NCBI GenBank assembly: GCA_002269645.1
Contig: NIVC01000672.1
Location: 372,001 to 436,000, forward strand
From: Macrostomum lignano
Taxonomy: Eukaryota
Direction of reading: 5' to 3'
Length of the DNA stretch: 64,000 nt
Part shown: positions 1 through 64,000 of the stretch, one piece after another
Layout of the letters: the number at the start of each line of letters is the position of its first letter
Position numbering within the stretch: position 1 is the stretch's first letter
Made by a program: the position numbers and the translations under genes
Notes under the pieces: model-generated
Database searches by the model: none
What the model was told of the DNA's origin: nothing
What the model saw: only the letters and a program-made list of their open reading frames with translations

Positions 1-3000
1 TCTAAGATGCCCTTATAAATTTAGGTAAAGACAACAGGCCTTAATTAATTAATCAGCATTTTGAAGAAACTGACCTTATACAGATGGGCCCCAAGCTAAG
101 AAATGAATGTAGAGCTTATTTCGTGTAAGGTATAAAAATCAATTTATTATAATAATAAATACTCCTAATAAATTGGTTAAATTAGTTATTTACCTTGAAT
201 TAATTTAATTTAATAAAGAAATATATAAATTTGTTTCACTTCTTACTGCATTTAAATAGAGTACCTCTCTACTATACTATAGAAGTATAGTAAAAGTATA
301 TGGTAAAAAAGTATAGTAAAAAATTTTCTTTGGTTTAATCCCAGCTTGCCTCAGTTTTTTTGTCTTAATACGAGCTAGATAGTAAGTGTTGATTAATTTG
401 CTCCATCACCTTTTGCCACGGAAACAGCACATGTCGGACATGCAACACTCTTCCTGATCCCTGGATTCAAGATGACTGCTTCTGCTTCTTCAATGCTTGA
501 AAACTGAGCTCATGGAGCTTTAGGTTATGCTGTCAGAGTGCTGCTGCCGGTGCTGTGTGTGTATGTGTGTGTCTTCTGCGGGTAGGTTCCCTGTCCCTCA
601 GTTTAGCCACTGTTGTGGGCTAACTGGAGGAATTGCCGTTGTCGGTGCTGCAGGTGGCACTACATGGTAGTATTGACGCTGTCAGTGACGCTGGCAAAGG
701 CTTGGACGAAGCTAGGTGCCGTCATTGTCAGGAGGACATGCGTGTGCTGCTTAGACCAGTGCGCACATTCGACTGGACTCGTATCTGGTGCAGTCTGGTG
801 TATTCACTGAGATTGTGTGGATCTGCCTCCTCGCATCACCTCAACCAGGCTCAATTTCTTTTGTAGAATTTTCGTGCGCTGCTTAACTGCATCTTGTGCC
901 TGCTGAGTGATGCCAAGAATTGTGCCACACAATAATTTGGCCCATAAACTACTCGTATATTATACATATGTATGCACAGCACACACACACGCAGTTCATT
1001 CACATTTAACGTACTAGTTAATGGAATTCTCATCTCATGAGCTCTAGTCTATGGACAAACCTGAAATTACTAGAATATCTAGACAGATCTAAACTTCTTT
1101 GAGCAGCGCGCTGCGCTGCGAGCAAATACATGTAGATTCCTTAGCGCAACTAATTAATAGTGTAGTACAGTCTACAGCCTGAAGTAGCCTGTGTAAGATG
1201 CGGAGGGATGATTTTTGCATAGGAAGCCACTACGGTAAGGTTGATGGAACTATGGGGAGGTGAGAGATTCAAAGCGAGGGATGGAAGCCATGCATAGTTC
1301 GATCATAAGTTTGATTATTGCATGAGTCTGGGGATGCATTAACGAGAGGCAGACGAGAGCATAGAAATAAAGCGGGCTAAATATATTAATACACAAAATT
1401 ACATGTACTAGCTAGTAATTTCAGAATGGTCAGCGACTCCTCCGATTTGTATCCGCGACCGCGTGCCCACAAATCCCCCGGCAGACCCTGTCGCAGTTGG
1501 TGGTTGTGCACAGAATACAATGTAATAATTCAATTTTGTCTATTTTCCAAAAAGTTTCAAAAAATGAATTAATTAAAATAAATTTGAATTATTTTAAGTT
1601 AATTGGAGTAAAATGTCTAATAAGTAACTATGATTTTTTATTTTAAGTACATGTAGCTTTGGTATAAGTATTAATGTAATGAGTACTTAAAGTAAAATCA
1701 AGCAAGTTATAGTTTTCAGAAATTATGCTACAAATAATCAAATATATACTAGTATCTGAATTCCTTTATTAAGGAACATGCAGTCGATATTAAATCCACA
1801 ATGTGCTTTTTGGTGTTCAAGGATAGTTACCTGACTTTTTCTATTATTAGTTAGATTTTATTATATTTAATGTAAAAATGAACAATTCTATTCAAGGTAA
1901 AAATGAACATTCTTTATTTGTCGAATCATCTTGCCTTTGAAAAGATACATAGTGAAAACTTGATTTTTAATTCAACCTTTCAAGACTTATTTAGACTTCT
2001 CAATTCAGTGATTAGTTAAACTGATCGAAGTTCTTTCGAGTGCATGCTATAATAATTTCGCACTTTTTCGCACACGATAATTTTAAATGTCTGGGATTTA
2101 GAGCAGAGTAACAAAATGCTGTGCTCAAAAACATTTCCTTTGTCAATTTCTTGTTCTTTTATTTTTGCAAAAGAAATTTAACTGCATATTTAAAATAAAA
2201 ATGGAAGAAAATTTTATTTTCTCTTTAATATTTTTGTCGTTTATTTTCCGCAACAAAGAATAACAAATAGCCTTGATTTCTTCTCAATTTCAAGTTTTCT
2301 TGTGGTTTTAGTAGCAGCTTCTTACAGAAATTGTCAAAAGAATTTTTTTTGTACGATTATTGGTCAATGTATAAACTTTTTTTGCAATAACAAAAAGTTG
2401 TGACCTAGCTTTGAGAACGACCCTTTATGCCATGCCATTTTCATTGTTTCCTTTTCATTTCATAAGCGCAAAGTTGCGAATAGTCACAAGTATGTGTTGT
2501 ATGTGTTCCCTTTCAATGCATATTCGTAACTATCCTAATTTCTACTAGACCTGTCCATGTAATTAAAAACAGACACTATTTATTTACCAATACGAATTTC
2601 ATATTGTTTTTGACTTGGTCTTAAGAAAGCTATCAATTTTTAAGCCAGACTAACTAAATTATGACTAAATCAGTATTTTTTTCATCAAGTCAGTATCATT
2701 CGCTATTTAATATAGATTGTTAGTCTAACTAACTAAAGGCCCTAAGTATTTTACTAGGCATCTATAATGTAAAATATATTTATTTTATTTCACTTATTTG
2801 ATATTCTTTTTTTATTTTACATACAATATACTAAAAATTTTATTTTTCTATTTTCTATTATTTACTATTTTTACATCATCATCCTAAATCCTAACACACG
2901 ATGCACATAGGATAAAAATTTATTACCTAAGCCTCTAATACTAGTGAATAATTCTCTTCACAAAGCTTAAAAATGGCAAATATTTTTTACTACTTTACCT

Positions 3001-6000
3001 CTACCTATAAAATTGAAAGCTCTAATGATCTGAAATTTTTACATTTTTAATTTTAAATATAATTTATTAATAGCTTTATATTCAGTTATAATTTAAGTTG
3101 ATATAGTCTAGTACAATTTCTATTACTCTTATACATTAGTAACTTGCTTTAGTAACTAGCTTTCTTTTTATGCAAATATTTAAAGTAAATAGTAGCTTGT
3201 ACTTATGTATATCTAGTTATCACATTTTTATTCAATTTTTAATTTACTTTATAAGTTTTTTGTTGTAATATTAAACAAATATATTCTCTTATCATCCACA
3301 GTAGTTATCATGCCAATGAAATGCATGGTGCCAACCATGTTGGGGAGAAGGCTCTAAATCTTTAGATTTTCTTATGATGTTAAGTACTTACACTACACCC
3401 ATATACTAAAATGTAAGACTAACATTGTATTTCTCAATCATGCCATCTTTCCAGAACCCATCAAACTATGGGAATTTGTGCAAAGCAATGGCCTACTAAA
3501 ATACCATTGCACAAGATGATATGCTTCTAGAAGTCGCGGTTGGCGCAATATGCTTTTATGGCGCGGCTCGACTTCAGCGTTGTTGCTCATCATTGCATCA
3601 CTGGAGTCCCATTGTCGCATTTTTGGGCTTCCAGCATCAACTGGTTCGATAGTCTCAATTGGAGGCCATGAAAAGCAATGTCAGGCCGCATGCTAGTGCC
3701 AATCTTGGAGAGGAATTTGCAGCCCACCTGATTGCCCTGAGGGAATTGTGCCAAGGGAACTCACACCAATCATTTTTGTTCAGCAGCAGCAGCCGAGTGT
3801 TACTGATCCAAATGGAACTCACTACAACTGACATAATGCGACTGCCCGATTGCACTTTGCTGGCCGTAGTGGAAACCGCACACTGAGAAGCATCGCCCAT
3901 GTTCCTCACCCTACAATATTGAGCTCTCGATCACGTCGGTGGTCTTGACGATGTAGGATGCAATCTTCATAGACATGCCATTGAACCTGGAATGCTATGC
4001 TGCATCTCAAAAGGCTGGCTAACGTTTTTTCAAGGGTTTAGTGTGGCGAGACTCCAAGTCTGATAGATAATCCAATGTCAGCCAGCATGCGTCAACTGCG
4101 CAAGCTTGATCTAAGCAAATGCGCTTCACAGTAGTTTCCAATTGGTCTTGCCTTATTTTTTAGGCCTTTTTTTAAATCATCGAACATTGCAAGAATGCAT
4201 TTCAAAAACAAAGAAGGAACGTTTTGTATTTTCTCTATCAGTATTTATATTTATCCATACATTGCTGTTACATTGCCTAAATACACTATATATAAATATT
4301 CTTTGAGAGTCAAATAAAAACAGTTTAAAAGTTCACATTTCAGATATGTACATGAGAGAATATAAGTCTTGTCTTTTTATTTACTCAGATGAAAGTGAAG
4401 TTCTTAACTTTGGGAGTTAATGCGCATATGAAAGACGATGCCTGCAAAAATGAAGGCTGTATCCCGTCAGCCAGCAAGCAGTTGAAGAACTTCAGTCACT
4501 CATCTCGAAGGCAGTGTGCAGTAGATTAGCCCCTAGGCTGTCGGTTTAGTGTCATCTGGTTAGTAGCTAGAGCACAGCCATCTTCTGTATGCTGACAACC
4601 AAACCAATTGCCACCACAAAAGCAACCCAGCCTGCCAAAGCTCTAAGGGTGGCGAGCTACGTTGCACTGAGTCGCAACATAAGTGGGTATAGGACATGGA
4701 ATGCCATAATGCCTGTTATTAGATTAGACAAACATGACGCATTGTTGGCCTGTACAGGCTCAAAATGCAGGCAGGAGACCACGCAAGCGGTAGTTCAGGC
4801 ATGGTATTGGCAGCTGAAATAAGGCATGTTGAAATAAAAGGTATTGATTACTTTTCATCTATAACTTTTCATAAACAATTAATTTCAAAAGTCAAGAAAC
4901 ATAATGATTTTCCTATACATTTATTCTTGCAATCTTTAAAGATGCCAATACATTTATATTGAAGAAATTATATTATTTTAAAATAAACAATGCCAAAAAT
5001 GTGTCCAATGACTTTTTAGTTTTAACTCTAGTAAATATATTGGTATCAGCTATCTAGTTTATTGCTCAACATAGATTTTTAGCATCAAACAAAGGTGGTG
5101 CAATACATGTACAAAGTCTTACTGCAAGCATTTTGTTTGCATAAGAACTGACTCTAAACGTGTTAGAGCTTTTGTCAGCAGTAAAAGTAAAAGTTAAAAG
5201 TCTTAATTCTGCTATTTACTTCTGTGAGGCAGTATGTCATAACATAACATAACATCACATCAATGTCATAACATAATTCGAATGCAAAATGGTATGCAGC
5301 ACTCAAAAGTAAAAAACGGGAAACGGATGAAACAGCTGTCTATATGTTTTCAGTATATTTCAAGCAGCGCCTTCAAGTCGAATATTTTTTATTTTATTTA
5401 TGCACCTTGAATGTAAATGCCAATGGCAACGATGACATTACCAGTGTGTTGTGTTGCGTCGTGTTTTTAAAAAACCACTTTCAAAGCATGAAAATAGTTG
5501 TCTAAGTTAAATAATTTCCGCGCGTGCCTATCAGAAGCAAAATTAAAAAGAATCCGAAACCTCCGAGCTATTTTCTAAAGAAAATTTGTATTCATTAGCA
5601 AATTTTAGTAAGATTTTGATTTTTGTACAGTATTAAAGTTTTTGTGCAAAAATATTTGTTCGAAATGAAACCTCTGAAAAACCTCAAAACCTCTGAAACC
5701 TCTCGATGAGAATCACCCTTGACGCGTTGAGATAAGTGGAGTTGGCTAATAAAACAAAAGATTCAATTAATGTTTTTATTTTTAAATGAAAATCAATGCA
5801 GAGAGCTTTATTTAGATAAATATATTTTTAAATATTTAAAAATGTTTTTTACTTTAAAATTTTGTACGCTTGATTTTTTAAAATAGTCCATTTTTGTTTC
5901 TTCGCTTTTCTAGGAACTATCATCTGTCTTATTCCAGTTTATTCACTATTACTGCCCAGGCCTCAGTTTACACTACACTATGTGAACTATGATGTTGTGT

Positions 6001-6165
6001 GCTATGATATGTGAACTACTATAAACAGTGAGTTTTTCACTGTTGATGGAGTGGATGCAAGACAGCACGTCTGAGTTGTTTTGCTTGTTGTCGAGTTGAT
6101 GAATCTGGTTGATGTAATTTTTTGTGTGCATAAATTATACATAATCAATAGTTTACAGCATAACA

Positions 6166-9100
6166 ATGGCATCTTTAAATGCTGAATTCTATAAATTTAA
6201 TTCATGCATTAACCAACTACGCAGAATCTATAAAGAAACATTGACAGCTTTCTTGGATGCATCAAATTCAAGCTCTATTGATTTTCTGCACAGTGAATCA
6301 TCTGGGGCTTTAGTATCAGGTGAGTACTGGTACAGCTTTTACATTCAGCTATTTTTGTAGTGTAAAGTATATTTCATATGTTAGCACTCTTAGGTCAATC
6401 TTTTTGCAGCTTTTCCTATAATACAGGTTACTACTTGGCCAGTTTTATTAAATGGTTGGGAAATATTTAGTATTGATATATATATATAGACATCACATTT
6501 TTAGTATATAGGACATATGTTAGGACATTTTTATTTAGTATCCAAAGTGTTAGTTTAAAAACTCATAAAGAACCATCTGAAAATCATAAGGTGTCTTAGT
6601 TTTAACTAAATTTTCATAAAATTAATAAAAATACTTATTTTAGTAATTTTATTAAATTAACTATTCTTAGTAAAATTTCACATCTAAATAAGATTAGACA
6701 ATTCTAATATAAGCTTAAGATTCAAAAAGCACTATAGTCATCAGAATCCAATTGGCAGAATCAAATTAAGAGCTAATTCAATTTTCACAAACTGTCTTGT
6801 TTGAATTTGTCTAGATCGGCCACCTCGAGAGATTTTTGCTCGCCTAGAGCCACCAGTTGAGGCTGAACTGCAGCAGCTGCTGCACCAGCCACCCACGCTA
6901 CTCGTGTTTGGCCAGAGCCGTTGCGCCCGCAACCATCTGGCCAATCACCTGCTGCACTGCTGCCTCCTGCCTTTGGGGACATCGGCAAATGAAGGTTCGA
7001 ACTGCTGGCCTTTGATGACTCGGTTTTAATAGCAGCATCCTAGTTTCATAATGCATATGAGCATTTACTGGGTGGTAATCTTTGCTTCCAAAATCTTTCT
7101 GTATGTTCCTCACGTTTGAAAATTTGAAAATTTGCCTGCCACTGACAGCGCATTTTTAAAAGTTTTGAGCTGCAGTTTGGGATGTGCAAAGGCTCTGGGA
7201 GATTGCCGAGTTTAATTCACCATCCGCCCCGCCAACCGCCTGTCCAGACGACGCGGACGGCCCCGCCTGGCGCCCCGTGCGGCTCCGCTTCTCCGCCGCC
7301 TCGCCGACCGCCGCCACCGCTGCGGCGCTTGACGAGGCCGACCTTCGCCTGCCGCCCGACTGCGGCGACTCTACCGCCGCGGTGCTGGAGGTGCCGCTTA
7401 ATCACCCGCTGCTGCGGGACGGCGCCGAACTGCTGGTGGCCGGCGACGGAGACTTCACAGCCGCCGTGCCGCCGCTGATTTGCCTCTGCGCCCTGCCGCG
7501 CGAGCGCTGCCTGACGCCCGCCGAGGCGCGCGACCTCCAGCAGCTGCTGTCGACCGCGGCGGCTCCCTCCGCAGTCCTGATCGCGCGGCCGCCGCCACCG
7601 CCTGCAGAGTCGGCGAATCCCCAGTTGGCCGAGCGGCTGCGCGGCCAGCTGCGGGAGCTCGGCCTCCCTGACACCGCCGAAGCCAAGGAGGAGGCGGCGA
7701 CGGCGGCCTTGGGTACCTCGGCGACCTCCGAGCTGCTGGACGACTTTCAGGCGGGCTGGCCGCGACTTGTTGCCTTCGTTCGGCGGGCCCTGCAGCGGAT
7801 TCTGGTGCGGGCGGCCGTCCTGCTGAACCAGGCCCACTGCGCCGCCCTCAACAACTTCATCCTGCTGGCCTTTGACCTGTCACGGTGCGAGCCCGGCTGA
7901 TGCTCCTAACCCTACTGACCCGCTGTTCCTGACCCACTGACTCGCTGTTCCTGACCCACTAACTTGCTGTTCCTGACCCACTGACTCGTTGTTCCTGACC
8001 CACTGACTTGCTGTTCCTGACCCACTGACTCGCTGTTCCTGACCCAATGAACCCTGTTCTTGACCCACTGACCGGCTGTTCCTGACCCACTGACTCGCTG
8101 TTCCTGACCCAATGAACCTTGTTCTTGACCCACTGACCGGCTGTTCCTGACCCACTGACTCGCTGTTCCTGACCCAATAAACCTTGTTATTGACCCACTA
8201 ACCGGCTGTTCCTGACCCACTGAGTCGCTGTTCCTGACCCAATGAACTCTGTTCTTGACCCACTGACCGGCTGTTCCTGACCCACTGACTCGTTGTTCCT
8301 GACGCACCAACTCGCAGCTCATGACCCACCGAACCCGCCCCGACCCATAGCGACCTGATGGTGACGCCCCGCAAGATTCAGTTCGCCCAGCGGCAGGAGC
8401 AGCAGCTGTTCGACTCGCTGTGCGAGGTGGCAGACAGCAAGCAGGAGGAGATGCGGCAGCTGGTGGCGGCCACCCTGTCGGGGATGCGGGAGAGCCTGCT
8501 GACCGCGGCGGCCGAGCACCAGTTTGCAGGCGGCGGCTCAGACGGCGACTGCCGACGGTGCGAATTCGAGATTCGGGAGCTGGTGATGTCCCGGCTCGGG
8601 GTGGCTATCGGCGAGCAGCTGGTCCGCTCCGTCAGCCTCTTCAGGGACGCCTACGCGGGCACGCTGACCCGCTGTCTCGAGGGCCTCGAGGACGGCGACG
8701 GCTGCGGCGACTGCAGCGCCACGGAGGCCCTGCGGCGAATCATCAGCGCAGCCTACCAGGTGGAGGTCACGGCGCGCTCCGGGTCCTCCTATGCGCGCTC
8801 GTTTAGAGACCTGCTCAGGGAGGTGAGCATCTCTGAGGGCGAGACCGCCTGCCGACCTTCGCTGTGTCTGTCCTGACTGGCTGTGTCTGTCCTGACTGGC
8901 TGTGTCTGTCCTGACTGTCTGTGTCTGTCCTGACTGTCTGTGTCTGTGCTGACTGACTGTGTCTGTCCTGACTGACTGTGTCTGTCCTGACTGTCTGTGT
9001 CTGTCTTGACTGGCTGTGTCTGTCCTGACTGGCTGTGTCTGTCCTGACTGGCTGTGTCTGTCCTGACTGGCTGTGTCTGTCCTGACTGGCTGTGTCTGTC

Positions 9101-12100
9101 CTGACTGGCTGTGTCTGTCCTGACTGGCTGTGTCTGTCCTGACTGGCTGTGTCTGTCCTGACTGGCTGTGTCTGTCCTGACTGTCTCTGTCTGTCCTGAC
9201 TGTCTCTGTCTGTCCAGACTGTCTATCTCCTGACTGGCTGTGTCTGTCCTGACTGGCTGTGTCTGTCCTGACTGTCTGTGTCTGTCCTGACTGTCTGTGT
9301 CTGTCCAGACTGTCTATCTCCTGACTGGCTGTGTCTGTCCTGACTGGCTGTGTCTGTCCTGACTGTCTGTGTCTGTCCTGACTGTCTATCTCCTGACTGG
9401 CTGTGTCTGTCCTGACTGGCTGTGTCTGTCCTGACTGGCTGTGTCTGTCCTGACTGGCTGTGTCTGTCCTGACTGTCTCTGTCTGTCCTGACTGGCTGTG
9501 TCTGTCCTGACTGTCTGTGTCTGTCCTGACTGTCTATCTCCTGACTGGCTGTGTCTGTCCTGACTGGCTGTGTCTGTCCTAACTGTCTGTGTCTGTCCTG
9601 ACTGTCTGTGTCTGTCCTGACTGTCTGTGTCTCTCCTGACTGGCTGTCTGTCTTGACTGGCTGTGTCTGTCCTAACTGTCTGTGTCTGTCCTGACTGGCT
9701 GTGTCTGTCCTGACTGGCTGTATCTGTCCTGACTGACTGTGTCTGTCCTGACTGGCTCCTGATCTGCCCCTTCAGCTGGCCGGCTCCCTGCCGTGGGCAT
9801 CGGCGCCCAAGCTGGACGCGAGCTGGCGCCGCCGCGTGGCTTCGGACATGCTGGACGGGCTGTCCGACCAGCGCCTGGCCCGGCACATGTGCGCCCACCT
9901 GTCCGAGCGCATCCGGGCCGCGCACGAGGCCTTCCTGGTTGCCATGCGGCGGCTCGAGGAGCGAAAATCCGCCCGGACCCGCGCGTGCGAAGAGCAGCGC
10001 GACCGGATCCGCTGCCGCCACGCGCCCCGCATCGCCCGCCTGGCGCTGGAGTCCGCCTCTGTCCGGGACATGACTCTCTATGGTGAGCTGAGACATGACT
10101 CTCTATGGTGAGCTGGGACATGACTCTATGGTGAGCTGGGACATGACTCTCTATGGTGAGCTGGGACATGACTCTATGGTGAGCTGGGACATGACTCTCT
10201 ATGGTGAGCTGGGACATGACTCTATGGTGAGCTGGGACATGACTCTCTATGGTGAGCTGGGACATGACTCTCTATGGTGAGCTGGGACATGACTCTCTAT
10301 GGTGAGCTGGGACATGACTCTCTATGGTGAGCTGGGACATGACTCTATGGTGAGCTGGGACATGACTCTATGGTGAGCTGGGACATGACTCTCTATGGTG
10401 AGCTGGGACATGACTCTCTATGGTGAGCTGGGACATGACTCTCTATGGTGAGCTGGGACATGACTCTATGGTGAGCTGGGACATGACTCTATGGTGAGCT
10501 GGGACATGACTCTCTATGGTGAGCTGGGACATGACTCTATGGTGAGCTGGGACATGACTATATGGTGAGCTGGGACATGACTCTCTATGGTAAGCTGGGA
10601 CATGACTCTATGGTGAGCTGGGACATGACTCTCTATGGTGAGCTGGGACATGACTCTCTATGGTGAGCTGGGACATGACTCTCTATGGTGAGCTGGGACA
10701 TGACTCTATGGTGAGCTGGGACATGACTCTATGGTGAGCTGGGACATGACTCTATGGTGAGCTGGGACATGACTCTCTATGGTGAGCTGGGACATGACTC
10801 TATGGTGAGCTGGGACATGACTCTCTATGGTGAGCTGGGACATGACTCTATGGTGAGCTGGGACATGACTCTATGGTGAGCTGGGACATGACTCTATGGT
10901 GAGCTGGGACATGACTCTATGGTGAGCTGGGACATGACTCTATGGTGAGCTGGGACATGACTCTCTATGGTGAGCTGGGCCTTAGTAACACATGCCGAAA
11001 TCGAACCCCTTCTTACCCTCAGGCATGCCGCAGTTCTCCCGCGAGATCGGGCGCGGCCAGTACGGCATTGTGTACAGCTGCGACTCCTGGGGCGGCCGCA
11101 GCCCCGTGGCCATCAAGTCGGTGGTGCCGCCGGATGACAAGCACTGGAATGACCTGGCATTGGAGTTCTATTACACCCAGTGAGCTCGTGTGACTCTGTG
11201 TGAGCTTCTGTGACTCTATGTTAGCTTCTCTGACTCTGTGTGAGCTTCTGTAATTGTGTGAGCCTCTGTAACTCTGTTTGAGCTCGTGTGAATCTTTGAG
11301 CTCGTGTGACTGTTTGAGCTCGTGTGAATCTGTGTGAGCTCATGTGACTCTGTGTTAGCTCATATGACTCTGTGTGAGCTCATGTGACTCTGTGTTAGCT
11401 CATATGACTCTGTGTGAGCTCATGTGACTCTGTGTTAGCTCATATGACTCTGTGTGAGCTCATGTGACTCTGTGTTAGCTCATATGACTCTGTGTGAGCT
11501 CATGTGACTCTGTGTTAGCTCATATGACTCTGTGTGAGCTCATGTGACTCTGTGTTAGCTCTGTGTGAGCTCTGTGTGAGCTCATGTGGCTGTGTGTGAG
11601 CTTGTGACTCTTTGTGAGCTCCTGTGACTGTGACCTATGTGACTCTTTGTGAGCTTCTGTGACTTTTTGTGAGCTCTTGTGACTTTGTGTGACCTCATGT
11701 GACTGCAGTCTATACAGTATTTCATATAGTAGTGTTCCAGATTATCCGCTACACAGCCGGGGTAACCGTGAATTATCATAATTATTTATTTCATTCTTTT
11801 CTCGCAGTAGAATTGTCATTTTGTGCTAAATGCGGATGAATCCCCAAGAAGTCAGATTCCGCGCCCCATCGCACAATTTATGGTCCCCTTCGTCTCCGAC
11901 ACGCCGCCCGGCCACCCCAAGGCAGCTGCCTGAGCACGCCAGAGTCGCGCGCATCCTCGGCTGCGCCATCGACAGGCGGCTGGCGGAGCCGGCGGTGCTG
12001 CTGGCGATGGCCCGCCTGCCCCGCGACCTGCACGTGGCCCTGGGCCGGGGCCTGGCCTGGACTGACAGGTGGCGGCCCCGAGCCGGACAGATTTGCATGT

Positions 12101-14653
12101 CCCAACCAGCCTACTGATTGGCTGGCAATATCAGTAGCGAGTAACGGGGCTTAAATGGGAAAATCCTCGGGAGCAATAAATAAATTGCTTGCTTTGATGC
12201 GGCTGTTTCGTTTGGTTGCGGCTGAGGTTGAGGGGCCGAGACGCTTCGTTTCTTAGAAAATATTTGAAAACTCAATTTAAGTTTCTTAGAAAATATTTGA
12301 AAACTCAATTTAAGTTTCTTAGAAAATATTTGAAAACTCAATTTACGTTTCTTAGAAAATATTTGAAGGCTCGATTTACGCTTAAGATTAATTGCAGAGA
12401 TATCAAACCTTTAAAGTAATCTTTCTGCTGGTACAAATATGCAGCTAAGACAGCTTAAGTCTTTCTAAGAAACGAACGTCTGACCCAGTCACTCAGCCAG
12501 TGAAGGCCGCCAGTTGCTAATCAGTGCCTCGCATTTGCGCAGGCAGCTGCCGCCTCACGAGCGCATCGTCCCCGTGCTGGGCGTCGTCACCAACTATGCC
12601 TATGGCGGCGGCGGGGTCGGCAGCGGCGACGGCGGCCTCACTGACTCCGAGATCTGCGTGCTCGGCGCCTCAGCCGCAGCCTCGCCGGAGATTCTCATCA
12701 TCTCGGAGCTGATGGGCTGCGACCTGCACCGCGCCATTCAGTTCGGCTCGCTCAGCTTCGCTGCCAGGTGACACCGCAGTGCCACCGACAGCCCGTGCCG
12801 CTCCTCATGATTGCCGCTCCCGCATGTCCCCGCGATTGCCAATACTGCCTGCTTGCATCCCATCCTGATCCCATCCTGATCCCATCCTGATCCCATCCTG
12901 ATCCCATCCTGATCCCATCCTGATCCCATCCTGATCCCATCCTGATCCCATCCTGATCCCATCCTGATCCCATCCTGATCCCATCCTGATCCCATCCTGA
13001 TCCCATCCTGATCCCATCCTGATTCCACCCTGCTACCATCATCAGCCTCCCACCTTGATCATATCCTCAGCCTCTCACCCTGATCCCATCCTGATCCCAT
13101 CCTGATCCCATCCTGATTCCACCCTGCTACCATCATCAGCCTCCCACCTTGATCATATCCTCAGCCTCTCACCCTGATCCCATCCTGATCCCATCCTGAT
13201 CCCATCCTAATCCCACCCTGATACCACCCCGATCCCATCCTGATCTCACTCTGATCCCATCCTCAGCTACCCACTCTGATCCCATCCTGATCCGACCCTG
13301 ATTCCACCCTGATCCCATCCTGAGCTTCCCACCTTGATCCCATCCTCAGCATCCCACCCTGATCATATCCTCAGCCTCTCACCCTGACCCCATCCTGATC
13401 CCACCCTGATCCCATCCTCAGCCTCCCACTCTGATCCCATCCTGATCCCACCCTGATCCCATCCTGATCCCACCCTGATCCCATCCTGATCCCACCCTGA
13501 TCCCATCCTGATCCCACCCTGATCCCATCCTGATCCCATCCTGATCCCATCATGATCCCATCCTGTTCCCACCCTGATCCATCCTGATTCCACCCTGATC
13601 CCATCCTGATCCCATCCTCAGCCATCGCACAAATTCCCCTCCAGACTACAGGTGGCCTGCGACGTGGTGGAGGGCATCCGGTTCCTGCACAGCCGCGGCC
13701 TGGTGCACCGAGACGTCAAGCTGAAGAACGTGCTGCTGGACAGGCGCAGCCGCGCCAAGCTGACGGACCTCGGCTTCTGCAAGCCGCACGCCATGATGAG
13801 CGGCAGCATCGTGGGCACCCCGATCCACATGCCGCCCGAGCTGTTCACCGGCAACTATGACTCATCGGTGCGCCTGCGGCTTTGTGTTGGAGTTGTTTGG
13901 GGTGCTGACCCAGCTATGACTCATCGGTGCGCCTGCGGATTTGTGTTGGAATTGTTTGGGGTGCTGACCCTGCTATGACTCATCGGTGCGCCTGCGGCTT
14001 TGTGCTGGAGTTGTTTGGGGTGCTGACCCTTGATGCGGGACTGATTTTCTTGTACAAATCAGCTCCATATCTGGCACAGTCAGCTCCATATCTGGCACAA
14101 TCAGCTCCATATCTAGCACAATCAGCTCCATATCTGGCACAATCAGCTCCATATCTGGCACAATCAGCTCCATATCTGGCACAATCAGCTCCATATCTGG
14201 CACAATCAGCTCCATATCTGGCACAGTCAGCTCCATATCTGGCACAATCAGCTCCATATCTGGCACAATCAGCTCCATATCTCACACAGTCATGCTGCAA
14301 TTCCAAGCACTCCCCAACCGCAGGTGGATGTGTACGCCTTTGGCATCCTGTTCTGGTATGTGTGCGCCGACACGGTGCGCCTGCCGCACAACTTCGAGCA
14401 GTGCAGCAGCAAGGACGCCCTGTGGAGCTCCGTGAAGCGCGGCGTGCGGCCGGAGCGGCTCCCGGCCTTCACCGACCAGTGCTGGGACCTCATGCGGCAC
14501 TGCTGGGACGGCCTTCCCGACCGCCGCCCGCTACCCGGCGACCTCCTGCCGACCCTGCAGGCCCTGCTGGCAGAGGCTCGGGCCGCCCCCGCCTCCTCCG
14601 CCTGCCAGGCCGGCGGCCCGCCATCCGGGCACCTCGTCAGCGACTTGCTGTGA
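6166..14653 (+). CDS. DSTYK: Dual serine/threonine and tyrosine protein kinase (Dusty/RIPK5), 9 coding exons, about 918 aa
   Basis: Exons with GT/AG boundaries and consistent phases: 6166-6319, 6815-6994, 7176-7884, 8351-8822, 9776-10082, 11023-11179, 12543-12767, 13645-13867, 14324-14653 (2757 nt). The translation matches DSTYK as I recall it: [130 protein letters not shown]. Confidence 0.95.
7913..8310. repeat. 22-bp minisatellite (CTGTTCCTGACCCACTGACTCG) in DSTYK intron 3
   Basis: Tandem units are directly visible, with higher-order variants. Confidence 0.9.
8861..9755. repeat. 19-bp minisatellite (TGTGTCTGTCCTGACTGGC) in DSTYK intron 4
   Basis: Tandem units are directly visible. Confidence 0.95.
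10063..10979 (+). repeat. 25/23-bp minisatellite (GGGACATGACTCT[CT]ATGGTGAGCT) built from the DSTYK exon 5/intron 5 junction
   Basis: 38 ATG|GT(G/A)AG copies counted from 10083 to 10970; the first is the true donor. Confidence 0.95.
11180..11700. repeat. Degenerate 20-bp minisatellite (GTGAGCTCATGTGACTCTGT) starting at the intron 6 donor
   Basis: Tandem units visible; a 40-bp higher-order unit is present at 11330-11560. Confidence 0.85.
11922..12068 (+). CDS. DSTYK: Alternative DSTYK exon 7a (paralog of exon 7b, 12543-12767), kinase subdomains IV-VIa
   Basis: GC-rich 147-nt block flanked by ccccaag| and |gtggcg, phase 2/2 like exon 7b. Encodes [49 protein letters not shown], collinear with exon 7b and with the equivalent DSTYK segment. 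Confidence 0.75.
12247..12380. repeat. 33-bp AT-rich tandem repeat, about 4 copies, between exons 7a and 7b
   Basis: GTTTCTTAGAAAATATTTGAAAACTCAATTTAA repeated. Confidence 0.9.
12856..13620. repeat. 11-bp minisatellite (GATCCCATCCT) in DSTYK intron 7
   Basis: Tandem units are directly visible. Confidence 0.95.
13855..14030 (+). repeat. 59-bp repeat x3 containing the exon 8 3' end and donor (CTATGACTCATCG|GTGCGC)
   Basis: Donor copies at 13868, 13927 and 13986. Confidence 0.9.
14057..14290. repeat. 21-bp minisatellite (TCAGCTCCATATCTGGCACAA) in DSTYK intron 8
   Basis: About 11 tandem units. Confidence 0.95.
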
Positions 14654-14689
14654 CGCCCGGGCTGAACTGGACACCCCATCATCTGGATA

Positions 14690-15130
14690 TCTCAGTCCCG
14701 CACCTGGATTCTTCAGTCTCGCAACTGGATTCCTCAGTCCCGCACCTGGATCTCTCAGTCCCGCCCCTGGATTCCTCAGTCCCGCACCTGGATCCCTCAG
14801 TCCCGCACCTGGATCCCTCAGTCCCGCACCTGGATTCCTCAGTCCCGCACCTGGCTTCCTCAGTCCCGCACCTGGATGCCTTAGTCCCGCACCTGGATCT
14901 CTCAGTCTTGCACCTGGATCCCTCAGTCCCGCACCTGGATCTCTCTGTCCCGCACCTGGATTCCTCAGTCCGGCACCTGGATCCCTCAGTCCCGCACCTG
15001 GATCCCTCAGTCCCGCACCTGGATTCCTCAGTCCGGCACCTGGATCCCTCAGTCCCGCACCTGGATCCCTCAGTCCCGCACCTGGATTCCTCAGTCCGGC
15101 ACCTGGATCCCTCAGTCCCGCACCTGGATT
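14690..15130. repeat. 21-bp minisatellite (TCAGTCCCGCACCTGGATCCC) just 3' of the DSTYK stop
   Basis: About 21 tandem units. Confidence 0.95.
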
Positions 15131-15572
15131 CCTGTGCTCAGCCAGTGTCAATCAGCACTACTCCTACTCAACTGTGTCTGCTTATTCCGCAACCCTCAGC
15201 GCCTGCTGCTTTCATTCGGTTACCTGCGTTTCTGTAAAATTGATAAACTCTTTTTGTACCCGTTGCTGCTTCTGCTGAGTCCCCATTAAATCTCTAGTGG
15301 GGTGTTTTATTGCGGTGCATCATGGCTTTGCTTACCTGGCAGGTGCATGGCATCGCAGCATTTAGATGTTACTGCTGGAACTCATTGATCACTTTAAAAC
15401 TGGATGAGAATGCCGCCACTGTGAAATAAAATACTCGCCACTTTGAAAGTATATTTTTTCCACAGATTTTCATACGGATCATCATCTCACCTGAGTTCCA
15501 ACTCATAACGAGTATGCTCAAGAACGATTGGCATGCTTTTTTTAATTATTCAATTTTCATTGTCATTACTAT

Positions 15573-15930
15573 GTGAGTGAGTGAGTGAGTGAGTGAGTGA
15601 GTGAGTGAGTGAGTGAGTGAGTGAGTGAGTGAGTGAGTGAGTAAGTGAGTGAGTGAGTGAGTGAGTGAGTGAGTGAGTGAGTGAGTGAGTGAGTGAGTGA
15701 GTGAGTGAGTGAGTGAGTGAGTGAGTGAGTGAATGAGTGAGTGAGTGAATGAGTGAGTGAGTGAGTGAGTGAGTGAGTGAGTGAGTGAATGAGTGAGTGA
15801 GTGAGTGAATGAGTGAGTGAGTGAGTGAGTGAATGAGTGAGTGAGTGAGTGAGTGAGTGAGTGAGTGAATGAGTGAGTGAGTGAGTGAGTAAGTGAGTGA
15901 GTGAGTGCCTGCGTGCGTGAGTGAGTGAGT
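15573..15930. repeat. (GAGT)n microsatellite
   Basis: Directly visible. Confidence 0.97.
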
Positions 15931-17169
15931 GCACTCGGTGACTTCGGGGACTCACTCAGCCAATAAGTTTAATTGAAACGGGGCACAATCAAGAACTACT
16001 AGACTGTTATATACAGTGGTCCTTGGGCACAATCCCAAGATTGGGGCGGGTCTGGGCCAAAGACATTTCGCAGATGAGCAATTCATGATATTCCTTCATC
16101 CATGGCTTTACGATTAGCACGTACGGTGGAATCTGGTTTAACATGTTGAGCTCGTGTAGCTATATTTAATTGGTTCCACGGAAGCTCTGCGATTGGCTCT
16201 CCACGTTAGCTCGGTACATTTTGGTTTGACTCACTTTTGGCTAATTAAAATTGTTGAAAAGATACATAAAAGCGCTGATTCATATCGATTTTTGGCTAGA
16301 TGGCTAAACTGGAATGTTTAATATATATTTAATAGTTTCATATAGTTAATTAGGGAAGTTTTCAGGGACAGCAAGACCTGCAGATTTAGGCAGAAGCAAA
16401 TTATAAAGTTGTTGATAAAAGAAAGATAATCAGCATGCTAAGTAAAGAGCTTAAACAAAAAATACGCAATTTTCAGATAATTGTAATAGTTTTTATTATA
16501 ACAGACAGCAAAATAAAATTTTTAATAATTAAAGGTTTTAATAGATTTATGTTTATAAAAAATTTAACGCAAGAGAAAACTATGAAAAAGGGACAAATAA
16601 ATAAACTTAGCATCACTGCAAACATAGTTTTAAATCGACAGAAAACTAAAATCTAATAACTAGGTTTCAATAGATATCCAGATATCCAGACAGACAAAAC
16701 AAATCTGATACAAAAATTACTTTAAAGCAAACAAAAAATATTGATAAATAACGCACAGTTTCAATATATATGTTTTAAAACAATTTTTGCAAGAGCAAGC
16801 TAAAAGGTGATTAACAAAACTTAGCATATCCAATTAAAAACATTTTTTAAGAGACAGCAAACTTAAAGTTATTATAGATCAGTAATTTAAAAACATCACA
16901 CGCACAAAAAGTCCACACGACAGAAACGGAGGCTGCATCACATGTAACTGCAACCTTAATACATCTGAAGGATTAATTGTTGGTAAAACTCCACCCACTG
17001 CCAGCACTTACTTGTACATCTGTGGAAACGCCTGCTTGGAGCCTCAAGCAAGATGCACAGCTGTTTTTAATTATTTTTTGAGTCGAGAGGGAATTTAACT
17101 ACCCATAACTGCTAAAGGCCTGTGGTCTCTTGGTTTGTTTAATTGTTAAGTTTTAAGAATGATGATTAA

Positions 17170-18375
17170 TTTAATGATGTTGAGTGGGACTGGGAAGATT
17201 AATGCTGAGTGGGGAGTCGGGGACTGAGGGAAATGATGCTGAGTGGCACTGAGGGAAATGATGCTGAGTGGCACTGAGGGGAATGATGCTGAGTGATACT
17301 GAAGGGAATGATGCTGAGTGATACTGAAGGGAATGATGCTGAGTGGCACTGAGGAGAATGATGCTGAGTGATACTGAGGGGAATGATGCTGAGTGATACT
17401 GAGGGAAATGATGCTGAGTGACACTGAGGGGAATGATGCTGAGTGATACTGAAGGGAATGATGCTGAGTGGCACTGAGGGGAATGATGCTGAGTGGCACT
17501 GAGGGGAATGATGCTGAGTGATACTGAAGGGAATGATGCTGAGTGGCACTGAGGGGAATGATGCTGAGTGGCACTGAGGGGAATGATGCTGAGTGATACT
17601 GAAGGGAATGATGCTGAGTGGCACTGAGGGGAATAATGCTGAGTGGCACTGAGGGGAATGATGCTGAGTGATACTGAAGGGAATGATGCTGAGTGACACT
17701 GAGGGGAATGATGCTGAGTGGCACTGAGGGGAATGATGCTGAGTGGCATTGAGGGGAATGATGCTGAGTGATACTGAGGGGAATGATGCTGAGTGGCACT
17801 GAGGGGAATGATGCTGAGTGGCACTGAGGGGAATGATGCTGAGTGGCACTGAGGGGAATGATGCTGAGTGGCACTGAGGGGAATGATGCTGAGTGATACT
17901 GAGGGAAATGATGCAGAGTGACACTGAGGGGAATGATGCTGAGTGGCACTGAGGGGAATGATGCTGAGTGGCACTGAGGGGAATGATGCTGAGTGATACT
18001 GAAGGGAATGATGCTGAGTGGCACTGAGGGGAATGATGCTGAGTGGCACTGAGGGGAATGATGCTGAGTGATACTGAGGGGAATGATGCTGAGTGACACT
18101 GAGGGGAATGATGCTGAGTGGCACTGAGGGGAATGATGCTGAGTGGCATTGAGGGGAATGATGCTGAGTGATACTGAAGGGAATGATGCTGAGTGACACT
18201 GAGGGGAATGATGCTGAGTGGCACTGAGGGGAATGATGCTGAGTGGCATTGAGGGGAATGATGCTGAGTGATACTGAGGGGAATGATGCTGAGTGATACT
18301 GAGGGGAATGATGCTGAGTGATACTAAGGGGAATGATGCTGAGTGATACTGAGGGGAATGATGCTGAGTGACACC
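17170..18375. repeat. 25-bp minisatellite (GAGGGGAATGATGCTGAGTGGCACT)
   Basis: Directly visible; the long ORFs it generates are repeat artefacts. Confidence 0.97.
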
Positions 18376-18721
18376 TAAATATTTGATATACTACATTTAT
18401 ATTTATATTTATATTTATATTTCGATATAAATATTACATATTTCCCTAAACATTCGACTTTAACTAAAACGAACCAAAACTCGCTTCGCTTGAAACCCCA
18501 AGGCGAGAGAAAACTCAAATCCAAAATTTGAAGTCGCAAAAGCAATGTTAGCAAGTTTTCAAATCGCATATGGATTTAAATAATGAGAATTTCACATAAC
18601 TTAATGTCAGTGCGACAGCAACAAGTCGATCTTGTCAGGTACAACTTGCTCATGTACCATTCCTGAAGCAATTTAAGCTACTCGGCTTTCTTTTCTTTTT
18701 CTTTTCCTGGTTCTGCTGCTG

Positions 18722-20269
18722 CTATTGGCTCTGCTGTTGTTGCTGAACTGCTTTACCAGCTGCTCTCTGCTCAGCCGGAGCCAGGAAAAACTTTTTGTCC
18801 ATTCGCACCAGCCAGGAGGACACCTGCCGCTTATCGGCTGAATTTTTGTGCGCCATTTCGTAATTGACTCGCTCGATCATGGACACGACGTCTTCTTTAT
18901 TACCGAACTGCTGGAACACCGAGCATAGCGAAGTGATGAATCGAGACCCCTTTGACCCCTCTCTCGCACTCGTCTCTAGTGGCACAGTCGAGTGCGCCAC
19001 AATGACGTCCTCGTATTCAGGCAGAGGTTCGCGCTCGTTTTTCTCGTCCGACACACCGACGCTATGGTTGCGACACACCTGGAAAATCAGCAGCTTCGGT
19101 TTACCGGTTCTTTTTCCGGCAAACTTTTGTAGAATATCTTTTTCTTTTGCATCATCATCGTCGCATCCGTACAGGTATCCTACTATACCGTGAGTCATTA
19201 GTACAAGAATAGCTGCGTCATCTTTTAACTCCAAATAACGTATTTCTTTCCCAGTCAGATTGGTTCTGATTGAAACACTGAATCCCAATTCAGTGAACAC
19301 TTTTAACAGTCTCTGAGTGTCTTTCTCGGAACCCAAGCGATTGCCATGTCTGCCGAATATGAGATTGTTGATGATGAGCACGCGGGTGCTGGGATCGGCA
19401 GTTGAATACCTTTGTTCCTTACCTGTCTGCGTCAGCTTCCACAGTGCCTCGCTGCTGCTTTCTCTCTCTTCTCTACTAGAGCACTTCGGCACGGGTATTT
19501 CCGGCTCGATTTTGATTTCACAGTGAAATTTAGCCAAGCCGCAGTTTTTGCAAACTTTCTTCTCTAACAATTTGTCTTTGCAGTGGACGCAATCTTTGCA
19601 TTTCACGCAGATCAGCGGTGTGTGAGTTTCTCTCATGCCTTTGCACGTCTTCTTGCAAGTGCAGTCAGTGGCTGCCAAATTGATAGTACAAGAACACAGC
19701 GTGACTGGCTCTTTTGGCTTTTTTGACTCTTCTGATTCTTTAAAATTATCGAGGAGTTGATTAATTAACTGAAAATGATTCTCAGTTTTAATCCAAACGT
19801 CATGTTCGTCAATTTTTCTAAAGTTGTAAATCGTTGAGCCTGGCTCTGATTGGCTTTGACTGGTTCGTGGTGCCTCTCTCTGATTGGCTGGTCTCTGATC
19901 TCTAATCTCTGATTGTACCTCGTAGCTAGCGACTACAACTGCATAATTTGAAATGTCCGGTGCCTGGATTTCTCCATATTCAGCGCGCACTTCCCATCCA
20001 TTTGTCTCCAGAGCAATGCGGAGTCCATCAATTTTCTTCTGCTTCTGCGTTTCGTACGTTGAATTCCCATCCTTCTTGACAAGGATGAGAGCCGTTGGAG
20101 GTTCCTTGGGTGCTAAAATTTTAAACAGAATTACTGTAGATGCGAATCAACAAAGTTCTGAATAAAATCAAATTTTGCCTTACGTTTGGTGTCTGATTTC
20201 TTTGATGGCACTGAAATGAAATCAACAGGAAGGTTTAAAATTAAAAAAATATATATATTTATGCTTACT
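18722..20269 (-). CDS. Caspase-like protease type A, copy 1 (A1): N-terminal alpha/beta domain + Cys/His-rich linker + caspase domain with intact dyad, about 472 aa
   Basis: Caspase motifs RVLIINN, NRLGSEKD, LFTELGFSV-like (KVFTELGFSV), ILVLMTHG (His), KPKLLIFQVCR (Cys), TSAR..GSRFI. Proposed model: 20269 (the A of ATG), 20184-20210, 18722-20112, with canonical GT-AG introns; N-terminus MPSKKSDTKPPKEPPTALILV. Confidence 0.85.
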
Positions 20270-20394
20270 AGAGTAGATATAGGAAATATTTGTTGGAAAT
20301 GTGAGATAATTCAATTTTATCTGGCTAACTTTTATCTGTTTCTACATGTTAAACATTCGTTTTTTAATAAATCTTCAACCTCCAATTCTGGCTC

Positions 20395-20567
20395 ATGAAA
20401 TATTTTCGACTATTCGCATGACGCGCGTATGACAGCTACTGTTGAATTCTATGTGCGTAGCAGCTGTGATTTTATGAGTTCGTAAGTGATTTGATCTGTA
20501 CTTATATGGGCGCTATTCTGAGTACCTTGTCCAAAGAAATGTTACGATATACAATACACTAACATGT
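20395..20567. promoter_or_regulatory. Conserved non-coding block immediately downstream of each B gene (also about 39950-40135 and about 56255-56445)
   Basis: About 180 bp of near-identical sequence in three copies. It could be the B 3' UTR, the promoter of the next gene, or an intercistronic element; function is inferred only. Confidence 0.35.
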
Positions 20568-22261
20568 TCAGTTCATGTAAAAGTCTATCCTGAACAGAAC
20601 ACAATGTATACATGACAGTTCAACTGTAAATTTACCGTTTTTCTCGTCAAGAAAGAATTCATCAGTTGTCTGCACAATCCAGTACGGGAGAAGCAGATTA
20701 TTTTCAACATTTTGATCCGCAAAGTTCGCGCAAAGTTTGTTTGAAAAGCCGTTCTTGACGATGCTGTTGATGGGGCAGATCATTGAAGCCACATCTGTGT
20801 TGCCGGCACCGAAGTAAATTGCTGAGCACAGAGCGAGCACGAAGCGGCTACCCAGGGGGGAACGACCATCAGCAGGGGTTGATTCAGATCTGACTATGAT
20901 CAGACCGCTTTGTTTGTGAAAGTGCAAGTCTGGAGTTGGACCATCAGACGCTGAATCAGTAACTTCCCCTGCAGTTCGATCATCCATGGTAATCACATCT
21001 AAGCGCTCTCGCAGATGAACAACAACCAGCCTGTGCGAGTTGAAAAAACAACTGCCTTGGCTAATTTTAGTGAGCAGTGTGTTAATTTGAGCTTCTGGGT
21101 CTTTGGTCTTTTCAGCAAGGATTACTACCACATAGGAGGGATTGACATCCTTTGGCGGCGGTTCGAATTTGATCTCATAATTACCTAAATCAACTCCAGC
21201 TTCAGTTTTGCACTGACTATCAGGTGATTTGTAGTTGGCGTGCTCAAGTGCATCTTGCAGATTTGCAACGTCCATCCTTGCACTTCTGCCCAAATCAGAT
21301 TTGTCATCGTCTAGCGATTTGCTCACAAGAATGAGAGCGCGATTCTTGTGTGGTTTGTAAGGTGGTTTTCTGTTTTCTGTGTTTTCAGAAGTGTTTTCTG
21401 TTTTGATATATTTTGGGATTTTTTCTTTCAGACGATTCCTCGAAAACGTAAACCCGGCGCCGCCAGGAATATAGTAGAATTTTCTACTATCGATTTTGTC
21501 TTTAGAGCTCCTACTGAAATTTATAACTGTGTTTTGAAGATTTTCGTTTTCAATTAACATGCCTGCGATCTCGTTTAGCTCACTTTCATCTGTGTCTTCT
21601 TCGTCTTTTTTACTCGTACATAGGAAATTCACGTTTAGTAATATTGCTTGTTGATTCTTTTTGTCACGCAGCTTCTCCTTCAGATCCTTGTTTCCACAAA
21701 CAATCAGAAGTCTTTCCAGCTGACCATTTTCGCCACTATCGAATGCCTCGAATAGAGCCTTAAGTTGATCATCGAGTTCCGAACTGTCAGAATGCACTAC
21801 AAGAACTGCTTGTAGTTTAACTGACTTCTCAGCAGTGAGCAGATTCGTACATTCATCAATGTTATTGCATTCTTTCAACTGAAAATCGCAGTCCTCCAGG
21901 TACTTTTTGAAGTCTGTATTCGATGTGATATTCAAAAAGAATGCCTTCCTGTCTGAAATGCAATTAAAAAAGATTTGCGTTAAAAAGTTTGCGTTTGGGG
22001 CTGAGTATCGGAGCAGTAACGCATCCGGTTCTGCACAAAACACCGTTGCCCCAATCATTCAAGCACATTCTCACCTGTTGAAGTTGTGCTGCTATGTCTG
22101 CAATCCGTAACTGCAATTCAGATTGTTGAATTGGTTGTTAGAATTAGATAGAGGCCGCCAGGACCGGCTAATAGAGAGTTGGGTTGAAGCGTACGTAGCT
22201 CCTCAGCAGGGTCATCAGTGATATACTGTATTATGCATCCATGCTGATGAAAAGCCATCAT
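20568..22261 (-). CDS. Pseudocaspase type B, copy 1 (B1): N-terminal alpha/beta domain + caspase-fold domain lacking the His/Cys dyad, about 495 aa
   Basis: NRALILVS, RSARMDVANL, VVVILAEK (no HG), RLVVVHLRER (no QACR), GSRFVLALC, PYWIVQTTDEFF. Exons 22195-22261, 22075-22110 and 20568-21952; the same exon structure and phases are present in all three B copies. Confidence 0.8.
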
Positions 22262-23074
22262 CAAGCTATTCGTCTCCATACGCAGACTAGAGCTAGTAGT
22301 AATAACTTTAACAGTTATTCAAAATATTTCCATGGCTATGGCGGCGTACCAGAATTAATTTTTACAAAATAGCAACCGCACAAAATTGCTTCTAAATTTG
22401 TCCTACATTGATGACACAGGAACAGTGTTGTAATAGAATGCACTGCTGCTGACACACATTCACTAGAGTAGGCTATGGTTCTACCAGCTAATTACGTAAT
22501 ATAAGCTCTCTATCCTTCCCTGTGTTCCTGACAAGAGTTCATTACACGAAGAGACAATTATCGTCAGCTAAGCTTAAAGCAGGCTTTGCTCGACTTTTGC
22601 TCAACTTCTTGTGAGCTGAATATAACTTCCGGGGCTCCTGCGCCGGAAGGACCTTCTATGCTCTTTGATGCCGTTGAAAAAATGAATCTGCCTTTAGCGT
22701 TCAAAACACAATAGGCGTTGCTTGGATCGAGACAGCCAAACTGCAATAAGCTTTATTTTTCCCCGGAACAGAACCCTCTCTCCTGCGCAAGCACTGCACT
22801 GCTCAAAAATATCTGTAGGAGAGACCCATGCAGCTCAGCCTTGCAGGTTATGGAAACGCGGGAGAGCGCCACCACTGACTGCTGTTGGACCTCTTCACCC
22901 ATTTCTCTCTACCAGGCCCTCTTACTGGACACGCGCTCACGTCACTTCTTAGAAGCACGTCTCCACTAACGAGGTTCAAAAGTCTACTTCTGTTTTCAAC
23001 TTCTCTAACGCTAAAATTTTTATTTATTGAATACTTGTACAAGGAGTAGGTTAGGTTTAAGGCGTGCATGAGAG

Positions 23075-23177
<103 letters not shown>

Positions 23178-23249
23178 TGCAGTCTGCAAATCCCCGACCA
23201 AATTACAGCTGCAGGTAGAGCAGCGCTAAATTTATATAATCGATTGTCT

Positions 23250-23500
23250 TCTTCACAAACACCATCGCCCAATGCAAGTTCTCACCTGTGGCCGCTGGAG
23301 CTGAGATGCTTTGGTTGCGATCCGCTACAAGAGATCCAACTGGAAATCGGAAATCAGATTGTTGAATTGGTTAGAATTGGATAGAGGTCAGGGCTGGCTA
23401 ATAGAGAGATGGGTTGAAGCGCACGGAGCCCCTCGGCATACTGTATGTCTCCATGCTGATGACAGCTGCTAATGAAAGCCATCATCAAGCTCTTCGTCTC
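23250..23500 (-). pseudogene. Relic of B-type exons 1-2 (a second relic lies at about 43500-43750)
   Basis: Reads MMAFISSCHQHGDIQYAEGL then LGSLVADRNQSISAPAAT with the B-type donors/acceptors; the next exon runs into a (CT)n tract. The 43.7-kb copy has an early TAG. Confidence 0.55.
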
Positions 23501-24480
23501 CAAAGGCACACTAATCTAGTTTTCGGATGGAGTCTCTGCCCTGATTCTAATTTTGTACTACATTTATAACACAAGGACAGTGTTGCAATAGAATGCACTG
23601 CCAACCGACACATTTACTGAAGTAGGCTCAATACACGAAGAGACAATTACGCTCGTATGGACAGCTGAGCTTAAATCACGCTTTGCTCAGCTTTTGCTCA
23701 CCGGTTTCAGCCATAACTCGTGCGGCTCCTGTACCGGAAGAACTTTCCGTGCTATTTGAACGGAAAGGTGCGTCTTTAGCGTTCAAGACACAACAGGCGT
23801 TGCTTGGGTCAAAACAGTCAAACTGCAATATGCTTTATTTTGCTCCGAAAAAAAGAGAACTCTCTCCAGCGCAAGCGCTTCACTCAAAAAAATCTGGAGA
23901 AAAAACCCCATATATGGCAAGCCACGGGAACGCGGCTGACTCAGTCAGCTTCTCTTTAACGGACACACATTCGGCTGGTTAAACTGTGCAGTAGTAGAGA
24001 AATGAGGGTGAATGTACTTGTACAGAGGGGGGGGGCAATGCAGCTGTTTCAGAGCATTTTCCCAGGCTAGCCATGCAGTCCACTAAACAAAAAATACGTG
24101 GCTAGCCAGGTGGCTCCACCGTGGGTCCACCTTGGCTAGCCCTTGCACCCGTGGACTCGGGGGATCCAATGAGTGAGTCAGACAGTTTCCCACGCTAAAA
24201 ATAGCTTGTTAACGGGACCCAGCAAGGCGGCTGTGGAGAAGCAGACGCCAGAACTTGACTCGTATTGGTTGGCAAGATACATGGCACTAATTCAAAAAAA
24301 AGAAAAAAATTTTTTTTGGCTTTATCGCGTGAGAACTAAATGCATTGACCTTGCCAGGGCGCTAAAATAGGCGCACAAAGGCTGAAATTGGCGCCGGTAT
24401 TTTAAAATCGGCGCCAAAAAGTAGCAAGCTGATATATGCTGCCACTTCTACGCCCGTTGGCACATTCCAGCGCTGATTCG

Positions 24481-24850
24481 GCGATCCTGGCGCCAAATTT
24501 AGCTTCCGGCGCCAATTCGAGCTTTCCCGCGCCAATTTGAGCTTTCCAGCGCTAGTTTGAGCTTTCCAGGACTATTTTGGGTCCTCTCGAGCTGATTTCA
24601 GCATTTTGGCCATCCTGGCGCAAATTTGGGGATCCTGGCGCCAAATTTAGCTTTCGGCGCCGATTCGAGCTTTCCCGCGCCAATTTGAGCTCTCCAGCGC
24701 TAGTTTGAGCTTTCCAGGGCTAGTTTGGGTCCTCTCGAGCTGATTTCAGCATTTCGGCGATCCTGGCGCAAATTTGGGGATCCTGGCGCCAAATTTAGCT
24801 TTCGGCGCCAATTTTGGGGGTCCTGGCGCCAAATTTGACCTTAGGCGCCA
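24481..24850. repeat. About 148-bp tandem repeat (about 2.4 copies) rich in GGCGCC motifs
   Basis: GATCCTGGCGCCAAATTTAGC recurs at about 24483, 24632 and 24779. Confidence 0.75.
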
Positions 24851-25382
24851 ATTGAGACGAATACTGAGTCCACCAGTATTTTATGAACGAGAAAAGTTTT
24901 GCCAAGAATTAAAACAGTAAATTTGCTTTAAATTTGTGAAGAGTACGATAACTTCATGGCCTACAACGCGGCTTAGACCACCGGAAATATGGCTGTAATA
25001 TAACAAATGTAACTATAATGAATATAATTATTCATTATAGTTAATGAATATATAATGAAGAGAAAAAAGAATAAATTATTCTTCTTAGACAGAGCAGCAC
25101 TTGGTAAAAGTATTTGGTTTTTTGTCTGCTAAAACATTTACCCAGCGCCTAGGTGCATGTAGATAAGTAGCTGCTGCAAAAGCCGTCTGTCTGTCTGTTG
25201 ATCTGTCTGTATGACAAAGCTGTTAAAAGTCCTTTTGCAGTTTTTTACATGCAGTGTCTGGGTGTCTTGCGCAAAATGAGTGACAGACAAACTTATGTAT
25301 TATTCTGGGAACTGTCCGTATGTGAATTACGAATTTGTATGTAATTCGAATTCTGTTCGCGGCTATATACGAAATCTTTTTC

Positions 25383-25700
25383 CTTTCATTCATTCATTCA
25401 TTCATTCATTCATTCATTGATAAGTAATGAGCAAACGAAGGCCCTGCGCTTCAGCCCTGAGGGGGCTCTTACGCAATTGATGTATTTTGGTTTCCAATTA
25501 GTGCGATACTTTAGTATTTTAGTGATCGAGTTTAGAAAAATAAAACAGATTAAATCAGTACAGTAGTAAAACTAAGTAAAACTATAAGAGTCAAATCAAT
25601 TAAATTCAATAAAAGCTCTCCCCCCTACCCCCATGGGCGAGCCTATAGTAGTGCCATGTCTTGGTGGCTTGGTGAACCTCGAAAATATACTGTATTTGTA
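25383..25700 (-). mobile_element. Possible 3' end of a LINE/SINE with an (AATG)n tail
   Basis: A short GC-rich hairpin-like segment is followed by (AATG)n on the minus strand; no coding support. Confidence 0.25.
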
Positions 25701-27849
25701 TTTTTCACTCTAGCTTTCGAGCTTATGAAGTCGCCTGCTAAAATTTTCGAGGATATGAAATTTCGAGCTTATGAAGTTTCGGGTTTGTGAAAGTGGCTGC
25801 TAAAATGGTTTTCGAGGTTGTGAAATTTCGAGCTTGTAAAATTTCGAGCTTATGAATATGAAGTCGGCTGCTGAAATTTTCGATGTTGTGAAATTTCGAG
25901 CTTATGAAAATAACTGGTTTCGATGTTGTGAAATTTCGAGCTTGTGAAAGCAACCCACGATACAGTCAGATTCAGAGATCCTGTAATTGTTTTGGAGGCT
26001 GATTTCCGTAAAAATACACTGTAGAGAGGAGAATATGTTTTAAGCACAAAATATACTATCCAAAGCATTTCTTTCTGGAGGATGAGGACGAGGACGACCA
26101 TTATTTTAATTTAGCGTGCACAACATGTTACTCTGCTGTATTTTATATACTAATAGTTGCGCGTTAATGAGTTTCATCTTCCTAGTTTTCATTTTTTATA
26201 CTCTATGAATTTATTTTATTTTTGTGTCACTTTTTCACACTTTATATTCTGCATCATATATATACTTGCTTCAAGCTGACGAAGCAAAACAAAATATTTT
26301 AGCTAATAATGTCACTAGTGAGTAATTATAACTTTTGGCTTGTAAAAAAAAATATAGATATATGTTCCTAATATATATTAGGAAAAAACTTTTTTAACAC
26401 TTACATGTATAAAATACAACAGACTGACATCTTTTGCATCCTAAATTAAAAGAATGGTAATCTTCATTAACAGAGATCAAATGCTATCGTTTGATTTTGT
26501 GATGCAAAAATGACTTTTTTTCCTGTCTCCGCAGTGTAATGTTTTAATGATGTTAGCCTCCAAAAATTATAAAATTGCACGGCCAATGTGCTGCTAGTGG
26601 TATTGAGAAAGTGTCTGAATAATTTTACTTTACTTTAAAACCGTGTTAAATGCTTGAAAATTGACAATACCAATAGTATCGCTACATTCTCATATGAACT
26701 TTAGAAATCATAAATTTACGATTCATTAAATTGATGGGTTTCGACCTTTCAGGCCCCTTGTGAGGAAGCCTTCGGGCCTCAGGCCTCAGAAATAAATCAA
26801 TTAGAGTCCTGGCCCCCACTCCTGTCAGATGGTCAGCCCCATGGTAGCTTGATCGTGTGGCGAGCAGTCTAGGTCCTATAGCTAAGAGAGGGACAGCGAG
26901 AGACAAGCAGGGAGAATTTTGAAGGTAGAAATTAGCTAATCCGCAGACTAAGCTAACTCGCTGCCACCAGCCCGTGCGTCCTGGCTCACCACACCGGGAC
27001 TCTCGAAATCGGGCTTCCGACTAGAAGGGGCTTTGCACTTACCTGCCAACTAGTGTCTTTTTGCTGTCAATCTCGAAGTCATAGCCGATGATAAGGGACA
27101 CTGCTGGGACTAGATCGCATTGGCCATGCAGGTACAGAGGGGACTTGTGCAGGGGATTCTTGCAGTGGCGAGTCTATGGGGTAGCTACATGTACTATTAC
27201 ATTGCTAAATACGAAGGTATGTACTTTTGGCCTTCAACGCGCCAACTAGCCTCCCATAGCGCTGATGATAGGCTAACTCGAACTTCGGAGACCTCGCATG
27301 ATTCATTACCCGAGCCGCTTGGCTAACCTAGAGTGCACAAAGTACATCTCTGGCGCCGATTCTGCACTTCTGGCAGTTTTGCTCACTGATTTGATTGATT
27401 GATCGACTGAGAACTGCCTGGCCATTGGTCCACTGTGACCGGTGCCTACTAGCTTAGCTACTCATCTGAGCCATCGGCGAACAAAGAAATAAAACCGATA
27501 AAAATAACTGTTAGATTTAACCTTCTTATATCTCTTCACACCTCAGATTGAATTGGAGTTTCAGACTACTAGCAGTATTATTAAGTGATTTCTGCTTCAG
27601 TAACAGCACTACTGAACAAAATGAGCAAAAGTGTGCGCCTAATCCAGCTACTGAAACAGGGGACAGATAGGGGATCACCCAATCAAGCAAGTCTAGGTAG
27701 CCTCTTACCCAACAAATCAGAAACTCAACAGCCGGAGACCAGGCAATCCACAGTGACCGAATCGGCTTGATGCTCCGCAGCCGTAGACCCGGGATGATGC
27801 TGTCACAGTCTTCGCTGATAGCTAGCAGGTGATGATCTTCGCTTGATGT

Positions 27850-28662
27850 TCACTGCTGACGACCGGGGGACTCGTCCTTGATGATGATGGGGGAAGTCTG
27901 GGGGGAAGACAGAAGAAGAGAAGAACTACAATCATCACCTACTGGAAAAAGCTGGTCCGGAAAACAAAACTCGACCCACTCAAGGTAGGACAATACGCGA
28001 ACGACAGGATCAAGTGGAAAGAGATCATCAGGAAAAGAAACGTCGAGTGGGAAAAGATCGAACGGCTGAGATGCAAGGGTGCAGAAAGAGACGACGAAGG
28101 ACGGGAGGAACAAAACCAGCTCAACAGCACTCAAACGGATGAAAACGAACTGACAGGTTTCAGGTGTTGGGAAAAGAACTGCGGTAAAGTATGCAGATCG
28201 AGAGGAGGCTTAGCCATCCACCAAAAAAGAATGCACAAGACCGATACGGGCATAAGAATGAGATGCGAGAGATGCAACAGCGAGTTCAGAACGGAAGCGA
28301 CAAGAAAAAATCACGAGAAATGGTGCACGGGAGGCAGGACGGAAGGCACAAGAAGAGAATGTAACAACTGTAAAAAGTGGATCAGTAAGACTAACTACGC
28401 AAGACACAGGAAGAAGTGCGAGGAGGAGCCCCATGCAATGGAAGGACCGAGGACGAACGACGAAGCGGCGAGAATGATAGCAAGGATCCACAAAAGGAAG
28501 AGAGCAGAATGTCGATACTGTAAGAGATGGCTGTCAGCAACCAACATGGCACGGCACGAGAGAGCATGCGGCGAGTGACAAGAAGAGGAAACGTCCGAAA
28601 CACAGGGTGCCACCTACGCCGGGAGGCGAAAAAAAGGTGGAAGAAGAAGAAGAAGAAGATGG

Positions 28663-28696
<34 letters not shown>

Positions 28697-28802
28697 AATG
28701 ATGATGGTGATCGTGATGGTGATGATGATGATGATGGTTATAATGATGATGATAATGATGATGATGATGATGATGATGATGATGGTTATAATGATTATGA
28801 TG

Positions 28803-28834
<32 letters not shown>

Positions 28835-28930
28835 GATGGTTATAATGATGATGATGATGATGATGATGATGTTGATGGTGATGATGGTGATGGTGATGAT
28901 GATGGTGATGCTGATGATGGTGATGGCGAT
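27850..28930 (+). mobile_element. 5'-truncated non-LTR retrotransposon 3' end (RTE/RTE-X-like) with zinc-finger repeats and a (GAA)n/(GAT)n tail
   Basis: Open frame 27847-28578: RRTTIITYWKKLV..ANDRIKWKEII (post-RT region), then C..C..SRGGLAIH..RMH, CERC..NHEKWC, CNNC..NYARH..C, CRYC..NMARH..C. A (GAA)n/(GAT)n microsatellite follows at about 28640-28930. Confidence 0.55.
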
Positions 28931-29808
28931 TAGATACTTTCTCAGAAATAAAAAGAACGCAATGGAGCAGCAGATTCTGTGGAATAAATAATGATTTAAC
29001 AACAATCGGTTCTACACACGAACTTATGATAAAAAAGTATTATATAACGAAGAAACTGATTTATAGATTTTTATTATTGAAATTAGTTTTCTTTGATTAT
29101 AGATAATCATAAATAGAAAGCAGAATAGCAAAGACTCAAACCAGCACCCGTGCAGTAAAGTACATATTTGAAATGAGTAGCTACCAGCGTATTTTGAATC
29201 AAAAGACAAAATAAAGCAGCTCCGACACCTTATTAGGTTTCTTCACGATTCTTTAATAAAATTGAACTTTGAATCCCTTGAAAAAATTGTCAGAATCGAA
29301 AAATTGGTGGGGATCGCGCGGTGCTTCATTCCCTGCTACCTGCTTAGAGACGATTCCTCGAGCACAGCACAGATTTAGTGCTTCCAGCAACAAAGGCAAT
29401 TAAAACACGAACTTGGCACAGAAACGAAGCAGGCCTCCGTCAATAAAAAAGTGTTTCGAACTTCAATCTACGAGTATATTTGGCTTAAAGCAAACTTAAC
29501 ACGAAAAAGAAAAAAAAAATTCACTGCGAGAAGGCAAAGTGAGCCGCCAGTAGAGCGCGACGGGGGTTTAAAAACACCCCTGCCACCCAAGGGGGGGCAG
29601 GCGGCGATGTACAATCAACGCGCTGGGCACTAAAGCCGGTTTGTGCACTTTCGCCGCACAAACCAGTCCATTAGTGCTTCCAGCAACAAAGGCAATTAAA
29701 ACACGAACTTGGCACAGAAACGAAGCAGGCCTCCAAAGCCAAACACAACGGGGGATAAGAGCAGCAGCTAGGCATTGAGCAAAAAACAAATCAGCGGGAA
29801 GACCACCG

Positions 29809-30855
29809 TCAAAAATGAGCACTAAGGGCGGAAGAAAAATGCAGAGAGGCCGCAGCAGTGGCAACACCCGAGCGGGGCAAGTAGCGCTCCACCGCCGAAC
29901 TCTTCCAGTCGCCGATCCGCTGGATCTCCGCCACCGGCAGGCCCATGCGAGCTGCCCAGGTGGCTCCACCTCGACGCAGGCTGTGAGCCGAGTAGAGCTT
30001 GCCGCCACACCCAGCCCTCTGCAGCTTAGAGTCAAGAAACCGGTCCAAGTCCCGAGCAGCTAGATGGCGCCGCTGTCCATTGCGATCGATGAAGGACCAG
30101 AGTGGCGCCTCGGCCATCGCCAGCTTGTTGACACACAGATGTCGGCGAATCGCCACTACCGGGCAGAGCGCGGGGCAGGCGGGGAACTTCGGAAGCAGGA
30201 CGTGGTGGACTCGATCACGGAACTGAATAGTCTTGCCAAAGTCCACGCTTAAGAGGAGGCCGCAACGGTGAGGTGTCAGATTCTGCACCTTCATCCCACT
30301 ACCCAACTGAGGCGACGATAGAAGGAGTGATGATTTTCGCAGCATTCCCCACCAGGCAGTGATGGTGACCGCCCAGCAGGCCAGTTGCCGATTGTCGCCC
30401 TTGTCAACCAGAGACCAAAGCTTTTGCAGCACCGACGGAGACATTGGTAGCTTCTGGTTGACCTGAAGCCCCAGCGCTCGCTTGCAGCCCCGCAGCAGAT
30501 GCTGGTTGAGGGTGTGCTTCGTCAGGTCCTGAGCGCCGTTCAGCCGAAACCACAGTGAAAGCGAGCTGACATGACCGCGAACGCTACTGTAGGCTCGCAG
30601 GCGCGTGCCCGTGAGGCCAGCCAGGTAGTTTAGCAGCGTGGACACAGTACACCCGGCGGGGTCGAGTCCCTTGGCTGAGCAGTACGCGCGCCAGGACCGC
30701 ACGTGTGAGCTGATGGCGCTTTTCGAGCGGGCCGCGTAGGAGGAACCGAGTAGTTCACGGGCTCGGTGGCTGAGGTGGTCTGGCGCAGTCTGGCGACCTG
30801 AAAACGGAGAAAAGCGGATGTGGCAGCAGAAAGCGTGTGCCGGGAAAGCGAGCAA
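29809..30855 (-). CDS. Ngaro ORF3, tyrosine recombinase
   Basis: WGMLRKSSL (R), GKTIQ (K), HSLRRGGAT (HxxR), GDWKSSAVERY (W, Y); overlaps the ORF2 3' end. Confidence 0.92.
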   Translation of the reverse strand: MLAFPAHAFCCHIRFSPFSGRQTAPDHLSHRARELLGSSYAARSKSAISSHVRSWRAYCSAKGLDPAGCTVSTLLNYLAGLTGTRLRAYSSVRGHVSSLSLWFRLNGAQDLTKHTLNQHLLRGCKRALGLQVNQKLPMSPSVLQKLWSLVDKGDNRQLACWAVTITAWWGMLRKSSLLLSSPQLGSGMKVQNLTPHRCGLLLSVDFGKTIQFRDRVHHVLLPKFPACPALCPVVAIRRHLCVNKLAMAEAPLWSFIDRNGQRRHLAARDLDRFLDSKLQRAGCGGKLYSAHSLRRGGATWAARMGLPVAEIQRIGDWKSSAVERYLPRSGVATAAASLHFSSALSAHF

Positions 30856-32450
30856 TTGGTGAGACGCACCAATGAGCCATAAAAGCGCAGCAAAAAATTC
30901 AACAACTGACTGCCCTCGTGCAGCCGAGACGCGGCGTCAGCAAAAATTTGAAACGGCCCTGGCACATGGTAAGCACGCAGCTGAATGTTCTGACGAATGC
31001 AAAGCAGCGCCACCGTCTGCAACAGCCTCAACACCAGAGGGCACTTGGAGACCCCATTGTTGATAATACAGCACGCTGCCATATTATCGCAGTAGATGCA
31101 CAGCCGACAGTTGTGCAGGCGGTCCCGCCACGACAGCAACGCCATCAGAGGCATCACAGCCTCCTTGTAATTGATAGGCAGATCCCGAAAAACAGCATCC
31201 GCGTCGAGATCCCAATTAACGTAGCGCCAGTCACTCACGCCCCCCGGCAACCGCAGCACGGCAGCGCCGCCCACCAGGCAGGCGTCCGACTCGATCGCGG
31301 CATCGAAGTCGCCATTGAACCAGAGAGTCTTCCACCTTTGAGCTAGCAGAGCACACTTCCACCAGCGCAGCTGACTACGCAGGGCCGCATCCACCTCATC
31401 TTGCTGACCGACGGCCAAATTGTTAGAGCGCGAAATCAGGTCCTGAAGAAAGGGGCGACCGCATTCGATCACCTGCGAAGCCCACACCAGCCTGCCGATG
31501 ATCTGCTGTAAACTTTGCTTGCTGATGCGATCCTTGGCAGCAGCATCGTCCAGTTGCTCTAAAAGTTTCTCCACTTTCTCGTCTGAAAGCCGCTTCAGGC
31601 CCTTGACGGTGTCGAGCTCCACACCGAGAAACGTCATCCTTTGCGAAGGCCGCTGACACTTCGTCCAATTCACGGTGAAGCCCAGTCTGGTCATCAGAGA
31701 CGTCAACACATTAAAGAAGGCCTCGCACTCGTTTTGCAAACCGCAAAAGGCAAAATCGTCCAGATAGGCCTCAGTATTGACGAAGCCGCGGTGCACCATC
31801 ATCAACTTGACCGCCTCGCTGAGATGATAGAAAGCCGTGACGGAAGCAGCAGCACCAAATGGCAGGCGCGTGTCCACCATGTAGGTGTCGCAAGCATCGC
31901 TACCTAGCCGAAACTTCAAACCGGTAAACTTTTGGTCGTCAGGATGGATCCCACATGAACGATAGGCTTCGCTTAGATCGACCTTGCACATAAAGTAATT
32001 CTTCTTAAGCCTCTTAGCAAAGTTCTGGACACAGGTGAAACGCAGTCTCTGCTCGCTCTCGTAAGCGGAGTTGACAGACTTCCCTTGCGGCCGGCTGCAG
32101 TCATGGATTAAGCGAACGCCACCGTTGGACTTCGGCAGCGCACCAAGGGCGCTGACTATGCGAGGTTTGTCACCAGCAGCACAGAGACGATAACGACCGA
32201 GACGAAGCTCATTAGCAATCTGACGCGCAACTCTGTCATGGTGCTTAAAAACCGATGAGTAGTTTGCCACTTCAACCAGCTCGTTGCCATGCATCTGACG
32301 ATTGGTGATGCGAAAGCCACTAGCAACGCCATCAAGGATAAAAGCCATCCGACCGGGCGGGAGATCCAGCTTGGACAACTCCGCCTGCCACTGGGCCAGA
32401 TTGAGATCAGAGGATAAAACAGGAGGAATAAAATTCGCGCTATGATCGAG
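30630..32450 (-). CDS. Ngaro ORF2, reverse transcriptase + RNase H
   Basis: RLIHDCSRP, KVDLSEAY, RLPFG, YLDDF, TFLGVELD, IESDAC, INYKE, YCDN, FADAASR. The frame is open from the codon right after the ORF1 stop. Confidence 0.92.
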   Translation of the reverse strand, partial: LDHSANFIPPVLSSDLNLAQWQAELSKLDLPPGRMAFILDGVASGFRITNRQMHGNELVEVANYSSVFKHHDRVARQIANELRLGRYRLCAAGDKPRIVSALGALPKSNGGVRLIHDCSRPQGKSVNSAYESEQRLRFTCVQNFAKRLKKNYFMCKVDLSEAYRSCGIHPDDQKFTGLKFRLGSDACDTYMVDTRLPFGAAASVTAFYHLSEAVKLMMVHRGFVNTEAYLDDFAFCGLQNECEAFFNVLTSLMTRLGFTVNWTKCQRPSQRMTFLGVELDTVKGLKRLSDEKVEKLLEQLDDAAAKDRISKQSLQQIIGRLVWASQVIECGRPFLQDLISRSNNLAVGQQDEVDAALRSQLRWWKCALLAQRWKTLWFNGDFDAAIESDACLVGGAAVLRLPGGVSDWRYVNWDLDADAVFRDLPINYKEAVMPLMALLSWRDRLHNCRLCIYCDNMAACCIINNGVSKCPLVLRLLQTVALLCIRQNIQLRAYHVPGPFQIFADAASRLHEGSQLLNFLLRFYGSLVRLTNCSLSRHTLSAATSAFLRFQVARLRQTTSATEPVNYSVPPTRPARKAPSAHTCGPGARTAQPRDSTPPGVLCPRC

Positions 32451-33512
32451 TCAGTGTTGCGGTTTCTCCTCACCGCTCGATTCGTCGCGGTGGAAGGCTG
32501 CCTCAGAGTGCGCCAGGCCGCATCTTCGGCAGCGATGCAGGAACCGACAGCTCTTGCGTTCGCACCCGCGTATCCTGTTGTAGTCGAAGCAAACCAGTTG
32601 ATTGCGCTTCTGGGCACCACCCCCCGATTGCTGCTTCTGGGGAGCCATGAGGTACGCCGCAACCAGACTCAGGTCCGAGCTGTGCGACTCCCACTTGCCA
32701 TCAGACGTTTGGCTGAGCCGGCACTCGTCATCAAATCTCATCACACGGCTCTTGTCGAAGCCCAGGTCCAACAACTCGCCAATGCGTGCGGTGTACCTGA
32801 GATAGTCTCTGAGCTCTGCCACATCCAATCGACCATGCTGATCCAGTCTGACTAGACGCCCGTCAGTCAGCATCTGAAGCATCGCCTGCGCATTGCCCGT
32901 CACCCAATCGCCTAACGACAGCGCCTCGACCGCCACTTCTTTAGACTTACTCTGGCCTAGAAGACACTGCTTGCGCTTGCTGACGAAGTCAACGATTCGG
33001 TAGACGCTACTGGTACTTCTCCCTGAGGCTCCCATGTTCTCATGCTGCTGCCCAACTTCATGCTGCACACATCCAGTTAGGCAATTTAGCAACTCACCCG
33101 GTACATCACGTGCCTCAGAACGGCCGACCCGTAGCTGCGCGAACTCGGATTCCAGCTGCGCTTCTTCTTTGCGCAGCTTCAGCAGACGGATTCGCTTCTC
33201 CGCCTCCAGCAGCTGTTCGTCCAGGCCGCCAGCCGCGCCAGACCCACCGTTCTCGACCTGTCGCCGATTTGGGGGGCTGCCCCCGCTGCTCGCTACCGCC
33301 GAGTTCTGCCCTGTAGCTCGCAGAATGGCCTGAACGTTCGTCAGCTCGTCACTCTCGACAGAGGTCTCCACGTCTTGAATATGGGCGCGAAGCCTTTGGA
33401 CTAGTTTTGCTTTGTTGCCAGAGGTTGGCAAACCAAGCTCCTTTAGTTTCCCTCGCAGTGCTGGCACAGTTGTGGGGACGGAATCGGCTGACTGGCTACG
33501 GGTGCGGTTCAT
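32451..33512 (-). CDS. Ngaro ORF1 (gag-like) with N-terminal SAP-like motif and C-terminal CCCH-type zinc finger
   Basis: TVPALRGKLKELGLPTSGNKAKLVQRL; CFDYNRIRGCERKSCRFLHRCRRCGLAH. Confidence 0.85.
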   Translation of the reverse strand: MNRTRSQSADSVPTTVPALRGKLKELGLPTSGNKAKLVQRLRAHIQDVETSVESDELTNVQAILRATGQNSAVASSGGSPPNRRQVENGGSGAAGGLDEQLLEAEKRIRLLKLRKEEAQLESEFAQLRVGRSEARDVPGELLNCLTGCVQHEVGQQHENMGASGRSTSSVYRIVDFVSKRKQCLLGQSKSKEVAVEALSLGDWVTGNAQAMLQMLTDGRLVRLDQHGRLDVAELRDYLRYTARIGELLDLGFDKSRVMRFDDECRLSQTSDGKWESHSSDLSLVAAYLMAPQKQQSGGGAQKRNQLVCFDYNRIRGCERKSCRFLHRCRRCGLAHSEAAFHRDESSGEEKPQH

Positions 33513-34877
33513 GACTCAGCAAAAGTTTCTATTTCTAAGTCAAAAAAATTCACTGCGAGAAGGCAAAGTGAGCCGCCAGTAGAGCGCGACGGGGGTTTAA
33601 AAACACCCCTGCCACCCAAGGGGGGGCAGGCGGCGATGTACAATCAACGCGCTGGGCACTAAAGCCGGTTTGTGCACTTTCGCCGCACAAACCAGTCCAG
33701 TTAACCCTGCCGAATAGAAACTGCTCAAGGAAGTGGCGTGCACGGGTGTTCCAGCCCACGACTGAAGCACCAGGGGAGAATGGCATTAGTCAAAAAGTGT
33801 ATTAATGGCAGAGGAAAATTATTAACTTCAATTTTTAGCTTATAAAATAGCTAAATGTAACTAACAAGCAAAAACTACAATTGCAAAGTTATAAGAAGCA
33901 AAATCAGACACAAAAGGTGCTCAAGAGGGTTTAAAGCCAAGAAAGTCTCACACAGACACGCGACACATGCTAGCTAAATACAATGTAAGGTAATGCGATA
34001 TAATATATAATAAATTATAACTGCAATATAATGCCGCCATTATCTTAGGAATAAATCATTTTTTAAATTTGAAAACATGCATTGACCTATTTGACAGAAA
34101 CATTGTTTCATAAAAATCTGCTTATAAATACCATTTTTACTGGAGAATCAATCAAATTGCTCAGGCTTTAATAAACTTTGTACTCTTTCCCCGCCCTGTT
34201 AAAGTGAGGAATTCGTTTCAAATTTCATGCTTTATGTAAAAGAATGATTTGATAATATTTATTTCAAATTTTGGCAGTGACGCATGCTAGTCAACTGATT
34301 TTTGTTTGTGTGCAATTGCGTGATAGCATGGCAATACCTAAAAAACCTGCACAGCTGTACTCATGTTTAATATACATATGCTGGGGCTAATTGATTGGGG
34401 AACCAACTGAAATGATAAACTATGCTGTCTTATTTGAAGAGTTTATATTAATTACTTTGTGAATTATCTGATATAAAGATTCCAATCGATTTTTTACTTT
34501 ATTTTTACAAAGTATACTTAGTGATAGCAATAACTGAAGAATTAGCAATCGAAAAAGCAAGTCTTGTAAGCTGAGCATTTGATTTGATCTTCAGAGTAAG
34601 ATTAAGCCTTGAATGAGAGCGTAAACAAATCATGCAAATATTTTTAAGTCAAGATTACGCCACGCTCGCTCACACCGCTATAAAATTGCGGCACTGGAAA
34701 AATCTGAAAAGCCGCGTGATTACATTATTAAGCTTGACCTGATTTTAAGGTGCGGTGTGAATGAGCATCAACACTATAAGCAAAGGGTAAAGGACATGCT
34801 TTGTCAGTCAGTTGTAGCTATTATTAGTTTTATTTGCTTTTAAATTGTTCTGGCCTTTCCTCAGGCTCCTCAGTCCA

Positions 34878-36305
34878 TCAGGCAGCTGAATTGTCTTCAT
34901 TATCCGCATTATTGTCCGCATTATTGTCCGCATTATTGTCCGCATTAACCAACAGGAACTTCTCTGTTATTGTGGCTGTCCAACACGGCAGCTGCCACTG
35001 GTGGCTATCTTCATCAGGATAATTAGGCTTTTCATAATAGTGCATCATGCGATAGTTGACGAACTTGCTGATCTCAATAACATCCAGTTGCTCATTCGGA
35101 ATGTCACGAACATAATCAGCAAAAGCCTGGCAGAGGGTGAGAACAAACCTGCTACCACAACCGTCCTTTCGACTACTATAGTCACCAGGGGCGGTGGAGT
35201 AAGCAACTATCGTGTTAGCCGGTATTTTACAGACGACATTTCCTTCAGCACCGTGGTGTCTGCAGGATTGAATGACTACAAGCTTCTGCTCTTTAATGTT
35301 GTTTAGGGATTCAAACAGATCGTTTTCCTCAACGCTTTTGTCATCAACTCCCGTAATTTTTCCGAGCTCTCCGTGTGACATAAAAACGATAACAGAGGTT
35401 TTGCTGTGATCTTCAAGTTTGGAAAACTCCTCAACCACTGTTCGCAAAGCTTCGGAGCTCAAATTGTGCCAGATGGAAATTCGGTAGTAAAACTGCTGGA
35501 AAAGATGACGCAGAACTGCAGTATCGTACAGACTGGCCAGTCTGTCATCCTCACATTTAGGGAATATAGCGTTGCTGACTATCAGGAGGCGTGGGCGCTT
35601 CCCCTCAGGTTTTGAAATAGTGCTTTTCCCTTCAATCGGTTCTTCTTCTTCTTCGTCGTGTCCAACATTCGAAAAAACCAAAGCTTCATCTGTATTAAAT
35701 GTTTTTTTGGCGTCGTCGCGGCAGCGGTATCACAGGGAATTCTTCTCCACCCTGGAGTTGTTCTGCTTGCTGTCTGATTTTAACTTTATCCAGCCACTTC
35801 TGAATACATTCAGCGATTACTTTTGCACTGTTACGAACGCTAACGTGAAACATTTTGTCGCTGATTTTCGTTCCTTGCTGTTCATTCTGCGATCCGATTT
35901 CGCATGAAAAAACAACAATGTCCTTAGCATTGCTTGCTTGTTTTTCAAGTTTATTCTTGAATTGCTGCAGGTCGCGATGCGTGGTGTAGACAAGGAGAGC
36001 CAGAACGAACTTCGCATTACATGTGACTGCACTGGGGGTGCAGAATAGCTCAAACTTTTCTGTTATCTCAACTTCCTCTGCCCTTACCTGGTAGCCGCTG
36101 GCAGCGAGAAGGTTTTCGAAATCTTGAGCTTTCTTTAAAATTTCCCCATAGTTTTGTTGGATGCCGCTGTCCAACAGTATCAGCGCCTGGTGGGAACCTA
36201 AAAAGACAATTTGACACGTAAATTATTGTGCAAGAAATTTATAACTTCGCCATGAAAACAAAATTTTATTTTACCTGGTTGAAAATCGCTTGGCTCTGCA
36301 GGCAT
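34878..36305 (-). CDS. Caspase-like protease type C: N-terminal alpha/beta domain + caspase domain with intact dyad; interrupted by one frameshift in an A7 run (35702-35708)
   Basis: Exons 36275-36305 and 34878-36197. Motifs RLLIVSN, DRLASLYD, VIVFMSHG, KLVVIQSCR, YSSR..GSRFV. Removing one A joins ORFs 35695-36174 and 34878-35681 into about 449 aa. Confidence 0.75.
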
Positions 36306-36505
36306 TTCTGAAATTTAGAAGTTTCATAAAGTGACTCGGGGTATTCACATGTATTTTTTAACTTACTGAAATTTTTCAAACTCGAATTTCAAATTGTCAA
36401 ACTCAACCGTCACGTTCCAGAAAACAATATCCAATAGGAGACCCCATCATCCAGTATTGTTTCAAGCACTCAAGCATTTATTATCTGAACTGTATGAACT
36501 GTACA

Positions 36506-36659
36506 CTATAGCTGCTGGCGACACTGGGGGACCTCCCTGGGCGGCGCCAACCCTCCGTCCATAGCGACGCGTCGGCCGTTCAGGGATTAGCGGAATGGGC
36601 GGCCGCGCCTTCCCGCTGTGTCCCCTCCGGGACAGCCCTGCAGCTAAGTCAAGTAAGTC
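36506..36659 (+). mobile_element. About 150-bp 5'-truncated 3' end of the same LINE family as 56614-62508
   Basis: Near-identical to 62355-62508, including the TAAGTCAAGTAAGTCA tail. Flanked by the imperfect duplication ATGAACTGTACA / ATGAATTGTGCA. Confidence 0.9.
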
Positions 36660-36820
36660 ATGAATTGTGCATACAGTTCACCTGAGCTGAGGTACATCTG
36701 AACTGAACAGTCGAAAGGAATTTCATCATAACGCTACGCTTGCAGGATACGAAGCGTACGCTCGTATTATCATTTTTACAGAAGCGTTTGGTAACTTCTG
36801 CAAGCCTAATTGGAACAATT

Positions 36821-38800
36821 CTACCAACCTTTTTTTTCTTGCGAAGAATTTCCTTTTCCATTCGACTTTTCGTGCAACGGCTGCTCCGCGTCTGTCTTGC
36901 ACAAGAAGAAGTTTCTGTGCGTTAGCCACGTCCATCGTGGCTTTTCATCGTAACCATCCACGTGGGGGTGAAATGATTCGTTGACTTCGTTGATTAGTGA
37001 AACCACGTCTTTACTATTGGCATGCTTGTAATATGCAGTACAGATACTTTCGACCAGTTCGCTGCCAGTTTTATTGCTGCCAGTTTTATCGCTGCCAGTT
37101 TTATCGCTGCCAGTTTTATCGCTGCCAGTTTTATCGCTGCCAGTTTTATCGCTGCCAGTTTTATCGCTGCCAGTTTTATCGCTGCCAGTTTTATCGCTGC
37201 CAGTTTTATCGCTGCCAGTTTTATCGCTGCCAGTTTTATCGCTGCCAGTTTTATCGCTGCCAGTTTTATCGCTGCCAGTTTTATCGCTGCCAGTTTTATC
37301 GCTGCCAGTTTTATCGCTGCCAGTTTTATCGCTGCCAGTTTTATCGCTGCCAGTTTTATCGCTGCCAGTTTTATCGCTGCCAGTTTTATCGCTGCCAGTT
37401 TTATCGCTGCCAGTTTTATCGCTGCCAGTTTTATCGCTGCCAGTTTTATCGCTGCCAGTTTTATCGCTGCCAGTTTTATCGCTGCCAGTTTTATCGCAAA
37501 GAGGCTTAGTATACCTGCACGTGACCAGGCCAGCTTGGCTGTGATGTGATTCATCTGTATTCATGGATATTCTAAGATACTGCGCCAGCTCCCGGCAATT
37601 ATATGGGATATTCGTCGGTCTAGCGTCGGCCTTTTCATTTGTGCCTCCAGTGGATTCTTGCTCACCATCTTTTATTCGTAAGTTGAATATCACGAGCTTT
37701 GGAGCTGACCGATTGCCAGTGTTTTTTAAAGCACCGATAATTTCGGCTTCAGTTACTGTTGAGCCGTCCGAGCACTCAATTTTACCGTCTTTTTCAAAAG
37801 CAGTGATGACGAGAATCCACAGGTTGTGATGCTCCTTAAACTCTTCAGCCATACCAATCAGCTCGCTCGCCTTCAGGTTGTTAAATTGCACTACACCAAA
37901 CAGCATGTTCTCAAACAAGTAGCACAGTCGGTCACTGTCTACCTTTGAACCTTCGAGTGCGTCAGCGCCACCGGTGGTCACGCAATTGACAACAAGAGCA
38001 GTTGGTTCGCCATGGCGCTCATAGTAACCCATTTTATCTTCGTTTTTTGTTGCGTCTTGCTTCATCTGCTGCAAATCCTGAGTTCTGAGTCCTGAGTCCT
38101 TTTCAAGACTTTTCTCATCAAATCGGCAAGGCTGTCGAAAGCGCACGAATTCGGGTGTGCCGTATTTGAGATCAACAATCCCTTTTTCCTTGATGGAAGT
38201 TTTGAATGATTCTTTACGAATAATTGACCCGATGCAATTCGTCTGCCAATGCAGAGTTTGATGTTCCTGCAAGGACTCGAAAAAATGTTCGATCCGATCA
38301 GCCGCTGCAACTTTATACAAGCAGAAAATGTTTTTGTATTTTTGTTGGTAGAAGCTCTCAGAAAAGTCAACCGAATTATCGAACGACCGGTTGCTGTCAA
38401 CCTTGCAGTAGACAAGCAGGCAGCGCTGCGTTTTGGATTTTTTAATGTCTTCGAGAGTGTTCTGTAAGCTGCCTGCTTGTGAGTGTTCATTCACGACAAC
38501 AACAACTGAAAATCTTGTGCCCGAAAGACGCTCGATCAGCTGGTTTAGCTGGAGCTGACTGGAATCCGGATTCGAGTGAAAGCCGCAGCTTTTAATGAAT
38601 TCAAAATATTCATTTCCGGCTTTTGCTTCAGGAGATTCCGAAGACAAGTTGCTGCTGAATACCGCAACGCAGCGTTGTTCAACTGAAATGCAAAACAGGT
38701 GAAGCTGCGGTAAAGCGTAAGCAGTACGCACGGTGTCACAAACTCATTGATACGCTTGTAACTAATTTCTACCTGCTATCTTACTAATTTCAGTGTACAT
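36821..38800 (-). CDS. Pseudocaspase type D with an in-frame (TGSDK)x29 repeat, about 625 aa
   Basis: PTALVVN, LEGSKVDSDRL..LFENMLFGV, ILVITAF (no HG), PKLVIFNLR (no QACR), GSELVESIC, PRWTWLTHRNFF. Proposed first exon 38785-38800, main exon 36821-38682. Confidence 0.75.
37061..37495. repeat. 15-bp coding minisatellite (GCTGCCAGTTTTATC) x29
   Basis: 28 perfect units plus 1 variant, inside the D reading frame. Confidence 0.97.
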
Positions 38801-40166
38801 CCTGAACTTCTAATCAGAAAGAAGGTTCAGTTTGTTCGGCGCGATGCTACCCAACAATGTCCAATTTCCCGAAGCAAAAATTTCCAATTATGTTTTTTAT
38901 CTCGCGCTTGCAATTCCATTCTCGCAGGTACATCACTGTAGCGCTATAGGTTAAGATGGGTAATACATTGTTCCTTCACTATTTATTGTTGGTTGCTTGC
39001 CATGAGCTAATGAAAAAATTAATAATTTACATTTCACAGGTTGGCAAATATTGATTATTTCCTTTCTGCTCAAAAAAGGCTCGTCCACACCGCTATCAAC
39101 GAGTAAAAAATGTGTGTGATTAAATGACTGATGTACTCTACATAGATCAATGTACAATGCACACTGATTTACCCGTTTGATGGCAGTGCGGCTGGCCTGG
39201 CCTCATGAATATGCTCTCGACACAAAGTCTGGGAAGTTAAGCCTCGATTGAATTTGGATAAAAATATCCCTATTGTGGCGGCCTGCGGTCTGCGATTGGT
39301 GCAGCGCTCGTGCACCGGCACTCTCAGCTACCCCCAGCCGTACACATAGAGGCCAGATTAGGTTTGAGGCGTGCATGATAGAGAGAGAGAGAGATAAAGA
39401 GAGAGAGAGAGGGGGAGCAACTGCAAAGCAATATACGGTAGCGATGAAGAAATATCTTAGGCTCTGAGAAGCCAATGCAGTCTGCAGATCCCCAGATTGC
39501 TGGCATGCCAGGAAAAATGCCAAGCAATGCGGCCGTCAGCGCGTCTGGCCGTCAAGAAAGCTGAGCTTTCTTTCCATGGCCATAAAATTCACGCGAACAA
39601 ATACACAGCAAACGCCCACACAAATAATACTGAGCTTTCTTAGAAATTAAAGCTTTATCGTCACATTCTTCCAAACCAAAACCGAGTTTCTTGTTCAATT
39701 CTAGCTTGGTAATGACAATGTGCAATGGTAATGCAACACAGTCCCTGATGGCATATTTGAGAATTTGAGGCCTTAGCTATTCAGTTAGAGTCGGTAAGGC
39801 TGTGTGTGTAAAAAGCATTTAAAGAGCTTCAACTAAATCCAGAGTAAGGTCGACAGACTACTTGTGATAATGAATAATACCTGAAAGCTGAGTTCACTGC
39901 TACTCGAGAACTCAAAGTGATTCATGCTTACCTTGGCCCTCATCTGGCTTATTGAATATTTCGACTATTTGCATAACTGCGCGCATTACTAGCTACTGCT
40001 CAATTATATGTGCGTAGCAGCTGTGATTTTACGAGTTCGTAAGTGATTTGATCTGTACTCATCTGAGCGCTATTCTGTGTACCTTATCCAAAGAAATGTT
40101 ACGATATACAATACACAAAAATGTTCAGTTCATGTAAAAGTCCATCCAGAATGGAACATAATGTAG

Positions 40167-41764
40167 TCATGACAGTTCAACTGTAAATTTACCGTTATCC
40201 TCGTCAAGAAAGAATTTGTCAGTTGTCTGCACAATCCAATACGGCAGAGGCATTCCAGTCTTTTGATCGCTTTGATCCTCAAAGTCCCGATAATCCGTTG
40301 AAAAGCCGTTCTTGACGATGCTGTTGATGGGGCAGATCATTGAAGCCACATCTAAGTTGCCGGCACCGAAGTAAATTGCTGAGCACAGAGCGAGCACGAA
40401 GCGGCTACCCAGGAGGGAACAGGCATCAGCAGGGGTTGATTCAGATCTGACTATGATCAGACCGCTTTGTTTGTGAAAGTGCAAGTCTGGAGTTGGACCA
40501 TCAGACGCTGAATCAGTAACTTCCCCTGCAGTTCGATCATCCATGTTAGACGCATCTACGCGCTCTCTCAGATGAACAACAACCAGCCTGTGCGAGTTGA
40601 AAAAACAACTGCCTTGGCTAATTTTAGTGAGCAGTGTGTTAGCTTTCTCGACTTCGGTCTTTTCAGCAAGGATGACAACCACATGGGAAGGCCTGGAATC
40701 CTCTGACGGCTGTTCATTGTTCTCATTTTTGAACAGGTTCTCATATTCTACAGAGTCAAAATCTACAGTGATTGTTTTGCATTGATGAGAACTAAATTTG
40801 GCGTGCTCAAGTGCGTCTTGCAGATTCGTAACGTCCATCCTTGCACTTCTGCCCAAATCAGATTTGTCATCGTGTAGCGATTTGCTCACAAGAATGAGAG
40901 CGCGGTTGCTGTGCGGTTTGCAATTGATTGGGTCCTTAATTTTTAATCTTAGACGACTCCTCACCAATTTAAACTCCGATATACCGTTCAAATATTGGAA
41001 TTCCACCAATTCACCAGCGTTTAGTAAACCCACCGCATTTCTCAGCTCCTCTTGATCACTCAACTTCTCTGCGATTTCATCCAATTCATTTCCCTCTGTG
41101 TCAGGTTTTTTGTATAGAAGGATCACGTTTTTTAATATTTTTTGCCCACTTTGCATATCACGCAGGTTCTCCTTCAACTTTTTTCTTTCACAAACAATCA
41201 GAAGTCTTTCCGACTGATCATTTCCGCTACCATTGAATGCCTCGAATAGCTTCTCAAGTTTTTCATCGAGTTCATAACTGCTAGAATGCACTACAAGAAC
41301 TGCTTGCTTCAGTTTCAGTGATTTGGTAGCTTCGACCGCTTCCTTACATTTATCAATGTCACCAGTTTCCTCCAACTGAAAATTGCAGTCCCTCAGGTAC
41401 TGTTTGAACTTCTCACAGCTTTCTTGGTCGATATTCAATAAGAATGCCTTCCTGTCTGAAATGCAGTTCAAATAGAGCAGTTGCGTTAAAAAGTTTGCGT
41501 TTGGGGCTGAGTATCGGAGCAGTAACGCATCCGGTTCTGCACAAAACACCGTTGCCCCAATCATTCAAGCACATTCTCACCTGTTGAAGTTGTGCTGCTT
41601 TGTCTGCGATCCGTTACTGCAATTCAAACGGTTGAATTGGTTGTTAGAATTAGATAGAGGCCAGGACTGGCTAATAGAGAGATGGGTTGAAGCGTACGTA
41701 GCTCCTCAGCAGGGTCATCAGTGATATACTGTATTATGCCTCCATGCTGATGAAAAGCCATCAT
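40167..41764 (-). CDS. Pseudocaspase type B, copy 2 (B2), about 463 aa
   Basis: Exons 41698-41764, 41581-41616 and 40167-41455; same motifs as B1. Confidence 0.8.
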
Positions 41765-42541
41765 CAAGCTATTCGTCTCCATAGGCAGACCAGAGCTAGT
41801 AGTATTAACTTTATCAGTTATTCAAAATATTTCCATGGCTATGGCGGCGTACCAGAAGTAATTTTTACAGAATAGCAACCGCACAAAATTGCTTCTAAAG
41901 TTGTCCTAAATTTATGACACAGGAACAGTGTTGTAATAGAATGCATTGCTGCTGACATACATTCACAAGAGTAGGCTATGGTTCTACCAGCTAATTACGT
42001 AATATAAGCTCTCTATCCTTCTCCGTGTTCCTGACAAGAGTTCAATACACGAAGAGCCAATTATCGTCAGCTAAGCTTAAAGCAGATTTTGCTAGGCTTT
42101 TGCTCAACTTCTTGTGAGCTGAATATAACTTCCGGGGCTCCTGCGCCGGAAGGACCTTCTATGCTCTTTGATACCGTTGAAAAAATGAATCTGCGTTGCT
42201 TGAAGGAAAACAGTCAAACTGCCATAAGCTTTATTTTTCTCCGGAACAGAACCCTCTCTCCTGAGCAAGCACTGCACTGCTCAAAAATATCTGTAGGAGA
42301 GACCCATGCAGCTCAGCCTTGCAGGTCATGGAAACGCGGGAGAGCGCCACCACTGACTGCTGTTGGACCTCTTCACCCAATTCTCTCTACTAGGCCCTCT
42401 TACTGGACACGCGCTCACGTCAATTCCTGGCAGCACTTCTCAACTGACGAGGTTCAAATGTCTACTTCTGTTTTCAACTTCTCGAACACTTGAATTTTTA
42501 TTTATTGAGTACAAGGAGTAGATTAGGTTTAAGGAGTGCAT

Positions 42542-42605
<64 letters not shown>

Positions 42606-45321
42606 CAACTGCAAAGCAATATACGGTAGGCGTTGGAGTAATGTACTTTTAATCATATTTGGCTCCGAGAAGCCAATGCAGTCTGCGGATCCCCAGATTG
42701 CTGGCATGCCAGGAAAATAACAAGCAATGCGACCGTCAGCGCGTCTGGCCGTCAAGAAAGCTGAGCTTTCTTTCCACGGCCGTACAATTCACTCGAACAA
42801 ATACACAGCAGCCGCCCACACAAATAATACTGAGCTTTCTTAGAAAAACTTTGCGCCAAATTCTTCCAAACCAAAGCCGATTTTCTTGTCTCTTTTTGGC
42901 TTTTTGAAATGACAATGCGCAATGGTAATGTTGCATATTACAAAACAGAAGATTCTATGTGAGTTTTAGCGATCTACTTAGAGTAGGTAAGGCTGCGTAA
43001 AAAGCATTATAAAGAGATCTAAAACTAAATCCAGAGTGATTGACAGATTACCTATGACGGTGTAATAATGAGTAATAGCTGACAGCTGAGCTCACTCCTA
43101 CTCGTGAACTCAAAGCAATTCATGCTCACCTTGTTGTTCCTTTTGTGGAGGGACTCCGCAATCTTTAGGAGGCGAGCTCTGCAGTGGATTCGATGTCGGA
43201 TCGATCTCGCCTGCAATAAAATAAGCATTTTCTGCAAGATCGCATGCATCATTTGGAACCAGAATGTTCGAAACAATAGCTACATGATTTAAGATTCAGT
43301 TCCTAGATGGTTATACTTTACAGTACATGTACATAGGTAAATTAAGAAATACCATGACTGCATCATACTATACTCTCCTATTCATAACTTGTGTTGACTT
43401 TCAGAAAATTCAGTTTCAGCTGTTATATACTCGTATTTCAACTGAGACCAAATTACAACCGCAGGTAGACCAGCACCTAAATTAGCATAATCGATTTTCT
43501 TCTGCACAAACACCATCGCCCAATCATGCAAGCACATGCTCACCTGTGGCCACTGGAGCTGAGATGATTTTTTTGCGATCCGGTAAATCAGGTCTAACTG
43601 AAAATCAGATTGTTGAATTGGTTAGAATTGGATAGATGCCAGGACTAGCTAATAGAAAGATGGGTAGTAGCGTACGTTGCCCCTCGGCATACAATATGCC
43701 TCCATGCTGATGACAGCTGCTAATGAAAAGCCATAATCAAGCTCTTTGTTGCCAAAGGCACTCTATTAGCCTAGTATTATTTGGAGTCTCTGCCCTGCTT
43801 CTATTTTGTCCTACATTTGTTATACAAAAGCATTGTTATAATAGAATGCACTGTTGCAGACACTAACTTACTGAAGTAGGCTATGGTTCTACCAGCTAAT
43901 TACGTAATAAAAGCTCTCTATCCTTCGGTGTGTTCCTTGCTGCCAAGAATTCAATTACACGAAGAGCCAATTATCGTCAGCTAAGCTTAAATCACGCTTT
44001 TTCCGGCTTTTGCTTACCTTCTTCCGAAGTACCTGCCATGCTATTTGATGCCATGCAAAGGTCTTTAGCGTTCAAGACACAACAGGCGTTGCTTGGATCA
44101 ATGCAGCCAAGCTGCAATAAGCTTTATTTTGCTCCGGAACAGAACCCTCTCTCGTGAGCAAGCACTGCACTGCTCAAAAATATCTGGAGGAAAGACCTTT
44201 TTATAACAGGTTTTATTATCTATATTTTAGTACAGGTTTTATAACTCGCGCTTGCCAGCCCCGTTGATATAGCTATCGCCGCACCAATTTTACGCTAGTG
44301 TGAAAGGCGGCAGTTGTGCTAACTAAGCTAAGCTAAACTACGAGTAGTTCTTTCGACTTGAAGTTGGGGCACTGGGGATGGGGGGATAGGGGACTGGGGA
44401 AAGAGCAGACCAGAGAAATGTACAGGACTTGGGAACCAAGCTCATGACACGCGAAGGCCATTTTTACGGCTGAGAAATAAGGGCGCAGCCGTTTTTTACG
44501 ACTATCCGGCACAAAGTCACGAAGCTGACGGTCTCGCCTGTTCTCGCCTCGGCCTCTCCTTTTAATTATTTTATTGCTCCCGCATTGTTCACTCAACTGA
44601 GAACTGCTTGGGTATTGCGCCCTTTGCGTGTCCTTTTGCTCCCTGTTAAGTTAGATCTCTTTTTTCTCAAATTATACCAAAAACGCCTTACAATTTACAA
44701 GAAACGACCAACGCCTTTTTATTTTTACAGCATGGCGCCAGAAAAATAGTTTGAGTACGACACGCGGCCATTTTCGTCGTCGTCTCGTATTCGGTCTGGT
44801 TGCCTCGTTGGCGTGGCGTTTTGGTGTTTTGGGAGCTCGGAAGCAGCGCACTCTCAGATCCGCTGCAGATTGCATCGAATCGACTAAAGCTGAGCTTTAT
44901 GAAACAGCTTGGCTTTACGATTGCACTAGCCGAAATCCTGGCATGAAAAACTCTTACTGTGGCGACTTATACACTCAGCAGCATTGAATTGTCCCCACTC
45001 TATGCGCCAGTGAGCAATTCCTGTTGGACTATTCTGAAATATAAGATACGAGAAAACTGATCGGGGTAGCTTTGATCCGTCCAACCCTCGCACACCGCTC
45101 GCCCCTTTTCTCCTCAACTCAAGCCTGCCGCGGCGTAGCTGAGTTGCGTCAGTTACGCCATTTGCGTCACAATTGAGAGACTTTACCGGCACTCTCAAAA
45201 GTGGCGACCACAGACGGAATCTTTTGTGATGGCGACTTTTTGATTCTGCTGAGTATATTCGCTAGCACTGAGTCTGTTGCTCCTTCCTTTTGTGCTCTTG
45301 CTGTTGGCTACTTGCCTTTAG

Positions 45322-45524
45322 TCCAAATGTCGTCGGAGTTCAGAAAGCGAGCAGTGAAATGAGCAGCAGTCACTCGGACTACATGTGCATTGCTAAAGCC
45401 GAGAAGCTGTTGTCAAGTCTTTGGCTTAATGCGGAAGCTGAAGAAGAGGCCTGTTCAGACTTGCTCAAAGAGAAGTTGAACTCCTTGGAAAGTGCAGATG
45501 AACTCGTGCAAGACGTGTCAGAAG
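45322..45524 (+). other. Candidate orphan exon of an unknown plus-strand gene
   Basis: ccttt-ag acceptor and AAG|GTTAGA donor; ATG at 45359 opens MSSSHSDYMCIAKAEKLLSSLWLNAEAEEEACSDLLKEKLNSLESADELVQDVSE. No recognisable homology. Confidence 0.3.
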
Positions 45525-45789
45525 GTTAGATGACTACTATCACTGTTTAATCTCGAATGCCGACTTCACTTCAATAGAAGGCTACTTGCTTTTTAATTTT
45601 CTCGCCCATGCGCGCACTTGAACAGCACATCAATACATGTCACCCGTAGCCAGGGGTGTCGCCGCCAAGGGGGGGGGCATGTCCTTTCCCCCAGTAAAAG
45701 CTATGGGGGGACATGCCAATGTTTTGTACCCCGACCCCAGCTTTGTTGACCTGCTATGGAATCAATAACTGCTGCGGGGCGACAAAACT

Positions 45790-46798
45790 AAAGCCTGTGG
45801 CGCTAAAATGAGTGCCTGTGGCGCTAAAATGAGTGCCTGTGGCGTTAAAATGAGTGCCTAGGCGCTAAAATGAGTGCCTGTGGCGCTAAAATAAGTGCCT
45901 GTGGCGCTAAAATGAGTGCCTGTGGCGCTAAAATGAGTGCCTGTGGCGCTAAAATGAGTGCCTATGGCGCTAAAATGAGTGCCTGTGGCGCTAAAATAAG
46001 TGCCTGTGGCGCTAAAATGAGTGCCTGTGGCGCTAAAATGAGTGCTCTTGGCGCTAAAATGAGTGCCTGTGGCGCTAAAATGAGTGCCTCGGCGCTAAAA
46101 TGAGTGCCTGTGGCGCTAAAATCAGTGCCTGTGGCGCTAAAATGAGTGCTTGTGGCGCTAAAATGAGTGCCTGTGGCGCTAAAATGAGTGCCTCGGCGCT
46201 AAAATGAGTGCCTCGGCGCTAAAATGAGTGCCTCGGCGCGAAAATAGGTACCTCGGCGCTAAAATGAGTGCCTGTGGCGCTAAAATGAGTGCCTGTGGCG
46301 CTAAAATGAGTGCCTGTGGCGCTAAAATGAGTGCCTCGGCGCTAAAATCAGTGCCTGTGGCCCTAAAATGAGTGCCTGTGGCGCTAAAATGAGTGCCTCA
46401 GCGCTAAAATGAGTGCCTCAGCGATAAAATGAGTGCCTCGGCGCTAAAATGAGTGCCTCGGCGCTAAAATGAGTTCCTTGGCCCTAAAATGAGTACCTCG
46501 GCGCTAAAATGAGTGCCTGTGGCGCTAAAATCAGTGCCTGTGGCGCTAAAATGAGTGCTTGTGGCGCTAAAATCAGTGCCTGTGGCGCTAAAATGAGTGC
46601 CTCGGCGCTAAAATGAGTGCCTCGGCGCTTAAAATGAGTACCTCGGCGCTAAAATGAGTGCCTGTGGCGCTAAAATCAGTGCCTGTGGCGCTAAAATGAG
46701 TGTCTCGGCGCTAAAATGAGTGCCTGTGGCGCTTAAAATGAGTGCCTCGGCGCTAAAATGAGTGCCTCGGCGCTAAAATGAGTGCCTCGGCGCTAAAA
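45790..46798. repeat. 21/20-bp minisatellite (GAGTGCCTGTGGCGCTAAAAT) ending at the segmental-duplication breakpoint
   Basis: Tandem units are directly visible. Confidence 0.95.
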
Positions 46799-47166
46799 TA
46801 ATGGAAGGCAGCCAGTGCCGCAATTGTTGATTGCAGCCCCGCATGTCCCTGCGATTGCCAATACTGCCTGCTTGCATCCCATCCTGATCCCATCCTGATC
46901 CCGTCATGATCCCATCCTGATCCCATCCTCAGCCATCGCACACCTCCCCCTTTCAGACTTCAGGTGGCCTGCGACGTGGTGGAGGGCATCCGGTTCCTGC
47001 ACAGCCGCGGCCTGGTGCACCGAGACGTCAAGCTGAAGAACGTGCTGCTGGACAGGCGCAGCCGCGCCAAGCTGACGGACCTCGGCTTCTGCAAGCCGCA
47101 CGCCATGATGAGCGGCAGCATCGTGGGCACCCCGATCCACATGCCGCCCGAGCTGTTCACCGGCAA

Positions 47167-47470
47167 CTATGACTCATCGGTGCGCCTGCGGCTTTGTGTT
47201 GGAGTTGTTTGGGGTGCTGACCCAGCTATGACTCATCGGTGCGCCTGCGGCTTTGTGCTGGAGTTTTTTAGGGTGCTGACCCAGCTATGACTCATCGGTG
47301 CGCCTGCGGCTTTGTGTTGGAGTTGTTTGGGGTGCTGACCCAGCTATGACTCATCGGTGCGCCTGCGGATTTGTGTTGGAGTTGTTTGGGGTGCTGACCC
47401 AGCTATGACTCATCGGGGCGCCTGCGGATTCGTTTGTGTTGGAATTGTTTGGGGTGCTTACCCTTGATCC
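47167..47470 (+). repeat. 59-bp exon/donor repeat x5
   Basis: Donors at 47180, 47239, 47298 and 47357; the fifth copy has lost its GT. Confidence 0.9.
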
Positions 47471-47489
47471 GGGACTGATTTTCTTGTAC

Positions 47490-48480
47490 AAATCAGCTCC
47501 ATATCTGGCACAGTCAGCTCCATATCTGGCACAATCAGCTCCATATCTGGCACAGTCAGCTCCATATCTGGCACAATCAGCTCCATATCTGGCACAGTCA
47601 GCTCCATATCTGGCACAATCAGCTCCATATCTGGCACAGTCAGCTCCATATCTGGCACAATCAGCTCCATATCTGGCACAGTCAGCTCCATATCTGGCAC
47701 AATCAGCTCCATATCTGGCACAATCAGCTCCATATCTGGCACAATCAGCTCCATATCTGGCACAGTCAGCTCCATATCTGGCACAATCAGCTCCATATCT
47801 GGCACAGTCAGCTCCATATCTGGCACAATCAGCTCCATATCTGGCACAGTCAGCTCCATATCTGGCACAATCAGCTCCATATCTGGCACAGTCAGCTCCA
47901 TATCTGGCACAATCAGCTCCATATCTGGCACAATCAGCTCCATATCTGGCACAATCAGCTCCATATCTGGCACAATCAGCTCCATATCTGGCACAATCAG
48001 CTCCATATCTGGCACAATCAGCTCCATATCTGGCACAATCAGCTCCATATCTGGCACAGTCAGCTCCATATCTGGCACAATCAGCTCCATATCTGGCACA
48101 GTCAGCTCCATATCTGACACAATCAGCTCCATATCTGGCACAATCAGCAGCATATCTGGCACAATCAGCTCCATATCTGGCACAGTCAGCTCCATATCTG
48201 GCACAATCAGCTCCATATCTGACACAATCAGCTCCATATCTGGCACAATCAGCTCCATACCTGGCACAGTCAGCTCCATATCTGGCACAATCAGCTCCAT
48301 ATCTGGCACAATCAGCTCCATATCTGGCACAATCAGCTCCATACCTGGCACAGTCAGCTCCATATCTGGCACAATCAGCTCCATATCTGGCACAATCAGC
48401 TCCATATCTGGCACAGTCAGCTCCATATCTGGCACAATCAGCTCCATATCTGGCACAGTCAGCTCCATACCTGGCACAGT
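47490..48480. repeat. 21-bp minisatellite (TCAGCTCCATATCTGGCACAA), about 47 units
   Basis: Directly visible. Confidence 0.95.
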
Positions 48481-48877
48481 CATGCTGCAATTCCAAGCAC
48501 TCCTCAACCGCAGGTGGATGTGTACGCCTTCGGCATCCTGTTCTGGTACGTGTGCGCCGACACGGTGCGCCTGCCGCACAACTTCGAGAAGTGCAGCAGC
48601 AAGGACGCCCTGTGGAGCTCCGTGAAGCGCGGCGTGCGGCCGGAGCGGCTCCCGGCCTTCACCGACCAGTGCTGGGACCTCATGCGGCACTGCTGGGACG
48701 GCCTTCCCGACCGCCGCCCGCTGCCTGGCGACCTCCTGCCGACCCTGCAGGCCCTGCTGGCAGAGGCTCGGGCCGCCCCCGCCTCCCCCGCCTGCCAGGC
48801 CGGCGGCCCGCCATCCGGGCACCTCGTCAGCGACTTGCTGTGACGCCCGGGCTGAACTGGACACCCCATCATCTGGA

Positions 48878-49690
48878 TATCTCAGTCCCGCACCTGGATC
48901 CCTCAGTCCCGCACCTGGATTCTTCAGTCTCGCACCTGGATTCCTCAGTCCCGCACCTGGAAATCCCTCAGTCCCGCACCTGGATTCTTCAGTCCCGCAC
49001 CTGGATTCCTCAGTCCCGCACCTGGAAATCCCTCAGTCCCGCACCTGGATCTCTCAGTCCCGCCCCTGGAAATCCCTCAGTCCCGCACCTGGATCTCTCA
49101 GTCCCGCACCTGGATCTCTCTGTCCCGCACCTGGATCTCTCAGTCCCGCACCTGGATCCCTCAGTCCCGCACCTGGATCTCTCAGTCCCGCACCTGGATC
49201 CCTCAGTCCCGCACCTGGATCCATCAGTCCCGCACCTGGATTCCTCAGTCCCGCACCTGGATCTCTCAGTCCCGCCCCTGGAAATCCCTCAGTCCCGCAC
49301 CTGGATCTCTCAGTCCCGCTCCTGGATCTCTCTGTCCCGCACCTGGATCTCTCAGTCCCGCACCTGGATCCCTCAGTCCCGCACCTGGATCTCTCAGTCC
49401 CGCACCTGGATCCCTCAGTCCCGCACCTGGATTCTTCAGTCTCGCACCTGGATTCCTCAGTCCCGCACCTGGAAATCCCTCAGTCCCGCACCTGGATCTC
49501 TCAGTCCCGCCCCTGGAAATCCCTCAGTCCCGCACCTGGATCTCTCAGTCCCGCACCTGGATCTCTCTGTCCCGCACCTGGATCTCTCAGTCCCGCACCT
49601 GGATCCCTCAGTCCCGCACCTGGATCTCTCAGTCCCGCACCTGGATCCCTCAGTCCCGCACCTGGATCCATCAGTCCCGCACCTGGATCC
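48878..49690. repeat. 21-bp minisatellite (TCAGTCCCGCACCTGGATCYC), about 38 units
   Basis: Directly visible. Confidence 0.95.
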
Positions 49691-50070
49691 CTGTGCCCAG
49701 CCAGTGTCAATCAGCGCTATTCCTACTCAACTGTGTCTGCTTATTCCGCAACCCTCAGCGCCTGCTGCTTTCATTCGGTTACCTGCGTTTCTGTCAAATT
49801 GATAAACTTTGTTACCCTTTGCTGCTTCTGCTGAGTCCCCATTAAATCTCTAGTGGGGTGTTTTATTGCGGTGCATCATGGCTTTGCTTACCTGGCAGGT
49901 GCATGGCATCGCAGCATTTAGATGTTACTGCTGGAACTCATTGCTCACTTTGAAACTGAATGAGAATGCCGCCACTGTGAAATAAAATACTCGCTGCTTT
50001 GAAAGTATGTCTTTTCCACAGATTTTCATACGAATCATCATCTCACCTGAGTTCCAACTCATAACGAGTA

Positions 50071-50850
50071 TGAGTGAGTGAGTGAGTGAGTGAGTGAGTG
50101 AGTGAATTAATGAGTGAGTGAGTGAGTGAGTGAGTGAGTGAGTGAGTGAGTGAGTGAGTGAGTGAGTGAGTGAGTGAGTGAGTGAGTGAGTGAGTGAGTG
50201 AGTGAGTGAGTGAGTGAGTAAGTGAGTGAGTGAGTGAGTGAGTAAGTGAGTAAGTGAGTGAGTGAGTGAGTGAGTGAGTGAGTGAGTGAGTGAGTGAGTG
50301 AGTGAGTGAGTGAGTGAGTGAGTGAGTGAGTGAGTGAGTGAGTGAGTGAGTGAGTGAGTGAGTGAGTGAGTGAGTGAGTGAGTGAGTGAGTGAGTGAGTG
50401 AGTGAGTGAGTGAGTGAGTGAGTGAGTGAATTAATGAGTGAGTGAGTGAATGAGTAAGTGAGTGAGTGAGTGAGTGAGTGAGTGAGTGAGTGAGTGAGTG
50501 AGTGAGTGAGTGAGTGAGTGAGTGAGTGAGTGAGTGAGTGAGTGAGTGAGTGAGTGAGTGAGTGAGTGAGTGAGTGAGTGAGTGAGTGAGTGAGTAAGTG
50601 AGTGAGTGAGTGAGTGAGTGAGTGAGTGAGTGAGTGAGTGAGTGAGTGAGTGAGTGAGTGAGTGAGTGAGTGAGTGAGTGAATGAGTGAGTGAATTAATG
50701 AGTGAGTGAGTGAGTGAATTAATGAGTGAGTGAGTGAGTGAGTGAGTGAGTGAGTGAGTGAGTGAATGAATGAGTAAGTGAGTGAGTGAGTGAGTGAGTG
50801 AGTGAGTGAGTGAGTGAGTGAGTGAGTGAGTGAGTGAGGGAGTGAGTGCG
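50071..50850. repeat. (GAGT)n microsatellite
   Basis: Directly visible. Confidence 0.97.
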
Positions 50851-50949
50851 CTCGAGTTACCTCGGTGACTTCGGGGACTCGCTCAGCCAATTAATTTAAT
50901 TGAAATGGGGCACAATCAAAGACTACTAGACTGTTATATACAGTGGTCT

Positions 50950-51775
50950 GTGATTGGCTCCTCATGTTAGCTCGAGTAGCTATTCAATTGGTTCCACAGA
51001 AGCTCTGCGATTGGCTCCCCATGTCAGCTCGTGTAGCTATTCAATTGGTTCCAAAGAAGTTCTGCGATTGGCTCCCCATGTCAGCTCGAGTAGCTATTCA
51101 ATTGGTTCCACAGAAGCTCTGCGATTGGCTCCCCATGTCAGCTCGTGTAGCTATTCAATTGGTTCCAAAGAAGTTCTGCGATTGGCTCCCCATGTCAGCT
51201 CGAGTAGCTATTCAATTGGTTCCACAGAAGCTCTGCGATTGGCTCCCCATGTCAGCTCGTGTAGCTATTCAATTGGTTCCAAAGAAGTTCTGCGATTGGC
51301 TCCCCATGTCAGCTCGAGTAGCTATTCAATTGGTTCCACAGAAGCTCTGCGATTGGCTCCCCATGTCAGCTCGTGTAGCTATTCAATTGGTTCCACAGAA
51401 GCTCTGCGATTGGCTCCCCATGTCAGCTCGAGTAGCTATTCAATTGGTTCCACAGAAGCTCTGCGATTGGCTCCCCATGTCAGCTCGAGTAGCTGTTCAA
51501 TTGGTTCCAAAGAAGTTCTGCGATTGGCTCCCCATGTCAGCTCGAGTAGCTATTCAATTGGTTCCACAGAAGCTCTGCGATTGGCTCTCCATGTTAGCTC
51601 GTGTAGCTATTCAATTGGTTCCAAAGAAGTTCTGCGATTGGCTCTCCATGTCAGCTCGAGTAGCTATTCAATTGGTTCCACAGAAGCTCTGCGATTGGCT
51701 CCCCATGTCAGCTCGAGTAGCTATTCAATTGGTTCCACAGAAGCTCTGCGATTGGCTCTCCATGTTAGCTCGGTA
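50950..51775. repeat. 57-bp minisatellite, about 14 units
   Basis: CTCTGCGATTGGCTCCCCATGTCAGCTCGAGTAGCTATTCAATTGGTTCCACAGAAG repeated. Confidence 0.95.
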
Positions 51776-52944
51776 CATATTTTGGTTTCACTCACTTTTG
51801 GCGAATTTGAATTGTGAAAAGATAAGCGCTCGATTCATATCTATATTTGGCTAGATGGCTAAACTGGAATTTTCAATATATATTTAATAGTTTAATATAG
51901 TTAATTAGGGAAGTTTCACGGACAGCAGATCTGCAGATTTTAAGGGGAGGCAAATTATAGAATTGGCGATTAAATAAGGATAACCAGCATGCTGAGTAAA
52001 GAGGATAAACAAAAAATAAGCAGGTAAAGTGGCTCGCTTGATGAAGAGTAGATAAATAAAGGTAAATATCAACATGAAGTATTATTTGAGTTGCCGATGC
52101 ATTTCGTCCATTTGCATTAGGACATCGTCAGGGTCTTTTTTTTATTTCAATTCGTTCAAATTGTTTCTCAATAAAAAGACCCTGACGATGTCCTAATGCA
52201 AATGGACGAAATGCATCGGCAACTCAAATAATACTTCATGTTGATATTTACCTTTATTTAAAAAATAAGCAATTTTCAGATAATTGTAATATTTTGTTAC
52301 TATAACAGACAGCAAACTAAACGTCTTGATAATTAAAGGTTTTGATAAATATATGTTTATAAATAATTTAACGCAAGAGCAAACTATAAAAAGCGACAAA
52401 TAAATGAACTGGCATCACTGCAAACATACTTTTTTTAGGCGACAGAAAACTAAAATCTAATAAATAAGTTTCAACAGATATCTATATATAATTGTACGCA
52501 AGAACTAACACAAAGGGACAGACAAACATAACATATCGAAAACAAACGAAACATCTTGATGAATAACGAACGGTTTCAATATATGTTTTAAACAATTTTT
52601 CGCAAGAGCAAGCTAAAAGATGATCAACAAAACTTGCATATTTAAATACAAACATTTTTAAGCGACAGAAAACTTCAAGTAAGGATAGATCAGTAATTTA
52701 AAGACAGCACACGTACAAAAAGTCCACACCACAGAAACTGGGCTACGTTGGATGCGACTTCAACCATGATACATCTGAAGGATTAATTGTTGGTAAAAAG
52801 TCCCTTTTGTTGCATTGCCTCCAGCAAGATGCACAGCTGTTTTTAAATACTTTTTGATTCCAGGGAATTTCACCACCCATAACTGTTAAAGGCCTGTGCT
52901 CTCGTACGCGATTTGTCAGATGAATGATTCTTTATTTAATTGTG

Positions 52945-54307
52945 CTGAGTGGTACTGAGGGGAATGATGCTGAGTGGGGACTGAGGGGAATGATGCTGAG
53001 TGATACTGAGGGGAATGATGCTGAGTGATACTGAGGGGAATGATGCTGAGTGGCACGGAGGGGAATGATGCTGAGTGATACTGAGGGGAATGATGCTGAG
53101 TGGCACTGAGGGGAATGATGCTGAGTGATACTGAAGGGAATGATGCTGAGTGAGACTGAGGGGAATGATGCTGAGTGGGACTGAGGGGAATGATGCTGAG
53201 TGACACTGAGGGGAATGATGCTGAGTGGGACTGAGTGGAATGATGCTGAGTGACACTGAGGGGAATGATGCTGAGTGACACTGAGGGGAATGATGCTGAG
53301 TGGCACTGAGGGGAATGATGCTGAGTGATACTGAAGGGAATGATGCTGAGTGGCACTGAGGGGAATGATGCTGAGTGGGACTGAGGGGAATGATGCTGAG
53401 TGATACTGAAGGGAATGATGCTGAGTGAGACTGAGGGGAATGATGCTGAGTGGGACTGAGGGGAATGATGCTGAGTGACACTGAGGGGAATGATGCTGAG
53501 TGGGACTGAGTGGAATGATGCTGAGTGACACTGAGGGGAATGATGCTGAGTGGGACTGAGGGGAATGATGCTGAGTGACACTGAGGGGAATGATGCTGAG
53601 TGGGGACTGAGGGGAATGATGCTGAGTGATACTGAGGGGAATGATGCTGAGTGATACTGAGGGGAATGATGCTGAGTGGCACTGAGGGGAATGATGCTGA
53701 GTGATACTGAGGGGAATGATGCTGAGTGGCACTGAGGGGAATGATGCTGAGTGATACTGAAGGGAATGATGCTGAGTGAGACTGAGGGGAATGATGCTGA
53801 GTGGGACTGAGGGGAATGATGCTGAGTGATACTGAGGGGAATGATGCTGAGTGATACTGAGGGGAATGATGCTGAGTGACACTGAGGGGAATGATGCTGA
53901 GTGGCACTGAGGGGAATGATGCTGAGTGATACTGAGGGGAATGATGCTGAGTGAGACTGAGGGGAATGATGCTGAGTGATACTGAGGGGAATGATGCTGA
54001 GTGATACTGAGGGGAATGATGCTGAGTGAGACTGAGGGGAATGATGCTGAGTGAAACTGAGGGGATTGATGCTGAGTGATACTGAGGGGAATGATGCTGA
54101 GTGAGACTGAGGGGAATGATGCCGAGTGGCACTGAGGGGAATGATGCTGAGTGATACTGAGGGGAATGATGCTGAGTGGCATTGAGGGGAATGAGGCTGA
54201 GTGGCACTGAGGGGAATGATGCTGAGTGATACTGAGGGGAATGATGCTGAGTGATACTGAGGGGAATGATGCTGAGTGGCACTGAGGGGAATGATGCTGA
54301 GTGGCAC
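52945..54307. repeat. 25-bp minisatellite (GAGGGGAATGATGCTGAGTGATACT)
   Basis: Directly visible; paralog of 17170-18375. Confidence 0.97.
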
Positions 54308-54609
54308 CTAAATATTGGATATACTATTTTTACATTTAGATTTACATTTCGATATTAATATTACATATTTTCACAAACATTCGAGTTAAACTAAAACGAA
54401 CCAAAACTCGCTTCGCTTGAAACCCCAAGGCGAGAGAAAACTCAAATCCAAAATTTGAAGTCGCAAAAGCAATGTTAGCAAGTTTTCAAATCGCATATGG
54501 ATTTAAATAATGAGGATTTCACATAACTTAATGTCAGTGCGACAGCAACAAGTCGATCTTGTCAGGTACAACTTACTGATGTACCATTCATAAAGCAACT
54601 TAAGCTTCT

Positions 54610-55389
54610 CTACTTTCTTTTCTTTTTCTTTTTCTTATTTTTCTTTTTCTGGTTCTGCTGCTGCTGTTGGCTCTGCTGTTGTTGCTGAACTGCTTTACCA
54701 GCTGCTCTCTGCTCAGCCGGAGCCAGGAAAAACTTTTTGTCCATTCGCACCAGCCAAGAGGACACCTGCCGCTTATCGGCTGAATTTTTGTGCGCCATTT
54801 CGTAATTGACTCGCTCGATCATGGACACGACGTCTTCTTTCTTACCGAACTCCTTGAACACCGAGCATAGCGAAGTGATGAATCGAGACCCCTTTGACCC
54901 CTCTCTCGCACTCGTCTCTAGTGGCACAGTTGAGTGCGCCACAATGACGTCCTCGTATTCAGGCAGAGGTTCGCGCTCGCTTTGCTCGTCCGACACACCG
55001 TCGCTATAGTTGCGACACACCTGGAAAATCAGCAGCTTCGGTTTATCGGTTCTTTTTCCGGCAAACTTTTGTAGAATATCTTTTTCTTGTACGTAAGCAT
55101 CGTCGGATCCGGACTGGTGTCCTATTATACCGTGAGTCATCAGTACAAGAATAGCAACGTCTTCTTCTAAGACCAAATGACCTATTTTTTCACGAGTCAG
55201 ATTGGTTCTGATTGAAACACAGAATCCCAATTCAGTGAACACTTTTAACAGTCTCTGAGTGTCCTTCTCGGAACCCAAGCGATTGCCATGTCTGCCGAAT
55301 ATGAGATTGTTGATGATGAGCACGCGGGTGCTGGGATCGGCAGTTGAATAGCTTTGTTCCTCACCTGTCTGCGTCAGCTTCCACAGTCT

Positions 55390-55458
<69 letters not shown>

Positions 55459-56084
55459 CACAGTCTCGCTGCTGTTTTCTCTCTCTTCTCTACGAGAGCA
55501 TTCCGGCACGGGTATTTCAGGATCGACTTTGATTGCACAGTGAAATTTAGCCAAGCCGCATTTTTTGCAAACTTTCTTCGGTGACGATTCTTTAAGATTG
55601 TCTCCACAGCGGACGCAATCTTTGCAGTTGACGCAGATCAGTGGTATGTGACTTGCACTGTCTTTGCACGTGTCCTTGCAACTGCAGTCAGCGGCCGCCG
55701 AATCGACGGCTGCCGAATCGACAGCACAAGAGCACAGCGTGACTGGCTCAGATTTTTCAAAATTATCGAGGAGTGTTTTTACTCGTATCTTTCGCTTCTG
55801 ATCCTCATTAGTTTCAATTTTAATCCAAACGTCACCATGTCCGTCAATTTGTTGAAAGTCGTTATCTAGCTTGTCGCTAGCAACTACAACTGCATACTGC
55901 GAAGTGTCTGGTACTTGGATTTCTCCATACTCGTATTCAGCGTGCACTTCCCATCCATTCGCCTCCAGAGCAATTTTCTTCTGCTTCTTTTTCAGCGTTT
56001 CGTTCGTTGAATTCTCTGAATCCTTCTTGACAAGGATGAGAGCTGAATGACGTTTGGTTTCCGATGATGGTGGCTTTGATTGAT
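54610..56084 (-). CDS. Caspase-like protease type A, second copy (A3, in the duplicated block), with a poly-Ala insertion and a Lys-rich tail; start codon not identifiable
   Basis: MTHG and QVCR are intact and the frame is open from the acceptor at 56084. The spliced A|TG start of A1 reads A|AT here. Confidence 0.75.
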
Positions 56085-56473
56085 CTGAAATGAAATCAAC
56101 GGCAAGGTTGAAAAGTTTTAAAAAGATTTTAATTTATGCTTACTAGTCTAGATATAGGAAATTTTATCTGTGTAGATAATAGATAGGCTAAATTTTATCT
56201 GTTTCAACATGTTAACCATTAGGTTTTTAATTAATCTTCAACCTCCGATCCTGGCTTATTGAATATTTCGACTATTTGCATAACTGCGCGCATTACTAGC
56301 TACTGCTCAATTCTATGTGCGTAGCAGCTGTGATTTTATGAGTTCGTAAATGATTTGATCTGTACTTATCTGAGCGCCATTATGTGTACCTTTTCCAAAG
56401 AAATGTTACGATATACAATACACTAACATGTTCAGTTCATGTAAAAGTCTATCCAGAATGGAACATAATGTAG

Positions 56474-59400
56474 TCATGACAGTTCAACTGTAAATTTACC
56501 GTTATCCTCGTCAAGAAAGAATTTGTCAGTTGTCTGCACAATCCAGTACGGCAGAGGCACTTTAATATCTTTCTTGCTTTGTTCCTCAAAGTTCTGATAA
56601 GCCGTTGAAAAGCACGCGAAGGCGTATTCAGCATGCCAGTGAAGTATGAGACAGACTAGGCCCATGGGCTAAGGTCTGCGATGCTTCACGCCTGCCCCTA
56701 TCTTCAGCAGGTCAAGGCTGGTGGGAGGTCTGCACCCTCTATTTGCCTCTGGCAGCCGCAGACCCCCCCCCCACGCTGTCTCGCAAGTCGACCCAGGGTA
56801 CTCGTCCCCGCGTGTGTTCAAGGCAGTCCCTAGGGCTGCTGGACAGACTGGGCTCCGGCGCTGGCGACCCTATCCAGTGGCTTCGGCCGAATTTGGGTAT
56901 GCGGGTCTGGCTCGCCAACCTGCAGGCCGTGGTACTGCTCAACGTACTCTCTAATGCCTAAGGTGTTGACCGTGCCGATGGGCTGGAAGGCCGGGGAGTA
57001 GTCCGGTCGCAAGCGGTCCCCCTCCTGGTGTCGGGCCAGCCTTGAGGGTGCTATTGGCCTACTGCCCGGTCAGGTGGAGCGGCCGGGTGGGTACCGCGCC
57101 CCTTTGAGGGTAGCCCACCAACCTTTTATCATGGCCTTCGAGCCGACTATGGATAAACAAGCTATTTCTAGGGACGGGGACCCTTCTAAACCCCAACCTC
57201 AGTCCGAAGGACCGGCCGGCCCTGCTGGCAGATCCCAACCGACTGATTCAACTGTGGCAAAGGAAGGACCGGCTGGCTCTGCTGGCAGATCCGACCAGAG
57301 CTACCAAACTCAAAATACCCTAAGACCTGCCAGCTCCGCTGGTGGATCTAAGGGAACCGCGAGCTCTGAGCCTAAAGGACCGGCCAAATCTGGCAGATCC
57401 GATGAAGCTCAGCGGGCTCGGCTTGAGCGCAAACGCGCTAAACAACGCGCCAAAAGGCAGGCCAAGAAGGGAGCTGCGGGGGCCAAAGCGGCGGCGTCCA
57501 CCATGGATGCTGAAGCGACTGGAGTCCCAAGGCAACCAGGCGGGCCGGCCGGTGGAAGCTCCAGTAGTTCAGCGGCGGCGCTCCCTGGAGCTGCTGCCGC
57601 GGCTGCTGAGGCCGAAACCACGGCGCAACAAATGGCCACTGCCAACAAGGAGGTTCCTTCGGGAGCTACCTTTGCGGCGAAGGCCAAGGCCAAAATCCCG
57701 GGAGTGATCATCCAAGGTCGCGACCAGGACTGGACCACTGATCAGCTTCAAAAAGTGTGGAGTGCTGTTGACTCCTATCTGATTGAGCTGACTGTCGAGG
57801 AGGGAATCTCCATCGGCGTTGAGCGGATGGTGCTGCGAAGCACATTCGTTCTTATTGCTCCTAGCAGCGAGGAGGACGCTCGGCGGCTGCTCCAGCGGCT
57901 ACCGACGGTCTCCTTGGATGCTGACCTTGGTGGAGCTCTTTTTCTTCGCGAGGGCCAGCGTCCAAAGACGATACCCTATGTGGTTTTCGTCCCTGCTAAG
58001 AGCACCGCAGCTGGACCAGACGTTATTCGCCGGGTCCTACTGCGTCTGAACCCCGACCTCCCTGCTAGTGGACTGGTGTATCACCGCAAAGTCCGCAGGG
58101 GGGAGACGGGCAACTCAATTGTCCTCGGCCTTTCCAGCACTTGGGCGAGTCGGTACCCTAATGGATCCTCTTTCCAGCTGGGTGCCCTCAAGCTCAAGTT
58201 GCGCCGAGGAAAGTCTGCCAAAGGGAAGGCTACTGCCAACCCCGGCATCTCCGGCAAGAGCGGGGCGCAGTCTAAGGCCCAAGGAAAGGCGCAAGCCGAT
58301 CCCAAAGCCAAAGCTGCATCTCGCCCCTCTGCTAGCAGCAGTTCGGCGACCGCGGTAACGGCTCCGGCCGAGCCCCGGGAACCAAACCTGCCAGTCGGAG
58401 AAGGAGTTGAGGACGAGGCCGGGTCTTCGGAATCCGAGCTCTCCTCGGCCACCTTGGTGGGGTCTGAAGGTAAAGATGCAGGTGAGGAAGCTTCCTCCAT
58501 CCTGTCATCGGAGCCTGAGGACTCTGCTGGGGGGCCGGTGGGGGTGAGGAGGCCATGGACGTCGACCAACTCCCATCTCCCAGTCAAGCCCCAGCGGCCT
58601 GGGACGAGGACGATCTGTTGTCCAAGTCTCCTTGATGGCCCTGGGCTCTAGCCAGATATTGCATTTAATACAGTATGACTAAGCTCCACGCTGCCAAAGG
58701 AGCGACATTCTGTCTGCAAATAAATTTACAGCATTGCGTATCTGCGTCAGTAAATCTGATGAAGATTGCTGAGCTGTACAGGCCAGGCCTCATCCTGATC
58801 CAGGAACCCTGGATGCGCAACGGTAAGTTGCCCAACATTCCCTCTGGCTACTCTGATTTTTATGTGTGTGGCCCGGGGAACAGCCGCCCTAGAGCGGCTA
58901 TCCTCGCTGCTAGCCATCTCCAGGCTTGGCTGAGGACTGATCTCTCTGATGGAGACCTTTGCGTCATCCAATCTAATCATTTCTCTCCGCGTACGTGTCT
59001 TGTTGCCTCGGTTTATATCCCAGGCGACAGAGACCCTGCTCCGAGAGTTTACTGCGCCTTGCGCAGTACTGCGAGTCCCAGAACGCTGAGCTGTGCTTAG
59101 GGGGCGACCTCAACGCGCACCACAAGCACTGGGGCAGCAAAGATACCAACACTAGAGGAGAGGAGCTTCTGGCCCTCATCTCTAACACAAACCTCATGCT
59201 CTGCAACCGCGGCAGCACTCCTACCTTTAATAATGGCAGATGGACCGAGGTCCTCGACGCCACACTCGTTACCCCAAGACTCTTTGACAGAGTCAAGGAG
59301 TGGAGAGTCTGGTCTGAGGAGCCCTCCCTGTCTGACCACTGCTTTATCGCCTTTAATATCGCGGACACTAAAACCCAGTCTCCGATCACTTGGAGACGCA

Positions 59401-62400
59401 ATATCCGCAACACTGATTGGGCGGCCTACAAGGCTGCCCTTGATCTGCACCTGCAGGAACTCACGGACTTACGTCCGATTGAGACCTGCGAGGATGTGGA
59501 TCATATGGCTGAGACGCTGACAGGTTGCATTATTGCAGCCTACGAAGCGGCTTGTCCTGCTCGCGCCTACAGAGGCAAGACCTCGGCGCCGTGGTGGAAC
59601 CCGGAGCTGGGGAAACTCAGGCGGAAGGCCAAAAGCCTTCATCGCCGTGCCATGAAGACCGGAAACCCGGAGGACATGGAGCTTTTCCGGCAAGCCTCCC
59701 GCAATTTCAAATCTGAAGTGCGCAAGGCCAAGGAATGTAAGTGGCGCCAATTCTGCAATGAATTGGATCAAGACAGACCTACTTCTAGGCTTGTCAAGGC
59801 CCTTACAATGGACAAAATGTCCAAATTAGCCATGATAAAAAAGATGATGGCTCTCTTACTAAAGACCCTGAAGAAGTGCTTCAGCATATGCTTAGCACAT
59901 TCTTCCCGAGGGTACCTACTGCTAGACCGGAGCCCAACCATTCGATGGATGGAGCCACCCTAGCGGCGGGCATTGTCACTGAAGACCTAATCGCTCGTGC
60001 GGTCAGAACCTTCAAACCCTTCAAATCTCCTGGACCTGATGGTATCTACCCTGTTCTCCTTCGTGAAGCAGCCAAGATACCCTCGTTCCTGAGACTCACC
60101 CGCAATCTTATGCGGGCCTCTATCCAGCTGGGATACGTTCCCAAAAGCTGGACTGAAGCTCGAGTAGTCTTTATTCCCAAACCTGGGAAGGGTGACTACC
60201 AAAGCGTCAAGGCCTTCCGGCCAATTAGCTTAACGTCAGCAATGCTTAAGCTCACTGAGAGGCTTATTCTCTGGCGGCTGCTCTCCTGCGAGCTGACAGC
60301 GATGCCCCTCAGCAATAATCAGCACGCCTTCCGTACCGGGAGGTCGACTGACAGCGCCCTGCATGCGATTGTCGAAAAGATTGAACGGGCGGTACTGGGT
60401 GACGGTTACGCCCTGGCTCTCTTTCTTGACATTGTTGGCGCCTTCGACAACGTTATCTTTGAAGCGTTTCAGAGGGCCCTTCAAAATCGCAAAGCTCATG
60501 CTACCCTCATACGGTGGATCATGTACATGATCTCCAACCGTACGGTCACTGCCCAACTTCTTGGGCAAACTGCCTCCACCAGAGTCTGTAAGGGTGGACC
60601 CCAAGGCGGAGTCCTCACCCCGACGCTCTGGAACCTGGTCATGGACGCTCTTCTGAGTGACTCCCGACCTGACCCCGTCTTCAAAGTCGGGTATGCTGAT
60701 GACGTCACGGCCATTGTGGCAGGACCGTCTCCCAGCACGCTCAGGGATCTGATGCAGAGCTTTATCCGCAAAGCAGAATCCTGGGCCAATGACAATGGTT
60801 TGGAACTCTCTGAGCCCAAAACCGTTGCCATTATGTTTACCAGCAGACTACGCTGGAACATACGTCCTCTGCAGCTCTACGGCAGAGATATTGCCTTCGC
60901 GCACCAGACCAGATGTCTCGGGGTCACACTTGACCACCGGCTCAACTGGTCCTTCCACGTGAAAGCAAAAGCTAAGCGTGCCTCAGCCATCCTGGCCCAG
61001 CTCCGACGAGCACTTGGCACTTCTTGGGGTCTATCCCCAAAGCGGCTTTGGTGGATCTATACTTCCGTAGTTAGACCTGCCATTACGTACGCCTCTGTTG
61101 TCTGGGTTAGCGCTACCCAGGTCAAAAGCCATGCAGACCTGCTCAACACGATCCAAGGCAGAGCGTGTAGGCTCATCTGCAACGCCACCAGGTCCACGCC
61201 CTTTGCTGGCATGGGGGCCTTTCTTAATCTTCCGCCTCTTGACCTCTTCATCAGGGGTGAGGCGGCTAGAACGACGCGGCGTCTAATTGATGCCGGCGTC
61301 AAATTCATTTACATGAGAGCACCTGCTAAGCGGAACCTTGTCCCGCATAGCGATCTGTGCCTCAACTTTCTCAACGAGTGTCAGGCCAATCGCGTCTTCA
61401 CCGATGGCATTGCCTCAACGCTCAACCTGAGACAGCGCTACTCCGTAGCTATCGACTCGCGCGATAACATCAATGACCATTGGAACCCTGGTGAGCTTCA
61501 TTGCTACACCGACGGTTCTAAGCAGTCAGCCAACACCGGCTTTGGTGTTGGAATCTTTCTGAACGGGAGGGTCATCGCTACCCACGCTCAATACACTGGG
61601 GTCAACTCCAGTGTTTTCCAAAATGAAGTTCTGGCCATCAGCTCCTGCACTGCAGAGCTTCTCGCCACTGGCGTTACTGGTAAGAACATCATTTTCCATT
61701 CGGACAGCCAAGCTGCCTTGCACGCCATCAGTGGCTGCAGCACCAACTCTGCTACAGTCCTTGACTGTATCAAACTCCTCAATGTGTTGGGTTCCGCCAA
61801 CAAAATTACCCTTAAGTGGGTTCCGGGGCATGTGGGGATCCGAGGAAATGAGTTGGCTGACACCCTTGCAAAAGTTGGTGCCTCCGGCTCCTCTCTCGGC
61901 CCCGAACCTCTTGTCCCGATTCCTGGCTGTGTCATCGACTCGCGCATCAAAGCGTGGATCAGGACTCAGCACCGCTCGACTTGGGCGAACCGCACGAACT
62001 GCAGGCAATCCAGAGGCGCTGTCCCTCAGCCCTCTCACCAGCTCCGGAAGCTCCTCTTGCGCCTCTCGCGCAGAGACATCCGGGCTGCCACCATGACCCT
62101 CTCTGGTCACGGCTGCTTCTCCAGGCACCAGTACCTGCAGGGCAACGCCACCAACGCCACCTGTAGTTTCTGCAACTCAGGTGACGAAACCGCTGAGCAT
62201 TTCGTCAGCATCTGTCCCGCCTTCACGCGGGCCAGACTCACTTACCTCGGGCCACACACATCTATTACTGAAGCGTGCAAACCCGAAAACTTTAATCAGC
62301 TCATGCGCTACCTTCGGGCCACCCGCAGGGCTGAACTCTCCTTTCCAGAGAGCACCATAGCTGCTGGCGACACTGGGGGACCTCCCTGGGCGGCGCCAAC

Positions 62401-63973
62401 CCTCCGTCCATAGCGACGCGTCGGCCGTTCAGGGACTAGCGGAATGGGCGCCCGCGCCTTCCCGCTGTGTCCCCTCCGGGACAGCCCTGCAGCTAAGTCA
62501 AGTAAGTCAAGCCGTTGAAAAGCCGTTCTTGACGATGCTGTTGATGGGGCAGATCATTGAAGCCACATCCGTTTTCCCGGCACCGAAGTAAATTGCTGAG
62601 CACAGAGCGAGCACGAAGCGGCTACCCAGGGGGGAACAACCATCAGCAGGGGTTGATTCAGATCTGACTATGATCAGACCGCTTTGTTTGTGAAAGTGCA
62701 AGGCATTAGTTGTACCTTCAGACCCTAAATCAGTAACTTCTCCTGTAGTTCGATTATTTAATATGTTTCCAGCTTCACCAGAAGCATTGAAGCGTTTTCG
62801 CAGATGAACAACAACCAGCCTGTGCGCGTTAGAAAAACAACCTTCTTTGCTAATTTTAGTCAGCAGGTCGTTAACTGCTTTTTTTTCGGTCTCTTCCGCC
62901 AGGATTACTACCACATAGGAGGCACCGAATTCCTCTGACGGCTTGATGTCATATTTATCAAAATATTTCACGGATTTAGTTTCGCACTGGTCAGGTGATT
63001 TGTATTTGGCGTGCTCAAGTGCATCTTGCAGATTTGCAACGTCCATCCTTGCACTTCTGCCCAAATCAGATGTGTCTTCGTGTAGCGTTTTGCTCACAAG
63101 AATGAGAGCGCGATTCTTGTGCTCTTCGTAATTATTGTAGATTTCTGGGATTTTTTCTTTCAGACGATTCCTCGAAAACTTAAACCCGGGTTCGCCGGTA
63201 ATATAGTAGAATTGTTCCGTTTTAGAGCTGTTATTAAAATTTCCAACTGCGTCTTTCAGATTTTCGTTTTTATCTAACATGTCTTTGATCGCTTTCAGCT
63301 CACTTCCATCTGTGTCTTCTTTGCCTGCTTGACATAGGAAATTCACTTTTGTTAATTTTTGTTTATCCTTTTCGTCACGCAGCTTCTCTCTCAGCTTCTT
63401 GCTTCCACAAACAATCAGAAGTCTTTCCGACTGATCACTTCCGCAACTATCGAATGCCTCGAATAGATTCTTCAGTCCATCATTGAGTTTACTACTGCTA
63501 GAATGCACTACAAGAACTGCTTGCTTGAGTGCTTTGGTAGCTTCGACCACTTCCTTACATTTACCAATGTCACCAGTTTCCTCCAACTGAAAATTGCAGT
63601 CCCTCAGGTACTGTTTGAACTTCTCACAGTTTATCTGGTCGATATTAAATAAGAATGCCTTCCTGTCTGAAATGCAGTTCAAATAGAGCAGTTGCGTTAA
63701 AAAGTTTGCGTTTGGGGCTGATATCAGAGCAGTAACGCATCCGGTTCTGCACAAAACACCATCGCCCAATCATTCAAGCGGATTCTCACCTGTTGAAGTT
63801 GTGCTGCTTTGTCTGCAATCCGTTACTGCAAATCAGATTGTTGAATTGGTTGTTAGAATTGGATAGAGGCCAGGACTGGCTGATAGAGAGTTGGGTTGAA
63901 GCGTACGTAGCTCCTCAGTAGGGTCATCAGTGATGGACTGTATTATGCATCCATGCTGATGAAAAGCCATCAT
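56474..63973 (-). pseudogene. Pseudocaspase type B, copy 3 (B3), split by the LINE
   Basis: Exons 63907-63973, 63790-63825 and 63666 down to about 62509, resuming at about 56613-56474. Removing the LINE and one TSD restores KNGFSTAYQNFEEQSKKDIKVPLPYWIVQTTDKFF. Confidence 0.88.
56614..62508 (+). mobile_element. Full-length non-LTR retrotransposon (LOA/R1-like): ORF1 + APE-RT-RNase H-CCHC ORF2
   Basis: TSD AAGCCGTTGAAAAGC at 56599-56613 and 62509-62523; tail TAAGTCAAG. APE (QINLQH, IQEPW, GGDLNAHH, SDH); RT (PGPDG, FRPISL, LDIVGAFD, GPQGGVL, YADD); RNase H (YTDGSK, E, SDSQAAL, WVPGH..GNELAD); CxxC..H..C. Single-base frameshifts at about 58535, 59040 and 59838. Confidence 0.93.
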
Positions 63974-64000
63974 CAAGCTATTCGTCTCCATAGGCAGAGA

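Follow-up and report, generated by a model that had tools for sequence, protein, structure and literature searches.

Candidate mutually exclusive exons for the gatekeeper and hinge in a divergent DSTYK-family kinase gene of Macrostomum lignano

The window analysed here, a stretch of 64,000 nucleotides (64 kb) of Macrostomum lignano DNA, holds a protein kinase gene of the DSTYK family. Its best protein matches are DSTYK/RIPK5, with E-values down to 8e-117; an alignment with 31 orthologues reveals the DSTYK-type motifs, the catalytic motifs being all intact; and the Pfam Pkinase domain scores 110-117 bits, above threshold for each of the two isoforms that can be assembled with one or the other of two adjacent exons, 7a and 7b. 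The N-terminal non-kinase region is likewise DSTYK-like, with tblastn matches at 7334-7885, 8352-8825 and 9773-10081 (E 5e-5 to 6e-29) for queries comprising an approximate human DSTYK sequence and the M. lignano models P0042 and P0084. The exons around 7a and 7b are arranged as follows.

Exon 5, 9776 to 10082, plus strand: pre-kinase region, placed by tblastn to DSTYK proteins, by the sequence and by tandem repeats.
Exon 6, 11023 to 11179, plus strand: glycine loop GRGQYG, β3 lysine (VAIK) and helix αC; ends CA, phase 2.
Exon 7a, 11922 to 12068, plus strand: 147 nt; β4, short β4-β5 loop without YxYGGG, β5 AVLLAM, hinge and αD.
Intron between 7a and 7b, 12069 to 12542, plus strand: 474 nt.
Exon 7b, 12543 to 12767, plus strand: 225 nt; β4, YAYGGGG followed by a Gly/Ser/Ala insert, β5 EILIIS, hinge ELM and αD.
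Exon 8, 13645 to 13867, plus strand: helix αE, catalytic loop motif and activation segment, placed by tblastn and the sequence.
Exon 9, 14324 to 14653, plus strand: C-lobe to the TGA stop, placed by tblastn and the sequence.

The borders of 7a read ccccaag/GCAGCTGCC...GACAG/gtggcg and enclose 48 residues plus (R), and those of 7b read tgcgcag/GCAGCTGCC...GCCAG/gtgaca and enclose 74 residues plus (R). The introns on either side of the two exons are all of phase 2, the AG and GT sites are intact on both copies, and the junction codons are formed by an exon 6 that ends in CA, an exon 7 that starts with G and ends with AG, and an exon 8 that starts with A. The gene typically has CAG acceptors and GTGAGC donors; the sites of 7a (AAG, GTGGCG) are weaker than these, and those of 7b (CAG, GTGACA) are better than those of 7a. 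The difference in length, 147 versus 225 nt, lies in the β4-β5 loop and corresponds to about 25 codons inserted in frame in 7b together with the loss of 3-6 codons from 7a. A truncated reading frame running from an in-frame ATG at 11830 into 7a, with a shortened N-terminus, was discarded, its upstream stretch having the codon score of non-coding DNA (-0.27). The donor of exon 5 is part of a minisatellite with 23-nt units, lying in the first of them, and the introns of the gene are full of minisatellites seeded at donors. A scan of the 64-kb window with Rfam gave zero matches.

The original prediction had named the gene DSTYK and described the two exons by position, length, splice sites and translation. 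The description of the exons agreed in full with the sequence when it was rechecked. The name is right at the level of the family, as the top matches and motifs indicate, and does not extend to canonical, vertebrate-type DSTYK since, on sequence comparison, the gene is a divergent M. lignano paralogue and vertebrate DSTYK is excluded. One-to-one orthology with the vertebrate gene does not hold, at least one further, more canonical M. lignano DSTYK (P0042/P0084/P0109) being present, whose exons 6, 8 and 9 match those of the gene at about 78-93% identity; orthologues from numerous phyla share about 70-75% identity with the gene in exons 8-9. Only one gene model of the locus is public, P0046 (M. 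lignano); it is 100% identical in exon 6, contains 7b and skips 7a, and it is a poor model, frameshifted and error-ridden, that gives weak evidence in either direction. No assembly record matched P0046 in an exact look-up.

The 3' part of the gene lies within a tandem segmental duplication of about 34 kb, composed of the following elements.

Duplication copy 1, 12789 to 22286, plus strand: left edge 22 nt 3' of the 7b donor.
Duplication copy 2, 46809 to 63998: continues past the end of the window.
Exon 8', 46957 to 47179, plus strand: in copy 2; differs from exon 8 by one synonymous change.
Exon 9', 48514 to 48843, plus strand: in copy 2; relative to exon 9, four synonymous changes and two non-synonymous ones.

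Copy 2 holds exons 8-9 without exons 1-7, and no third copy of exon 7 was found upstream of 8' and 9' within the 64-kb window. Exon 9' has the TGA stop of exon 9, so its frame remains open as far as that codon. The differences between 8'/9' and 8/9 are mostly synonymous while the flanking DNA is 88-94.5% identical, which indicates constraint.

Exons 7a and 7b had been proposed to be tandem homologues, and this is borne out by two comparisons. The two are identical at 16 of 48 residues (33%, permutation p < 5e-5), and a profile built from the same exon of 31 DSTYK orthologues scores 43.3 bits on 7a and 35.9 bits on 7b, the maxima among 1000 shuffles of each exon being 6.1 and 8.5. The matched DSTYK exon encodes strands β4 and β5, the hinge and helix αD, and is a single exon in relatives. 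At 33% identity, collapsed alleles or homeologues are ruled out. Nucleotide identity between 7a and 7b is 0.52 at each codon position, against an expectation from composition of 0.41 at position 3, and local alignments of the flanking introns, searched for remnants of the duplication, were no better than shuffles. Introns without mutual similarity and third codon positions close to saturation show the duplication to be old. The same saturation, together with a strong GC3 bias, makes dN/dS between the two exons unusable (NG86 dN 0.84 and dS 0.59; maximum-likelihood dS about 14, saturated).

Both exons nevertheless bear the signature of coding sequence. The frames of 7a and 7b (75 codons) are open, and GC3 is 0.94 in 7a and 0.88 in 7b, within the 0.87-0.95 of the remaining exons, with GC2 close to 0.5. 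Scored in frame, codon log-odds are +0.73 per codon for 7a and +0.80 for 7b, compared with +0.53 to +0.98 for the known exons; off-frame values are negative, flanking intron reaches at most +0.16, and the score falls sharply at the flanks of 7a. In a simulation of neutral drift run to the observed protein divergence, an open frame with the observed GC3 and codon score was kept with a chance of 0.0003-0.0015 for either exon, a result with which a recent silencing of one copy is still compatible. Both results, codon statistics and simulation, point to an evolution of the two copies as translated sequence since the duplication. Of the columns with at least 90% conservation in DSTYK, 14 of 19 are retained in 7a and 12 of 20 in 7b, so each copy has lost some; a retention test was not significant for either exon and gives no significant sign of constraint at the protein level.

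The structural consequences were considered with AlphaFold models, a check that had been suggested with the original prediction, and in these models each isoform is a confident kinase fold. The 7a isoform has a mean pLDDT of 86.0, with 92-96 over the 7a segment, and a TM of 0.70-0.77 against solved kinase structures; the 7b isoform has a mean of 83.8, with 94-98 in β5, hinge and αD, only the insert being disordered. Met82 of 7a and Ser107 of 7b occupy the same β5 position, assigned as the gatekeeper from the matching β5 strands of the two models and the gatekeeper-Glu motif; placement by ungapped HMMER alignment to the solved kinase BMX was discarded as out of register in the hinge. The features ascribed earlier to the pair, a Met gatekeeper in a 7a close to canonical DSTYK and, in 7b, a Ser gatekeeper and a Gly-rich insert, are recovered. 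In β5, hinge and αD, 7a is nearer the family consensus than 7b; the Ser of 7b stands in place of a Met present in 7a and in almost every DSTYK; and the insert is a low-complexity GGC-rich tract of about 25 codons in the β4-β5 loop, where it is modelled as a tolerated disordered segment. The 7a isoform would combine the Met gatekeeper and a near-canonical β5/hinge/αD with a shortened β4-β5 loop, and the 7b isoform would combine the Ser gatekeeper and an altered hinge (ELM) with a canonical YxYGGG and about 25 extra, disordered residues in the loop. We infer that the two ATP pockets differ functionally.

We propose that 7a and 7b are alternative, mutually exclusive exons, a reading that the sequence favours somewhat over all others taken together. 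The presence of two old, coding-looking exons for the hinge makes it probable that the M. lignano gene makes two kinase variants by alternative splicing, and, as the kinase fold holds one copy of the β4-αD segment, mutually exclusive use is most likely; in the general architecture of kinases, the inclusion of both exons or of neither would duplicate or delete β4-αD. In the proposed course of events, the exon for β4, the β4-β5 loop, β5 with the gatekeeper, the hinge and αD would have been duplicated in tandem long ago, 7a and 7b would each have evolved thereafter as translated sequence, and one of them would be used per mRNA to yield two kinase isoforms. We infer that both exons are spliced into mRNA, each to the exclusion of the other. 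Since the lengths of 7a and 7b are both multiples of 3, the frame is kept whether either, both or neither is included, so that exclusivity is not enforced by the reading frame and control through nonsense-mediated decay is inapplicable. Steric hindrance does not apply to an intron of 474 nt, whose length enforces nothing.

It is conceivable, though clearly less probable, that only 7b is used and that 7a is a former alternative or ancestral copy, a recently retired pseudo-exon that is silent or almost never spliced in. The sole public model has 7b and skips 7a, and searches of 5.8 billion protein clusters with the 7b isoform and with exon 6 + 7a + exon 8 yielded zero proteins containing 7a. The acceptor and donor of 7a are the weakest in the gene, and the exon no longer has the Tyr and Gly that are invariant in the YxYGGG loop, nor one β4 Val. 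However, its open frame, its GC3 and exon-like codon usage and the sharp drop at its flanks would be very unlikely after long neutral drift, the DSTYK profile ranks it above 7b, and the model that skips it is the frameshifted P0046.

The converse, in which only 7a is used to make a near-canonical kinase while 7b decays and owes its Gly-rich tract to triplet-repeat expansion in DNA without function, appears very unlikely. It would account for the β5, hinge and αD of 7a being nearer the consensus, for the replacement in 7b of five residues at least 90% conserved elsewhere, including the gatekeeper Met and a β5 Ala, for the low-complexity, GGC-rich character of the insert and for an N-lobe identity to orthologues of 71% with 7a versus about 60% with 7b. 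The better splice sites belong to 7b, however, its 75 open codons and codon score are unlikely under drift, the public model uses it, and the insert falls in a loop that tolerates it in the model. Least probable of all is a non-functional locus, either a duplicate that is not expressed, in a repeat-rich genome of hidden polyploidy, or a copy mis-assembled in part, in which the exon pair would have no splicing consequence: the tandem segmental duplication with its second exons 8-9 lacking exons 1-7, the donor-seeded minisatellites filling the introns, the hidden polyploidy and difficult assemblies of M. lignano, as described in PMC10468722, and the finding of zero transcript-derived proteins of the gene in the protein databases searched fit such a view, but the recognised exons are all open, DSTYK-homologous across the N-terminal and kinase regions and strongly codon-biased, the catalytic motifs are intact, exons 8' and 9' bear the mark of constraint, and 7a and 7b are far too different for collapsed alleles or homeologues.

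If 7a and 7b are indeed mutually exclusive, a predicted RNA helix of 16 bp linking their acceptor sites offers a candidate mechanism; the intron between them also carries a MITE-like element.

Helix 5' arm, 11921 to 11936, plus strand: last intron base and first 15 nt of exon 7a; contains the palindrome GGCAGCTGCC.
Helix 3' arm, 12536 to 12551, plus strand: last 7 intron nt, including the 7b CAG acceptor, and first 9 nt of exon 7b.
MITE-like inverted-repeat element, 12220 to 12498, plus strand: in the 7a-7b intron, with arms at 12220-12259 and 12462-12498.

The core of the MITE-like element is AT-rich, with four 33-nt tandem units, and a long hairpin is predicted for it. The 16-bp helix has a duplex energy of -30.4 kcal/mol, with a predicted pair probability of 0.97 for 11921-11932/12540-12551, and no other pair of acceptors in the gene, and none of 5000 shuffles, is as strong; among random windows of GC-rich exon, however, it ranks only within the 1.5% tail, and it is largely due to the palindrome, which comes from Gln-Leu-Pro codons common to 7a and 7b. 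As the first 15 nt of 7a are predicted to pair with the 3' splice site of 7b, the helix could hide the acceptor of 7b in transcripts that already contain 7a, and it may contribute to exclusivity. The full proposition, that splicing switches the gatekeeper of the paralogue between Met and a very small Ser together with the hinge and the β4-β5 loop, with exclusivity enforced by the 7a-palindrome helix masking the 7b 3' splice site, is a speculative one that we consider doubtful as a whole; if the Met/Ser switch is true, it would be a natural, splice-encoded change of ATP-pocket size within one kinase gene.

Canonical DSTYK, comprising vertebrate DSTYK/RIPK5, the invertebrate orthologues and P0042/P0084/P0109, has the same domain order, motifs including (I/V)KLKN and DLG, and C-lobe. 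The difference lies in the segment itself, which is single in all 31 aligned orthologues (...IDYxYGGGxxPAVLLIM(D/E)RLxRDLY...), and single and canonical in the other M. lignano paralogue as far as its models resolve that part, whereas the present gene has two, each only about 45-50% identical to the canonical one. A known counterpart is provided by FYN exons 7A/7B (FynB/FynT), which are tandem-duplicated, mutually exclusive kinase exons (PMC9741552). As in FYN, homologous tandem exons would be swapped in a protein kinase, within part of the N-lobe and the ATP-binding region, and a swap of this type is limited to the homologous segment, so that the isoforms differ only there. The FYN pair, however, encodes the SH2-kinase linker and the beginning of the kinase domain instead of β4-β5, gatekeeper, hinge and αD, and is ancient, conserved and experimentally shown, whereas the candidate M. 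lignano pair differs in length by 78 nt and belongs to a lineage-specific flatworm paralogue. The concept of substitutions derived from exon duplication is reportedly that of Kondrashov and Koonin and of Letunic and Bork. Substitutions of this origin correspond to mutually exclusive exons (PMC8373072, PMC9741552). The M. lignano exons resemble that class in being adjacent, homologous and of the same phase, with one alone completing the domain and both or neither expected to break the fold, although the class is defined by transcripts with exactly one exon and the present pair is a candidate for it on genomic grounds.

RNA structure controls exclusive splicing through docking and selector sites in Drosophila Dscam and 14-3-3 zeta, and competing RNA structures govern the mutually exclusive splicing of human ATE1 exons 7a/7b. 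The M. lignano helix is similar in being a long-range base-paired element, here predicted, beside alternative acceptors. It differs from Dscam and 14-3-3 zeta in pairing the two acceptor regions with one another, where those systems pair a docking site with selectors, and from all three in being predicted from a single sequence and in part a by-product of shared codons.

Our literature search found no paper on such an exon arrangement in DSTYK, in agreement with the original prediction, and no description of a gatekeeper/hinge swap. Should only one of the exons be used, the pair would be an ordinary relic of exon duplication. If both alternate, one gene would give rise to two kinases with a common catalytic core and regulatory regions and a different gatekeeper, hinge and αD, positions that set the size of the ATP pocket and the selectivity for inhibitors and nucleotide analogues. 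Exclusive-exon swaps are already known in kinases, FYN being an example. M. lignano is amenable to transgenesis, so the exon pair is directly testable in the organism. The pair would also serve as a dated case in which an exon was duplicated and then diverged, in a flatworm of recent polyploidy.

The window is eukaryotic, with GC-rich exons amid AT-rich or satellite-filled introns, and it carries on the + strand a complete DSTYK-like gene at ~6800-14653, the exons of which were placed by tblastn and motif alignment:

end at 10082, + strand, exon 5
11023-11179, + strand, exon 6, with GRGQYG, VAIK and helix aC
11922-12068, + strand, exon 7a, 147 nt, aag/G...CAG/gtggcg, between exons 6 and 8
12543-12767, + strand, exon 7b, 225 nt, cag/G...CAG/gtgaca, between exons 6 and 8
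13645-13867, + strand, exon 8, with aE, HRDVKLKN and DLG
14324-14653, + strand, exon 9, with TGA at its end

Exons 7a and 7b have one shared open phase with phase-2 introns on both sides of each, and 147 and 225 nt are each divisible by 3, which keeps the frame with either, both or neither; the coordinates, lengths and phase of the original prediction are borne out by the sequence. The frame of 7a stays open upstream through its acceptor to an ATG at 11830 (open frame of 95 codons, 11830-12114), but this ATG is unlikely to serve as an alternative start, the part upstream of 7a having non-coding codon statistics.

In 31 DSTYK orthologues (arthropods, molluscs, vertebrates and others) aligned over this segment, the region forms one conserved block of ~52-55 residues, (S/T)IPEHERIVxIRGSVIDYSYGGGSSPAVLLIM(D/E)RLxRDLYxAIKxGLxWxxR. 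The profile of this block gives 43.3 bits for 7a and 35.9 bits for 7b, against maxima of 6.1 and 8.5 bits respectively in 1000 shuffles per exon, and 16 of 48 aligned residues are identical between the two exons (permutation p < 5e-5). These comparisons confirm the predicted tandem homology: 7a and 7b are copies of one DSTYK exon. The closeness of 7a to canonical DSTYK holds for the second half of the block, which is nearly intact, but not for the YxYGGG loop, which is gone. Exon 7b retains the first half and the loop motif, is more divergent in b5 and hinge, and carries after the loop motif the Gly-rich insert that had been described, ~25 Gly/Ser/Ala codons encoded by a GGC-rich tract. P0046, a public gene model of this locus (UniRef M. 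lignano 'DSTYK' model, 174 aa), is identical residue-for-residue to exon 6, pieces of 7b and exon 8, broken by frameshifted stretches as in poor gene models; an exact look-up of it in assemblies gave no record. P0042, P0084 and P0109 represent a second, more canonical M. lignano DSTYK whose matching segment reads VIDYTYGSGPAVLLIMERLTRDLHAAIKQNLNWPGR. From these two observations, the window gene is the divergent DSTYK paralogue of the flatworm M. lignano. Its exons 8-9 are ~70-75% identical to DSTYKs across many phyla alike, and a vertebrate origin is ruled out by M. lignano matches (P0046 and the proteins matching a LINE in the window).

Nucleotide identity between 7a and 7b is 0.52 at each of the three codon positions, against 0.41 expected at position 3 from composition alone, which puts synonymous sites near saturation; no remnants of similarity are left in the introns on either side of the two exons. 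The duplication is thus old. The dN/dS comparison proposed with the original prediction was defeated by saturation and codon bias, under which the estimators broke down. Both exons nevertheless look coding: GC3 is 0.94 in 7a and 0.88 in 7b (0.87-0.95 in the remaining exons, with GC2 near 0.5), and codon-usage log-odds, trained on the gene's other exons with known exons scored leave-one-out, reach +0.73 and +0.80 per codon in frame (known exons +0.53 to +0.98), against negative values off frame and at most +0.16 in adjacent GC-rich intron. Neutral drift was simulated from a consensus-like exon, back-translated with the gene's codon usage and drifting to intron-like GC (0.60-0.70) until protein identity was as low as that of the real exons. 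For either exon, the joint probability of ending with an open frame and with the GC3 and codon score actually seen was 0.0003-0.0015, which makes a copy dead from the start unlikely for 7a and 7b alike, although one of them may have been silenced recently. Evidence at the protein level is weaker: of the columns ≥90% conserved, 7a retains 14/19 and 7b 12/20, which is not significant for either exon, and the losses are complementary, 7a having lost columns in its first half and 7b in its second.

The AlphaFold2 model with 7a (mean pLDDT 86.0; 92-96 across the 7a segment) places b4 at residues 64-70, b5 at 77-83 (AVLLAMA) and aD at 89-94. With 7b (mean pLDDT 83.8), b4 is the same, the insert (71-101) is disordered at pLDDT 42-64, and b5 (102-108, EILIISE) and aD (114-119) follow at pLDDT 94-98. 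In these models M82 of 7a and S107 of 7b occupy one and the same b5 position. Since the next residue is the one that is Glu in most kinases, this position is the gatekeeper, as in the original prediction; the assignment rests on the matching b5 strands and on this Glu motif. An alignment to BMX by sequence alone is out of register in the hinge region and was set aside for this placement. Either isoform scores above the Pfam kinase thresholds, and the 7a model superposes on Tec, RET and FGFR-family kinase structures with TM 0.70-0.77. Inclusion of both exons would double b4-aD and skipping of both would remove it, and general kinase architecture thus implies that only 7a alone or 7b alone yields a kinase.

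Exclusivity cannot be enforced through the reading frame or through the length of the intron (474 nt). The splice sites of 7a are the weakest of the gene (AAG acceptor, GTGGCG donor), as is typical of exons that are regulated or minor; 7b has a CAG acceptor and a GTGACA donor, and the remaining exons have CAG or TAG acceptors and GTGAGC or GTGCGC donors. Both exons start G/CAG CTG CC, which together with the acceptor G gives a 10-nt palindrome, GGCAGCTGCC, beyond which 5/6 more bases are complementary between the exon side of 7a and the intron side of 7b, the T of a rare CCT codon pairing with the A of the 7b CAG acceptor. The predicted helix (11921-11936/12536-12551) has 15/16 pairs, -30.4 kcal/mol and a pair probability of 0.97 in a 761-nt fold. 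The duplex of the two acceptor windows, at -34.5 kcal/mol, exceeds the best other acceptor pair of the gene (-21.0) and the best of 5000 shuffles (-29.1 kcal/mol), but lies only in the 1.5% tail of random GC-rich exon windows, and the helix is partly a by-product of codons common to 7a and 7b. A possible reading is that, in a transcript that already contains 7a, the 5' end of this exon would mask the 7b acceptor through the helix, and that 7a would then splice on to exon 8. The intervening intron also holds an element with imperfect arms of ~40 nt, four 33-nt tandem units (GTTTCTTAGAAAATATTTGAAAACTCAATTTAA) and a long predicted hairpin:

12220-12498, inverted-repeat, MITE-like element in the 7a-7b intron, arms 12220-12259 and 12462-12498, one occurrence in the window

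Minisatellites make up much of several introns of the gene, and they start at the splice donor or span it. One 23-nt unit includes the last bases of exon 5 plus GTGAGC (~38 repeats), a 20-nt unit opens with the exon 6 donor GTGAGC, and a 59-nt unit includes the exon 8 end and its donor (3 repeats); donor sites are therefore reiterated many times.

10065-10979, 11180-11704 and 13855-14030, donor-linked minisatellite introns
9000-9757, 12857-13618, 14057-14282 and 14683-15133, further minisatellite stretches of the same gene

A tandem segmental duplication (copy 1, 12789-22286; copy 2, 46809-63998; 82-96% identical) has its left edge 22 nt beyond the 7b donor. Copy 2 lacks exons 1-7 and has intact exons 8' and 9', which differ from exon 8 by 1 synonymous change in 223 nt and from exon 9 by 4 synonymous and 2 non-synonymous changes in 330 nt, whereas identity in the adjoining non-coding DNA is only 88-94.5%; exons 8'/9' are therefore constrained, or gene-converted, or a homeologue tail joined through mis-assembly, and could serve as alternative 3' exons. 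The read-through tail of P0046, compared with 13840-13975 and 47150-47290, mixes copy 1 (…ELFGVLTLL) with copy 2 (…EFFRVLTQL), which points to one or more additional near-identical copies or alleles of this locus in the genome. M. lignano is described as a hidden polyploid (PMC10468722). Two retroelements lie in the window:

57002-62410, + strand, apparently intact LINE, inserted in copy 2
29500-33800, - strand, DIRS-like retroelement with three ORFs
32454-33515, - strand, DIRS-like ORF with SAP domain
30633-32450, - strand, DIRS-like ORF with reverse transcriptase
29812-30936, - strand, DIRS-like ORF with tyrosine-recombinase (phage-integrase-like) domain, just under the Pfam cutoff

The LINE ORFs encode 549 aa without a Pfam match and 874 aa with reverse transcriptase and RNase H domains; the element is 79-96% identical to M. 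lignano proteins along parts of its length, and these, including a chimeric 'ABC transporter' gene model, are its nearest named relatives.

We lean, with some reserve, towards alternative and probably mutually exclusive use of 7a and 7b, arising from an old tandem duplication and giving Met- and Ser-gatekeeper isoforms; the exon observation behind the original prediction is confirmed, and its interpretation is supported in part. That 7b alone is used, 7a having been retired recently, is unlikely but has to be reckoned with: pieces of 7b occur in P0046 and no protein containing 7a was found in the searched protein collections, while the codon score of 7a lies within the range of the known exons. 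Use of 7a alone, the copy closer to the block profile, is very improbable beside the 7b residues of P0046. About as improbable is a non-functional locus or an assembly artefact, both exons keeping their coding statistics.

As anticipated in the original prediction, we found no paper that ties DSTYK to mutually exclusive exons of this kind. The nearest known parallel is FYN, whose exons 7A/7B exclude each other and cover the ATP-binding part of the kinase (PMC9741552). The DSTYK pair belongs to the already known class of tandem exon duplication substitutions; its target, which would be the gatekeeper and hinge, is unusual, and the RNA-helix hypothesis lends itself to testing.

What the first reader, a model, noticed from the sequence alone, without database searches (positions are those of the whole stretch)
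18722..22261. Caspase exons diverge faster than their introns and flanks (signature of diversifying selection)
Flanks such as 18375-18700 vs 54307-54600, and B exons 1-2 with introns, look roughly 90% or more identical by eye. The main exons carry dense amino-acid changes and indels, clustered around the catalytic His in A (GKEIRYLELKDDAA..GIVGYLYGCDDDDAK vs REKIGHLVLEEDVA..GIIGHQSGSDDAYVQ) and across most of B. The co-duplicated DSTYK exons are almost unchanged. This pattern is typical of host-pathogen arms races.
Basis: partly seen in the sequence, partly recalled or inferred. Interest (0 to 1): 0.7.

Follow-up and report, generated by a model that had tools for sequence, protein, structure and literature searches.

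The report
Fast-evolving flatworm pseudo-caspase/caspase gene copies
Two "caspase genes" are really one flatworm gene (a dead caspase-like half spliced to a live caspase half) present in several copies that keep swapping pieces, and only the dead half shows amino-acid change faster than neutral, so the claimed arms-race signature is only partly real.

Summary
The sequence facts hold. The 3' flank is 94% identical, the block upstream of B 94%, and the co-duplicated kinase exons differ at 7 of 555 bases. The caspase exons carry dense replacements and indels.

"A" and "B" are two exons of one minus-strand Macrostomum lignano gene. B encodes an α/β domain plus a caspase-like domain without His/Cys. 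A encodes a Cys-rich stretch plus an active caspase.

The copies are gene-conversion mosaics: the outlier among B1/B2/B3 switches five times (chi2=151, p=3e-26), and a second public locus has the units re-assorted. The B-A intron (K80 0.15-0.16) and synonymous sites (0.13-0.16) are equally diverged, and both exceed the flanks (0.06).

All six A pairs give dN/dS 0.92-1.19, not different from 1. The patch around the catalytic His also clusters synonymous changes and exists as two haplotypes shuffled among copies.

B1 versus B2 gives dN/dS 1.8-1.9 (p=0.001-0.003; bootstrap 1.38-2.52), and its dN exceeds intron divergence (p=0.0005). All 9-15 coding indels per pair are in frame.

Copy 2 is broken by a LINE with a 15-bp target duplication.

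The parts
21953..22290 (-). Conserved block upstream of B1's main exon. It holds the ATG at 22058 (MIGATVF... leader, or a GTGAGA...TTTCAG intron) and part of a ~160-bp repeated element.
   Evidence: Copy types 1, 2 and 3 are 93.7-95.5% identical to one another, and each type is 100% identical to its L001 counterpart. Identity drops to about 70% right after the TTTCAG acceptor at about 21953. B2 has two 1-bp deletions here.
20636..21952 (-). B1 main exon. N-terminal α/β domain (to about 21345), caspase-like domain without catalytic residues (ILAEKT 21105-21122 in place of MTHG; VHLRER 21003-21020 in place of FQVCRN), p10-like block 20742-20927, and a variable tail. The donor G|GTAAAT follows base 20636.
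   Evidence: ORF 20568-22058. No Pfam hit. The p10-like part aligns to A (BLASTP 1e-5). hhalign covers 202 columns, E=9.5e-5. The profile hits the caspase domain of P0005 at 1.6e-9. dN/dS vs B2 is 1.8-1.9. Mosaic ancestry is shown.
21693..21812 (-). 40-codon hypervariable segment of B's N-domain (QAVLVVHS..RLLIVCG).
   Evidence: dN 0.19-0.27 against dS 0.02-0.05 in all three B pairs (omega 5-15, p=0.02-0.07 each).
20113..20635 (-). Intron between the B and A exons (GT at 20635-20634, AG at 20114-20113; the split codon is G|CA = Ala).
   Evidence: M. lignano proteins P0001, P0002 and P0008 read FFLDEDN-A-FEPSTTALIL across this junction. Identity to copy 2 is 85.5-86.7%, with indels of 1,1,1,12,1,77 bp.
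18722..20112 (-). A1 exon. Degenerate β-α start, Cys-rich module, and active caspase domain (Pfam 18785-19384; His codon 19190-19192 in MTHG; Cys codon 19073-19075 in FQVCRN). Stop at 18722-18724. There is no Met before residue ~160, so translation depends on the B exon.
   Evidence: Peptidase_C14 at 5e-33. Caspase-3/-7 structures match at E about 1e-19, with the S1 Arg/Gln/Arg aligned. Translation.
19145..19255 (-). Core variable patch of A1. By alignment to caspase-3/-7 it covers helix α2 and the hairpin right after the catalytic His.
   Evidence: 18.5 nonsynonymous and 4.5 synonymous differences in 37 codons. Core-patch dS is 0.21 against 0.028 for the caspase domain outside the wider 83-codon patch. 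Both classes cluster. Two haplotypes are shared with Ax/P0001 and Ay/P0002.
18375..18721 (-). 3' flank of A1 (unique DNA before the 25-bp tandem array 17223-18374).
   Evidence: 93.8-94.1% identical to 54308-54609.
54610..56084 (-). A2 exon (intact ORF, with a poly-Ala tract and a poly-Lys tail).
   Evidence: Peptidase_C14 at 3e-32. A frame-compatible acceptor TTTCAG|AT is present.
56085..56499 (-). Copy-2 B-A intron.
56500..56613 (-). 3' piece of the B2 exon, including one copy of the target-site duplication (56599-56613).
56614..62508 (+). Full-length non-LTR retrotransposon (LINE), inserted antisense into the B2 coding exon.
   Evidence: 15-bp duplication GCTTTTCAACGGCTT at both ends. Exo_endo_phos_2, RVT_1 and RNase_H domains. 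B1, B3, Bx and By have the empty site.
62509..63666 (-). 5' piece of the B2 main exon (the second target-site copy is at 62509-62523).
40193..41455 (-). B3 main exon, the third copy. The downstream intron homology stops at about 39943 and no A exon follows in the window.
   Evidence: Its near-identical counterpart By in L001 is followed by an A exon.
13643..14653 (+). Last two exons of the convergent protein-kinase gene (k3 13643-13870, k4 14324-14650 plus stop). A duplicated relic lies at 46955-47182 and 48514-48840.
   Evidence: HRD/DLG/PPE motifs. Pkinase at 1e-23. 1/228 and 6/327 differences. Exons k1 and k2 are single copy, and the duplication edge is at 12789.

Best explanation
The interval holds one gene of the flatworm Macrostomum lignano, on the minus strand.

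Gene plan:
- A large 5' exon ('B') encodes a Rossmann-like α/β domain followed by a caspase-like domain that has lost the catalytic His and Cys, i.e. a pseudo-caspase.
- It is spliced over a 523-bp intron to a 3' exon ('A').
- A encodes a Cys-rich stretch and a caspase domain with the His/Cys dyad and the Asp-binding S1 residues intact.

Copies: the unit is tandemly duplicated. The window holds B1-A1, B2-A2 (B2 now split by a LINE) and B3 without an A partner. A second public locus carries Bx-Ax and By-Ay.

How the pattern arises:
- Shown: the paralogues repeatedly exchange sequence by gene conversion and unequal crossing-over. This leaves a patchwork. Recently homogenised blocks are the upstream block, B's p10-like block, most of A's caspase domain with its 3' flank, and the kinase relic exons. 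Old blocks are B's N-domain and pseudo-p20, the intron, A's N-terminal half and the His patch. This explains why some flanks look 'too similar'.
- Shown: in the old coding blocks, amino-acid replacement runs at about the neutral rate in A (dN/dS about 1) and above it in B (B1 vs B2, 1.8-1.9). Reading frames are strictly preserved.
- Inferred: the proteins are functional, and positive (diversifying) selection acts on B's N-domain and pseudo-caspase surface. In A it is a mixture of constrained and free or selected sites.
- Inferred, untested: B acts as a built-in FLIP-like partner or variable recognition module for the active A caspase.

The selective agent (pathogen, sexual conflict or other) is unknown.
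For: Organism and gene model:
- The best hits are M. lignano proteins with stretches 100% identical to B1.
- P0001, P0002 and P0008 read through the B-A junction at canonical GT/AG sites.
- A has no upstream Met.

Domains:
- A matches Peptidase_C14 at 5e-33, and caspase-3/-7 at 1e-19 with R/Q/R, His and Cys aligned.
- B aligns to A and to P0005's caspase domain but has E-K and R at the dyad positions.
- P0006 shows the same tandem plan, with two C14 stretches.

Mosaic:
- The outlier among B1/B2/B3 switches by segment (39:3:3, 34:20:78, 5:33:8, 17:5:4; chi2=151, p=3e-26).
- The A patch haplotypes recombine with neighbouring sites among four copies.
- By is 99% B3-like but has a B1-like 3' end. 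The flank after Ax is 99.7% identical to the copy-2 flank. Unit order differs between L001 and the window.

Rates:
- Intron K80 is 0.147-0.162, about equal to dS of 0.13-0.16. Both exceed the flanks at 0.05-0.07 (p=0.002-0.009).
- B1-B2 omega is 1.82-1.94 (LRT p=0.0009-0.003; bootstrap 1.38-2.52; gap-trimmed 1.74). Its dN exceeds the intron (p=0.0005).
- A pairs give omega 0.92-1.19. A's p10 part gives 0.28-0.5 in some pairs.

ORF maintenance:
- All 9-15 coding indels per B pair, and 11 in A, are multiples of 3. Intron indels are not.
- No stop codon occurs in nine copies.
Against: - Only one B contrast (B1/Bx vs B2) has omega significantly above 1. The other B pairs give 0.74-1.02. About a dozen tests were run, so p of about 0.001-0.003 is only moderately strong.
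- B2 is the LINE-disrupted copy and may have drifted neutrally for part of its history. That can raise omega towards 1 but not above it.
- Recombination violates the single-tree assumption. Pairwise omega is robust to this, but no site models were run.
- B's caspase homology rests on weak scores. The AlphaFold model was poor (pLDDT 48), the PDB profile search found nothing, and the fold search gave only generic Rossmann/flavodoxin/TIR-like hits.
- B-A splicing is inferred from public protein models, and some of these are chimeric between units.
- No expression, population or functional data are available.
Confidence: 0.65

Rival explanations
1. All parts of the duplicated unit are the same age, introns and flanks mark the neutral rate, and both caspase exons (especially the patch around A's catalytic His) have been driven apart by pathogen-imposed diversifying selection.
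For: - B1-B2 omega is 1.8-1.9, and dN exceeds intron divergence.
- A 40-codon segment of B has dN 5-15 times dS.
- Helix α2 next to A's His differs in all four A copies.
- Frames are maintained.
Against: - The parts are not the same age. Tree topology changes along B (p=3e-26).
- Intron and synonymous sites are 2-3 times more diverged than the cited flanks.
- A's omega is 0.92-1.19 and the patch is not significant (p>=0.17).
- Synonymous changes co-cluster in the patch.
- The patch is a two-haplotype dimorphism shuffled among copies.
- Nothing links the locus to pathogens.
Confidence: 0.12
2. Relaxed constraint only. The units are redundant or decaying copies (copy 2 is already hit by a LINE) that drift neutrally. 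Omega of about 1 is neutrality, and the single omega>1 result is noise.
For: - A LINE with target-site duplication sits in B2's coding exon, and B2's leader has two 1-bp deletions.
- B3 lacks an A partner in the window.
- Most pairwise omegas cannot be told from 1.
Against: - No stop codon occurs in nine exon copies despite dN of 0.12-0.28, and every one of dozens of coding indels is in frame while intron indels are not.
- Omega of about 1 also holds among intact copies A1, Ax and Ay.
- A's p10 part and long invariant blocks show constraint, with synonymous change present (omega 0.28, p=0.04).
- B1-B2 omega exceeds 1 with bootstrap P(omega<=1)<0.001.
Confidence: 0.15
3. Assembly artefact. The 'copies' are collapsed or mis-joined haplotypes or homeologues of a neopolyploid genome, so the comparisons are not between tandem paralogues.
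For: - M. lignano is a recent hidden polyploid that is hard to assemble (PMC10733133, PMC5704211).
- L001 shows a different unit order.
- Public gene models here are chimeric.
Against: - Copies differ by 12-25% and by many indels, a LINE and different neighbours. That is far beyond allelic or homeologous divergence (B1-Bx 0.5%, B3-By 2.7%).
- Two independent assemblies both contain several distinct units in tandem.
Confidence: 0.05

Closest known systems
Effector caspases (caspase-3/-7; peptidase family C14A)
   Same: - A's C-terminal 200 residues match Peptidase_C14 and caspase-3/-7 structures.
- His, Cys and the three S1 residues align.
- The layout has p20 and p10 parts in one chain.
   Different: - The active-site motifs are THG and QVCRN instead of SHG and QACRG.
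- There is no CARD, DED or short effector prodomain. Instead there is an ~700-residue N-terminal extension with an α/β domain, a dead caspase-like domain and a Cys-rich module.
- Only about 30% identity, and lineage-specific.
FLIP(L), the vertebrate pseudo-caspase that heterodimerises with caspase-8 (PMC7586951)
   Same: A caspase-fold domain that has lost the catalytic dyad, paired with an active caspase. This suggests regulation through a pseudo-dimer.
   Different: - Here the dead and live domains lie in one polypeptide rather than in two genes.
- There are no DED domains.
- Homology of B is to local flatworm caspases, not to FLIP.
- Interaction between B and A is untested.
Tandem immune or reproductive multigene clusters evolving by birth-and-death plus gene conversion with omega>=1 (general class, from established knowledge)
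   Same: - Tandem copies and a conversion mosaic.
- Structural variation between haplotypes or homeologues.
- In-frame indels.
- Omega around or above 1, and a retrotransposon hit in one copy.
   Different: - No known ligand, pathogen or mating role.
- The fast-evolving part is a pseudo-enzyme and an α/β domain, not a classical recognition repeat.
M. lignano tandem-C14 protein PAA86652.1 (P0006) and N-domain caspase PAA82799.1 (P0005)
   Same: - The same domain plan. P0006 has N-domain, pseudo-caspase (no His/Cys) and active caspase. P0005 has N-domain and active caspase.
- They are the only hits of the B profile among 1.8 billion representatives.
   Different: - Only the p10-like part aligns (E 1.6e-9 and 2e-5).
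- They lie at other loci and are uncharacterised.

Membership tests
Caspase (peptidase C14A), exon A | Peptidase_C14 domain above the Pfam threshold | tested here: met
   A1 scores 115 bits (cut-off 21.4) and A2 112.6 bits.
Caspase (peptidase C14A), exon A | Catalytic His-Cys dyad and S1 Arg/Gln/Arg at the aligned positions | tested here: met
   In the alignment to caspase-3/-7, THG His is at 19190-19192 and QVCRN Cys at 19073-19075. R of NRLG, Q of FQVCRN and R of SAREG align with the Arg/Gln/Arg of caspase-3. All are invariant in four copies.
Caspase (peptidase C14A), exon A | Asp-directed endopeptidase activity | not testable with these tools
   This needs the recombinant protein.
Pseudo-caspase, exon B | Homology to the caspase fold | tested here: inconclusive
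   For: BLASTP to A's p10 part at 1e-5, hhalign over 202 columns at E=9.5e-5 but probability 31%, and a profile hit to P0005's caspase domain at 1.6e-9. Against: no Pfam hit, no PDB hit, and a model with pLDDT 48.
Pseudo-caspase, exon B | Loss of catalytic residues | tested here: met
   ILAEKT stands opposite LMTHGI (the segment is deleted, no His). VHLRER stands opposite FQVCRN (Arg for Cys). This holds in all five B copies.
FLIP orthologue | Tandem DED domains N-terminal to the dead caspase domain | tested here: not met
   There is no DED hit in Pfam. The N-domain is a β-α-β Rossmann-like fold.
Gene under diversifying (positive) selection | dN/dS significantly above 1 | tested here: inconclusive
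   Met for B1/Bx vs B2 (1.8-1.94, p=0.0009-0.003). Not met for the other B pairs (0.74-1.02), for any A pair (0.92-1.19) or for A's His patch (p>=0.17).
Gene under diversifying (positive) selection | Site-specific omega>1 on a recombination-aware phylogeny, or a McDonald-Kreitman excess | not tested
   Only 4-5 copies were available, there are no population data, and no PAML or HyPhy was on hand.
Concerted evolution / interlocus gene conversion | Ancestry changes along the alignment, with tracts crossing coding and non-coding borders | tested here: met
   Outlier switching in B (chi2=151, p=3e-26). Conserved tracts include intron, flank and exon DNA. The A sites form a recombinant mosaic. By carries a B1-like 3' end.
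Pseudogene (unit 2) | Disabling lesions | tested here: inconclusive
   A LINE with target-site duplication lies inside the B2 exon, and the leader has two 1-bp deletions. But the A2 and B2 main-exon frames are open and all indels are in frame.

The most novel reading that the evidence does not exclude
The B-A protein is a single-chain 'pre-paired' caspase. A covalently attached dead caspase domain plays the FLIP-like partner, and it and the hypervariable α/β domain serve as a fast-evolving recognition or decoy surface. The multi-copy, constantly recombining cluster would then be a flatworm innate-immune, or allorecognition/sexual-conflict, sensor family that triggers caspase activity on binding a foreign factor.
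Probability: 0.12. Interest if true: 0.7.

Novelty: new variant of a known kind. Interest (0 to 1): 0.42.

Why it matters
Method: a contrast between 'fast exons' and 'slow flanks' in a duplicated locus is not in itself evidence of selection. Interlocus gene conversion made the flanks young, and the proper neutral yardsticks (intron and synonymous sites) removed the signal for the active caspase.

Biology: M. lignano carries a recombining cluster of genes that fuse a catalytically dead caspase-like domain to a live caspase, and the dead half evolves faster than neutral. If confirmed, this would be an invertebrate counterpart of pseudo-caspase regulation built into one polypeptide. It would also be a candidate rapidly evolving cell-death or immune module in a regenerating flatworm model where extrinsic apoptosis components (FADD, DED caspases) are reported lost or rare (PMC11463336).

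Annotation: public gene models for this cluster are chimeric.

Tried and rejected
- Self-BLAST of the whole window was swamped by tandem arrays, so I restricted it to long-range hits.
- Treating A and B as separate genes was rejected once P0001 and P0002 were seen to read through both.
- My first donor search in L001 and my first B2 coordinates were wrong, and were corrected.
- Two word-index protein searches and one exhaustive profile search found no relatives outside M. lignano for B, and only weak fish caspase hits for A.
- The AlphaFold model of B from a 3-sequence alignment was poor (pLDDT 48). Foldseek gave only generic Rossmann/flavodoxin/CheY/TIR-like matches, so no fold-based function is claimed.
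- The PDB profile search with B found nothing.
- A literature search for the locus tags found nothing. No paper on these genes turned up, only a survey noting unusual M. lignano caspase prodomains.
- I did not run site models, because recombination among only 4-5 copies would make them unreliable.
- I ran no further search on confirming that the kinase is DSTYK. Only the Pkinase domain was verified.
- I did not predict A's structure, because the tool returns no coordinates for mapping sites.
Full report
WHAT IS THERE

The window is eukaryotic. The best protein matches of the ORF at 18722-19990 are Macrostomum lignano 'CASPASE_P20 domain-containing' proteins. Stretches of P0001 are 100% identical to the window's B1 ORF. 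A contig of the M. lignano assembly GCA_002269645.1 (locus L001) is 97.8-99% identical over kilobases. M. lignano is a recent hidden polyploid (PMC5704211, PMC10733133).

On the minus strand the window carries a cluster of caspase-like ORFs:
- A1, 18722-19990 (Peptidase_C14, 5e-33).
- B1, 20568-22058 (no Pfam hit).
- C, 34878-35681 (C14).
- D, 36821-38731.
- B3, 40167-41564.
- A2, 54610-55947 (C14).
- B2, 62507-63769.

GENE MODEL

'A' and 'B' are two exons of one gene. Three public M. lignano proteins read from the end of B (…YWIVQTTDEFFLDEDN) straight into A (A-FEPSTTALIL…). In the window this junction lies at a canonical donor (G|GTAAAT after base 20636) and acceptor (TTTTAG| before base 20112). 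The split codon G|CA gives Ala. The A exon has no Met until just before its caspase domain, so it cannot be translated on its own.

A's C-terminal 200 residues align with caspase-3/-7 structures (E about 1e-19). The catalytic His (THG), the Cys (QVCRN) and the three S1 residues all align.

B ends in a caspase-like domain:
- Its p10-like part aligns with A (BLASTP 1e-5).
- It also aligns with the caspase domain of another M. lignano protein (profile E=1.6e-9).
- A global profile alignment covers 202 columns (E=9.5e-5).
- The His segment is missing (ILAEKT) and Arg replaces the Cys (VHLRER) in all five copies.
- B is therefore best described as a pseudo-caspase preceded by a β-α-β domain. That domain is the only moderately confident part of a poor AlphaFold model, with only generic Rossmann/flavodoxin/TIR-like fold matches.

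P0006, at another locus, has the same plan: N-domain, dead caspase, live caspase, with two C14 stretches.

THE DUPLICATION

Copy 1 (about 12789-23900) matches copy 2 (about 46809-64000). B3 and its upstream DNA form a third partial copy.

Copy 2's B exon is interrupted by a 5895-bp LINE (56614-62508, plus strand) with endonuclease, RT and RNase H domains. A perfect 15-bp target-site duplication flanks it. The other four B copies have the empty site.

The left edge of the duplication (12789) lies in an intron of a convergent protein-kinase gene. Copy 2 therefore holds only that gene's last two exons.

CHECKING THE OBSERVATION

- The 3' flank is 94% identical.
- The 338 bp upstream of B's main exon are 93.7% identical.
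- The kinase exons differ at 7/555 nt, 2 amino acids.
- B1 and B2 are 66% identical in protein, with 12 indels.
- In the A1-A2 caspase domain, nonsynonymous differences cluster in 37 codons around the catalytic His (p=4e-9).

The generalisation fails:
- The only real intron inside the gene (20113-20635) has K80 0.147-0.162. That is more than the A exon as a whole (0.115) and less than the B exon (0.206).
- A's caspase domain as a whole is as similar as its flank (94.2%).
- Unique intergenic DNA at 15932-17222 is only 79-85% identical.
- Divergence is a block mosaic that ignores exon borders.

WHY: GENE CONVERSION

In the three-way B alignment the odd-one-out changes by segment. Counts are sites where B1: B2: B3 is the outlier.

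| Window coordinates (B1) | Outlier pattern | Counts |
|---|---|---|
| 22290-21956 | all alike | 8:12:6 |
| 21955-21810 | B1 odd | 39:3:3 |
| 21809-21360 | B3 odd | 34:20:78 |
| 21129-20940 | B2 odd | 5:33:8 |
| 20939-20745 | all alike | 1:8:5 |
| 20744-20636 | B1 odd | 17:5:4 |

The heterogeneity test gives chi2=151, p=3e-26.

L001 adds four more exon copies (Bx, Ax, By, Ay):
- Bx is nearly B1.
- By is 99% B3-like but has a B1-like 3' end.
- The flank after Ax is 99.7% identical to the copy-2 flank.
- The order of units differs from the window.

In A the hairpin after the His exists as two haplotypes. GIVGYLYGCDDD[D/Y]AK occurs in A1, Ax and P0001. GIIGHQSGSDDA[Y/C]VQ occurs in A2, Ay and P0002. 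Neighbouring variable sites (RT[G/D]K, RN[H/Y]S) group the copies differently, so the arrangement is a recombinant mosaic.

Synonymous differences are also concentrated in the patch. dS is 0.21 in the 37-codon core, against 0.028 for the caspase domain outside the wider 83-codon patch (Fisher p=0.002-0.011). The patch is therefore an older or imported tract, not simply a burst of replacements.

Against proper neutral yardsticks the 'slow' flanks are the anomaly:
- Synonymous p-distance (B1-B2 0.125; A1-A2 0.122) equals the intron's (0.133).
- Both exceed the upstream block and the 3' flank (about 0.06; p=0.002-0.009).

SELECTION

I computed dN/dS with Nei-Gojobori, LWL85, YN00, Biopython ML, my own GY94 likelihood with an LRT against omega=1, and a kappa-weighted counting method with a codon bootstrap.

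Exon A:
- All six pairs among A1, A2, Ax and Ay give omega 0.92-1.19, with confidence intervals spanning 1.
- The N-terminal half gives 0.77-1.73.
- The 83-codon patch gives 0.6-2.1 (p>=0.17).
- The p10 part gives 0.28-0.5 in some pairs (p=0.04 for A1-Ax).

Exon B:
- B1 (and Bx) vs B2 gives omega 1.8-1.94 (LRT p=0.0009-0.003; bootstrap 95% CI 1.38-2.52; 1.74 after removing gap-adjacent codons).
- The N-domain alone gives 2.4-2.9.
- dN exceeds intron divergence (p=0.0005), while dS equals it.
- A 40-codon segment (21693-21812) has dN 0.19-0.27 against dS 0.02-0.05 in all three pairs.
- The other B pairs, which are older (dS 0.27-0.33), give 0.74-1.02.

Reading-frame maintenance:
- Every coding indel is a multiple of three: 12, 15 and 9 events in the B pairs and 11 in A.
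- Intron indels are 1, 1, 1, 12, 1 and 77 bp.
- No copy has a stop codon.

These are therefore not drifting pseudogenes, although unit 2 has recently been hit by the LINE and has two 1-bp deletions in its leader.

VERDICT

The exon-versus-flank contrast is mainly produced by gene conversion and unequal crossing-over that rejuvenated the flanks.

For the active caspase A, including the patch around the catalytic His, there is no significant excess of replacements. The data fit a mixture of constrained sites and free or selected sites on an old, shuffled dimorphism.

For the pseudo-caspase exon B there is moderately strong evidence of replacement faster than neutral in the B1/B2 contrast, consistent with diversifying selection.

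Nothing identifies the agent. Host-pathogen conflict, sexual conflict and other causes all remain open.

The functional model is inferred by analogy with FLIP(L)/caspase-8 (PMC7586951) and is untested. In it, B acts as a built-in dead partner and variable surface for caspase A.

A survey of lophotrochozoan apoptosis genes notes unusual M. lignano caspase prodomains but not this family (PMC11463336). I found no paper on these loci.

Nothing in this work called for a referred step.

Noticed in passing
window 56614-62508 (+); also 36504-36660: A full-length LINE (APE endonuclease, RT, RNase H) is inserted antisense in B2's coding exon, with a perfect 15-bp target-site duplication. Its ORF2 is split into three overlapping ORFs. 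A 157-bp 3' fragment of the same element (98% identical) lies just downstream of gene D.
   Followed up: yes
Yet the orphan exons are 98.7% identical, against about 96% for adjacent unique non-coding DNA (Fisher p=0.008). Either they were converted very recently or they are still used.
   Followed up: partly
window 34878-38731 (-): Two more family members lie between the units. D has an N-domain, a caspase-like domain without His/Cys, and about 35 tandem TGSDK repeats. C'/C are two ORFs 13 bp apart, and C has SHG and QSCRHHG. They may form another dead-plus-live pair.
   Followed up: no
L001 (GCA_002269645.1 NIVC01002099.1, 8768-49057 reversed) vs the window: A second assembly shows a different unit order. 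L001 reads C, Bx-Ax, copy-2-type flank with kinase relic, By-Ay, copy-1-type flank. The window has B3 without an A exon, followed by D and C. This indicates unequal crossing-over between units, or between homeologues.
   Followed up: partly
window 39943-40192: B3 keeps the donor site and about 250 bp of the B-A intron, then homology stops. In this window its A exon has been lost or replaced.
   Followed up: partly
window 22118-22279, 23354-23509, 41631-41800, 43595-43689, 63830-63996: A ~160-bp element (ORF-like 'METNSLMMAFHQHG...') is repeated upstream of every B unit, twice upstream of B1.
   Followed up: no
window 55400-55470 and 54610-54680; 19770-19860: A2 carries a run of about 22 Ala codons and a poly-Lys C-terminal extension. 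A1 has a private 28-residue insertion. All are in frame.
   Followed up: partly
window 17223-18374 and 52943-54307; also 12857-13618, 14057-15133, 15573-15931, 50066-51775: Large tandem arrays (25-bp, 11-bp, 21-bp, 4-bp and 57-bp units) fill the space between the kinase and caspase genes. They generate long spurious ORFs and differ in copy number between the two duplicates.
   Followed up: partly
P0001, P0002, P0008 (public M. lignano proteins); L001 10001-30290: Public gene models in this cluster are chimeric. P0001 mixes B1-type and B3-type segments. PAA60871.1 (P0008) spans 20 kb and joins Bx to Ay across a whole unit. P0002 starts from two small exons at window 43539-43598 and 43122-43211 and enters B at an internal position.
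   Followed up: partly
window 19500-19760 (-), and equivalents in A2, Ax and Ay: A conserved Cys/His-rich module (CSC...DCxCKxxCK...HxPLICVxCKxCVxC...KKVCKxCGLAKF) lies between A's degenerate N-terminal β-α unit and the caspase domain. It has no Pfam match and may bind zinc.
   Followed up: no
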